From contig NC_086384.1 in assembly GCF_036588685.1 (NCBI RefSeq), positions 41,168,001 to 41,232,000 on the forward strand: 64,000 nucleotides of DNA. Reading direction: 5' to 3'. A program made the translations under genes and the position numbers. Position 1 is the first letter of the stretch. Each line of letters begins with the position of its first letter. The DNA comes from Mytilus trossulus. Taxonomy: Eukaryota. Of the stretch, positions 1-64,000 are shown one piece after another. Under the pieces are notes generated by a model. That model saw only the letters and a list, made by a program, of their open reading frames with translations. It was not told the DNA's origin and made no database searches.

Positions 1-911
1 GCTCAGCGTTCTTACAACACTTTCAAACATTCGCATGATATTGTACAAAATGTATAAAATCTAGATCATTGACGGAATGGATATGACTAGAAACAAACAT
101 ATTTCTATTGTTTTTATAATCTGACTATGGTAAAGGTCAGTCTGTATACCTCGAATACCTTCTGATATTTGATACTATAAATTCACATTAGCAAAAACAT
201 AGCATCAGTTATATGTTAATTTGTTCTATTTGTTTTTGTGATCAGGGATATACTGGTCAATAAAAAAAAATAAAAAAAACTTACACTAAGACTTGAGTAT
301 TTATTTTATTTCCAATATATTATAAGAATCACCGAATTCAAATCAATGAAATGCGGAAAGGTAAGTAATTATTTGCTGCTTGGTAAATTTGAGGAAAATG
401 GTGGATGAAATCTGGTTTTAAAACTAGCTAACCCTCTCAGTTGTATGACAGTCGAAAACTTATCATCAAATTTGTACTTACCATGATCAACTTGACGTTG
501 TAACTGGTAGATCAGTGTCTGTTCACTTTTGATAAGGGCCTAGCTGGTGATATGTCAATTCTTTAAAAGCAATTTCTCTCTTTTGTTTATAAAGTTTGCC
601 CTATATTAACCTTTCGTTGTAATTTTTGTATGTTATTCTCCATTCTTTATAACTTTTGCCTGGTATTCTCTCTTCTTTATATTTGAGCACCCCAATTGTT
701 TTCAATTCCTGACTATCTTGATATTTTTCTCCATTATCTTTTTTGCTATTCCTTTATTATGTACGTTCTATCCAAAAATACCGAACACCGCGGAAAAAGA
801 CCATAAGCAAATGGCAAAATCAAATGTTCAAATACATCTAGCGAATATATAACAACTGTCATATTTTTGACTTTTTAGAAAATGGTGGATTAAATCTAGT
901 ATTTTTAAGCT

Positions 912-1047
912 CAGTGGCGGATCCAGGGGTGGTCCCGGGGTTTTACACCCCCTTTTTGGACGATCAATGCATTTAAATGGGGACATATAGTTGAAACACC
1001 CCTTTTGTCCTTGATTGGGACCCCCCTTTTTAAAATGACTGGATCCG
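912..1047. mobile_element. Short MITE-like element
   Basis: CAGTGGCGGATCCAG ... CTGGATCCG inverted ends with G/C runs inside. Confidence 0.5.
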
Positions 1048-2217
1048 AATCAATTTAAAAGGCCAAATAATATACGAAGTTGAAGAGCATGTCATATTCC
1101 TGACTTGGTAGAAACATTTTCTTATGCAGAAAAATTATAAATCAAATCTGGATTTATAGGTAGTTTAATCTTTCAATTGTGTGATAGTCCTATAAAACTC
1201 CATAATCTTGACAACTATGTGGAGTTATGTATTTATTATCAATTAATATGGCGATTATGTTCAATGATAGCAAAATAGCTGTTCTACATCCGATTTGATT
1301 TGGTATTGTTCATGTAAATTTTTAAAATATGTTTTTCTTGAATGATTCACAGATTTTGTAGTGTAGCACAAAGTTATAATAAAATTTTGTACCTAAACAT
1401 TACTTTTATTGCTGAGGTTTCAAATTACGTCTCCTTTCTCAATAATTTAGTGGTAAAGTAAATGTGTAGTAACTAATCACTTTTTGTTTGAGCTGTAATT
1501 TAAATTCAATAATTGCATCCAAATAAAGGGGGCCAATAACAAACAAATTTTTATAACTTTGTTTTCAATAACCGATTCTGATTTTGTCCGACTTAGTAAC
1601 AATAATTATTGTAGTAAAAAAAGAATCACCTTGTGTCATTCTATATAAACTCATAATAGATACCAGAACTAAATCTTATTTGTATACGCCAGACGCGCGT
1701 TTCGTCTTCAAAAGACTCATCAGTGACGATCGAATCCAGAAAAGTTATAAAAAAAAACAAAATTAGCCAAATAAAGTACAAAGTTGTAGAGCATTGAGGT
1801 TCAAAATTTCCAAATGTGTTGCCAAATACAGCTAAGGTCATCAATGCCTGAGGTTGAAAAGCTTAAGAAAAAAAAAATCAAAATGAACATGAATTTTCTA
1901 TGTCGTCGATTACCGATTATTGATTGTATACCCTAGTTCAATCGGAGACATTTTAAACTTAATTAACAGTAAAAATAACATGTGTCTGATTGTGTCATTG
2001 TTTATGCTAAGTATTATAAAATTCCGATATCGCCGCTGTATTGTGTTTCTAATTAAGTGGGTTTTATTGCATTTAGGAAATTAATATCGAGTTCCCCCAT
2101 CATTGTTTTTGTTAGAACTAAAGTTATCCAAAATTAATTCTTTAAAGTGATGAAGCTTTAGATGTGTTCGACATTCATGTGTTCTTGGTGAGATGATTCA
2201 TTCTCGATTGTAAAAAA

Positions 2218-5200
2218 ATGTTGATTTGCGTTTTTGTTCTTTATGCTCTAAAATTTGGTAAGTATAAATTACTTGTGCCAATGTAAATGTTGTTTATATA
2301 AAATAATTTGTTTTATAGTGATTAAGATAATACCACATTGTTGACTCTATACTCCTATTAATATTTTGATATGAGCGTCACTGATGAGTCTTAAGTAGAC
2401 GAAACGCACGTCTGGCGTAATAAATTAAAGTCCTGGTACCTTTGATAACTATTTGACATGTTTTCCTATTATGTTTGTTTATTTTGTTCACATATAATGG
2501 AAATGTATGCCACTGTCCTTCAAGTGAGAGGTTTAACTAGCTAGAAGACCAGTTTAAATCCACCATTGTCTACTTCAAACATGACTGTACCAAGTCAGGA
2601 ATATGACAATTATTGTCCATTCGTTTTGATTTTGCCGTTTAATTAAGGATTTCCGTTTTGATTTTCCCTCCTCTTTTTTTTCAATAAATCGAATTTTTAA
2701 TTTCCTTCAAATAGCATTCATAAATTTTACAAAATACCTAATATGTTTGCTGCAGTGTTGACCTCGATATTCACAGGTTTAGAAAGTTAAAAAAAAATAA
2801 TAGTTTAAATAGAGTTATAGTGTCATTTAATATCGCTACCGAACGAAACATACGACCAACATTGGTGTTGTGTGGTTGGCATTTTTTATTCTTCTATGTA
2901 TCGGTTGTGTTGACTGTTGTTTGTCTTTTTATCCTTTCTCTTTTTCGTTTGCTTTCCTTTAGTTTTGGCTCGAGAAACCTCATTGAGCATCCTTTTTTGA
3001 GTTACCGAAAGACTGGTCTCCTCTAACTCTTACTTAAATTATAAAATGATTTCGAATATTTGACCGTTGATGGCTCTTATTATTTTACATAAAATTCAAG
3101 TGGAACAGATATCATAGAATGCGTAATTTAAATCTATGAATCTTAAAAATATCAGGGTAGCTTGCGCATTTCGACAAAACATGTCTCTTCAGTGATGCTC
3201 GTGGCCAAAATATGTGAAATCCAAAGCTTACATAAAAGATAAAGAGCTATAATCCAATAGGTCCAAAATCAAAAGTAACCTAATGAATGAGCTTCAATCC
3301 CCAAAAAGTACAATAGGTAAAGAAAAAAAGAGCGAAGAATAAAGGTGGTTTGCACGAGGAATATCCATTTCTATATTTTAAATAATTTACAAAAGTTTGC
3401 AACTGCAAATAAATATTATAAATATTATGTGTTTTATTGGATTTTTACCACCTGCCATCACATTTAATGAATGGTAATTTTAACATTGCCTTAAAGCGAG
3501 ATTTTGCTAGACACAAAACCAGGTTTAACCTTCCATTTTTTTTGGTCAAATGCCCTATACCAAGTTAGGAAAACGGCAATTGTTATCTTATATAAAAAGT
3601 AGAAGTGGTATGATTGTCAGTGAGACAAAAGAGGAATGAAAGATACCAAAGGGACATTCAAACTCATAAATCTAAAATAAACTGACAACGCCATGGCTAA
3701 AAATGGAAAAGACAAACAGACAAAAAAAGTACACATGACACAACATAGAAAACTAAAGGATAAACAACACGAACTCCATCAAAAACTAGGTGTGATCTCA
3801 GGTGCTCCGGAAGGGTAAGCAGATCCAGCTCCACATGTAGTACCCGTCGTGTTGCTTATGTGAAAACTAATCCGGTAAATAGAGAAGGGGATTGTAGTTA
3901 CGACGTAAGGAACATATCCGATTTCATTTGTGAAACGGTAATTCTATAACGATCAACCAACTCGTGATGGCGTCCGTAAAATTTACGAAGGCGTGATTTC
4001 AAATTCATCATTTGGAACTCTTGGTTTAATAGATTCCTTGTGAATGCCAACCCTCTATCAAGAAAATCACGATAGGAAATGCAAACATGGGAATATCGCA
4101 TCAACTTGGAGATATATACCCCGTATGCAGGTGCTGCTGGAATGTTGCTACTTAGAAATTGAAAGTGTACAATTGGATAGCTGAAATCATCTCTTTTGTC
4201 GTAAAGTTTTTTTTCAACTGACTTTCATTGTCAATTTATAGATGTTAGTCAAGATATGAGGCCGACTTCACTGTATCTGTATTATCCTTTATCTCCAGTT
4301 CGATGGGATAGATGCGTTCCAAATAGTCACAAAATTTTGAATTAATTAGTGAAAGAACATCATCTATATAGCGGAAAGTAGAGTTAAAGGATATTGCTTA
4401 CTTCTTGCTTTTCTTCCTAAGAAGTTCCTGCATGAAGTCAGCCTCATAATAATAAAGAAACAAGTCGACAACTCTCCATTAACCATTAAATGTCGCCATA
4501 CAGCCTTCAACAATCAGCAAAACCCAAACCGCATATTCAGCTATAAAAGGCGTCGAAATGACAATGTAAAATAATTCAAACGATAAAACTAACGGCCTAA
4601 TTTATGTACCAAAAATGAACGAAAAACAAGTATGTAACACATTAACAAACATCAACCACTGAATAACGGGCTCCTGACTTGGGGCAGGCTCATACATACA
4701 GAATGTTTGGTGTTACAAATAGTTTGTTTATATGTATGTTGCATTTGCGTTTGTTTTTTTTGCACACAGTGTTTGTTGTTTCATTGTTTTTCTCTTATAG
4801 TTGGTGTATTTCCCTCAGTTTTAGTTTGTAACTCTTATTAGTTTTCTCTCGATCGATTTTTGAACAGCAATATACTACTGTTGTCTTTATTTAAAACACA
4901 CCGGATAATTTTGTATCTGCGAAGTTCATACGCAGGTGAATAAAAAGACTGGTATGAAAATTGATCCACATAGGAAACTATATTTTCGTGCGAATAAATC
5001 GATGACAAATTCAGCCAGTTACCTGAGGACACTTATTACCTGAGGTCCTACATCCGCGGACACAGGATAGTAAAGAATGAGGTAAACAACACATTGACGA
5101 GATATTGATGGGGTCATTTATTGTTTTAGTCTTTTAATGAATTAATTTCGTAGATTTGTTTTTTTTAGTCTGTAATTTTTTCTTAATTATTGATTTCTAT

Positions 5201-8200
5201 CCTTTTTAAAACGTTTTTTTTTGTATTCTTTATATTTATCTACCTATTTACTCTCTACTTGTTGCCTCCCTTTTATCTGTATCTCTGCAATTATTCCATA
5301 TTCAGTAATTCCTATTTATAAAATAAAAGCAGATTTATCACTAACTGAATATAAAGTGATATACGTAGAACATAGTCAAGCTTGTATTTTTATTGTAGGA
5401 TTATGTATGGCAGACCAAACACTAGTTGGTACAGAATTTCTTTTTGTTGTTCCGATTGAGTACAGTTCGTCATCAATTAGCGAATCTTACATTATCATTA
5501 ACAACCATGAAACAAATAGGGCAGTTGTTATGGTAAAAACCCCGAACGACCCTAATCTGATTGATAACACACTCGACATCACTGGTAATTATTTTCGAAA
5601 AATGATTGTTCCAGAAGATGTGTTCAGTAGATTATTCGAACCTGCACAAGAAAACTGCATTTATATTGAAGTGACGAACAGGGTCAACATTGACGTCACA
5701 GTTGTCATCGTTACTCCGTATGATTCGGATTCTTTCTTCGTGTTCCCTCTTTCACTTCTAGGAAATACCTATAATGTAATCGCACCAAAAATGTCGAACG
5801 ATTCGTATTCGTTTGTGTCTATAGTTTTCCCCCATTTAAGCAACCAGGTCACTCTTGCCTTCAATAAAATGGTTGATCTTGTGGATTTAAATCAACCAAT
5901 AGGTACGAGCATTTATACTTTGTTAAACAACACCACCGCCGAGATCAATATAAAGTACGCATACAGTGTGTTTAACTTGTGGTATTATAACGATTTGACT
6001 GGTCTGCAAATTACAAGTAACACAGATATAGCAGTGTTTGCAGGGTGTGCCCACACGACCTTTCTGAGTAATGGAAATCCTAAAATCTTTATGATTGACC
6101 AAGTACCACCAACTCTCGTCTTGGGACGAGATTATATTATAAGCAGATTTGGATCTCATCATCTTGCAGGTGTATTTATCCTTACAACTTCTGATAATAC
6201 TTCGGTGGTAGGGTACAATGAAGATAGTTGCATGTATGACACGGGTAATACTAATGATTGGGATTACTATGAAATGAACTCAGATATTCTTTTCATTTCA
6301 TCCAGTGAACCAATAGCAGTTGTCCATATTCTAGAATCGGGTACGTCAAAGCCGTCAATGTATTATGCCACTCCATTGGATGGATTTCAGAAATCTTATG
6401 AATTTTACATTCCACCTTCATACGAACAGTCGGATATTTATGGGGTCACAGTTTTCACGTCTGACTCGAGCAGTATCATGCTGAATTCTCAATTGGTCCA
6501 AGCTACTTCTACAGGTTCAAATGACCTGGACATTGGTGGTGTGTCGTATTCGGCGCTAGTATATACCCCTGATCCCGGAAATGTCAACAGAATAAACCAT
6601 ACCAGTGCAAACTTTGGTGGTTATGTATACTACGAACATAATTCATCACTGATTTTACGCACTCTTGGAGGACATTATTTCCAGAGAAACGTGGTAGGTC
6701 AACTCTTAAGAGCTATTTTCCTAACGCATATAATTCATAGAAAAGGTTGAATTGCTTGGTTTGTTTATATAAATGTTTGCTCAAGAATTGTAAATAAGAT
6801 TGAGCATATATGTGTTGCACTTCATTGTACATATCACAAATGTGGCTTCAATAAACTACAGATCCCTTATTGAAAAAGTAAAAACACAAAAATACTAAAC
6901 TCCGAGGAAAATTACATTACATTTCAATTTTTTTTATACTTACATATACCAATCAAGATAAAATTCCAATATCACGGCCCAGGCTTTGTCTAAATTTCAA
7001 ACAAATATATTGCTTACATGAATTATTTCTTAAATAATGCGTATTTTATTTTGAATGTTATTGGCCCTGGAGAGTTGTTATAGATAATCCAAACTCCATA
7101 AGATGATAAGACGTGTGCATGGTGTGATGCTACTTAACATTTGAGGTTGAACATCTAATCAATTCTTATACACTTACTGTAATATCTGTTTTCTGTGTAT
7201 GACAAAATTACATCAAACATGTGGTGCACACTGAATCATGTTATTTACAGGTGTGTACCGCATGTTTATGGTTATTTCGAACGACAGAAAAAATATTATA
7301 GGTACCCTAATGAATAAATCTAAAATTCCAATTTTGAGGAAAATTAAAATCACGAATAAACGTTGATGGCGTCAAGTGATAAGTTACAAAATAATGTCAA
7401 TCAATACATCCAAAATTTAATTTATTTATAGAACTTACAATCTTTTTTAACAGACTTGCAAGCCTGGTAGCAACGTCCCGGGATGCATTACACCAAACAC
7501 CAATTGTCCATATTCAGGTAAAGAGGTAAAGATTAGTCATACAAAAAAAGACAACTAAGTTTTTGTTCAATAAGGATCTATTTTTACTTAATATCAGAAA
7601 TCAATGGCAGGTTTCTTTATTTTTGTGCTATATGTTTAAAAATAACGCTGAAATGTGGTTTGTTGGGATAACTTGTAGATTTGTTTACAGAGCGTCGTAT
7701 TCAAATAAAAAGTTTTATTTTAATAATAGAATAAAGACAGATATATATTGCATAAATCATTCTTCAATCACAGCTGTGTCACATATGAAAACATAATAAT
7801 TTTATATAGATCTTTAAACGTTAAAAACAATCTCGTGAACTAATGGAAAAACGCTAATTAGGTTTTTTTTTTTATCATTTTGAATTCGAGCGTTACTGAT
7901 GAGTCTTTTGTAGACGAAACGCGCGTCGGAGCAAATACAAAACTTCAATCTTGGTATCTACGATGAGTTTATTTCCACAATCAATCGCTGAAATCGGACA
8001 ATATTTTAACGCACTTAAAAAACTGGGCATGAATATATATTATTTTTCAACTTCAGCTCCTACAATTAGTATTGCGAATATAAACTCCAGTATCATTTAT
8101 GGTGGCAATATTACCTTAAATTGTCTTATTGTTTCACATCCTGCCATTACGACATTCAGCTGGGGTATCAACACATCGACAGGATTTACTGACATCACTT

Positions 8201-11200
8201 CCGGTGGATCGTACACAGTAGAAACTGATACCACTACAGACAACGGAAGAGCCAACATTTCAATGACAATTTCCAATGTCACTTTTATCGAGAAAACATA
8301 CACATGTCGTGCTGGGAATAATATTGGGAACGAATTTGTAAGTGTGACGTTACATGTTCTTGGAGGTAAGATTTCATTGTAAAAAATCAGTGGTGCTTTC
8401 ATTTCAAAAAAAGTATATACTTCTGGCTTATAAACACATAATTAAGAAGATGTGATTTGATCGCAAATTAGACAACCTTTTATCAGAGAACAAATGTAGT
8501 AGACGGAGGCATCTGCAGGTCACCGTACGAACTTCAAAAATGAGCATAACCTATACCGAATATAATAAGCAATATGTAAAAGGTTAATAGACTATTTCAG
8601 GCATGATCAGGGCCGACAGAAGATTGTTATTATTTAGCCGTTATGTTTCATTCTTTACAAAGTTTGATGTTACGATAGACTGTCATCAATGTTTATAACC
8701 GCACTTGGTGAGTCGTGAAAGCCTTGGATGGGTAAAACTACTTCTTTAAAATTTGTGTTTGTGGATTTTATGCTGAGCATGCATGCAATAATCAGATGCG
8801 CTAGAAATGAATCGTCAGCTCGGAAATCTGCTCTCACAATCATGCATGACGCGGTAAAATTTCCATTACCAAATACGTTAGTACAAATAACAGCCTTCAA
8901 TCAACCAATCTTGCGTTTTTGTATTATTCTTTACTAAAATAGTTACATAGTTTTACCTTTATCATTTACTTGATATGAAAAAACCGATATGTCATGTTGA
9001 GGACGGATATTTGCAACTAAAATAAATGCTAGTTGCGTGAGAAGGGTAAAATATCCAGCGTCGCTTTCACAAGCGTGCACACTAATCAGTGTGAATAGTA
9101 TGTTTGAATGTTGACAGTGTGTTCTGACAAAACTAGTTCTCATAGGGTTCTGTGTCAAACGATTTTTCCCAAAGACAGCTAATCTGTTCCAAACACTAAG
9201 AAAAATAGCAGTGTGAATTCACATTACTATAAGACGTGTCACGGTACTTATCTATCCCGAATTCATGTATTTGGTTTTGATGTTATATTTTTTATTCTCA
9301 TATGATTTTGTCTAATGCTTAGCGTTTCTGTGTGAGTTTTGGAAAGCGGTATACTACTGTTTTCTTTATTTGCTAATTTAATATTTTTTTGGTTTAATGT
9401 TCAAGACAGTAAATGAGGCAATAACAATCAAAACCAAGGAGTAAACAAAGACTCTCAAAACCAAAGGACATTTACATCAAGTTATAAATAATAAATAAGA
9501 AACAACACAAACTCCACTAAAAAGTGAAATCAGGTGCTCCGTAAGGCTAAGCATTTCCTGCACCGTATACGGCATCCGTGGTGTTATTTCTTTGTTCAGT
9601 TTGGTAATGATGGAAGGTCATTATGACTGTGGAAACATATATGAGGAGGCACTATTTGCACGGATTACCAAATGATATGTTCTACAACACAAAATTAGTA
9701 TATACGTTACCTATTTTCAGATACGGAACCGGATGTTAAAAGCCCTAAGTATAGAACAGCTCTTAGTGGCGATATCATTTCGCTGCCATGTGTTATCGAC
9801 GCGACACCTAACGTCGACTATGTTCATTGGACCCGAACGACAAGCAATAAGATGATAGACATGACCAAAACCAGATACAGTGGATCGACAACTTCTTCAC
9901 CATCTTTAAATATAGATCAAGCTCGTACTTCCGACACCGGAGTATATAACTGCCACGCAAACAATACTGTCGGTAGTACTAAAGGACCTGATTTGGTATT
10001 AGTAGTTTACGATAGCACTGCCGGTAAGATTCTAAATTATTTTGTTGTAAATTCATAGAACGTGTAAATTTACCGATTTTTTTCGATTGATCACTTAAGT
10101 TTTTTTAAATGTCGAGCTAAAACAAATTATGCATTTTATGACAATAATTGAACAAACTACATTTTCAGTTTTCAGGGACAGGCCTTGAGAGGTCAGAGTG
10201 TGACTTTTTGTGTACATAATGTTTATGCTTCTGGTATTGATATTATTCTTAAAAAGACAGACTCGTCGTCAGTAGATGTTTCGTGTTGAATCAATGTTCT
10301 TTATTTTATATTGTAACTATCCAGTCTCCCATGCAGAGTTGTCGATCCTTGCTTTCTTTTAATTAAGAGAGAGTAGGGACCGACAATTGTGCGTGTTAGA
10401 ATAATACTTAATAGACTTGACAATGTATACTATATAATATAACCAAACAAAATAACATTAACATGTTTAGGTAGGAAGTGATCGTGTACCTTGCTCATGT
10501 TTTCATATCAAAATACATTTTGCAGTAAACGATGGTGGGCAATCCACGATAACAGGATCGAATGTAACAGCAGCAACAACAATAACTACAACAACAACAA
10601 CAACAAAAAGTCCTATTCTGGTTAACACAATAACAACTACTTATAATACAGCAAACACATTAAGTATGACACCTTCCGTTTCTGCAAGACCTTTAACCTT
10701 ATCTGCAAACTCAGGAGAAAATGTTACCCTAACATGCGATGTTATCGGACCTGTGACGTCAGTCTACTGGCAAAAGTACCAGGATGGAATGGTGATGAAA
10801 ATTGACCCAACCATGAACACAAATAAAACATCTGGTGCAACGACTGTAGTACCATCATTGCAGATCTACGGTGTGTCTCTGTACGACAAAGCTTTATACA
10901 AATGCTTTGCTGTTAACATTGATAAAACTGGATCCAGTGACTACGTGAGCCTTGACATATTAGATCGTAAGTACTTAAATAATTAGAAATCAAAGACGAC
11001 GATGATGATGGAATATGATAGGTTCAGTCATTCTTCTCTATTTCTTTTTTTTTATAATTAAATTATTGTTAATACTGGAGAGCAAATCTCATTATCACAT
11101 ACCGTACTTTGATTATAAATATGGGGAGGATGATGAGGGTAATTTCTTCTCCGTACAACACAATTTGTCGAAATGCGCATCTTGTTCAGTGCAATTGCTG

Positions 11201-11947
11201 CTGTTCATGTTATTAAATCAGTGGTTTATTCACAAGTATACAATATCAAACACGCCATTAATTACAAACAATTCAAACTATCGTTACGACGACGACAACG
11301 ATGATGATAACGACAATCATGACGATGACAGTGATGACGACAACGATGATGATAACGTCAATCATGACGATGACGGTGACGAAGACAACGATTTTTGACT
11401 TAATAATCATTCAAATTAAATTTACCAGAGTTTTTTTAGGGAAGAAGTATCAATTTGTCAAAGAGATTACTTGATTCTGATAGTGTCTACTTGTACTACA
11501 TCAACTATCGTGCTATATCAAAACTGTGTCAGCATAATACAGGATTACAGGTCACAAATAAGTACCACGAACCAAAACAAATGGTGTTAGATACAACACA
11601 CACTTAATTAAAAGAACACATGCCGTCTACAATACTCAATTTGATCTACTTGTTTGAATTTGTATTTTATAGAAACGTTGGTGACTTTTGTTCACATCCC
11701 TGAGGCTAAAAAGTCAGGTTACTTGGATAAAAAAAAGAGTGAAATAGAGAAAGGACTACGTGTAAATAGAAAGATATTGTCATCTTCAATACGACGTACG
11801 ACTTGTGCACCAGATTCACGACCATCAGCAACAGCAGCAGGAGCCGTTGGCGCATCATTAATGGTTGTTGTTTTTGGAACAATGGCGCTGATGGACATAC
11901 CCATTTTGATATCGGCTGTGAAAGCCTTGTTTATAATTAAACATTGA
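2218..11947 (+). CDS. Spliced single-pass membrane protein, ~908 aa: signal peptide, IgGFc-binding-protein N-terminal-like domain, Cys-rich linker, Ig, Ig, Thr-rich segment, Ig, conserved juxtamembrane/TM tail. Exons 2218-2257, 5399-6693, 7454-7517, 8057-8365, 9721-10023, 10526-10966, 11673-11947
   Basis: All junctions are GT-AG with compatible phases (1,0,1,1,1,1); total 2727 nt = 909 codons. Leader MLICVFVLYALKF/GLCMA-DQ. GTEF, 'PLSLLGNTY', 'IAVFAG', 'DQVPP..LGRDY' and 'SSSEPIAV' motifs are typical of IgGFc-binding N-terminal domains. Each Ig exon has C..W..YxC. Hydrophobic C-terminus. Confidence 0.82.
3629..4466 (-). mobile_element. Degenerate 3' fragment of a Penelope-like/non-LTR retroelement (RT C-terminus plus 3' region), inserted into a short interspersed repeat
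   Basis: The - strand reads FRYIDDV ... LYDKRDDF ... SSNIPAAPAYGVYIS ... RKFYGRHHELVDRY with stops. The host repeat is split at GACAA (3624-3628 / 4467-4471). Confidence 0.8.
5399..6693 (+). CDS. Large exon encoding an IgGFc-binding protein N-terminal-like domain (gene 1, coding exon 2)
   Basis: Acceptor ttgtag|GA at 5398/5399 and donor GTG|gtaggt at 6693; lies within ORF 5221..6750; motif resemblance to FCGBP N-terminal domains. Confidence 0.82.
8057..8365 (+). CDS. Ig-like domain exon 1 of gene 1
   Basis: ttcag|CT ... G|gtaag, phase 1-1; GGNITLNC..W..YTCRAGN. Confidence 0.85.
9721..10023 (+). CDS. Ig-like domain exon 2 of gene 1
   Basis: tttcag|AT ... G|gtaag; GDIISLPC..HW..DTGVYNCHANN. 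Confidence 0.85.
10526..10966 (+). CDS. Thr-rich linker plus Ig-like domain exon 3 of gene 1
   Basis: ttgcag|TA ... C|gtaagt; poly-Thr followed by GENVTLTC..YW..DKALYKCFAVN. Confidence 0.85.
11286..11392. repeat. Degenerate (GAC/GAT)n trinucleotide microsatellite in the last intron of gene 1
   Basis: GACGACGACAACGATGATGAT... Confidence 0.85.
11673..11947 (+). CDS. Terminal exon of gene 1: conserved LSS.IRR.TCA.D.RPS juxtamembrane motif plus TM helix
   Basis: tttatag|AA phase-1 acceptor, stop TGA at 11945-11947; aligns without gaps to the tails of the two lectin genes. Confidence 0.8.
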
Positions 11948-12480
11948 TACCAGTAGATAATGGGGTTTTGAACAATGACGATGTTAAGTATGCCTGTTCT
12001 TATATCTCTTAAATTGGTTGTTGTTAGTTGTTATGGTTCATAAATGTTTCTTGTTTTTATAAAGATTAGATCGTTGGTTTTTCTGTTTTTCTGATTTCAT
12101 ACCAGTAATTTTTGTGGCCCTTTATAGCTTGGTGTTCGGTATAAGACTATGTTCCGTGTTGAAGGCCGTACTTTGACCTAATATGGTTTACCTTTTATCA
12201 ATTGTTACATTGTGGAGATCGGTCTAATTGGCCATCATAACACAACTGCTTATATCTATTTATTTCTTAAATAGTTTAATAGACGCTTAATAATAATTAC
12301 TAATTTCAATCTGAAGGTGCCTTCATTTTTGAAAAAAATGAACGAGTATTTTTTACGAGAGCGTTTTTATAAATCACAACTTTTTTCATAATCATCGAAC
12401 CTACACGGACCTGTGAATATATCGCCACAAACATTACAAAACAAATATTTGACAAAAACCTTCAGACTTTTTATTCTAAA

Positions 12481-15400
12481 TCACGTTCGTAATGTCTTGA
12501 AAAACACATATATGTTAACTATATCAATGATAATGATTAAAGAGAACACAGCAACAATAATCAAAGCTCCAGTATATCCAATGTAAGCCGACGACGGTCG
12601 TGGGTCGTCCGCGCAAGTAAGGCGGCGGATTGTAGACGATAATACGTCTTTGTCCACTTCCAGCAGCTTTTTTAATTCTTTAATTCTCTGTTCAATATTT
12701 ATTGTTATGTTTAAAGATAAAGAACATGTGCATATGCAAAGACCATTTGTTGTTCTGGAAATTACACCCGTAGTAGTTTCCGTTATTTCTTGGTTGTAGG
12801 TTATTGTTTCTGTCAAGGTTGTTTCTGGGATATCATGATTAGAGGTCGTACTTATGACCATGTTTGTTGCAGTTGAAACCTGTTGATGCACAGTTGATGT
12901 TAACATGTCGTTTGATATTGATCCAGCTGTTGATGTTTGGGCTATTGATGGTTTGGCTGTTGTTGATTCAGCTGTTGAAATTGTGTTGGCTGTTGATACT
13001 ATGTCTGTTGTTGCTTGAGACGTTAGTATTTCTGAATAAAAGTACGGAGAAAGATTGGATACGATCTTAAAGCATGTTATTAATAATCTAATAATTAATA
13101 AGCTTATAATTGAATATTTTGAATGCAAAAACACTTCAATTCACCTTTTTGTCATCTTTTTATATATCTTATACTTGTGTTTGTTGGTTCGCTATCAAGA
13201 ATCAAAATAAAAGGAATGACATTAACGGCATATTAAGTTTAAATGCAGAAAATTAATATGTTTTTGGGCAGTTTTGAATAAAGAACGTTCATATTTGTCA
13301 CTTCTTTAACGAATCAGCAACACAATCCAAAAATTGATAATTCACAATTCACATATAAAGGAAAAAGAGCTCTCTCTTGATATGGATACGTAAATGCTCG
13401 AGTTGTGTAAATTTGCCAGATTGTATGTATTGAAGATCTAGATGTAAAAAAAAACTATGTAAATGAATATCCGGAACATCTTAACATCATTTGTAAATGC
13501 AATCGAAATTTCAAAATTTGCAATTAATAGACATGATAGCATTAATAATCTTACCTTCACAAACTGGTGAGCTACTATCCCATGTACCATCGATTAGACA
13601 AGTTCTCGTCAGATTCCCATACACCAACGCGTGTCCCATGTCACATGTGTAATGACACGTGTCACCATACATATCTCCAGTTTGACTTATCAACGTTGAT
13701 CCGCTGTTCACGATTGGTGTTTGACATGGTATGACTGAAAAATTCACCAAATTGTATGCGGGTCAGGATAGGATTTCACATTAGGGAATGGGGAGCAATG
13801 TGCAGAATAAGGGACAAAAATAGAAAGAATAAAACATAATGAGTGTTAAAATATAGGAAAAATAAAAATGATAGACAAAAAAATGTAAAGAATAGAAAAA
13901 CTGGCTAAACAAATTACAAAAATGATGGATCTTTACTCAGACCCTGATGTCCTGGCCCTAAAAGTAACTTTTATTCGAGTCAATTTCTTAAAGATTATTT
14001 ATTCTTAATTAAACTGTTTATATAGAACAGACTTAGATTTTGTCTTTCGTCTTAAAAAACTCATGCGTGACGCAAAAATAAAAAAAGATCAAACAAGTAC
14101 GAGGCGGAAGATTTAAATCTATATGGTAAAACTATAATAATTTTATATAATATAATAGGTAATTTTGTAATCTATTTATTATGCCCTAATTTATATTTCT
14201 ACAATCATCAACCTATTGTTTGTTACCGTTGAGCAATTTGGGCATGAGCGGTAAAACACCAAAGAAATCAAAATTGTAAAATATTTTCTGTTAACTTTGA
14301 TCAAATTGAAATAATCGGTAAAACACAAAAAAAAATATTTCTACAGTCATAAACTTACTTTCTGTTACTGTTGAGCAAATTGACATACGCAGTGATGAAC
14401 ATAAAGAATGTTTCCATAAACCATAGGGCTGCGAAATGGTGATACAATTTGTAATTATCAACTGGGTTTCCAAAGGATCCCAATTCGTCCAGTCTTGTGT
14501 CACTCCTTGATGGGTTTCCACTCCACCTGTGTTTTCTACATATCCTATATAGTAAGTCCCTAAAGTTGTTAGGCTTCTGTATCAAATGAATAAATAACTG
14601 CTTGAACTTTATACAAATAATTATACTACAACAGAGCAAGAAAAGTCGACGTGTGAGCAAAATTTGTTTCCGCAATATGTTTTGTCTTAATTGTTAAATG
14701 TATTGTTTAGTTTTAATTTATATGTGACTTAGAAGATTTAAGGTGCTTGGTCTCGCAACATGTAAGTGGTCTTTTCGATTCCTCCGAGTCTAAAACTATC
14801 CTTGATGCTTCTTGATTTCTGTATTATCATAATATGCTATTATTTCAAGAAATATGACGGAACGAAATAGTATTCTAGTTATTCAACTGGCTCATTTTTT
14901 TTAATGTAAAAACCAATTCTAACGTGAAAACAAACTGTCTGATTCATATTCAAACAAATGAAGAAATAAAAAAAAACCACCCCACACGTATGATATAAGA
15001 TAGTCCAGATTATCAGTGGAAAATTTGTAAGGCTGTAGACATTTCATTTGAACGAACTATTTTTCTCCCAATGATTTCGTACTTGCATTGACAATGTAGT
15101 TGTGATAAACATTTCCATTTCTTCTTTTTTTCAAGCTTAATCTTATATTGGTTACTAGAAATGTTTTGTGTTAACAACATACCGTATTTTCATTAGCCAA
15201 TTAACCACTCTCTGTGCTTCAAGATTTGGAATAATGGAATAGTCCAGTCCACATGCACCTACAGCCGTTCCAAGAGTAGTATCAATCCAATAACAGTATA
15301 GTTTTAACCCGGATGTGTATGAAACTCCATTTTCCCTACAGTCGCCATAGTCGAATTTGATAACTACAAAAAAAAGATAGTTTGTATACTGGTCCTGTCG

Positions 15401-18400
15401 GAAAGTAGTACATATTCAAAAAAGAAGTTCCTACGCATAGCTGTGTCTTTGTCATTTGGTGATATGTTTGGGTAGTTTTGGTATCAAATGAAAGCTTTTG
15501 GACCCATTTTGTCTGATAGAAACTTTATGTGTTTGTACTGTCAAACTTTCGGTAACCAGTACGCTCTAATATGCAATTTAAAACATTGATTTTTTTCAGC
15601 ATTAGTCAGGATAACATTGAAAGCAACGGGTTTATGAAAGAGCGGTTTTATACCTTTACTAGAATCACCTATTCGAGCACGTGTAAACGATTACGTGCGA
15701 AGGGAACATTTCAAATGGCGACCCTTTTTAGGTAAGGAAACACTTGATTTAGTATATCTTTAAGTTGTTGGAGTCAAATGCGCACTTTATAATAACTAAT
15801 CCTAAATATAATGCATATGAAAAAATAACTGACGCTACATATCTCATTAGCGGTCTTAAATATCAAAGTTGATCCTAAACATCCTTTTAGAAGAAAAAGA
15901 CCAAAATCGATCATGATTTATTTAGAAGAAAACAAATACAAATGCACAAAAGACCGTTAGAAACATAAGATACTTCAAATTCAATAAAAAACGAAGTTGA
16001 AAATGTTATAGAGGTTAAGCTAGCTTTAAAACAATGCACCACTTTCTATATAAGGAAAATTATGTACCAAGTCAAAAATATGACAAGTTTTTTTTCCATT
16101 CGTTTGATTTGTTTGAAATTTTGATTTTTAGAATTGATAAAGAATTTTCGATTTTGAATTTTCCCTGGACATCAGTACATATTTAATCTAGTTTATTTGT
16201 AAATATATAAGCTTTACTCTAACAGCGTGTATATGTATTATCTTAACACAGAAATTCCTTTATTTTATCAGAGTCTTCAAAAATGTACTGCTAATGAATT
16301 GTTTTGTTCTCGTACTTTAATTTTTCCGACGGTTTTCCAAATGCAGTGACTTTCACTTTGACACCTTTCGTTAGAAAATCGCACAGTGCAAAAATGTGCA
16401 CAATGAAATCGGATCACCTTCCAGGAGTCAGCACTTGTGTGTTCACATTAATTATCATTGATGTGACTATAACTATGAATTTACTGTTTACAAAACTTTG
16501 ATTGTTTTTAAATACTAAGGCTTTTCTACCTAAGGAATAGTTTACTGACGCTGTATTTGGCAAAACATTTATTACTTTTTGGTTCTCTATGCTCTTCGAC
16601 CTCGTTCTTTATTTGACCTTTTTAATTGTTGAATTATCTTTTGAAGACAAAACGCACGTCTGGTGCAAAAACAAAATTTCAATCCTGGTATCTATGATGA
16701 TTTATTCATATGACTTTAAAAACAAATAAAATTACCTAAAGAGCAGAAGGCTTCCCTGTAAAGCGTACAAGGTATGTCATCCCAATGTCCATCAATGAAG
16801 GCAACACATGTATTATTCGGGTCCATTGCGTCAGAAAACGCCGAATAAGACTGCGGCTTTCCATTTACGTCTATAACTGTGTACTGTGTGGGTGTTGTGT
16901 AATTTAATGTGTATCCAATATGGTATATAGCCCCGCTCGAAGATCCCCTTTAAAATAAGATTCCTCGAATATTAACATGATTAATTATGCTTGTATATCT
17001 GAGTTATGACTCATTTAGATATTTTTCTTTTCTATTTCATTTTTCTATTTTCTTAATGCATTTCTTTATTTATTCATTTTAATGTTTAATTTTGAATGCA
17101 AAATAATCGAGCCTTCATTCGAACATTGTTACCTGTTGAGCCATTATATTGCAATAACATGTGTTTCTTTAAGATACAGAGGAAGAGTTTGATACGCATC
17201 GTGAAATGCTCCTTTGATGAATTATTCTGAGTTAATGTAAGCAGTGGAGTTAACATTTGATAGCTCATAATATGGTTAAATATCGCGCTTAATTTTACTC
17301 GGTTGTTCTATAACACTTTCACGTTAACAGCGGTCTAGTATTGACAGTTCAATGCCAATAACAATTAATAGAAACTCATGCATCTACTTTAACGTCTAAT
17401 CGACTGTGTCCTCTTTCCTGCATTGCTGACCTTTACATTACTTATCTTGTAACTGTTAGAATTTTATTCACGATTCTTTAAAATATAATTACTATACCTA
17501 TCACTTGAGGTTTCAGGCGTGTTTTCCTACCTTTGTAACGCTAACTGGTGTAAAATATAATTACTATACCTATAACTTGAGGTTTCACGACTGTTTTCGT
17601 ACCTTTGTAACGCTAACTGGTGTAAAATATGATCTGCACCACTATCAGGTACCCATGCGTAATCAAACATTCCACAGTGACCCGTGCTATGTTGCTGAGG
17701 AGAAAAGTCAATCCAATTGCATATGACATAGTTCTTATATGTATAAGAAGCTCCCATCAATTGGCAATCTTCGTAATTGAATGTTGGTACTATGAAAAAT
17801 AATATAAAATATAGACAAAAGTTATATAAGCTCTCAATCAGAGTACAAGGCAGTCCTCTAATAAACAGAGGCGCGAATGTAATCGTCTACATTGTATTAA
17901 TATCATAAAGCATTTTTAAATGTTTATATTTTTTATTCATAGAAAAATTAAAATAATCCGTTTTAGAATCTAATCAAAACCAGGTTGTATTTTCAAAACG
18001 GGTAAGTTTCGATTGATGTGAATTTACAACAATTGAAATTCAACCAATGGCGTCATGATACTTTGTACATTAAAATCACTCATAGTACATTAGATTCTGC
18101 AACGACTGTGCGATAAATTATGATCAGATCATGTTCATGTATAACTGTATAATAACATACTAAATTTTATGTTTTCAATATATAACTGAGTTGAATCAGT
18201 AAGTATTGATAACATTCAGATTAATCTCCGTGTAATTTATTTGTGTATGGTTATTTTGTTCAGTAGCATATAGTTATTGGTAATTAAGTGGATCCGAAGC
18301 AAACATCAGCTAAATTAATTTGGATTCGCTATCGAGTAGATTGATATTTAAAGTCATAAGATATATGTACAGCTTTTGTCGATCGAGGGACCTCTCTGGT

Positions 18401-21400
18401 TGGAAGTTTATTTTCAGTAATCACTAACCGTTCACGAGTGCTCAACCTCTCTTAGCCTGTGATTCGGTCTATTCGGTCTATTTTAGTGTATGCATCATTC
18501 ACATAACAAAAAAATAAGTGTTCGCATTCTCGGTTTACTTTAGGGGTGAAAAAACCGCCCATCAATCATTCATTTGTAAAAACTTGGAAACTTAAGGTTT
18601 TAGTAGCATAAACCAACATGTTGTTTAGTGGTTGTCGTTTGTTGATGTTGAACTTAAGTGTTTCTCGTTTCTCATTTTTTGTGTATATAGATTAGACTGT
18701 TGGTTTTCCTGTTCGAATTGTTTTACACTAGTTATTTGTGAGTCATTTATAGCTTGTTGTCCTGTCGCAGCCAATGCTACGTATTGAATGCCGTATTTTG
18801 ACCCATAATGGTTTACTTTTACAATTTGTCTCATTGGCACTCGTATCCAAATCTTCTTTTTTATGTCGACAACCGGTTGATAATGCATGAGCGGGCTATA
18901 TATTTGATTGTTTCTTGGGGATCTTTGGTTTGCCATTTACTATTTAAATATGTCTGTGGATATAGTATGACGAATAACGCACACAGAGCATAAAATGCTT
19001 ACCATGTTGATTCACATTTTCTTACTCTGTTGAAGAGGCCCGTCATAGGGGTGTCTAAATAATCACATAATCACAATGTTTTCCCAACATATTCACAGAA
19101 TCATTATATTTTTTGAAACAAGAAAATAGATTGATAAAAAACAGTCCTGTATTATCAAATAATCAAATAATCGTGAAACATTTTGTCAAGTAATTATCAC
19201 TATAAACACGACCATGAAATCGCATAATCAAGCAACCAATGAGGAAGCTCGTTAAAGTCATATGAAACTTTAAATTATTTAAAATGTTGTATACACTTGT
19301 AATGAATGCTTTATTATCTGATCATAAAAAAAAGTACTAGAACACACCCACAATATCCGTTAACAAATTTAAAACTGTACATACGCCTTATTTTTATTTA
19401 AGATTCCTACTGTTTGTATTGTCATTTTCTAAATTAAGTCATGCTGATTAAAATAGTACAAAATGAAATATTGTGACAATGATTTGAATTCAGTTGCCTT
19501 AACTCTGGGATTTTGACTCGTGTATATAGCAAATCAAAAAAACACCGTTTGGTGGTGCGCCTGACAGATGCGGAAAATACAGATAAGGTGATTATATGTA
19601 ACATGTGACATTAAATGACATGACTATAAAAAGGAAATCGCATCAGATAGATTCGGAACTTAAAAATTTGTCTAATTGCTTATTGTTTGAAACAGTTACG
19701 ATGTAAAAGGGTAACATTTTTATATGAAGTATATATAACTTTATATAAGTTTGACCTGTAGCTTTCTTTGGTTTAATGTTTATAATGTGAACAAAAACGG
19801 TATTTGAATTTAGAAGTCTAGATACGTGGACGTTTCTGTAGAATAAAATCCTTTATCTGATAAAAATCCTTAGAACGTACTGATGTTGGAATATTGTCTT
19901 CCCGTATATTTATTCACCGATATTTCGCCGTATGTAATAACATTAGGAAATAGATCGAACGTATGAACTTTTGGCACCGCACAGCGCATGTGCGAGAGAA
20001 AAACCGTGATGACAGAAAAAAACGTGATGAAATAATGTAAATAAACTTAAAGTGTAGGATAAATTTTACAAAAACAAATTAAATACACTAAATAATTTAA
20101 CAACTGTTAAGGATAAGTTTAATAAACAAATATGAATGTATGGAAAATATAATAAAAAAATATATACAGAATGTTATAAATTCAATGATTTCCCGCATAC
20201 TTCACAATTCTATGTTGATTGATATTAAGTGTCACAATCCGGAAACCTTCGACAAACAACTCGAAAGATAATTAGTTTGCGATTCAAAAAACACTTAATG
20301 AAATATTAATTGTCGATACTACGTTATCGATTCGTAATGAATGTTGAAAAAAACGTACATTAAGGACTTAATTATTATACGCAAAAAAAAAATCGAGAAT
20401 GGAAATGGAGATTATGTCAGAGAGACAACAACCCGATCAAACAGCAGATAGGTATCGTTTCAATAATTTCCATTACAACTCATACCTGCGCTGTATGGAA
20501 ATTGATCGACCTATGCAAGTTTACATGCATAAAACTTTGATTGATTTTTAAATATTCAAATATGAAATAAGATATTATTTTTTTCTGTTTTGTAGGTTTC
20601 TTATATCAACTAAATTTTTAACAGTTACAGACTATGCGTAGAGACTTATTTAGCCAAAATAGAAGTAGGTTAATAGATGTATTGTTATACATTTGCATAA
20701 GGTCTGATTCTATTCGACACAACTCTCATTATAATTATTAATAATACTCGCTTCATATGTATTTACGAATTAGTGCTATTCTGTTGTTTTTCTCCCCTCC
20801 TTCGTTTAAATTGTTTAAATTTATAATTCGTAAAGTTGTGTATTGCGCTATGGCCTTAACGTTGCTTACTTTTCAAGCCATGTTGACCTAATGCATGTTT
20901 ATGACCCTCAAAAGGGGAATATATTTTTCGTTGTGTGCGTGCGTTAATTCGTTTGTTCGTTCGTTCATCCGTGCTGCCGTCTATCCCGTCCAAAGTTAGA
21001 GGTTTTTTTCTAGGTCTTTTCTTAATGAATCTGAAGTCTGATCAATTTTAAACCAAGTACACATGTTCCCTATGATATGATCTTTTTAATGTCAATGCCA
21101 ATATAGTGTTGACCCTACTATCATGGATATAGGAAGATGTGGTGTGAGTGCCAATGAGACAACTCTCCATCCAAATAACAATTTAAAAAGTAAACCATTA
21201 TAGGTTAAAGTACGGCCTTCAACACGGAGCCTTGGCTCACAACGAACATCATGGTCCACTTAACATAGATACATACAATGACAGTGAGAGTAGGGCATAC
21301 GTGTATTTTTGATTGTTAAACAATAATCACAATATTTTCCCAACATATTCACATAAATTAATAAAAAACACAGTTCTAGATGGTCAAATAATCAAATAAT

Positions 21401-24400
21401 CGTAAAATGTTAATGTCTACTTATCATCACTATACACAAGACCAAGTATTCACATAATCAAAAACACAATAAATAGGGTAATTAAAGTCATATGAAACTT
21501 CAATTTAAAAAAAATAAAATTGGTGCGATTTATATACTTTATAAGTTTACGGGACTTTCCTGTGAAATAAAATCCTTTATCGTATGAAAATCTTAAGAAA
21601 TGTACTGATGTAGGAATACTGCCTCCCGTATACTAATTCGCCGATATTTGTCCATATGTAGTAACCGTAAGACGTACAAGATCGTGTATGATAACTTGTG
21701 GCCCCACATTTCGCACGATCAATAATACCAATTCAATGACTTTCCCCTTACTCCACGATTCTGTTTTGATTGCTCATCAGTATCACAATCTGGAAAACTC
21801 CGACAAAAACTCGAAAGATAATTAGAGCGCTATTTCAAAATCACTTCATGAAATTTTAATTGTGAATGAAACGTTACAGATTTCTGAATATTGAAAAAAA
21901 AACGTGCATAAAGGACTTAATTTTTATACCCAATAAAATCAAGAATGGAAATTGATATTATATCAAAGAGCAAACAACCCGATCAAACAGCAGATATGCA
22001 TGTATCGGTTCAATAATTTCCATTACAAGTCAGACCTGCGCTGGATAGAAATCGACCTGTGCAAATATTCATGAATCAGATTTTGATTTGATTTTTAAAT
22101 ATTGAAATACGGAATAAAAGATTGATTTGTTCTATTTTGTAGGTTCATTATATCACCTAAATTTTAAAACAGTTACAGACTATGCGTAGAGGTTTATCTA
22201 CACGACATAAATTAATAGATGTTATACATTTTTATAAGGTCGAGTTCTTTTCGACACAGCTCTCATTATAATTATAGGAAACTCGTTTAATATGACCTTA
22301 CGAATTAATGCTATTCTGTTTTTTCTCTCTCCAATTCTTCGTTTAAATTGTTTAATTTCATAATTCGTAATGTTTCGTATTGTGCTATTACCTTAACGTT
22401 GCTTTCTTTTTAAGCGATGTCGACCAAATATATAGTTTTATGCCTCTTATAAGGAAATTATGTTTTCGGTATGTGCGTGGGTTTAGTCGTTTGTTCGTTT
22501 GTTCGTCAGTCTTTCCCATTAGATAGCGGTATCTAAGTAATCACACAATCAATGTTTTGCTAACATATAACATATTAACATATAATTTTTTTTTTTTTAA
22601 ACAAGATGATTTAATAATCAAAAATACAGTCCTAGATTATCAAACACTCAAATAATTGTGTTTTTTTGTTGTTTTTTTCCATTAAAACTAAGTTTTGTTA
22701 ACATATTTACATTTGTTAATATATACATCAAATACCGGTACCTTATCCCGGCCTCGTTAAATAATTGTAAAATATTTTGGTCTGTAAATATCACTTTAAA
22801 TACGACCAAGTAATCAGATAATAACAAAACCCATGAAGAGTCAAATAAAACTACAAATTAAAAGAAAGTTGAAAGTGTTTTATATACTTGAATGGCTATA
22901 AGCTTTATTATAAAACAAGTATACGTAGACTATGCTGTATAATAAAAACTTTTATCTTATAAAATTCTTTAGAAATGTATTGGTGTTGGAATATATATTG
23001 TCTTCCCGTATACTAATTCGCAGATATTTTCCCGTATGTTGTAATATTAGGAAATAGATCGTACGTGATAACTTTTGAAACTTCTTGCGCATATGCCGCG
23101 AGAGAAAAACTGTAGGACAGAAAGTGATGACAGAAAGTAAACAAACGTACACTTTAGGATAAATAGTTATTATTAATTTCACAAAAACAAATTAAATTCA
23201 ATGATTTTTTGCCTACTTTACAATTCTGTGTTGATTGCTCATCAATGTCACTATCCGGAAAACTTCGACAAAAACTCGACAGATAATTAGTTTGCGATTT
23301 CAAAATCTCTTCATGAAATATTAATTGTCGATAATACGTTATAGATTTGTAATGAATGTTAAAAAAAAAACGTGCATTAAAGACTTGATTATTATACGCA
23401 AAAAAATCCAGAATGGAAATAACTATGTTAAAGGGCCAACAACCCGACCAAAAACAACAGATATGCATGTATTGGTTCAATAATTTCCATTACAAGTCAT
23501 AGATGCGCTGGATTGGTGTTTGAATATATATATTGTCTTCCCGTACACTAATTCGCAGATAGTTCCCGTATACAATAACATAAGGAAATAGATCGTACGT
23601 GAGAACTTTTGGTAGTGCTTGCGCATGTGCCGCGAAAGAAAAACTGTGATGACGGAAAGTGATGACAGAAAGTAAACAAACGTAGACTATAGGATAAATA
23701 GTAATTATTGATTTTACAAAAACAAATTAAATACACTAAATAATATAACAACTGTTAGGGTTCAGTTTAAAAAATAATATTAACGCATGATAAAATAAAA
23801 AAATATATAGAATATTTCCAATTCAATGATTTTCCGCGTACTTCACAATTCTGTGGTAATTGCTAATCAGTGTCACAATCCGAAAAACTTCGACAAAAAA
23901 CTCGAAAAATAATTAGTTTGCGATCAAAAAAATTACCGAATGAAATATTAATTGTCGATAATACGTTACATATTCTTAATAAAAGTTGTTGTAAACACGT
24001 GCATTTAGGACTTAATTATGATACATAATAAGATCGAGAATGGAAATGGAGATTGTCAAAGGGACAACAACCCGATCAAACAACAGATAGGCATGTATTG
24101 GTTTAAAAATTTCCATTACAAGTCAGACCTGCGCTGGATAGTGAAATCAATCTATGCAAATATTTATGCATCAGATTTTGATTGATTTTAAATATTGAAA
24201 TACGAAATCAAAGATGAATTTTGTTCTGTTTTGTAGGTTTATTATATCACCTGAATTTGAAAACTGTTACAGACTATGCGTAGAGGTTTACCTACACGAC
24301 ATTAGTAAATAGACGTATTGTTATTATTCATTTACATAAAGTCGATTTCTATTCGACATAGCTCTCATTATAATTATAAGAAACTCGTTTCATATGATCT

Positions 24401-25699
24401 TACGAATTGATGCTATTTTGTTTTCCCCATCCTTCGTTTAAATTGGTTAACTTTATAATTCGTAAAATTTTGTATTGTGCATTTACCTTAACCTTGCTTT
24501 CTTTTAAAACGATGTTGACCCAATGCATATGTTTATGCCTCTCATAAGGAGATTATGTTTTTCGGTCTGTGTGTGTGCGTTTAGGCGTTCGTTCGTTTAT
24601 TCCTCCGCCTTTCCGTCTGTCCCGTCCCAAGTAATAGTTTTTGTTCGAGATATTTTTTGATGAATTTGAAGACTGATTAATTTGTAACCTAGTACTCATG
24701 TTCTTTATGATATGTTCTTTTTTAATGTTAATGCCAATGTAGTTTTGACCCCAAATATCATTGTTCACTTAACATAGACATAAAACAGGATAATGCGAGT
24801 GAGGCATCCGTGTACTATGGACGCATTATTGTTCGTATTCTTTTGAGATCCTCTTGTTTCAATAATTTCCAACATTTTCGGTGTATTACTTTCAAAGCAT
24901 TTAGTCTCCAGCTTACGTTCTTGTTGGAGGGTTTCAGTAATCGCGTGTAATATGCAGGAAAATTTTATCTTAATGTTATTCTTAGACCAATGATATCTAA
25001 TGATATATTCATATTTTTTGTTTGGATTTAATGCCACTTTTAGCAGCCTTTGGTGATATTTTTTATTGGAAGAGGTACATGAAGTAACCAGCGAAAACCA
25101 CTGATCTTCTGATAACGTAGAAACACTGGCAATTCTAGTAAATCAATATAAAAGAGGGACAAAAGATAACAGAGGGACAGTCAAACTCATAAGTCGAAAA
25201 TAAACTGACAATGCCATGGCTAAAAATGAAAGATACAAACAGACAAACAATAGTACACATGACACAACATAAAAATAAAAAAAACTAAAGAATACACAAC
25301 ACGAACCCCACAAAAAACTAGGGGTGATATCAGGTTCTCTTGAAGGGTACGCAGATCCTGATCCACATGTGGCACGCTTCGAACATATCTAGTATGAACG
25401 TGATTTGAACAGACAATTACATTTGTAAGTGCTTACAGGCTAGTGATTACTGTAAATAATCTATTTGACCACTTGAACACCGAAGTACCTAGTGGTATTT
25501 TAAGTACTAGAATGAGGTTAATATTTATAAAATATAAAGTCTGAAATCTTTGGCGAGTTTTCTTCTTTTTTTTTTATTTTACAATACCAGTATTTTCTTA
25601 ATAATACTTACGATTTACTTGACAAAATCCTACTTTCCACATAAAGAAAAAAATGCATGCCGGAAAATGAAATATTTTGAAAATATTGTTGATAACCAT
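12481..25699 (-). CDS. Lectin-like receptor paralogue A, ~538 aa: signal peptide, CTLD, CTLD, Sushi/CCP, Thr-rich stalk, CxCxC, coiled coil, conserved tail/TM. Exons 25699-25612, 17789-17603, 16947-16736, 15363-15183, 14576-14359, 13734-13555, 13031-12481
   Basis: All GT-AG with phases 1,2,1,2,1,1; 1617 nt = 539 codons. Leader MVINNIFKIFHFPACIFFFMWKVGFC-QVN. CTLD Cys pattern with YHIGY/YYIGY and C..W..C..C. Sushi CxxP..CHYTC..G..RTC..G.W..P.C. Exon-by-exon homology to paralogue B. Confidence 0.85.
13555..13734 (-). CDS. Sushi/CCP domain exon, paralogue A
   Basis: 180 nt, phase 1-1; CQTP...GDTCHYTCDMGH.L.GN.TRTC..DGTW....PVC. Confidence 0.9.
17479..17630. repeat. 72-bp tandem duplication spanning the end and donor of the first CTLD exon of paralogue A
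   Basis: ACCTTTGTAACGCTAACTGGTGTAAAATAT at 17529 and 17601. Confidence 0.9.
19035..24830. repeat. Three diverged tandem kb-scale units (about 19035-21310, 21320-22520, 22530-24830, the last with an internal re-duplication) in the first coding intron of paralogue A
   Basis: Recurring blocks such as TTACAGACTATGCGTAGAG at ~20625, 22172, 24267 and CAACCCGATCAAACA at ~20428, 21975, 24068. Units end in a (GTTC/GTCC)n-containing short element. Confidence 0.8.
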
Positions 25700-25979
25700 T
25701 TCAATATGTTTACACTACATATAAGAATATTATTTAATCAAGCTGGTTCTTGGCTGTCTTCTACACTTGTTAATTAGCGAGCGTTAATGACAAGCAGATT
25801 TCAGTTCATTACGTAACTTCTCAGTTGTTCGTTACATAAAACGATAGAAAACGCTGCTACCACCAGCTAAGTGAAAGAGATCAAATATTATCACATTAGA
25901 AAACTATCCCATTGTCTATAGTATATAAGCTATAAATTTCATCAATTGAATGTCCCATGCATTTATTTTGTTAACGTAC

Positions 25980-26134
25980 CTTTTACTGTTCAAAGCTTTC
26001 AGGAAATAGTCATCGATTTTATCATTTGTTTTTATTGGTAATCTGAATTTTTAATTTGATTTGTTCAGAAGATGAAATGTTTGATTCAATGACTGTCAGA
26101 TTTTCTAACAATAAGTATACAGGTACAAAATTAT
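25980..26134 (-). other. Probable non-coding 5'UTR exon of paralogue A
   Basis: tttctatag| acceptor and GTAAAAG|gt donor; homologous in sequence, length and boundaries to 41174-41329; no open frame across it. Confidence 0.5.
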
Positions 26135-26950
26135 CTATAGAAATAACTGGCTTGTTTGCTATTTTTCCATATTTGCCATATACAAACAACGTATCAATTA
26201 CTCGTTCTTTGTTGATCCGATTCTGTGTTTGGTAATCAGATATACCCTCAACGAAAGGTTCACAAAAGAGGATCCTATGTCAGACTGTAGTCCTTAAAGT
26301 AATGTTCATGCAAGATGATCCATATAAAGTCCTATTCACACATATGAAACCATTCACACGAGCATTTTTCATGTCAAGTATTGTCTGCCTCAATGGCAAA
26401 TAATTACATATCTGTTATTAGCCCATCCGGTAAATATGAATCCGCTATTTCATTTCTTGATTTTGTTTTTTAAATGTAAAATAAGATCTAAATGTATTCG
26501 ATATTGATAGGACTTTAGTAGTTTATTTCTATATGAAATGGATTTCGAATAAACTAATGTGAGAGTTAATTAACAACACAAAACTTCGCGTGCTTTTATG
26601 TATGCAAGTATGGTAAAAATGTTTGACATACAATATTGCTTTGATAAATATCATCAGAATTTAATCCACTCATCAAATTATAAAAAGTGATTAGCATACT
26701 ATCATTGATAATTAGTATAAACATCGCTGCATGATATAGACTTGGAAACATTTCTCATACTAGATACGACACACATTGGATGTAAAACGAACAAAATATA
26801 TCTTCTATAAAATTAAAAATGACTTGAGAGTGTAAGTAAAGGTTATATATTTTACTAGCTTGCTTGCTAGCTAAAACCATGAAATCCTTATAAGGTCATG
26901 TATATAACCTTCTTTCTGAGTTTTCTTGTCCTACAAACAGAGAGTTTGAT

Positions 26951-27173
26951 TACTATAAACCAACTTATTTTCGCGATCGATTTATTTTCGCGACTGTCGC
27001 AAGTAGAAAAATAACGCAAATATAAATAAGTCGCGAATTTGTAAACCTTGGATTTTTCCTTATTAAACTTCATCAAGTAAATCAGAAAATCGCAAAATTA
27101 AATAGCCGCGAAGTGGTCAACAAAGGGTAAAACGCGAAATAAAGTATCAGCGAAAATAAGTTGGTTTACAGTA
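26951..27173. mobile_element. MITE with 24-bp TIRs, TA-flanked (Tc1/mariner-like)
   Basis: TACTATAAACCAACTTATTTTCGC / GCGAAAATAAGTTGGTTTACAGTA (23/24 match); internal TCGCGA motifs. Confidence 0.85.
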
Positions 27174-28426
27174 TCCGTCGTACTTGTCGACTATTGAAGG
27201 AGGATAGTATTCTAACCTTTAAATGACTTCACGATTCAACTAGCAAGCTAACCAAAATATTACATGTGCCTGCACACTCAAGTCATTATGATATAATATG
27301 ATGAGATGACAAGTGCTCAGAAAACAAATGGGTTAAAAAATGAAAAATGAACGAGAAACAAATACGTCATTAACAGCCGATTGTATTGAGTGTGTAGGTA
27401 GAGATAATCTATTTTGTTAGCTTGCTTCCTATCTGAACCGCTAGTTTTCTCATTGGCTTCGGCTTTAATGAGATTTGACTCTGTTCCATCACTCATTAGC
27501 ATCTCACGGCCGTGGTTGGTATATGGTAAACAAAAATTCTAATGACAAAAACTCTTTTTTAGATAAAAGAAAACCAAGGGGATGGTTGTGACATTATCTT
27601 TTGTTTAAACTTTTAACCCGCGTCGCTATAATAAGTCGTGTTTTCACATCTGCCTATATAATCTAGATAAATTAACATTTTGTCTAGTTTTCTATTACTA
27701 TGGAAAATGTAGACAACAAATTCAAAATTATACTGAAATTTTTATTTACTCAAAGCAAAATGGATTGAACACAAGTAAGCCAAACTTATGAAGTCCTGTC
27801 CGAACAACAATACATTATTATACAATATTAACATAAGCATGCAACAGTACAAAATATAAAATTGAGAATGGAAATAGGGAATGTATCAAAGAGACAACAA
27901 CCCGACCATAGAAAAAATAACAGAAGAAGGTCACCAACAGGTCTTCAATGTAACGAGAAATCCCCGCACCCGGAGGCGATACAATACTTTACGTATCTAT
28001 CAATTTAAAAAGATGGAACAAAAATAACGTAAGTTTTTTTTAATAATGCTGATGATGATGGTGATGACGTGGATGTACAGCCTACTAGTATACACTTCTA
28101 CATAACAAGAAATCTCTCAGACCTTTAAATAAATTCGAATAAATGTTAAAAAAAATGACCTTTTGTTTATACGAAAGATTCGGATTACCAGATATTCGGG
28201 ATAAGGTCATCAGGAAGCCATCTTAGATTTTTTATCAGAATTTCTCTCTGGTGTGTATATAAATAACATTTTATTCATTGGTTATAAATATCAGTGGAAC
28301 AAACAATAACGATGGCTTTAAAATACCAAAAAAATGGGACGGTCTTGATAATACAAAGAAGAATCTGTGGATGAATCACAATAAAAGTAACAATAACTTT
28401 TTGTAACTTTTAAAATGTGTATATAT

Positions 28427-28940
28427 ACTCATCATATAATCCAGGATTAAATATTGTATTTACGCCAGACGCACGTTTCGTCTACACAAGACTCATCAGT
28501 GACGCTCGAATCCAAAAAAGTTAAAAAGGCCAAATAAAGTACAAAGTTGAGGAGCATTGAGGACCAAAATTCCTAAAAGTTTTGCCAATTACAACTAAAG
28601 TAATCTATTCCTGAGGTAGAAAATCCTTAGTTTTTCAAAAATTTAAATGTTTTGTAAACAGTTAATGTATAGATATTGCCATATCAATGATAATTCATGT
28701 CGGCACAGAAATGCTGACTACTGGCCTTGAAGGCATAAAACTTTGCTCAGTGCTCGGAGCACAAAAATCATGCTCGAAACAGGAAATCCAGCAATATGAT
28801 TGGTTGATTTTCGAGTCTGAGTACAAAAATCATGCTCGAAAGTTTTATGACCGTGAGGCCTGGACTGGTGATACTCTCCGGTAATTAAAACTCCACCAGC
28901 AGTGGTTTCGACCAATTGGTTGTAAATAAACTCATCATAT
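28427..28940 (+). repeat. Interspersed repeat family 'ACTCATCATAGATACCAG...CGCCAGACGCGCGTTTCGTC'; other copies at ~1646-1870, 2370-2455, 7860-7975, 16500-16710, 44130-44240, 51220-51520
   Basis: Multiple similar copies in both orientations within the window. Confidence 0.8.
28724..28859. mobile_element. Small MITE with a CTG TSD (PIF/Harbinger-like) inside a copy of an interspersed repeat
   Basis: Imperfect 20-bp TIR (15/20); CTG at 28721-28723 and 28860-28862. Confidence 0.65.
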
Positions 28941-29021
28941 ATAATATCCCATTCTTCAAAATATATATATACTATCAATCTCAATCAAAATGTTTTGCAG
29001 AAGAGATATATGTTAATTATA

Positions 29022-32000
29022 TCAACGATAATGATCGATGTGAACAGTACCGATGATGATAGCTCCAGTATAGCCAATGTAAGCCGACGACGGCCGTGGA
29101 TCATCCGCACAAGTAAGGCGGCGGATTGTAGATGATAAGACCTCTTTGTCCACCGTCAGGATTTTTTTTAATTCTTCAATTCTCTGTTCAATATCAATTG
29201 TCATATTTGCAACTAGGGAGCATGCACAAATGCAAAGATTAGATGTTGTGCCGGAAGGTGACAACGTGGTGGTTTCTTCAACTTTTTGAGTATTGGTTGT
29301 AGTCTCCATGACGATGGTTGTTGATGTTGATATGTCGCTCGATTTTAGTTCAGGTGTTGATATCACTTCCGTTGTTGTTTGGGATGTTTCTACTAATACA
29401 AAATGAATTCTAATGACTTTATAGTTGTAATTAAGGAATGAGCTTCACTAGATTTTATTACAAACTTCAACATTTCAGTTATTTCATTTATACTGCAACT
29501 AGTTGTGTTTATTTCCTAAATATAATAACATAGCTTTGAGTTGTGCAATGTCAATTTCATCATGGAACACCTTTTCCGCGATCAAGGGTTCGTTAAGGGA
29601 CAAAAATAAGTTTGAAAGGAGTAGGTCCGGTAAGACCACTTTTTGGCCCCAAAATATAGCAGTTTTACAAAATTGTTAAAATGTAAACTTTTATAAATTA
29701 ATTGAACAGTAGAATGCTTCTGCTACATAGATATGGGCTGCTTTTGACAATACACTGCACATATATCGGGTACTAGCACCATTAAGTCATGATAAATCAC
29801 TGAAATCTTCACAATTCTAGCAGTTTATTAAAACTTTAGACGGATTTCGTATAAAACGAAAGTGGCCGCATTCGTGTTCATCCTTAATATTAAAATGAAA
29901 GTTGTATTTTATGATAATACATAACATATATAAAGGTTGATGATGAACAGGGATGCGGCCACTTTCATTTTTGACAAAAACCATCTGAAAAGTGGCATTT
30001 TTGGCATATTTGGTAGATTTTTCATATTTGAGCTTGAATCGGATCGTTTTTAATGACAAAATCAGTTAAAATCTTTCACATAAACTAATTGAATCAAATA
30101 GAATAAACACTTAAGTGTTTAAAAAGTGGTCAACATCTTTCGGCAGATGAACCTGAAATTTGAGGCCAAAATCGGTCCTTACCGGACAGTTTACGGATTG
30201 GATCATATTTTTTAAATTCATACTTTTCTATGAATGCTGATTTATATGTCAAAAATAATAGATTGTGAGCATGTATTCTATTGGCGAAACGGATTGCTTT
30301 TAGACTTATTTGGTCATCTTAGCGTTTTTCTGAATATCACTTTGAAGTAAAGCTTAAATCTATAAAAAAAAATATGAACATTTGGGATATAGTGTAAATA
30401 TTTTACGAGAGAAAAAAAAACTATTTATTTTTTTGCCTGACGGAGTATAACCTAAGTTTTTTTTTAACAATCTCAACATGTATTACGTATATAGTACTAC
30501 ATGTATGTAGGTTTTGTTTTGGATAGCATTCATTTTTGTATTGAAATGATACAACATTCTACATCCATTTGTGCATTTTGTTGATGGTAGGTACATCATT
30601 ATTTATGGCAATTTGTACGTCGAATATCTTTTTTTAAATTATGCCCCTCTTATGGTGTCCACGTATTAACCTAATCACATATTGTATGTCAACATAATAA
30701 TGAAATCATCATTTTTTTTTAATAATCATGAAATATTTGGTCTGCTTATAATCAATCAATCACTATATAAACGGCAAAGAATCACATAATCAAAAAGCCC
30801 ACGAGGAGGCTCTTGTATGTATTGACACCTTCAATCATAAGCCATGACAAATAATAAAATGCGTAATCTATACAAGTGAGACAGTGAGCGTTCGTTTAAC
30901 TTACTACTACAGACTGGTGCACTGTAGTCCCAAAATCCATACATTTGACAAGTTCTCGTTAGATTTCCGGACACCAACACACGGCCTATGTCACAGGTGT
31001 AATGACATGTGTCACCATATATATCTCCGGTTTGACTTATCAACGTTGATCCATCGTAAACGACTGGTGTTTGACATCGTGTGACTGAAAAGGAAAAGGG
31101 AGATATAGATTACAAAAACAATGTCTCTGAATCACACAAAGGAACACACAGTCTTTGTGTAACTCTATACCGGGGTTCATGTTATTCTATTCAGAATTTT
31201 CATGTGTTATTTTTTAAGGTCACCATCACGAATTTGTAAATTTGCGATGCCCTCATGGTCTACGTAGCCACATAATCACTGAATCATATATCATAATTGA
31301 AGCAAGATAATAAAAAATACAGTCGAAGATTATCAAATAATCGAACAAACATAAAATATTTGTTCTGGTAAACTTGCCGTGTCGAGTCAACGGATTTTAT
31401 AATTTTTGTTGTTGAAATCCATAAGCTACTGTTGTTTCTAATGGCCACCAGCTATATGATTGGGACTATGATAATTCGTTTACAAACAGCAAACGTGTAG
31501 CGTTGGAGCACTTTTTGTACCTGTCAGGTACACACTTCCTATTTTTCGATACTTTGAAAAATTCAATAGACTGATCATCAACAAGTGAACTTTTTATTAA
31601 CTCACAGCAGTTATACAGTGGTAAGTTGTAACGGTGAGTATGTTTTGAATCCGTAAAAAAACCTACCTCAACCTTGTCAATATGTTAAAATGCACTAAAA
31701 AACCTTGTATGCATACTAGTACATTTTAACAACTGAAAAAAAATAAGTAAATATTTGGTCAGCTGGTTGTAAGTGATTCTCTAAAACTGTAGATATGCCA
31801 GACATTAATTTTTTACCCATATATTGCCAATGACGGATGTGGCTTAACTTAGAGCGACAACACTTGCATTCTTGGCACACATTAGCGATTCATAATTAAA
31901 AAAACAAATTTCATCTCGTTCCTCACTTGGAAAGAATCAGTTTAACAAACAGTATACTGAACAAAATTTGAATCTCAAATTTCTCCTTTTGTGAAACAGT

Positions 32001-35000
32001 AAATAAACTCATCATAGAGTCAGCGTTCTAACCGACTGAGCAAAGGAAGTACCCCTTAGCACAACTTCTTATAACTGGCTAAGTATCTTTCACTTAAAAG
32101 ATTTTGTTGTAAAATAATTTTATACTTACTTTTTGATATGTATTTTAACAATTTATGAATGCAGTAGATGTTTATATCCTTTCCTTGTGGTCTGGTGATA
32201 GTTGTGCGCGACAGTTGCCACATATGGAGTAGGATATGCTTACCCTTCTGGTGCACTTGAGATCATCCCCAGTTTTTGGTGGGGTGCGTGTTGCTTAGTC
32301 TTTAATTTTCTATGTTGTGTCTTAATATTTGTCCGTTTGTCTTTTTCATTTTAAGTCATGAGGTTGTCAGTTTAATTTCGATCTATGAGTTTCTCCCTCT
32401 AGTATCTTTCGCCCCTCTTTTTTTTTATTTCCAGATATGTCATTATACATATTTAACATTGAAAAGAAGTTACTGGATCAAGCACATACAAAATGCAGAG
32501 AGGTAAAACATGTTAACTCACCTTTTCTAACCGTTGAGCAAATTGACATGAGTGACAATGTGCAAGTATAGTCTCTCCAAAGACCATACGGCTGCTTAAT
32601 GATAACACAATTGTCTACATTGTTATCCAACGGGTATGAATCGCTGACATCCCAATTCGTCCAGTCTTGTAGCACTCCGTAATGTGTGTACACACCATTT
32701 GTTCCACTTGGGGTTTCTTTATATCCTATATGGTAATAAGTCCCTGTATGTGATAGGTTTCTGAATGAATAAAGTGAATAGAAAATATATTATTAAACCT
32801 GACTTAACGACCACCTGTATAATGAGACCAAGCTGTATCTCCCAATTATTTATCCCCCAAATAAAATTTCTTAATATTTTGAAAGAATGAAGGGACCACC
32901 TTTTTCTATAGACAACATCTTATCATGACCAGTGTACGCATAATTTGGTTAATAGCATCAATTCACACTATGGTAAACGACCACATGTCACTATGGAGAC
33001 TAGGCAACTAGTGAAAAAGTAGTTTCGCACTTCCATTATCAACCGGAAGATGTTAAAATTAATAATAAGATAATAAGACTTTTATGTTATATTTTGCACT
33101 TGACCATTTATTAAGAATTTGACTTCATTTTTTTTTTAAATGCATTTTTTATGTTCAAATGTATTTTAATTGCCATTAGTTATTTGAATTGTAATAATGC
33201 TTAGAGCAAATTAATTGACATAAAACGATCGATGATAATCAAAATGTGAAGAAAAATAGCAATGTTTAAATGGGGATGTGGTGGTGTTACATACCGTTTA
33301 TTAAATCCATCCAAATTATTAAAAATATTCCACTCAAAGTAGAGCAAGGGATCGTGTTTAACTTGCAATGAGTGAGAATTTTTATGTTCCGTAATGAAGG
33401 CTTCAAGATGAAAAACAACAATAAAAGTGCTGTTCCTTTGCTTTGAATGAGTAATATTTTGTGCATGTACTTATTTTAAGATTATACAACCCTCTTTTCT
33501 AGTTTTAGTAAACTATCGAATAGAAAGTTGTTGCAGTTTCCGCACTTGAACAACAATAATCTAAATGAAATAAAACGTCAGATTATATTGATTGATTGTT
33601 GGTTGCTTTACGCCGCATTAGCACAACAGCGACGTAAGATTAAAAACAGTTGTCGAGCTTGTATAGATATAGTTATTTCTAAATAAGAAGTAGATTGATT
33701 TACCACGGAACCAACGATACACATCAAATCCAGTAAAGTGACCATGTTCATGGGTACATAAGATACCGCCTTTATTTTATTTTATTGACTTTATTACATA
33801 CCGCACTTTAATTAACCAATTAACCACTCGTTGTGTTTTTAAATCTGGGATAACGGAATATTCAAGGTCACATGCATTTGTAGATTGTAGTTGGGTACAT
33901 AAGATACCGCCTTTATTTTATTTTATTGACTTTATTACATACCGCACTTTAATTAACCAATTAACCACTCGTTGTGCTTTTAAATCTGGGATAACGGAAT
34001 ATTCATGGTCACATGCATTTGTAGATTGTTGTTGGGTACATAAGATACCGCCTTTATTTTATTTTATTGACTTTATTACATACCGCACTTTAATTAACCA
34101 ATTAACCACTCTTTGTGCTTTTAAATCTGGGATAACGGAATATTCAAGGTCACATGCATTTGAAGATTGTAGTTGGGTACATAAGATACCGCCTTGATTT
34201 TATTTTATTGACTTTATTACATACCGCACTTTAATTAACCAATTAACCACTCTTTGTACTTTTAAATCTGGTATAACGGAGTATTCAAGGTCACATGCAT
34301 TTGTAGATTGTTGTTGGGTAGATAAGATACCGCCTTTATTTTATTTTATTGACTTTATTACATACCGCACTTTAATTAAACAATTAACCACTCTTTGTGC
34401 TTTTAAATCTGGGATAACGGAATATTCATGGTCACATGCATTTGTAGATTGTAGTTGGGTACATAAGATACCGCCTTTATTTTATTTTATTGACTTTATT
34501 ACATACCGCACTTTAATTAACCAATTAACCACTCTTTGTGCTTTTAAATCTGGGATAACGGAGTATTCAAGGTCACATGCATTTGTAGATTGTTGTTGGG
34601 TAGTGTCAATCCAGTAACAGTATAGATTTAGCCCGACTAAGTATGACACGCCATTATCCTTACAATCTCCATAGTTAAACTCGATAACTAAAACACAAAT
34701 ATGTCAACTATAGATATAAACTAATCAATCATTTTCTACATTTATAAATGCCTGTACCAAGTCAGGAATATGACAGTTGTTGTCTATTCGTTTTTGATGC
34801 GTTTTGTTATTTGATTTTGCCATGTGATTATGGACTTTCCGTATTGATTTTCCTCTGAGTTCAGTATTTTTGTGATGAACTGACCAGACACGCTTCAACT
34901 TAAAGCGTATTTTATTGACATTCTATCCACGTCGTTAGGACTTTGTTCGTTAATATAATGCAATTTGGAGCGACTGTCATACAATTGAGAGGTTTAGCGA

Positions 35001-38000
35001 GCTATAAAAACCATGTTCAATTCACAATTTTCTACATAAGACAATGCCTGCACCAAGTCAGGCATATTACAGTTGTTATACATTCGCTTGATGTGTTTTT
35101 GCTTTTGGTTTTGACATTTGATTAGAGTTCAGTATTTTTATTATTTTACTTTTTGGATATTTATCTCATTGGTAATCAGTAAACATTTTCATATTCTATT
35201 TTCAGGAAGGTTAAAACTATCATTCTTGAAGATTGCTTTTTACTTTAAACTTACAAAAACAAATTAGTTCATTAACCTTATATTTTTAAGTATAAAATAT
35301 TGATGTCATCAAAAATGAACGAAAGCTTAAAACCCTTTTTTCAAAATTATTCTAATCATAAATAAAGCTGTCCATACTTAAAATAGTGTGTTTCGATGTT
35401 TTTGGACAAAATGTCTTAAACGAATCTAATTATAAACGTTTGCATCAACATTTTTTTTTATTTTAGTCGTAAAATATGTTTCCCTACAGAAAAAAAATCC
35501 CCATAAAAGAAGAATGGTATTTTTTTAACACAAATATATTTACCTAAAGAGCAAAAAGCTTCCCGGTAGAGCGTACAAAGTATGGAATCCCAATGTCCGT
35601 CTTTGAAGCCAACACAGGTTTTAGTAGTATCCATCGCCGATATAAACGCAGAATAATTCTGTGGCTCACCATTTACCTCTCTTATAACTGTGTAATCTAC
35701 GGATGAGCTGTAGTCGATTGTGTATCCAATGTGATACATGATATTTGCAGTTCCCCTGCAAAAAGATAATAGATACCATTGTTGTACGAATACCCTTCGA
35801 ATTTTTATATGGAGCTAAATAAACTGATTCCTGGTCAATTATTTATCAACAAACATTTTTAAATACTGCTTAACTTATCTTAACTTTTTTGTTTGATTTA
35901 TTGATTTATTGATTTAATGATTGATTGGTCGATTTATACATTTATTATAGGTGTTTGTTTGTTTGTTTGTTTTTGTTTACTTTAATATAATTCATTAGTT
36001 TTATTTACTTTTCTCCTTTACTGCGGACAGAATCTTTGTCAATCTAATGGACAATTATTTAGTCGAACATGTAGCCGAGCCGGCAATGTACCGTTGTTTG
36101 TATGGAATTTTGTGAAGCGTAGGTATCCAATACAAACAAGGTTAGTCCTCCAATTTGCTGTTCAATGTGATGTTCATTTCAGCCTTATCAATGATATCGT
36201 CGCCGGGCTTCTAAAATGTCGTATTTGACTTTTTTGGCTAAAAATACTTTTTAACACCAATGGTCTGGTCGGGAGGAAATCTTTGGTATTACAAAATAGC
36301 AAACAGTTGGACCAATCAAAAAGTGTGAAATAAGACATTTACAAAATTGCCAATGTCAGTTGTTTGTAAAATTTGCTTCCAAAATGTTGTATGCAAACTT
36401 GAAAATCGTTGTAGAATGGCTTTGGGAAAAAAAGAATTTTACATTTCTTGTCAATTTATGAATGCAATGACTGATGTTTTATATGTTCTGATTGCTTTAA
36501 CTCATTCTGACAAAGTTTAAAGTTGAACATCTTCACGTTTATTCCATGGTCTAGCGTAGTGCTCAAACGAATCAATTATTATTTGGAAGTTATGGTTCCA
36601 ATTTATGTGTTAAAGTTCTCTAAACTTTTGACCATTGGATATAATATTTTGGAGATGTTCATGCTGAATAAATATGTGTATATCCCCAGTAATAGCATGG
36701 TCAGAGTGGGTTATCTTGTAGTCTATCACAAAACTGCAACCTCAAATGCACTCGTTCGTTAATTTTTGGTCTTTATTTGTGTTTGACCCTGCAATATCAA
36801 TGTTTGGGAAACTTTGATATACTAGGTATAAAATGAGGGCCCATTCATTTCTGTCTTCTGTAAATGTTGATTATTTGTTCTACCTTTTATCCTTTTTGTC
36901 CATTATTCTCTTAATCATATTTTTTTGTCTTTTTTCCCTATTCTGAATATTTTGTAACCGTTTTTCTCTGATTTGTAACCTCCCACCCGTAACCTCATAT
37001 ATTTAGAAAAAAGAGAAGTCTCTTATATTTGTATAACATGTGTCCAGTCCATTTTGATATTTTTGTACCAAATATACGTAAACTGAACCGGGATGTAGAA
37101 AGATTTTAATTAACGATCATTTGATATCTGGTGGAAGGGATTTGTTTTTAAAGTGATCTGTAACTTGGTTTAGGAAGAACAGAAAATGAATGTCTTTAAA
37201 CACGGCAAGATGGTCGCAAAAAATACAGGACAGTTGAGACTATACATGTACAAAAAAAGAAAGATAGATCTAAAATAAACAGCCACGGAAAATTCAAATT
37301 ATGCATGGAAAACAAATGAATCCAAAATCCCAAAATTAACCCCCTGTACCACCCGCCTCCTTCTCCCAAACGAATATCAAATACCCCTTCCCCTCTTATG
37401 TCACTTTATTTCATTTCGTAGCCCATGTTCAGACAAATCTTCTTAAAACATCTATGATAAGATTGCACGTTAAATTAAATTGATAGATGGCTATGTTGAT
37501 CATTATAAAACCTACTAAATTGGCTATAAATGTTTGCCATACCTTGTTAATGCTAACTGATATAAAATATCATTTGCACCACTGTCTGGTACCCATGCAT
37601 AATCATAATCTCCACAATGAGTCGTGCCATGTTGAAGAGGCACAAAATCTATCCAGTAACATATGACAAAATGTCCATATGTATAAGAGGCTCCGCCTTC
37701 TTGACAATCACCATACTCGTATATGTTTTCTAGGAAGAGAAAAGAAGAAGAAAATATTCCAAGATGTATTACAAGAAGAAGAAAAATTACAAGTTGCTTG
37801 AAAGTATATTGATATCAAGATAAATTTTTTTTACAAACAAGTTTGCAGGAGAGTTGTTCACTTTTTAAAAATATAATTACAATTTTGTTCATCAACACAT
37901 TTCCATGTATTTTAAAACAAATTATTTCAAAACGTCACTCAACATTCGGTTTCTGTAAGAATATGACGTCACATGACTAATGGTAACATGTCTTCATTTT

Positions 38001-40864
38001 TTCATATTTACCACGACAACACATCCGCGACATTGCGGGTTCATGACTGAATTAAAAAACCTATTCATAATTTTAAGCATTATTTTTTAGTATTCGTAAT
38101 TTCCATCTAATTGAGTCATGCTAATAAAATAAGGTGCTCAGGATTCTCTGCTTAAAACACCTTTCTGTTTTAACTCGGCCACGTACAACCAGAAACTTCA
38201 CGTGACAACGATTGCATTTACTATAGTGTTTATCCCTATGTAATCACGTGTGTGATAATGACCCTTGCATATAGCAAATCCCAAATACAGCGTGTAAAGG
38301 GGCGCCTGACAGGATCGGATCGTAACAGGTTACAGGTAGCCGGTAGCAATTGATATATACTATTGGTGTTGATATCGGATTACACCCGGAACTTATTACT
38401 ATTTGGTAATATTATTTATGTGGAAGGCAAAAGGTATAATTTTGAATCAACATTATGTCATATATTAGTAATATTTATATACCTATATGGCGTTATTTTC
38501 TTTCAGAACGATAGAAATAGCATAACAAAACGAGAAAAACACATACCCCCTCCCCCTTTTCCATAAGCTAAGTGATACAATAAATAACTTACAATGTGTC
38601 TTGTATTTGTCATACACCGTTATCGGATGGTAACAATACATTTGTGTCTTACTTCATGCAGTTACAGTAATATTTTATTGTGTATGGATAACAATTTTTA
38701 AAAGGTTTATATCTAAATTATTTAGTGAGTTTTATTTCACATTTTAAATGAGCCGCAGGGCGTATCAAAACCTGAACGCATTAGAAAGAAATATCCCACT
38801 TTAGTGCATTGTCGGTAAAAAAGGGAACTAAATTTTACAAATCTTTATAAAATTAATATTTTTTTACGGTATATAAGTCAGATAATGCATATTTTAAGGT
38901 TTTTCTTGTCGTAGAACACACCTCGGGGTGTCAGGATTGTTCAAAGAAAGACCTCCCTCCGGTCGGTCTTTCATTTGATCAATCCTGACACCCCTCGGTG
39001 TGTTCTGCGACAAGAAAAACCTTAAAATATGCATTATCTATAACATAAAGTTGAATTCTTATTTTCGCCGTTTTTACGTCATGTCGGGTAACAAATTGAA
39101 CCTCGTTATTTTTGTAGAAAGTAAAATCACAAAAATACTGAACTCCGAGGAAAGAATAGATACGCAGCTGAATCAGCTGAACAATATATCATTTAGTCAC
39201 TTTCTGTCACAGTACTGTATTATTGCTCAGTAGCTTTTTAGACATGACATTACGATATTGATAGAACAGGTAAATAACAACCACTTAACAGTCTAAACAA
39301 AGGCTAGAAAGGACTGCAATCAAATTGTCTGAACAGTTCTTAACAAGTAAAATAACAAAAATACTGAATTTGGAAAAAATTCAAAACGAGAAGTTCCTAA
39401 GCAAATGGCAAAATCGTTATCTAAAACACATTAAACAAATGAATAAGAAATGTCTTATTCCGGACTTGGTACAGGCATTTTTATGTAGAAATGGTGGATT
39501 GCACCTAGTTTTAAAGCTAGCTTAACCTCTCACCTGTATGACAGTCACGTAATATTAAATTATATTGTCAACGATATGTAAACAAAACAAACAAACAAAA
39601 TACAAATGTAGTGAAAATATGGAAAATATAGGGGTAAAACAGTCAATACTATGTTATAATCTTAATCACTACATAAAATAGCAATCATGTCTAAAAAGAC
39701 ATTCAAAACGGCATATAGACAATGATCATAAGCAAAATAAAAAACAGAAGACAGGAATACTATAAGTTATCTTGGTGTAATCAGGGGTGTACAGAATTTT
39801 ACACTGTTGTTGAAAATTCATGCACTATGAGGCTTCAAAAGAGAAGTTTGAAAATTGGCTTAAACTTGAAATTACGTAAAAAGTTATCGTCAGTATAAAA
39901 AGAGCTGCAAAGATAAAGCTGATAGTTTCAGATCAAAATCTGTTAGCTTGCTATAAAGATAGTATTTGTCCACCATTTTCTACATAACAAAAATGCCATT
40001 TGCATGTCACTTATATAACTATTGTTTCCATTCATTCCGTGTTTTTGAGCTTATGATTTTGCCATTTAGTAAGGGAATTTTCCGTTTTAAATTTGCATAA
40101 GGCTTGAATATTTTTGTGATCTTTATCAGTTTTATCAGATTATTTTTTTGTTACATTATTTTTAGATGCAACATAAAGTTCATTTTGTTTTAATCTTAAA
40201 TACATTTGAAATCTTATTTATATAAGTAATTAAAGACCCTGTCAAATTCGATCAAAACACGTCTTGTATTTAACTGCATAGATATTTCCGACGAATGGTG
40301 CATGCTTTATAGAAGTGGAAAACTCTATCTTTATTGTTAAAAAATATGCATTCGAAGCGAGGATTTCATGCAGTTCTGATTGTTTTCACTACATGCAACA
40401 TGTCTGTCTGTTGATACCGGAAATTGATTATACTTACGATTAGCATGAACAGATCCGTACTTTAATAGAACGATACAAATGCATGTCAAAAAATAATTCA
40501 TTTTCCAAAGATTACTACTATTGAAAATAATTTACATAAAACTTTTGAATTATCCTCCGACTACAACAGGAGCGGATCGTAACAGGTTACAGGTAGCAGG
40601 TAGCATGTGGTATACACTATTGGTGTCGATATCGGATTCCACCCGGAACTTATGCAAATTCAAAATGCTTAATAGAAGTGGAAAACTCTATCGTTATTGT
40701 TAAAAATATGCATTCGCAACGAGTTTTTTCATGCAGTTCTGATTGTTTTCACTACATGTAACATGTTTGTCTGGTGATACCGGAAATTGATTATACTTAC
40801 GATTAGCATGAATAGATCCGTACTTTAATATAACGATACAAATGCATGTCAAAAAATAATTCAT
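29022..40864 (-). CDS. Lectin-like receptor paralogue B, ~477 aa as assembled (TM helix frameshifted). Exons 40864-40801 (or its duplicate 40501-40438), 37729-37543, 35755-35544, 34687-34507, 32760-32522, 31084-30905, 29392-29022
   Basis: All GT-AG with the same phases and mostly the same exon lengths as paralogue A (187, 212, 181, 180 nt). Leader MNYFLTCICIVILKYGSIHA-N. A 2-nt deletion near 29045 shifts the frame inside the TM helix. Confidence 0.8.
29618..30187. mobile_element. Non-autonomous DNA transposon with TIRs (right end clipped)
   Basis: GTCCGGTAAGACC...TTGGCC on the left versus GGCCAA...GGTCCTTACCGGAC on the right. Confidence 0.6.
30905..31084 (-). CDS. Sushi/CCP domain exon, paralogue B
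   Basis: 180 nt, phase 1-1; CQTP...GDTCHYTCDIG..L.SGN.TRTC...G.W....PVC. Confidence 0.9.
33752..34602. repeat. Tandem array of six 141-bp units, each containing the 3' half of a CTLD exon, its splice donor and ~48 nt of intron
   Basis: Unit starts GGGTA at 33752, 33893, 34034, 34175, 34316, 34457; TGGGTA microhomology at the array ends. Confidence 0.95.
38880..39039. repeat. Near-perfect 160-bp palindrome (foldback element)
   Basis: ~75-bp arms AGATAATGCATATTTTAAGGTTTTTCTTGTCG... with few mismatches and an ~11-nt loop. Confidence 0.9.
39346..39760 (+). repeat. Interspersed repeat family 'AAAATACTGAA...ACTTGGTACAGGCATTT'; other copies at ~775-910, 1090-1220, 2460-2670, 16020-16180, 34745-35160, 45700-45795
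   Basis: Multiple similar copies in both orientations. Confidence 0.75.
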
Positions 40865-40931
40865 TTTCCAAAGATTTCTTCTATTGAAAATAATTTACAT
40901 AAAACTTTTGGATTATCCTCCGACCACAACA
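40302..40931. repeat. Direct duplication (period 363 bp, ~265 bp aligned) containing two intact copies of the paralogue B signal-peptide exon
   Basis: 40302-40568 matches 40665-40931; each has acceptor, ATG, 21 codons and C|gtaagt. Confidence 0.9.
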
Positions 40932-41173
40932 TCAAATTAATCAAGTTTACATGACAATATTATATCAGAATGAAATTAAATGAGTAATATGCTTCAATAG
41001 TTTAAACAATCAGTATAAGTCGATCATAACGTGAATTTGCGAATGATTAGTATATTTGAAATGATGGAGTAAATCTACTGTCACTAACCGATTGATAAAT
41101 CTGAAACAAATATTTACTGGATATATATCTTCACAATATATTGTTCTATGCATAGTAAAGTATGTTAACCAAC

Positions 41174-41329
41174 CTTTTACTATTAAAATTTTCAGGAAAT
41201 AGTTATCGATCTAGTTTAATGTTTATATTGATAAGTTCAAAATTCTAGTTAATTTGTTGAAAAAGACAAAAGGTTTAATTGTATGTCTGTCAAATTATTG
41301 ACCCTTAAACATTTATGTAACACAAATAT
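41174..41329 (-). other. Probable non-coding 5'UTR exon of paralogue B
   Basis: Same acceptor/donor context as 25980-26134 and the same position upstream of the signal-peptide exon. Confidence 0.5.
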
Positions 41330-43344
41330 CTATAGAAATCTCGGTTCATTTGTTTTATTCTGTTTGTTGTGTACAAATAAAATTCTCAACACTTTTCATG
41401 TTATTTAGTTAGATTTTTATCAGATTTGACTTATATATGACCGCAGGAGAACCTTGACCTTTATGTTGTTGACGAGCTTATTTTCACATACAATATGCGT
41501 GAGTTTATATTCATTTTAAGTATCAATCTATATAAAAATCAGCCAATTTTCTCTATGTTGTTGTCAAAACAATATATAATATGAACGAAGCAATTTGAAT
41601 AATAATAGTATGTAGCAAATTTGTCGTAAGGTTTTCAGTACTTCGATTGGCGGATAGTTATTGCGATATGTTTTAAGATATAAATTTATGTTTTGATAAA
41701 TTGTAACTTTCGTGACTGCATCGTAATAATATGTCGTATGAATGTGTTAACCAAGTCAAATGAAAAACTGTTATTATATCAATTTACTGATTCCTTTGTA
41801 GTTTTAAATGATAATTTAACAAACGTCGCAAGAGAAAACTTGTTAATCATGCGCGCCTTTATGACGTCATTTACCAGAAAGAAGGGATCGCCTGTATCCC
41901 TTCCCTATAAATTTAACGTTCTTCAAACGTCTTAGTAATTGTCATAATCACAATTCCCTAATAATGACAATGCTAAAAGATAATTATGAACATTCAATTT
42001 GGCGAATAATTCGTGCAATATAGCTTTAAAGTTTTCAAACCAATCACTCAACATTAGATCAGAAGTGACGACGTCCCTAAACGCACGAATGATGTTCACT
42101 AAAACCAAAGCTTTTACGGAAATGCATTGAACTCGAAAGTTTTCTATTATTATGTGTATCAACATTTTGTATACAATGAGGAAGCATTTACGTGAAGCAT
42201 TAGATGAAAGGTAAAATCGCAACAATACTGAATTCCGAGGAAAATTCAAAAAGATCAGACCCGAATATAAAAGATTCGGGACAATAAATGACGTATAAAA
42301 AATACAAAAACATATATAACTAAATACCATATCAATTTTAAAATCCACCTTATATGCATGTTCATATACTCAATCATAATATTTATGTGATCTTTATCAT
42401 GTAATAATTCCTCGATGAAAAAAATGCGATGGAAGATCAAATTAACAACAAAACTAGGCCGGGTTCAGGCATAAGTCATTAACTTTAAATACATTTATAC
42501 TAGACTTCCTATCAACCTATATTCTAAAATAAAGTAAAAAAAACGGATTGGCATAACTATTTATGACTACTATATATGTATAACCTTCATCAATAAGTCT
42601 ATAGAATCGAAAAAGATTTGAAGTTCTGGTGGACAGCTGTCTCATTGCTATCATACCACCTCTTTTTGATTTTTTTAAATTTAATTTGAAGAACTATATA
42701 GGATTTCAATAAAAAACATTGCACTAGTATAATTTTCTTTTACATGAGGTTATATCATATTAAGAAATCATAAAAAAAAAAAGGATACCAGGCTGACAAT
42801 TGTGTATACCAGTCTCACTTTTCGCAAAATACAGCTTAAACTATCTATGCCCTGGAGCAGAAGAGTCTTATGGTTTCATATAATATCCCATGTTATAACC
42901 AGTACAGATCATGCACATATTAATAATATTGCATGTGAACTCAAAGGTATTGGCAGCTGGTGAATTCAAGGATTCATAACAAATATGGTACACCAAGTTG
43001 TGTTTCATCTACAAACAAAAGATTCATCAGTGATGTACGAACAGTGGGAAGGTAAAATAAAATACAATAATTAAGAAAACTCATGGTATCAGAAAAACAG
43101 CTACATAAAGCAATGCTCATTATTTTTAATTAGTTACTAATAAACAAGTTCGACGATAAGAAGTTTACTTCAGCTGTTAGACACAATATAATGCAAAAAT
43201 ACTTTCGTTGTTATCTATATATATACGCTACTTTGTATTATTGACACAGCATAGTAGTTAAGCTCTAAATTAAACTGATAATATACTGAACTGGGTTTAT
43301 GTTTATAATGGCTTCATGAAAGCAATTAGTTTAAACAATTGTTA

Positions 43345-43637
43345 ATAAGAAATAATTTAATTTTTGATGTAACGCGTCTTCTGATTGGCTGGCGTTATTT
43401 TGTTATCAGCCCATAGACATAATTTAGTCATGTGACCATGACGTCATCAACGTTTTTTCATGGTTTTCAACGGTTAAAAATTGAATTTAGAATTAAATTA
43501 AAAGAAAAGACTGTCATATTTTTTCTGTCTATTCGAAATAACATAAAAAATGTGTTGCACACTGTTAAATAATCCGCTTCGCGCGTAATCCAGTGTGCAC
43601 CAATTTTTTTTATGTTATTTCTTCATAGACAGAAAAA
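43345..43637. mobile_element. Short element with a palindromic 3' half; degenerate relative at ~7170-7400
   Basis: ATATTTTTTCTGTCTAT...GCACACTG / CAGTGTGC...ATAGACAGAAAAAATAT. Confidence 0.6.
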
Positions 43638-43800
43638 ATATTACGATCATTCCTTAAATAAAAATAAGCCGTTTACATGGCAATTATTAATGAGCAGTCT
43701 GGTCATTAAAACATAGGTGTGTTTTTATTTTATTATAAAGGAATAGTATGTGTATATATAATTGCATACTCATCAAAATAAAACAATGGTAAGTATAAAA

Positions 43801-44080
43801 AAAGAAGATGTGGTATGATTGCCAATGAGACAACTCTCCACAAGAGACCAAAATGACACAGAATTTTACAACTATATGTCACCGTACGGCCTTCAACAAT
43901 GAGCAAAGCCCCATACCGCATAGTCAGCCATAAAAGGCCCCGAAATGACAATGTAAACGAAAAAACTGCCTTATTTATATAAAAAAAAGGGGAAAACACA
44001 TAAAAAAACAACAACCACTGATTAACAGGTTCCTGACTTGGAACAGGCACATACATATATAATGTGGCGGAGTTATTCAA
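43801..44080 (+). repeat. Interspersed repeat family 'AAGATGTGGTATGATTGCCAATGAGACAACTCTCC'; other copies at ~3600/4467-4720, 8445-8560, 12000-12260, 18620-18860, 21128-21250, 45840-46040, 60560-60620
   Basis: Multiple similar copies in the window. Confidence 0.8.
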
Positions 44081-47000
44081 TTCTAAAGGGATGATATAAT
44101 TATATACGTTTATATGCTGATAAATTCCTCAAGATTACAGGAAATAAATTGTATGCTCAGACGCGCGTTCGTCTTAAATGGTTCACCAGTGACGCTCGAA
44201 ATAAAAAAGTGAAAGATGCCAACTAAAGTACGAAGTTGAAGATAGCTGAGAAGCAAACCCTGCAGAGAAATGAGAATTTGCATGCAACTCTGTAGTTAGA
44301 AGTGACAGAACATCTACACGTCTATTGAAAAGAGGATTGCGTATGCCGATGATGAAGATGGACCAGTTTACACATTGTTATCTCGCGCCCTCCTCCTAAG
44401 TTCTCGGTTGCCCAAGGGTTCGCAGTTCATAACTTATAATGGATTGTGGATTATAATTATTATGTTCTACTTTTATCTATCAAATTATGATTTTCAATTT
44501 TTCAATGATGTCTTCTATCCCAAGTTTTGGGCTACATTGATTGCTATCTGTCGTTTTGAGTGATTGAAATATCGAACATAAAAAATACTTTTCACCTCAT
44601 GACAGTGAGTAATAATAATAGACTAACTTCCGTGCAAGGCAAAATATCAACAAGCACTATCGTTTGAATTGAAATGATTTATTGTTATAAAAATAACTTG
44701 ATATAATTTCATCGAAATTCAAAAAACAAAATGCTAGCATAAAATCTTTAGATAGGTATATAGATTCTACCATTGCATCGAGGATTCTTCATTCAAAATC
44801 TACATTTATCTTCGTAAAGCTTGGCGTTTTCAGCCTAAAATTTTAACTGTGGAGATTAGAAAAATCTTATTGCACGAGATTCAGTGAAATAATCTTTATT
44901 TATCAAAAGTCTCCTCAGCATAGACATGACTGCATTTCTTTACGAATTTCGATGAAAATAGATAGACAAATTACGAATGGGAGAATTATATAAATCAATA
45001 AATTACAGAATTTGACAAATATTTTGATACTTTGTTTCTCTTTTGAAATTGAGATGCAAATTAGGCCTATGTTCGATGTATCATATTTCGACCTGTCATT
45101 TGTCGTTAAGCAAATAAACAAGCAATCAATGAAAATATGTCAACATCCTGACTATTCTACTTTTTTGAAATTTGATAGTTGTCTTTGTCTGACATTTATT
45201 GTTCTTATTGTTTCACGTCCTTTTAAAAGTGTTAATACGGTTTTTACATAAGTGTTGAATAAACAAATTATCGTTTTGTTTGCTTGTCAAATGACAATGT
45301 TAATGCTAGAATTATTTAACAAATATTATATATAAGTTCAATTAATGGAAAATAGTTTGAAAAACACTGATAATTATACTTTGATTTATTTATGATTAAA
45401 AAATGATACTATACATAATTTAGCATTTTCATAGTATTGGAAATATGATGACAAAATTCAAGATATTTAGACCATCATATTGCAAAGTTGTTATTATATT
45501 GAAGCAATATCGTATATAAGTTCAATAAATACAAAATACATGTATTGGTTTTCTGCTGAATATTTGTGAACTGTTCATGTTTATTTTCTCTTTTGGTTAC
45601 TGTGGTAACGTTGTTTATCATTTTTCGACTTTCGCTTTTAATTATATGGCCTTGCATGGAACGAAAGGAATTACTTAAAACTTCATAAAGTCTTCAAAAA
45701 TTCAAAGCAGAAAGTCAATAATCAAATGGCAAAATCAAAAACTCAAACACATCAAACGAATAGATAACAACTGTCATACTCCTGACTTGGTACAACGCGG
45801 AACTTCGAATCACAAACTTTGAATATATTTAAGGATTAGTAGATGTGGCCTGATTGGCAGGAGTTCAAATGAAGTGGACATTAATAATTATAGGTACCCG
45901 TAGGGCCTTCAGCAATGAAATAATCATACTTACAGTCGTCTGTAAATGGTCCCGACATAAAAAATGTAAAAGGAATTAAGACTAGAAAAAAACCGACCTA
46001 ATTTATAACAAAACAAACGACACGAACTAACGACAACCACTGCCTGCATGAACTTCTCTATAGATCAGAGCATCAGTAAACATACCTTGAATTATACTTT
46101 AAAGCAGAACTTCAATTTGACAGTTTTTGGGTACAATCCTCTTGGTCGTGATTTATGTTTGCAATTATTTCATAACAATATCAATATCAAAATCTCCGAT
46201 TGTCTAGCATTAAAAAATCCTGGTTGCCTAAAAAACGTTTTCCTCAATTTTGAACCGCACATTTCCTTTACTGTTTTGCACAGGAATGAAAAGTAGTCAA
46301 GCCGATACTTATTTAGTTTGTATATCAATCTAATTTAATTGAGATATTTTTAAGACGAAGGCATGGGAGCGAATAATAGACTGCTTTCTAGGTATTTTAC
46401 ATTTCAAAGAGAAATAAATCCTACAAAGTGTCGACCGTTTTCTTTTGCATTCTAATGTTACATATTATTCGACGTATTTTCTGACATAGGACAATTTCTA
46501 TCAGTAAGGAGCGTGAGTTTGCCTTGATTGTATTCTCTTTGATCTAATGTAACCTTAGGCTTGATTTCCACAACATTACCCAAGTGACAATTACTTTCGA
46601 CCTGAATACGACATTAATAGGGTTGTTGAAATCAGCATAACTATATAAAAAAGTAGTCCTGGTTTCACGAATCAAGTAGGAAATTTTTTATTAGCTGCTT
46701 TATTCAAACTATGCACTTTTAATCTAATATTAGTTTCCTTTCATAGTCATCAAACATTGTTGACAAAAATTGAGACCATTTTATGGACTTTGATCCCTCG
46801 AACATTTGGCTGTTATAAAACGAAAGTATTATTGTTATGAATAACATATTCATTTTTACATGAGGTTGAGTCTTTTTTGAACGTTTTTTTAGCGTGTCAT
46901 TAAAATTGATAAGATAAGAAAGTGTTTCAAAAAGACGGCATCCGTGCATTTTGTATTTCCAAGGATGTCCCACGGGGCCTATCATTACATGCAGTGCTGG

Positions 47001-47208
47001 TCTTCCAACTCGACTAAGATATTGATTATTTCAATTTTTCATAGATATGTTTTGGATCGGCAAGGCTGATAATTTCTGACTGATGATGGGTATTTTGATA
47101 TCATCTGCTCCTCATTTTTGGGAGAGGACGGGAATACTTATCAAGTAAATTTATGAGTTTATGATAAAAGGAAATGTTGTGAAGATTTCTCAGGCATGTA
47201 AAAAGATA

Positions 47209-47563
47209 CAAGAGGGACAGACAAACTCAAAATCGAAAATAAACTGACAACGCCATGGCTAAAAAAGAAAAATACAAATAGACAAACAATAGTACACCTG
47301 TCACAACATAGAAAACAAAAGAATAAGAAACACGAACCCCATTAAAAACTAGGTGTGATCTCAAGTGCTCCGGAAGGGTAAGCAGATCCTGCTCCACATG
47401 TAGCACTCGTCGTGTTGCTCATGTTATAAAATATCCGGTAAAAAGTCTTATTCGGTAGGTCCCATTCATGAAAAGGAAGGGGTTGTAGTTAGGACGTAAG
47501 AAACGTATCCGATATCATTTGTGAAACGGTTATTCCAAAACGGTCAACCAACTCGTGATGGCG
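47209..47563 (-). mobile_element. Second 3'-end fragment of the same retroelement; further pieces at ~25151-25375 and ~32221-32420 (opposite orientation)
   Basis: Shares AAACTGACAACGCCATGGCT ... GTGCTCCGGAAGGGTAAGCAGATCC with 3629-3980. Confidence 0.8.
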
Positions 47564-48460
47564 TAAAATAATCGATTGATATGATAGATTGATGCTTACT
47601 TAACGCCCAGTTATAATTGTCTCGATATATGCATAAATATGAAAAATACACTATTTATACAATAGGAAGATTCTGAAAGATGGGGCGAATGGGGCGAACG
47701 ATGGGAAATGTGTATGGTAAAAAAAAATAAGGGTGTGTAAGATAAGGGAAAACATTTTACATTGCATCAGGCCACATCAAGATCCCTCAGCAATTTTTAA
47801 AAGGTGTTTTATTTAGTTGTGTAGATAGTGAGGCTTTCTTTCATCCTTCTAAAGGCATCGGATTTGTCATTCCTGTCCCGACCGGTTCCGGGTGATGACT
47901 GCGAGTTTATACATTTTAAGTTAGGTTTTTAATGACAGTGTTAGTCCGAAAAGGAAAATGAAAATGTGTACTATACTATAAATTATGTATTATTTGTTTT
48001 ATGTCTTGAAATCTTGAATATAAATTCATAATATTTGGCGTCATACTAAAATGTTCATGAACTAAATAAGATGCTGGCCAAATAAACATATTGAACAAGA
48101 ATCGTTAAAACATTTTATACTATTTAGTAGATTCGAAATAAATATAGTGTGAGCCCTTGTTAATTATCGGCTTGTGTGCACTAAACCAGGGATACTCATT
48201 TTGTGCAATTTGGCAATTAACTTGAACCTACTGTTTTTTCATGGCTCTATAACTCGCAAAAACACTTATTTTTAGAAAAAAACGCATTTACTTTAATTCT
48301 TACAAATAAACAAGGAAACTTAAAAAAAAAAAAAAGATTTTATGACTATTAATGTCCCATATCACATCTTCTCTCTTGAATCAACAGTTGGGTGTAATAA
48401 TAAAAACCACATGAATACATTTCACAGTCTTGTGCATGTTATGAAAAATATAAATACATC

Positions 48461-49367
48461 CTACGCATCTATAAAATTCATAACTGGTTTGTTCGACTTT
48501 CTGCTTTTGCAAGGTATATACGATTTCACAATATTCCTGCACTCTTCAAATCTGAATATGTATATGAAGGGATTTACTATATGCTGCATAAATGCCAGGA
48601 TTTTTATCGGATATGCCAGCAGATGTTTGGTCTGTATATAAACATCGTCATCTATAATCTTAATCACTGTTAAAACAAAACCAGGAAAAGTGCAAAACAC
48701 CATGAGAGAACATACTATTAGAATTGAAATTGTCTTTCCATAATGTTGCTTAAAGAATTTCCTCTTCCTCGGATAGAAGTTAAAAGCCATTTTTTTTAAT
48801 TTGGCTTTGTCCATATCGATATAATAAAACGGAAGAAGATGTCAAGCTCACGGCCATTATAAGGCAAACAATACAGGAAAAGACATCCGAAATATCTTCT
48901 AAAATCATGTGATAATGTTCCTGATACAGCGACGCAATAGCTAACACCAGATGACAAACTGTAAATATCCATATACTATAGCAAACATGTTTTACTTTTT
49001 CGTCTGTGATGTTCATAAGATAGGCATTTGGAAATGCGACGGAAATTAATCGCTCTATCGCTAAAGTTGTCGTAAATAGGTATGAAGCTGTCGTTATAGT
49101 ACGCGATATTGTTATTATCCAAATTACAGGAATATAGACACAGAAGCAATTTATTATCCCTGGTAAAAAGATAACGATACCAAGCAAGCCATCTGACAAA
49201 GCGATGTGGCTTATACACGTTTTTATTTGTGACACAAGTTTTTTGGCTTTAGCTAATATAAATAAAGCAAAGCAATTTATACAAAGTGAAATTGAGCTTA
49301 ATGCTACAGCAAGAATTCTAATTTGTAATGATCCATAAGTAAACTGACATGTTTCATTGTTGTCCAT
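48461..49367 (-). CDS. Intronless rhodopsin-like (class A) 7TM GPCR, ~301 aa after correcting a 1-nt frameshift at an A8 run (48790-48797); possibly a pseudogene or an assembly error
   Basis: ORF 49367-48780 gives TM1-5 (IALSD in TM2, LAIERLISVAFP at the end of TM3); ORF 48814-48461 gives TM6-7 (CTFP, NPFIY). Removing one A joins them in frame. Confidence 0.8.
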
Positions 49368-49609
49368 TTCAGATAAAATGTACTGATTTTATATAATTCT
49401 ATTCTATTTATTTATACCATAATTATTCTGTCATTTTTTATTTATTTTTTACTCGTTTTGTTAAACTCTTTTTCATCATTTTGTTTATGTGTTTGTTAAC
49501 CATACATGTTGTCACTTGGTTTATGTAATCATACAAATTTATTGTCTTTAGTGTCATCAAATCCTTAATTAATATCCTATTCATCACCTGCATTCGATAT
49601 ATAGAGAAT

Positions 49610-50325
49610 AATACATGGCAAAATCCGTATCATATGTCGTATCATCCCGAGACATCAATATCAGCCCGAGGGCCTTTAGGCCCGAGGGATGATATTGGTC
49701 GAGGGTGATACGACATGTGATACGGATTTTGCCATGTATTATACGCTTTATCATATATTTCAACAGAAGAGTATTATAGTATATGAACTGTTTTCTGATC
49801 CATAGCACTGGGTTATCTTCAGTTCTGTTTTTGTCTTGTTTCAAAGTTTTAAAATAACTGCTCAATTATTTATACGAAGCACCTAGGTTACCTTACAATC
49901 TGTTGTTTTGAAAATATTTTGTTTATTATTGTATATATCTAAGTGTTTTGTATTTTTTATAGTTGCATTGAGTGTGCCAAAAAATATGTTGTAAAAACTT
50001 GATGTTCGTGACGTCACATACAATATGAAAACTTGATGTACGTGACGTTTCATACCAAACAATGACGTCATTCCAAAAAATTACCTATTTTAGTAAAAAA
50101 TTTCTTAAGCAAAAAAAAAACTAAAAAACTGACTTTAGTTAAAAAAAAAAAAAAAAAAAAAAAAGGTATGCGATACGGGTTTTACCATGCGATACGGGGT
50201 ATGCGATACGGGTTTAGCCATGCGATACGGGGTATGCGATACAGGGTAGGTGATACAGACTGGAAAAAAGAACCTTTATTAGATATACAAAATAGCTGTA
50301 TTTTGTACTAAATATATGATAAAAC
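49610..50325. mobile_element. Element with a long terminal palindrome (49610-49740), an internal inverted repeat and short tandem GCGATACGGG repeats
   Basis: AATACATGGCAAAATCCGTATCA... and its reverse complement; TTTATCATATATTT (~49747) versus AAATATATGATAAA (~50310). Confidence 0.6.
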
Positions 50326-52608
50326 CTTTTATATAATGGTTTATCAATATATAGACATCAATTGCTATTTCACCAATTACCGATATTAAATCTTATTAAC
50401 AAGACCGGTTTATAACATTAATTAATTCAATTTAAGATTCATAAGAAGACGATGATATAATGATCATACACTCTGGAAGGAAACAGTCGTGATGATGGAT
50501 TTGTTTAACGACCTTGACTGGCTATACAGCGTCGCATGGTCGCGGCTGGTGTCCGGGGACGATTGGTGAGCATTTTGATATTTGCAGTTGGTCAGAAACA
50601 GGGGGAAGGTGCCATTTTGGTTTATGTGAGTTGTTATGGTTTGTGTTTTCCTATGTTGCTTTTTCCCTTGCTGTCTGTACTCGGCTGCTTTCAGGGCAAG
50701 GTTTGTCAGTCTGGTAGCCTCCTATCCGCGATAATGAAGTACTCGGGTCGATGAGTCTATGGCATAGTATCAACGCTGACAGAAAGCAAGCATAACCAAA
50801 GTGACCATATGACGGTCTATTATCTTATACCTAGGATTGAGACCCTCTGACGTTAGTCGGCATAACACTCCCCCATGCATACATAATGGGATTTGGAGTG
50901 TATGCTGGTGCGGCTATTTACATAATATTTTGTCCTGCTTTTTTTTCAGTTGTAGCTTCTGTCCTGCCTTTTTATTTTTCTGTCTATTCGGTGCTGCATG
51001 TTCATGAATAATTTATCCTGGCCTTTTTTTGTTATTGTCAACCTATCTTTATCTGCAAAGTCCTGTCCGGTTTTTCCCCCAATTCCATCCTCGCCCTAAC
51101 GTCTGACACATTATTTGTATGATTTGTATCGACTACAGCATAAGAGTAAGCACATTGATTGCTATAAAAAGTTTTGGGCTGTCGTCCAAATTTTAATCTA
51201 CAACATCAAATAATAAATACACTCATCAATGATACCTGCAGGTTTACAATTCTGTACTCCAAATGCCCGTTTCGTCTACAAAAGACTCACAATTAAGGGA
51301 TGCTCAAATCCAAAAAAAGTCAAAAAGCCCAAATAAAGTACGAAGTTGAAGAGCATTGAGGATCCAAAATTCTGTAAGGTTTTCACAAATACAACTTAGG
51401 AATTATATTTTTATCGTAGAATAGCTTTGGAATTTAAGTGTTGTAAACAGTAGATTTATAACTATGACCATGTATCAATGACAATGTATGTCTTTACATA
51501 CTCACGAACTACTGAGCTATATAAATAAGTCAAGACTACAATTAAGGGAAACATCTTTGTATGACGTGGAGTTGTTCATTTCTGTTTGTATATTACTGTT
51601 CCGCAATGGACAAAATAATCAACATGCATAAATGCAGAAACATCTAGATCCAATCGGGGCCAGAAACAAAACAATATCGAAAATAATCATTTACCTTGAA
51701 CTTATCAATCATTATAAACTGCATCGCAATAACATTTCGAAGATAAAACTAATAAAGAAAAACCCAGAAGTTTACTTTCTAGTCCATCTAGTCCAAAGCA
51801 TCATGTCAGACATTGACTTTATTTAAAACCAACAAGTAGTGTCTCCTCCATGATAGTCTTGAACATTAAAACTAAATACTAAATAAATAATATTGCTAAT
51901 GTTTAGTGTTGGTGTTGAGCTTTATTTTATATTTTTAGTTTTTAATGCATTTTTATTTTTATGTATATTATTATTTTTAACTTTCCTGTAACCTTTGTAT
52001 TTGCATGGTTTTATGAGAATAAACAAACTATCTATCTATCTATGAATTTTCCAATTTTTGTTCTTTTTTGTATTTATTCAATTATTGGACTATTTGCTCT
52101 CATGTTATTTGCACCTTCTGTTAATGGTGCGTTGTTCTTTATTGTCATATTTCGGTTAATAGATGAACTTTCGGCATTCGCATCGCAATCACTAAAGCGC
52201 TTGTATCGAATACAAGAAATTATTTTTTATTAGCAGCGGTATGATTGTGGTTTCCACTGTTTTTTGCTTTAATTTAACACAATTATAGGTAATCAATAGG
52301 TATACTTCTACCTGTAGCAGGTAATCAATAGGTATACTTCTACCTGTAGCATATATTTTACTGTCATGCAGCATGCGTATCGATCAAAGATACAGTTCTG
52401 ACAAGTACATGCCAGGGATGTCATTGTGTATACAGCTTAATTTGGGCTTTGTTTTGTTTACTATTTTACACAAACAAAAGTTTACGAACTAACAGATAAA
52501 TTTGTAAGAAAAAATAGATATTTACTGATAAGGAGGAAAAATATCAGTGATTTTGCTAGTCCTATAAAAAAAATAAAAAAATAATAGATATGACTAGTCC
52601 AAATACAA

Positions 52609-53073
52609 TGGGCCAATCCAGTTAATTTCTGACAGGTGGGGATGGATGGGGAGATTTTTTTTCATACCTATCAGAAAAAAACATCATGAAAAAGTACCTA
52701 TCAGATCTATAAATTAAGACCTATCAGATGTAGAGTTTCTGTTCATATTTGGTGGTTGGGCTTTCATTGGAAAAATTGACCTATCAGAATTTTTTACTGC
52801 AAGGATTGTACCCATCAGAATTTTAAGTACAATACCAGATAATGCATGAGACGAAACTGTCTACATTCCAAAGCACACCTAAGATCTGAAATAGGTATTT
52901 TTTGTAACCCCTCAGATGTAATTATTTTTAATTATTTACTGCTACAAGACCCTCAGAAATTTTTGCGTATTAGTGTACGTGTCAGATGAAAAAACCCAAA
53001 ATTTCACCCCTAAGATGTATAAATTTTACACCCCCATCCATCCCCCTTTAGCAGATATTAACTGGAATGGCCC
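52609..53073. mobile_element. MITE with TIRs, an AAT 3-bp TSD (PIF/Harbinger-like) and internal CCTATCAGA repeats
   Basis: GGGCCAATCCAGTTAAT / ATTAACTGGAATGGCCC; AAT on both sides. Confidence 0.75.
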
Positions 53074-53074
53074 A

Positions 53075-53234
53075 ATACACCTTATCGCTATTCCCGGCTG
53101 ACCCTGCCGCTTGAACTTTTGGCGCATACAACAATCACTTTTTCATTGTGGCGTCAGCTATTTTGTTTTATGACGTCATAATTTTACGGGAACCTGTGTG
53201 ATATCCAGTAATGGCGGACAAATAGCGATAAGGT
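53075..53234. mobile_element. Small MITE whose right TIR is split by the BEL insertion (remainder at 59149-59152)
   Basis: Left TIR ATACACCTTATCGCTATT; the reconstructed right end AATAGCGATAAGGT+GTAT is its exact reverse complement. Confidence 0.8.
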
Positions 53235-53384
53235 TGTTGAATAATCTAAGTAAATCATGCGTTGTGTTTTCTATACGTTTAATCGTTGTGATAGCTAGAG
53301 CATATAATATAACGTCACACAGTATAGCGTTATGGTAACAACGTTACCATAACGTAATGTTAGTACTTCGCGTATTTTCCGACA
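53235..53384 (-). repeat. 3' LTR of the BEL element
   Basis: Identical by eye to 58994-59143. Confidence 0.95.
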
Positions 53385-53528
53385 TTCTGGGGGCCGACAA
53401 AAGTGAAAATTTTATATGAAAATATTAAAAAATGTAAATTCACAATATAGATAAATAAATATTTAAAATTAATGTCCATCTCAAATAAAATAATTTACTT
53501 CCTTAACCTTAAATAAACACAATTAAAG

Positions 53529-56500
53529 TTATTTCTTGGTCCATTCGTGGATGTTTCTCCTGGCACACACGGCGGCTTCACGAAACGGTAATCGTCTTTG
53601 TATGTTACTAGTTCCCGGTTGTTGAGTTTCACGTGTTTCCTTTGGGTGGATATTGTCACATATCTCTAAGGGATATAATTTGACGATCGGTCGTGAAAAG
53701 CGTCCGGATTTTGTTCTCACTTCGGCTGCTCTTGTAAGTCCATCATTTCCAGTTATTAAAGAATCAACGACTCCAATTGTCCATTTGTTTCTTGGATACT
53801 TGTCTTCGTGGATTTGAACAACATCTCCCACTTTAATTGTCTGGTCGTTATCTCCTGTTCGGGTGTGGTATTCACGTAGCGACGTAAGATATTCTGATTT
53901 CCATCGTGACCAAAATTGGTCAATTACGAAAGTTTGTAGTTCAGCACGTTTAGAAATGTCGCTTCTGTCTGTGAAACTTGTATTTTCGTCGATGTCTTGT
54001 CGTGGATACGGTGTAGTTGTAATCCTTCTCCCATAAAGCAGGTGCGATGGTGTCAAAGGTTCCTGATCCTCGATGTCGGTGGATACATACGTTAAAGGCC
54101 GATCGTTCAACACGGCTTCAATTTCGGTGACTATTGTTTGTAAATCCTCCAATGTAATGTACGATCTTCCAAGAACTTTTCGTAAGCACATTTTTGTTAG
54201 TCCTATCAAGCGCTCCCACCAACCACCATACCAGGGAGCTCGTTTTATTATGAATTTCCAAGTCGTTCCACATACGGATAACGCATCATTTAAGGTTTCA
54301 GATTTGGTTAGTCTCTCTAAAGTCTCGGATGCGGCCATGTATGTTGACGCATTGTCAGATATCATCACTCTCGGCAAAGACTTGCGGCTCGTAAATCTTC
54401 TGAACGCTTGTAAAAAAGATCTTTCTTTAAGATCTGTGACGACCTCTAAATGCACTGCGCGCGTTGACGCACATGTAAATAAGCATATGAATACTTTGCT
54501 CCCTTGTCCGTTATTGTCTTTAACATATAACGCTCCAGTAAAATCAACACCTGTGACGGTAAACGGTGGTGCTTCCATTAATCTTGTCTTTGGTAGAGGT
54601 GGAGGATCTGGCGCACTGTACGGTTTTCCGGTTACTTTACGACAAGTGACGCATTTACGAAGAACTTTTTTCACTTGTTGACGTATTTTAGGTATCCAAT
54701 AATTTTGGCGAATCTCGGTGACTGTGGCTAATACTCCTGAATGTTTTAAATTCTTATGAACTTCCGATATAAGCAATTCAGTGAAATGATAATTATTTGG
54801 TAATAAACACGGAAATCTTGAATTTTCACTAATTGGAGCATTATGAATTCTCCCGCGGCAACGAATAATTTCTTTCTCGTCTATATATAGTCGTAATTGT
54901 CGAATTAAAGTATTGGGTGTGTTCGATTGCGACTTCAAAGTCCTGATTTCTTTATCAAATGAAATCCTCTGAGCACTTATTATCCATTTTTCTGTTGCAG
55001 CTTGTAGTTCCTCGCATGTGATGAATTTGCTCTGTATTCTCTGTGAGCGTGATTTGCGGCAATTCGCTATGAATCGGTAAATCCACGAACTAACACGTAG
55101 TATCTTTGTTAATGTACTGTATCTCATAACATCCAGTATGCAATGAATGCCATGTGTATTATTCCCTTCAATTGTATTTGTAACGTTCTCCTCTTGATCT
55201 ATATTCGTTAAAAGAATGCATGTGTTAGGTGTCCACTGCGGCCAAGATTTTGAACAATTGATCCATTCCGGTCCATTAAACCACAGTTTAGCATCTGCTA
55301 GTTGTGAAGCGCTGATTCCTCTTGTCAATAGGTCTGCAGGGTTGTCATTCGTTGGACAATATTTCCACTCTGAATCCTGTGTTAAAGATTTAATTTCTGT
55401 AATTCTGTTGTGAAGGAATTTTTTCAAATGTTTAGTCGTTGTTAACCAGTGTAAAACTATTTGACTGTCCGACCAATACGTGACTTTGTTTATTGATAAA
55501 GCTGATTTTACGTGTGTTGCAATTCTAGCTCCTATCACAGCGGCCATTAGTTCTAATTGTGGTAATGTCAACGTCTTTATAGGTGCAACACGGCTCTTAG
55601 CAAATACTAATGTTGACTGCTGTCCATTTGTAATATAAACAGCTGATCCGTAGGCTTTCTGGCTGGCATCAACGAAAACATGTAACTGTTTTGGTTCATC
55701 TGTACTCTTAGTTAAAATCTGTCTCGGTAACTCTGTGTTTGTTGAAAATTCTAAGTCTCTAGCTAATTCCATCCACTGTTGTTGTACGTTTAACGGTAGT
55801 GGTTCATCCCACTCAAGTTTGTCTTTCCAGAGGTCTTGCATTAAGATTTTGGCCCTAACGGACACTGGCGAAAGTAATCCCATAGGATCGTAGATTCGAG
55901 ATGATTGACTCAGTATTTCACGTTTTGTTATGTTTGGTTCCTTAATATCTGTTACATTAACTTTATGAAAAGAAATTGTATCTTTTTCAGTGTTCCATAT
56001 CATTCCTAGTATTTTTACCGTTATGTTCTTTTCGGCTAAATTTTCGTTTTTTGCAATTTCAGTTAAATCACTGCAGTTTGAGCTCCAAGATCGCAAATTG
56101 AATCCTCCCTTTGACATGACATTTCTCGCATCCTTGAAATATGCAATGGCTTCGTCATAAGTCTCAACGCTTGACAGAATATTGTCTACATATAAGTCCC
56201 TTTTCATCGTTTGTGTTATACTATTTTCATTTTCGTCCAAGTGCTTAAGTAGAGTGGCATTTAAAATAAATGGTGAGCATGTTGCGCCAAACAATATCGA
56301 TTTAAACCTGTAAGTTGTAAGATTGCTACGTGGGTCGTCGGGGTCAGCTAGCCAAAAGAAACGTGTAGCGTCACGATCCTTCTTGTCAAGTCCTATCTGT
56401 AAAAATGCCTTTTCAATATCTGTACTGATACCATATTTTCCGATTCTGAATCGCATTAATATTTTCGTCAAGTCATTTAGATTTGGTGGTGTTGACATTA

Positions 56501-58964
56501 AGCAATCATTTAAGCTGGCTAAATCTTGCTGTGGTTTACAACTACAGTCGTACACTATACGAATAGGGGTAGTCTCGGAATCTTTTTTAACAGGATGGTG
56601 AGGAATGTAGTGAATCATATGATTGTTGTTATCATCTTCCATATCTGGAACCCTCTCTATAAATCCTCTCTTTTCTTGTTCATTGATTATTTCACTGTAT
56701 TTTTGTAGCAAGTGCGGTTCCCGGTTTAGACGTCTAATTATATTATCGGTCCTACCTTTAGCAATGGCCATATTTGAAGGCAAATCTGGGTGGTCAACTT
56801 TCCAAGGCAACTTTGCTGTGTATTTTCCATTCTCGTAATCAATAGCTGTGTTCTGGTATGTCTGTAAATAGTTGGTGTTCTCCTTGTTTTCACATGTATT
56901 GATTCCTATTGACTCAAGTGTCCAAAACTTTTCAATCTCTGTCTCCTCCAATTGATGGGATGAAATGACGTTTAAAAGAACTGTAGATCTTGAATGCTGG
57001 CTGATATTTCCAATAGTTGGTCCTGATAACAGATATCCTATCTTTGACTGTACAGCGGTGGGTCCTTTTCCTCTTATGATTTTGTCCTCAATAATTTCCC
57101 AGTAATAATCCGCGCCTATTAGTAGGTCGATCTCAAAACGCTCTCCACTGTGTACAGAATGTGCAAGTTTAAGTCCTCTCAAATGTGGCAAGCTCTTTGT
57201 AGTATGTGAAATACTGTTATGAATCGGGACGGCAATTTCCGGCACAATGAGTGTGTTTATACGCACATTTTCTCCCGTGTCGGTCTGTAATTGTATTGTT
57301 GCAGTTTCCAAGTTACGAACTTTCTGAGATAAATCTCCGAACGCAGACAGTTGAATGCTGACTTTCCCCGTTGTTTTAATTTCAAGTTTATCGGCTAATT
57401 TCTGAGTGATGAAGGAACGTTGCGCTCCTTCGTCAAATAAGATGTTACATTCTGTTTTTACGTCGTTATATATAACTGGTGCAGTTGCTGTTTTTAGGAG
57501 AATGTCGGGACTTACTTGTGATGCATGCAATACACTAGTTGTGTCTGATGTTTCAACCACGTTGATAGCTGTCTGCTGTATTTTCGGCTCCTGCTTCGTA
57601 TCTGTAATGACCTCTTTCCCTTTACATATGCTTGTATGATGCATTCCATTACAATTTTTACACCGTTTTGTAGACTTACATGCGGCCACCCGGTGTGACC
57701 CTAAACAGTTAAAACATAGTTGTTTCTGTTTTACTATTTGATTTCTAGCGTTTGCGTCTGTTACTTCAGAGCACTCCGTTGGATAGTGCTGACCTGAACA
57801 AAAAATACATGTATGCGTATTTACCTTCTTCCGTGTGTCAGTTAATTTACCTTTATTGTGTGATCTTGGTTGTGTACCTGTGAAAAATGCTGTGGTGTGC
57901 AATCTGTCCGGTTCCATGACTCCCTGTCCTGCCTCAAGTATTTCAATCTCTTTAGTTATTGATTTTCGTAGATTTTGCAACATCAAATTATCTCTCCCGT
58001 GTTCTCTTGCAATAGATTTTCTTACGTCAATCGGTAACTTGTCCAAAACTACAGGTACCAAAAGCGAACCATACATCTCTGATGTTTGACCAAGTGACTC
58101 TAATCCTCGTACGTATGATTCTAATCTGTCTCCGTAAGACCTTAAACTAAAAGCATCATTTGTCGGTGCGGGTAAATTCATGAGTGCTTTCATGTAAGCA
58201 TGTATCAGTTTGCTAGGTTGTCCGAACCGATCTCTGAGAAGGTTGACTGCGGTTTCGTAGTTACCATTTGTCAAAGCGAATCCCTCTACTGTTTGCGCGG
58301 CGCTTCCCTCTAGCTGGGCTTTCAGATAATTAAACTTTTGGATTGAAGTTAATGTGTCGTTGAAGTGTATGGATGACTCGAAACAATCCCAAAATGTCTG
58401 CCACTTGAGAATATCTCCATTAAAATAGGGTAAGTCTAACTTTGGAAGCCTATGGTAATTAGATTTTGAAGATCTCGGTTCTGACGGGACTTGAAACATG
58501 ACATTCTCTGACGGACGGGTATGAACTGCAGGGGCGTGCATTGAATACTGTTGGTTGATAGAATCTATTGCACATGTGTTCATATCAACTCTAGCTTCGG
58601 GTGTGAAATTATATGCGTCTGGGTTAAGTCTGCTCGTTGAAGGACCAACAATATCATGCGAAATTATAGTACTTGTTTCAAAGGACTTAATAAATTTCCG
58701 AATTTGTCTAATTTTACAATCAAGTTCGTACATATACTCATCTGAGTCGGTGATTTCCTGCTCCAGATTTTCCTCCGATGTCTGTTCCAAAAGTCTGTTA
58801 TTCAGGTCAATTAATGTTTTCTGTTTCTGCGTGACGGCATCATCAAGGGCTTTCACTTCGTCAACTTCTGTGTCTGTTTTTGACTTTAACTCGTCGAATT
58901 TCACCAGTAGCTTCGTGACGGCTCCTTTGTGTCCAGCACGAACTGACTTCAGCTTTGAATCCAT
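53529..58964 (-). CDS. BEL/Pao gag-pol polyprotein, 1811 aa (gag with three Cys/His knuckles, aspartic protease, RT, RNase H, integrase)
   Basis: LPKLDLPYFNGDILKWQTFW (BEL gag); CIFCSGQHYPTEC, CFNCLGSHRVAAC, CKNCNGMHHTSIC; LFDEGAQRSFI protease; YVDN RT; FVDASQKAYG RNase H; HHCC plus DFTG/SDNA/WE integrase. Confidence 0.97.
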   Translation of the reverse strand: MDSKLKSVRAGHKGAVTKLLVKFDELKSKTDTEVDEVKALDDAVTQKQKTLIDLNNRLLEQTSEENLEQEITDSDEYMYELDCKIRQIRKFIKSFETSTIISHDIVGPSTSRLNPDAYNFTPEARVDMNTCAIDSINQQYSMHAPAVHTRPSENVMFQVPSEPRSSKSNYHRLPKLDLPYFNGDILKWQTFWDCFESSIHFNDTLTSIQKFNYLKAQLEGSAAQTVEGFALTNGNYETAVNLLRDRFGQPSKLIHAYMKALMNLPAPTNDAFSLRSYGDRLESYVRGLESLGQTSEMYGSLLVPVVLDKLPIDVRKSIAREHGRDNLMLQNLRKSITKEIEILEAGQGVMEPDRLHTTAFFTGTQPRSHNKGKLTDTRKKVNTHTCIFCSGQHYPTECSEVTDANARNQIVKQKQLCFNCLGSHRVAACKSTKRCKNCNGMHHTSICKGKEVITDTKQEPKIQQTAINVVETSDTTSVLHASQVSPDILLKTATAPVIYNDVKTECNILFDEGAQRSFITQKLADKLEIKTTGKVSIQLSAFGDLSQKVRNLETATIQLQTDTGENVRINTLIVPEIAVPIHNSISHTTKSLPHLRGLKLAHSVHSGERFEIDLLIGADYYWEIIEDKIIRGKGPTAVQSKIGYLLSGPTIGNISQHSRSTVLLNVISSHQLEETEIEKFWTLESIGINTCENKENTNYLQTYQNTAIDYENGKYTAKLPWKVDHPDLPSNMAIAKGRTDNIIRRLNREPHLLQKYSEIINEQEKRGFIERVPDMEDDNNNHMIHYIPHHPVKKDSETTPIRIVYDCSCKPQQDLASLNDCLMSTPPNLNDLTKILMRFRIGKYGISTDIEKAFLQIGLDKKDRDATRFFWLADPDDPRSNLTTYRFKSILFGATCSPFILNATLLKHLDENENSITQTMKRDLYVDNILSSVETYDEAIAYFKDARNVMSKGGFNLRSWSSNCSDLTEIAKNENLAEKNITVKILGMIWNTEKDTISFHKVNVTDIKEPNITKREILSQSSRIYDPMGLLSPVSVRAKILMQDLWKDKLEWDEPLPLNVQQQWMELARDLEFSTNTELPRQILTKSTDEPKQLHVFVDASQKAYGSAVYITNGQQSTLVFAKSRVAPIKTLTLPQLELMAAVIGARIATHVKSALSINKVTYWSDSQIVLHWLTTTKHLKKFLHNRITEIKSLTQDSEWKYCPTNDNPADLLTRGISASQLADAKLWFNGPEWINCSKSWPQWTPNTCILLTNIDQEENVTNTIEGNNTHGIHCILDVMRYSTLTKILRVSSWIYRFIANCRKSRSQRIQSKFITCEELQAATEKWIISAQRISFDKEIRTLKSQSNTPNTLIRQLRLYIDEKEIIRCRGRIHNAPISENSRFPCLLPNNYHFTELLISEVHKNLKHSGVLATVTEIRQNYWIPKIRQQVKKVLRKCVTCRKVTGKPYSAPDPPPLPKTRLMEAPPFTVTGVDFTGALYVKDNNGQGSKVFICLFTCASTRAVHLEVVTDLKERSFLQAFRRFTSRKSLPRVMISDNASTYMAASETLERLTKSETLNDALSVCGTTWKFIIKRAPWYGGWWERLIGLTKMCLRKVLGRSYITLEDLQTIVTEIEAVLNDRPLTYVSTDIEDQEPLTPSHLLYGRRITTTPYPRQDIDENTSFTDRSDISKRAELQTFVIDQFWSRWKSEYLTSLREYHTRTGDNDQTIKVGDVVQIHEDKYPRNKWTIGVVDSLITGNDGLTRAAEVRTKSGRFSRPIVKLYPLEICDNIHPKETRETQQPGTSNIQRRLPFREAAVCARRNIHEWTKK

Positions 58965-58975
58965 ATATATCCAAA

Positions 58976-58988
58976 GGTTACGGCACCA
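58976..58988 (-). promoter_or_regulatory. Primer-binding site, probably tRNA-His
   Basis: TGGTGCCGTAACC 5 nt after the 5' LTR; resembles the His PBS TGGTGCCGTGAC. Confidence 0.65.
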
Positions 58989-58993
58989 TTAAA

Positions 58994-59143
58994 TGTTGAA
59001 TAATCTAAGTAAATCATGCGTTGTGTTTTCTATACGTTTAATCGTTGTGATAGCTAGAGCATATAATATAACGTCACACAGTATAGCGTTATGGTAACAA
59101 CGTTACCATAACGTAATGTTAGTACTTCGCGTATTTTCCGACA
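58994..59143 (-). repeat. 5' LTR of the BEL element
   Basis: Identical by eye to 53235-53384; followed on the - strand by a PBS. Confidence 0.95.
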
Positions 59144-59808
59144 AAGGTGTATGTAATTATGACATCTGAAAGGCTAATATGAGGCAGGAGTTACCTGTGA
59201 ATGGGGATGAAGTCTGATTTTTTTTTTAAATCAACAATGTTAAAAAGAGAAACAGAAATACCTTAACGTTTCCAATGTTGGTTCTGTTGAGATTGTAGTT
59301 GTGATGTTATTTAAGTTATGACGTCATATGCAATGTATACAAAGAAACCCAGTCATCAAGTAACGTTTTTAGGCAGTTAAGCTGCCTTATGTGAGCACCC
59401 TGGTTTTGTGTGCTACATGTACCCAATAAGTGCTGAAATACGTGCCATTGTTATCATCTAGCTGCCTACTATATTATTTATAACTTATTGGACAGTTTTT
59501 TCATACTTTTCATTCTGGATTACAAAAAATATAACCAGAAAAACCTTAAATGATCGTCGATTTTCCCAAAAGTTTTGAAGTTGCACATAGGAAGTAGAGC
59601 ACATTAGGAATCCTTATGTAGCTTATTATTCCCTGAGCTTTTGGCTAAGCTGTCAAAGAACAAATGTATGAAATATTTAATCGCCGAAAATCTCTAAAGA
59701 CAAGTAGTTTAGATTTCCCAAATTGCAAAAGTCGTAGGAATATTGTTTGTCGTCAATATGTAGTCAACTACGTATATATACGTCAGTATAAGTTCAACTG
59801 ATCACGCG

Positions 59809-60162
59809 ATTGGCGGCAATTTTGAATTAGAAGACGAAATTTCTTTTCAATTTGGACGCAGGTGTTCAAATTAGCGGCGGTCCGATGTCTGCCACCTTCC
59901 ACCTTTGCAGTCGGACTTTCTACTTGCCCAAGTTACTAGCTACGCCCGATGGACCTTGAAAGAAAAAAATAACTTTGCAAACATTTTTAACAAAGTTTCC
60001 TAATAAACGATCTCAAACTTATTTTCATCGTAACTATTCATGTTCAATTTGTTCAACCGCTAGCTTTATCTAGAAAATCGCCGATAAATAATGTGTAAAT
60101 CCAAGCAAAATTGTATCTCACTATCTGTCAAAAACAACATTCAAAATAAAATGGCTGCCACG
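59809..60162. promoter_or_regulatory. Candidate promoter with CCAAT, CDE/CHR and YY1-like motifs
   Basis: ATTGG 59809-59813; TGGCGG-caat-TTTGAA 59811-59826; reverse-strand TTTGAA near 59865; AAAATGGCTG near 60148; locally CpG-richer. Confidence 0.3.
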
Positions 60163-60658
60163 AGAAGACAATACAATATCGGATCCGATTCTGGAAGCGG
60201 ATAAGGGTAATCCCGGGTTTTGGCTTTAAACTAAAAAAATCCAGACAGGTGACAAAATACATTTATGCATGGTAAATATATATAAACACTAGAATTGAAA
60301 ACCAAAAGAAAGAAAAATCAGAAAATATTTTGTACACCAATTTTAATGTCAAAATCCAATACAATGTGACAGTTGGGAACAGTTTATTTAACAATATATA
60401 TGTTCCTGGTAACAGTATAAATTTTCTTTATCAGGGATAAATGTTGGTAATGTATTTTAAATGCTTTTCAAGTTAAACATATTTCTGCAATTTTAAGGGG
60501 TATTTTTTTCTTCTCAATTTTGATAGGTCAGTCAAAATAGCTGGAAGTTTCTTATATAAAAAAAAGATGTGGTATGATTGCCAATGAGACAACTATTCAC
60601 AAGAGACCAAAATGACCAAAACTTGGTAACGATCAAGATCCCCAACCCTAAACATGCT

Positions 60659-61420
60659 TAACCATATATATATTCATGTATGGGACAATACAACAAATCA
60701 TATGAAATATAGGTGGAGGTCGTTGGAGAATTTATAACGGTCTAGATCCACAATCTTTAACAATATACGTGTATATTTATGAAATGGGAAAATAAAACAA
60801 ATCAAATGTAATCTATGGTCACTGTACACCCTCCTGTTTGAGAACTTGGAAAAATGCCAGATCACCACCCCTTGACCATATATACTCGTGTATAAATCAA
60901 ATGAAATATAGGGGAAGTCCCGGGTGGTCACCCTACCCCTCTTGTTTAAGAACTTTGAAACAGATGGGATCCCCAACTCTAAATTAAATGAAATATAGGG
61001 GGAGTCCCTGCAGTCACCCTACCCCTCCTGATTGAGAAATTGGAAACAGTCGAACTCCCACCTTTAAATTAAACCATATATATTCATGTATGAGCACTAA
61101 CCAAATGAAATATAGGGAGAGTCCTTAGGGTCACCCTACCCACTCCTGTTTGATAAATTAGAAACAGATGAGATCCCCACCCCTCAAACATATATATTTA
61201 TGTATTGGACAATATAACAAATCAAATGACATATAGGGGAAGTCCTGTTTGAAAACTTGATAACGGTCGAGATTCCCACCCATAAACCATATATATTTAT
61301 GTATGGGACAATATAAACAATCAAATGAAAATTAGGGGTAGTCCCTAGGGCCACCCCACAGTCTCTTGTGTGTGTTTTGACAACTTGTAAAAGATTGAGA
61401 TACCAACACCTAAACCATAT
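60659..61420. repeat. Degenerate tandem satellite, roughly 130-150-bp units, about six copies
   Basis: Recurring ACCATATATATTCATGTATG...CAAATGAAATATAGGGG..GTCC..GTCACCCTACCCCTC..GTTTG. Confidence 0.75.
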
Positions 61421-64000
61421 TCATTCCTGTTTGTAATTTCAAAAAAGATTGAATGACATGCAAGGTCAATCTCATATGCATATTACTTTGCTAGACCCTA
61501 GCTAACACCTGTCAATTTATTCCAAACTTAGACATTGTGGAAGTCTTTTACCTTTACTATAGACAGGTCAGTCAGACCTCACCGTTGATCCCTGTAGTAG
61601 TAAACATTTGTCTGATTTTGCTCATAACTTTTGTACTGAACAACACAAACTTAGTTTTCTTTCCAGGGAAGCAAGTCCACTCATACTTTTATAAGCTCGT
61701 ACTAAAGACAACTTGAACTACTAACAGTCAACTAATACGAACAATTGCAATCAACTAAAAGAACTGCGATCATTGCAAATTTGTACCACTGCTGACTCGT
61801 GAAAGACTCATGACCATTCGTGGTCATGTGCGTTGCTATTGAAAACCTTGATAAAATATGAATTATTTGCCATAAAGATTAATTCATTAAATGAACATAA
61901 ATGTACAATTATATATGAATGTTTAATGTTTGTTCTTTTAAATCTTAAAAAAAAAATTGAAGCAACATTGCTACAATCCTCATAATTATGTTTGCCTTGG
62001 TTTTTGGTTAACTGCCTACAGTGCTTACAGCGCTTTGATTTTAATAACAAACAATTTTTTTTTAAATGAATTAGCATTAGTTCAGTTTTAGACATACTTT
62101 CATTATACATTTTAATCAAAGTCTCATGTAAACAAGACCGGAAATGGAAGTAGATTTCTGCGACGCTCTGGAAATTCAAAAACACGACAAAAAAAAGAAA
62201 AGAATGAATGATTTTGAGTTCATTAGTGCATGTAGTACAAATGTAGTACAATCAAAAATTTGGGAAATGATTTTTTTTTTTTTTTTTTTTTTTTAATTGA
62301 ATTTTCTACTGTAATAGGGAACTTCGTCCCCATATTATCTATTTTTTTTTATGCCTTACTTCGATCGCAGGAAAGCGTGCATGTTCAAGCAAAAATTTAA
62401 AATAGCCTTCCAAGATGTCATTATTATTTGGACTAATTTCACTAGCACTTGTCACTTTCGTAATTATCTTGACCGCACGAATAATCGTATTAATAGAAAA
62501 TTATATAAACAAACATTGGATTGTTTACGAAAACAGTGGTAATTTTCATCATATGCATAGTAAAACAATAACTTACATGTAAATTGTCTATATTTAACAT
62601 TCCTTGAGGTAAAAATCAATTGTTTTCTCTATAAGATTCAATCATGAATCATATTTTGTACAGTACTCTGTTGCTTCAAAACTGTTCAAACATAATTACA
62701 AACTTCATTAAAATGTGGGCCATTAAACCTTTTGATTTTGTTCCAAGGGAAATAACTTGTTTGGTCTTACTTAAAGATGACTTGCAGAACAGATATTAAA
62801 AAAAAATTATGGCAGGGTTTTAAAATACAACAGACATGACAGAAAAGGCCAGCATGGCGCCAATTTTTTTTCATGAAAAAGTGCAAGGCGTAGGAAACAC
62901 TAATAACTAAATTCAATAACTTACAAATCGAACATAATAACTACTGATGAAAGTTTTCAAACGATTGCTGATCATGCCAATTATTTATTTATTTATATTA
63001 AAAGAAATAAAAAAAACCAAGGGATAAGGAATGTTTATTCCAGGTTGAAATATCTGAAAGTGGAATATTTCCCGATTTTCGTCTTCTGTATTGCGTATTC
63101 TTCTCAAATCAGGAGGCTTGGCAGGTACATGTATGCTTCTGTCCAACATGGTTACAAATTTATTACCTAGGCTACAAAAGTAAACTTGTACATGTACCAT
63201 GTCAACTTGTACCGCTAAAATTTAACTTGAGAAATGTGTACGATAAACATAATAAATCAAGTGTATACATCATACATGTAGGTAAAAAAAAAAAAAAATA
63301 CTAGTTGCATGCCCTGTAATGTTTTGAGTGTTACATTTGTTTATCAGGGCAGCTGGTTCAAAATTCCTGGTTGCCTTGCTTGACTCATAAAATAAAGGAC
63401 CTTAATTCTTTATTTTTTTTAATTTTTCAGATCTTTGATCCTTTTTCTCTCTTTTTTTTTATTTTGCCCATTATACTCTGTTCTGATGTCAGATGGTGGT
63501 TTTAAATCCAAAGCCTTGTGAATAGAGAATGCCACTTTAATGCCAAGTTAAGAACTATTGCAACAACTCTTTGAGAGTTCTGTAGGTGACCTGTTGCAAA
63601 GCTAAATTTCTGTCCCTATCCAACATACCCTTATTTTCCAGTGGGGGGTGAAAATTCATCAGCATCCTCTTTAACAGTACCTACCTATCATGTCTGTTGT
63701 ATTTATTGTTAATTAATTCTTCATTGTCATTATCATTCATTATATATTTGCTATTGGAAATGAAGCCCTAAACAATCATTCAATCAGTTTATTCTGTATT
63801 ACACTTCTTTTTTCCCCTATTTTTCTCTTTTTTCTTTTTTCCCCTATTTTTCTCTTTTTTCTTTTTTAAAGCCTTTTGTTCTGCAGTTTAAACTCATCTG
63901 TTACTCTTTTGTAATATATGAAATACATTTGTGTAATCATGTTAATTGTGTTTATAATTTAATGGAAAGAAATAGATATGTATGATATTGGCGTCTAGAT

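What the first reader, a model, noticed from the sequence alone, without database searches (positions are those of the whole stretch)
11673..13031. One conserved C-terminal anchor module is shared by unrelated immune-type ectodomains (IgGFc/Ig gene and both lectin-Sushi genes)
Seen: gene 1 ends EIEKGLRVNRKILSSSIRRTTCAPDSRPSATAAGAVGASLMVVVFGTMALMDIPILISAVKAL. Paralogue A ends ELKKLLEVDKDVLSSTIRRLTCADDPRPSSAYIGYTGALIIVAVFSLIIIIDIVNIYVFFKTL. They align without gaps at 27/63 identities, although the ectodomains share nothing. Paralogue B (~29000-29200) has the same motif. Invariant features are an amphipathic helix, LSS.IRR.TCA.D.RPS, GxxGA, an Asp at a fixed position in the hydrophobic segment, and almost no cytoplasmic tail. 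In all three genes it sits in a phase-1 terminal exon, the configuration that permits exon shuffling. I cannot assign it to a named domain. Inference: a plug-in sorting, processing or oligomerisation signal that defines a family of surface receptors. Possible roles are dibasic RR cleavage and shedding, Cys-linked dimerisation, or pairing with a signalling partner through the acidic residue (as charged TM residues do in DAP12/FcR-gamma complexes). This is the best candidate for an undescribed system in the window.
Basis: partly seen in the sequence, partly recalled or inferred. Interest (0 to 1): 0.85.

Follow-up and report, generated by a model that had tools for sequence, protein, structure and literature searches.

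The report
Unnamed mollusc membrane-anchor exon cassette
The shared tail is real: it is one copy of an unnamed, very conserved "stalk helix, juxtamembrane motif, membrane helix" cassette that mussels, oysters, scallops and snails have attached, as a last exon, to hundreds of unrelated surface-recognition proteins; what it does beyond anchoring is still unknown.

Summary
Gene 1 (IgGFc-binding + Ig) and lectin-Sushi paralogue A end in the same module, 27/63 identities without gaps. Paralogue B has the motif, but a 2-nt deletion breaks its membrane helix.

The module is not local:
- This 1.3-Gb genome, apparently Mytilus trossulus, has at least 150 copies on many chromosomes.
- A profile search of 1.84 billion proteins finds 2704 clusters.
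- All 27 named hits I looked up are molluscs, bivalves and gastropods. All are "uncharacterized" or carry spurious names.
- Partner domains include C-type lectin, Ig, IgGFc-binding, Sushi, EGF, TSP1, WSC, PAN and Ephrin-receptor-like.

Consensus: (CxCxC, NxT) helix, LxV[ND]KxxLSSxIRKxT[S>C]AxDxRPS[AS]xxIGxxG, 14 residues (mostly hydrophobic), D, then a short basic amphipathic tail.

It has no Pfam, PDB or literature match. The last exon starts in phase 1 in 23 of 24 copies, the classical exon-shuffling arrangement.

Conservation in the membrane helix lies on one face, which suggests helix-helix packing with itself or with a shared partner. That is inference: a homotrimer prediction gave no answer, and RNA reads could not be obtained.

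- The Cys is present in only 18% of copies.
- "RR" is usually RK.
- The Asp sits at the cytosolic end of the hydrophobic span, not in mid-membrane.

The parts
11673..11947 (+). Gene 1 terminal exon (phase-1 acceptor; stop codon 11945-11947). It encodes the whole cassette of the IgGFc-binding/Ig gene, without the CxCxC part.
   Evidence: 98.9% identical to residues 648-738 of XP_063408976.1 (P0030)
11777..11830 (+). Gene 1 juxtamembrane motif LSSSIRRTTCAPDSRPSA
11834..11896 (+). Gene 1 membrane helix AAGAVGASLMVVVFGTMALM plus the conserved Asp (11894-11896). It is followed by a 16-residue hydrophobic/basic tail up to 11944.
12481..13031 (-). Paralogue A terminal exon (phase-1 acceptor at 13032/13031; stop 12481-12483). 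It encodes a Thr/Ser-rich stalk, CICTC, an NIT sequon, helix, motif, membrane helix and a 13-residue tail.
12724..12738 (-). CxCxC (CICTC) of paralogue A. CxCxC or CxC lies upstream of the helix in 82 of 108 family members.
12649..12711 (-). Membrane-proximal helix of A (NITINIEQRIKELKKLLEVDK). Predicted helix, residues 16-31 of the 90-aa model.
12589..12642 (-). Juxtamembrane motif of A, LSSTIRRLTCADDPRPSS
12523..12588 (-). Membrane helix of A (AYIGYTGALIIVAVFSLIIII) plus the conserved Asp (12523-12525)
29022..29366 (-). Paralogue B tail ORF: stalk, CICAC, helix and motif (motif at 29085-29138). The frame breaks in the membrane helix because of a 2-nt deletion relative to A at about 29046/29047. 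The rest of the helix reads in another frame (28985-29110).
5869..6693 (+). Gene 1 IgGFc_binding exon (ORF 5221-6750; the M. edulis orthologue model starts further upstream in the same ORF)
8053..10966 (+). Gene 1 Ig exons (about 8053-8364, 9708-10022 and 10471-10966). The last one ends with a phase-1 donor.
13555..13734 (-). Paralogue A Sushi exon, phase 1-1, 180 nt, immediately upstream of the tail exon
14294..17886 (-). Paralogue A C-type-lectin-like exons. The second halves lie in the open frames 14294-14581 and 16719-16949 (weak Pfam hits). The probable first halves lie in 15158-15415 and 17530-17886.
   Evidence: Lectin_C E 0.008 and 0.024, below the gathering score
30906..31088 (-). Paralogue B Sushi exon

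Best explanation
Shown: the tail is a member of a large, unnamed molluscan protein module carried by a phase-1 terminal exon. From N to C it encodes:
- usually a CxCxC cluster and an N-glycosylation sequon;
- a membrane-proximal helix of about 20 residues ending in LxV[ND]K;
- a nearly invariant juxtamembrane linker, LSSxIRKxT[S/C]AxDxRPS[A/S];
- one membrane helix that starts IGxxG and ends, 14 residues after that motif, in a 97%-conserved Asp;
- a short amphipathic basic cytoplasmic helix (median 21 residues to the C-terminus) with no signalling domain or ITAM.

The cassette has been joined by exon shuffling to many unrelated extracellular recognition domains. Each becomes a type I membrane protein with the same stalk, membrane span and tail.

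Inferred mechanism: the cassette is more than a passive anchor. It is an assembly module. Its single conserved helix face (I44, G45, G48, L52, F56, I59/V60, D63, L67), together with the invariant juxtamembrane Asp/Arg linker, packs against other helices in the membrane. Those helices could be copies of itself, helped by the stalk helix and the CxCxC disulfides, or a common and still unidentified partner subunit. Because the tails are too short to signal, any signalling, sorting or release of these receptors would go through that shared interface. My odds are about 0.9 for the descriptive part and about 0.4 for the assembly mechanism; the confidence given (0.6) is for the statement as a whole.
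For: Reality and size of the family:
- The own genome has at least 150 scored matches of 297 candidates. E-values reach 1e-19 on other chromosomes.
- Among 1.84 billion representative proteins, 2704 clusters match at E<=1e-3 and 1574 at E<=1e-10, nearly always at the C-terminus.
- Gene 1's tail alone matches a scallop protein's tail at E 2e-14.

Shuffling:
- Pfam on 53 long hits gives Lectin_C in 20, Ig in 8, IgGFc_binding in 7, plus Ephrin_rec_like, WSC, PAN, Sushi, EGF, TSP1, HRM and Methyltransf_FA.
- The acceptor is phase 1 in 5 of 5 copies checked against near-identical protein models, and in 23 of 24 copies by a crude acceptor score.
- The donor and acceptor sites in the window are phase 1.

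Constraint:
- R38 and G45 are 100% conserved. D36, S25, S40 and D63 are 97-99% conserved over 156 copies.
- Snail and bivalve tails are almost the same despite unrelated ectodomains.
- Between A and B the 26-codon motif block has 7 synonymous and 0 non-synonymous differences. The preceding 22 helix codons have 3 and 6.

Conserved face: information content along the membrane helix has a period of 95-100 degrees per residue, and 6 of 2000 shuffles reach that.

Structure: the AF2 monomer (pLDDT 82) gives helix 16-31, helix 39-46 and one continuous helix 53-89 through the membrane span, the Asp and the tail.

Tails: median 21 residues after the Asp, amphipathic and basic, no ITAM-like motif in 144 tails; Pfam on the 53 long members found no cytoplasmic signalling domain.

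No name: there is no Pfam hit at E<=10, no PDB sequence hit and no named ESM-Atlas cluster. Of the 30 hits looked up, the 27 that carry a source name are 'uncharacterized' or carry spurious names.
Against: - No experiment or transcript data were available.
- The homotrimer prediction gave no answer. That counts neither for nor against.
- No partner was identified.
- Conservation of the extracellular helix shows no significant helical periodicity (672 of 2000 shuffles), so a coiled coil is not demonstrated.
- A conserved face could also serve recognition by a protease or a trafficking factor rather than stable assembly.
- The Asp lies at the end of the hydrophobic span, unlike the mid-membrane charges of known immunoreceptor assemblies.
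- Copy counts are somewhat inflated by a probable haplotig (scaffold C26 against C14) and by identical duplicates.
Confidence: 0.6

Rival explanations
1. Processing or shedding cassette. The invariant juxtamembrane linker (R-K-x-T-S-A-x-D-x-R-P-S-A) and the Gly-rich outer end of the membrane helix (IGxxG) would be recognition sites for a sheddase and/or an intramembrane protease, rhomboid or gamma-secretase style. Membrane-bound lectin and Ig receptors would then be released on demand as soluble recognition proteins.
For: - The highest conservation in the module lies just outside and at the outer end of the membrane helix (positions 24-48).
- Basic residues R29 and K30 sit 15 residues from the membrane.
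- Small and helix-weakening residues (PSA, G45, G48) sit where rhomboid-type substrates have them. That comparison is established knowledge recalled from memory, not tested here.
- The short tails carry no signalling domain or ITAM, which fits proteins whose active part is the ectodomain.
Against: - The furin consensus R-x-[KR]-R is absent.
- The S1P-type consensus R-x-hydrophobic-x fits only the roughly 30% of copies with Leu at position 31.
- Conservation runs along the whole membrane helix to the cytosolic Asp, on one face. A cleavage site alone would not need that.
- There is no experimental evidence of cleavage.
Confidence: 0.25
2. Plain membrane anchor. The cassette would only hold the ectodomain in the membrane and perhaps provide ER export or surface sorting. 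Its conservation would reflect common descent and frequent duplication rather than a specific interaction.
For: - Many copies are recent tandem duplicates or haplotigs.
- No partner, cleavage or oligomer was shown (one search gave no answer).
- The tails are short and variable.
Against: - Generic membrane anchors keep hydrophobicity, not sequence. Here R38 and G45 are invariant and D36 and D63 are 97-99% conserved across bivalves and gastropods, on unrelated ectodomains.
- Only synonymous changes occur in the motif between A and B.
- The conservation is periodic and on one face.
Confidence: 0.15
3. GPI-attachment signal. The C-terminal hydrophobic stretch would be removed and the protein transferred to a GPI anchor at one of the small residues of the motif.
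For: - Small residues (S, A, D) precede a C-terminal hydrophobic segment.
- Gene 1 and paralogue A have very short, largely hydrophobic ends.
Against: - Across the family the hydrophobic span is followed by a basic amphipathic segment, median 21 and up to about 50 residues. GPI signals lack such a segment.
- No position offers small residues at both omega and omega+2. The candidates give x35 (P/K/E/D), R38 or x42.
- The distance from the motif to the C-terminus is about 50 residues or more.
- No GPI predictor was available, so this rests on reasoning from the consensus.
Confidence: 0.03

Closest known systems
Phase 1-1 mobile extracellular modules of metazoan proteins (Patthy's exon-shuffling rule: Ig, EGF, Sushi, CTLD, TSP1 and others)
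   Same: - The cassette exon starts in phase 1 and follows phase 1-1 domain exons. The Sushi exon 13555-13734 is an example.
- It occurs with more than ten different partner domains.
- It is multiplied in tandem arrays.
   Different: - It is a terminal exon (phase 1 to stop), not an internal 1-1 module.
- It encodes a stalk, a membrane helix and a tail rather than a globular domain.
- To my knowledge, membrane spans are not usually listed among shuffled modules.
Membrane-proximal and transmembrane assembly regions of vertebrate immunoreceptors (TCR connecting-peptide motif, CD3 CxxC stalk, charged transmembrane residues pairing with DAP12, FcR-gamma or CD3-zeta)
   Same: - Diverse recognition ectodomains share a conserved stalk with a Cys cluster.
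- The membrane helix has a conserved acidic residue and one conserved face.
- The cytoplasmic tail is too short to signal.
   Different: - There is no sequence similarity.
- The acidic residue is on the receptor side and at the cytosolic end of the span, not in the membrane core.
- No adaptor is known.
- The resemblance is functional analogy recalled from general knowledge, not a tested relationship.
Immunoglobulin heavy-chain membrane exons (M1/M2)
   Same: Terminal exon(s) add an extracellular membrane-proximal segment, a conserved membrane helix and a very short tail to an otherwise secretable recognition protein.
   Different: - The Ig case works by alternative 3' processing within one gene. 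Here the cassette is a fixed last exon spread over hundreds of genes.
- I saw no evidence of alternative secreted isoforms.
C-terminal propeptide of ZP-domain proteins (furin site, external hydrophobic patch, transmembrane helix)
   Same: It is a conserved C-terminal processing and anchoring arrangement with a basic site close to the membrane.
   Different: There is no ZP domain, no R-x-x-R furin site and no external hydrophobic patch, so the cassette is not a member.

Membership tests
Any Pfam-A family | Significant match to a curated profile | tested here: not met
   hmmscan of the three tails at E<=10 gave only noise (best E 0.15, far below the cut-offs). No named ESM-Atlas cluster was found.
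Any protein with a solved structure | Sequence match of the family profile to a PDB chain | tested here: not met
   The best hits were GPCR membrane helices at E 0.3-0.7, which is hydrophobic noise.
Exon-shuffled phase-1 module | The intron phase at the module boundary is 1 | tested here: met
   Gene 1 and paralogue A were read directly. 5 of 5 copies checked against near-identical protein models are phase 1. 23 of 24 unique own-genome copies are phase 1 by acceptor score.
Exon-shuffled phase-1 module | The same module is joined to unrelated domain types in different genes | tested here: met
   Lectin_C, Ig, IgGFc_binding, Sushi, EGF, TSP1, WSC, PAN, Ephrin_rec_like, HRM and Methyltransf_FA occur among 53 long members.
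Charged-transmembrane immunoreceptor/adaptor assemblies (DAP12, FcR-gamma, CD3 type) | An ionisable residue inside the membrane core of the receptor helix | tested here: inconclusive
   Asp63 is 97% conserved. It follows a 17-19 residue hydrophobic span and precedes an amphipathic basic helix. AF2 draws one continuous helix through it. In gene 1 and A the segment after the Asp is also hydrophobic.
Charged-transmembrane immunoreceptor/adaptor assemblies (DAP12, FcR-gamma, CD3 type) | A partner chain with the opposite charge in its membrane helix and a signalling motif (ITAM) | not tested
   No candidate partner was sought or found. The receptor tails themselves have no ITAM-like motif (0 of 144).
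GPI-anchored proteins | The C-terminal hydrophobic segment runs to the end with no charged cytoplasmic tail, and small residues occupy omega and omega+2 | tested here: not met
   The median is 21 residues after the Asp, rich in Lys and Arg. No omega/omega+2 pair of small residues exists in the consensus. No dedicated predictor was available.
Furin- or S1P-processed precursors | Conserved R-x-[KR]-R (furin) or R-x-[aliphatic]-[LTK] (S1P) site | tested here: not met
   The consensus is R29-K30-[K46%/L30%/R14%]31-T32. No Arg is fixed at P1, and an aliphatic P2 occurs in only about 30% of copies.
Homo-oligomeric coiled-coil stalk | Predicted or measured self-association | tested here: inconclusive
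   The three-copy prediction scored 0.01 against a mark of 0.32, verdict 'no answer'. A heptad-like pattern L6, I10, I13, L17, N/D20, L24 can be read from the consensus, but conservation periodicity is not significant.

The most novel reading that the evidence does not exclude
The cassette would be the receptor-side half of a mollusc-wide modular surface-receptor system. Hundreds of different recognition ectodomains per genome (lectin, Ig, IgGFc-binding, Sushi, EGF and others) would share one invariant juxtamembrane and transmembrane docking interface for a common, still unidentified signalling or sorting subunit. This would be a functional analogue of vertebrate ITAM-adaptor pairing that arose independently and spread by exon shuffling.
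Probability: 0.2. Interest if true: 0.9.

Novelty: new variant of a known kind. Interest (0 to 1): 0.62.

Why it matters
Bivalves and snails have no adaptive immunity. They have very large, poorly understood repertoires of lectin- and Ig-type genes.

A single unannotated cassette turns hundreds of these per genome into membrane proteins. It has been held almost unchanged since bivalves and gastropods diverged. That gives a handle on a whole receptor class at once:
- One profile would annotate thousands of "uncharacterized" or mis-named proteins, such as "mucin-22-like", "semaphorin-5A-like" and "serine-rich adhesin for platelets-like".
- One set of point mutants (R38, G45/G48, D63) and one pull-down could reveal whether molluscs use a shared adaptor, a shared sheddase or self-assembly for these receptors.

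It is also an unusually clear example of a transmembrane segment behaving as a mobile exon-shuffling module.

Tried and rejected
- Complex prediction: three copies of the 90-residue A tail gave 'no answer' (score 0.01, mark 0.32, controls not run). This is not evidence either way.
- Word-seeded protein searches returned almost nothing beyond self and the orthologue. Queries were gene 1's tail, the 52-sequence tail alignment and a Lottia tail. Length and word limits explain this, so they say nothing about range. I could not establish whether the module exists outside Mollusca.
- Literature: six searches found no description. They included motif strings (RKKTSA, DDRPSA and others) and transmembrane C-type lectins of oysters. 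From memory, the oyster receptor CgCLec-TM1 might belong to the family. I had no sequence to test this.
- Transposon-mediated spread: an all-against-all blastn of 30 copy loci shows long shared flanks only between tandem paralogues or haplotigs, and otherwise short interspersed repeats. No common flank accompanies the exon.
- GPI signal, furin or S1P site, and ZP-type propeptide were considered and rejected on the consensus.
- Cys-linked dimerisation through the motif Cys was rejected as a family feature, since 28 of 156 copies have Cys.


Full report
**1. What is in the sequence**

Translating 11675-11944(+) gives TLVTFVHIPEAKKSGYLDKKKSEIEKGLRVNRKILSSSIRRTTCAPDSRPSATAAGAVGASLMVVVFGTMALMDIPILISAVKALFIIKH, followed by a stop. 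The ORF 12481-13134(-) ends ...CICTCSLSLNITINIEQRIKELKKLLEVDKDVLSSTIRRLTCADDPRPSSAYIGYTGALIIVAVFSLIIIIDIVNIYVFFKTLRT. They share 27 ungapped identities, and none of 200,000 shuffles reaches that.

A six-frame motif scan finds exactly three copies in the window. The third, paralogue B (ORF 29022-29366, minus strand), has the helix and the identical LSSTIRRLTCADDPRPSS motif. A DNA alignment with A shows a 2-nt deletion at about 29046/29047 inside the membrane helix. B therefore ends ...GAIIIGTVHIDHYR*, and the rest of the helix reads in another frame.

**2. Gene context and splicing**

Gene 1 carries an IgGFc_binding domain (E 3e-26) and Ig domains. Paralogues A and B carry Sushi domains. A also has two C-type-lectin-like domains, each split over two exons. 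As half-domains these score only E 0.008 and 0.024, below Pfam's cut-off.

One profile hit, P0030, is XP_063408976.1, "uncharacterized protein LOC134692454" of Mytilus trossulus. It matches gene 1's exons at 92-100% identity, apart from one short 29-residue piece at 76%. The exons lie at 5869-6693, 8053-8364, 9708-10022, 10471-10968 and 11672-11944. So the window is apparently M. trossulus, and the RefSeq model joins the tail exon to the last Ig exon. An independent M. edulis annotation (P0151) has the same junction...LDILDQTLVTFVH.

The donor is TTAGATC|gtaagt at 10966/10967 and the acceptor is ttttatag|AAACG at 11672/11673. This gives the split codon C|AA, which is phase 1. In A, the Sushi exon 13555-13734(-) is phase 1-1, and the tail exon starts at 13031 behind ttattcag, again phase 1.

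**3. It is not a local curiosity**

A profile of the three tails finds at least 150 matches in the window's own 1.3-Gb genome. That is the scoring cap, with 297 first-look candidates. E-values reach 1e-19 on other chromosomes. Many matches sit in tandem arrays, for example C14:41.25-41.47 Mb, C6:67.8-68.15 Mb, C14:25.48-25.70 Mb and C2:93.74-93.86 Mb. Some inflation is likely. Scaffold C26 is up to 97% identical to the C14 array over about 3 kb and looks like a haplotig, and two C5 loci are identical.

A profile of 18 own-genome copies was searched against 1.84 billion representative proteins. It gives 2704 clusters at E<=1e-3 and 1574 at E<=1e-10, with the match nearly always at the C-terminus.

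All 27 hits that carry a source name are molluscs:
- Bivalves: Mytilus (five species), Magallana, Crassostrea, Saccostrea, Pecten, Argopecten, Mizuhopecten, Ylistrum and Mactra. A Pinctada imbricata member appeared.
- Gastropods: Lottia, Batillaria and Nucella.

All are "uncharacterized" or carry spurious names, such as mucin-22-like, semaphorin-5A-like, ectin-like and serine-rich adhesin for platelets-like. The ESM Atlas likewise shows only unnamed, mollusc-dominated clusters. Whether the module occurs outside Mollusca could not be tested with the tools at hand.

**4. Anatomy of the module**

Over 156 copies in 150 representatives the consensus is ..EEL.eKI.eIKKeLtV[ND]K..LSStIRKkT[S/C]A.D.RPS[A/S]..IGyvG, then 14 mostly hydrophobic residues, then D, then ...L.
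- R38 and G45 are invariant.
- S25, D36, S40 and D63 are 97-99% conserved.
- L17, A34 and G48 are 90-94% conserved.

Upstream of the helix, 82 of 108 members with enough sequence have CxCxC or CxC, and 78 have an NxS/T sequon. Gene 1 lacks this part and is a divergent member.

After D63 comes an amphipathic segment. It is hydrophobic at +1, +4, +5 and +8 and basic at +6, +9 and +13. The median distance from the Asp to the C-terminus is 21 residues, with a 10-90% range of 13-45. No tail has an ITAM-like motif, 19 of 144 have YxxL/I/V, and 67 of 144 have a Cys in the first 25 residues.

An AF2 model of A's last 90 residues, built with a 52-sequence alignment, has mean pLDDT 82. It shows helix 16-31, a short helix 39-46 (SSTIRRLT), a loop (CADDPR), and one continuous helix 53-89 running through the membrane span, the Asp and the tail.

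**5. Evidence of constraint**

Snail and bivalve copies are almost identical through the motif and membrane helix although their ectodomains are unrelated. An example is Lottia LSATIRKKTSAVDNRPSAQSIGYVGVIILSTVFGLLILLD against Mactra LSSSIRKKTSAPDDRTSAQAVGYVGLVFLVVSLCSIVLLD.

Between A and B the 26 codons from VLSS to YTG differ at 7 synonymous and 0 non-synonymous sites. The preceding 22 helix codons differ at 3 synonymous and 6 non-synonymous sites.

Information content along the membrane helix is periodic at 95-100 degrees per residue, and 6 of 2000 shuffles reach that. The conserved positions I44/G45, G48, L52, F56, I59/V60, D63 and L67 therefore lie on one face. A passive anchor would keep hydrophobicity, not one face and invariant Gly, Asp and Arg.

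**6. Exon shuffling**

Pfam on 53 long members shows the following partners:
- Lectin_C in 20 members;
- Ig families in 7-8;
- IgGFc_binding in 7;
- Ephrin_rec_like, WSC and PAN in 2 each;
- Sushi, EGF, TSP1, HRM and Methyltransf_FA in 1 each.

No cytoplasmic signalling domain appears. A typical complete member (XP_063417660.1 / P0003) reads signal peptide, CTLD, Ig, CPCRC, helix, motif, membrane helix and a Lys-rich tail.

The acceptor of the cassette exon is phase 1 in all five copies for which a near-identical protein model fixes it. It is phase 1 in 23 of 24 unique own-genome copies by a simple acceptor score, against an expectation of one third. Many of these copies are related, so the count overstates independence. 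This is the classical phase-1 rule for mobile extracellular modules, here applied to a terminal stalk-plus-membrane-helix exon.

I found no common flanking repeat that would point to transposon-mediated spread.

**7. How it probably works**

Shown: the cassette converts secretory-type recognition domains into type I membrane proteins with a uniform stalk, membrane span and short tail, and it is under strong sequence-specific constraint.

Inferred, about 0.4: the conserved helix face plus the invariant linker is a helix-packing and assembly interface. It could bind itself, helped by the stalk helix and the CxCxC cluster, or a shared partner that supplies signalling or sorting.

Rivals:
- A shedding or intramembrane-cleavage cassette (0.25). 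The most conserved block lies at the outer membrane boundary. However, the furin and S1P consensus sequences are not conserved, and the conservation runs the whole span.
- A plain anchor (0.15). This is contradicted by the pattern of constraint.
- A GPI signal (0.03). This is contradicted by the basic tails.

The homotrimer prediction returned "no answer" and is not used as evidence.

**8.

Correct: the alignment, the phase-1 terminal exon, the unrelated ectodomains, the absence of a named domain, and the idea of a plug-in module.

To be corrected:
- The Cys is Ser in 82% of copies.
- "RR" is mostly RK.
- The near-absence of a tail is particular to gene 1 and A. The M. californianus orthologue of A has a longer basic tail.
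- The Asp is at the cytosolic end of the hydrophobic span.
- B is frameshifted.

**9. Novelty**

I found no Pfam family, no PDB relative, no named Atlas cluster and no paper. The kind of thing is known: a shuffled phase-1 module, or a receptor stalk and membrane region with conserved assembly residues. This particular cassette appears undescribed, as does its scale of hundreds of genes per genome and thousands of clusters in public data. I rate it a new variant of a known kind, with interest 0.62. The descriptive finding is solid and useful for annotation. The mechanism is open and directly testable.

Noticed in passing
window 28985-29366 (-): Paralogue B's cassette has a 2-nt deletion relative to A at about 29046/29047, in the middle of the membrane helix. 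Before that point the motif block shows only synonymous differences from A. B is a recent pseudogene, a soluble variant or an assembly error.
   Followed up: partly
window 53529-58964 (-): An uninterrupted 1811-aa ORF with CCHC zinc knuckles and protease, reverse-transcriptase, RNase H and integrase-like regions. It is a gag-pol polyprotein of an LTR retroelement. It coincides with the raised GC (0.38-0.39) and strong AT skew at 54-60 kb. Only observed; nothing was done with it.
   Followed up: no
window 48461-49367 (-): Two adjacent or overlapping ORFs (195 and 117 aa) that look like the halves of a rhodopsin-type 7TM receptor, with an NPFIY motif near the end. Not examined.
   Followed up: no
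G000 scaffold C26:2.48-2.70 Mb versus C14:41.25-41.47 Mb (loci L006, L008, L020, L022, L027 versus L012-L015, L018, L026): The cassette-bearing CTLD-Ig gene array on scaffold C26 is up to 97% identical over about 3 kb to the array on C14, so C26 is probably an unplaced haplotig. L016 and L017 (C5:7.57 and 7.68 Mb) are 100% identical over 3.2 kb.
   Followed up: partly
proteins P0001, P0002, P0010, P0011, P0012, P0091 (public gene models of Saccostrea, Argopecten, Lottia, Ylistrum): These models contain two cassettes, one of them internal. Because the cassette includes a stop-transfer helix and normally ends the gene, they are probably neighbouring tandem genes fused by gene prediction.
   Followed up: no
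window 11015-11398 (+), inside the last intron of gene 1: An ORF with a long Asp/Asn-rich low-complexity run (DDDNDDDNDNHDDDSDDDNDDD...). It is most likely a simple repeat in the intron, not coding.
   Followed up: no
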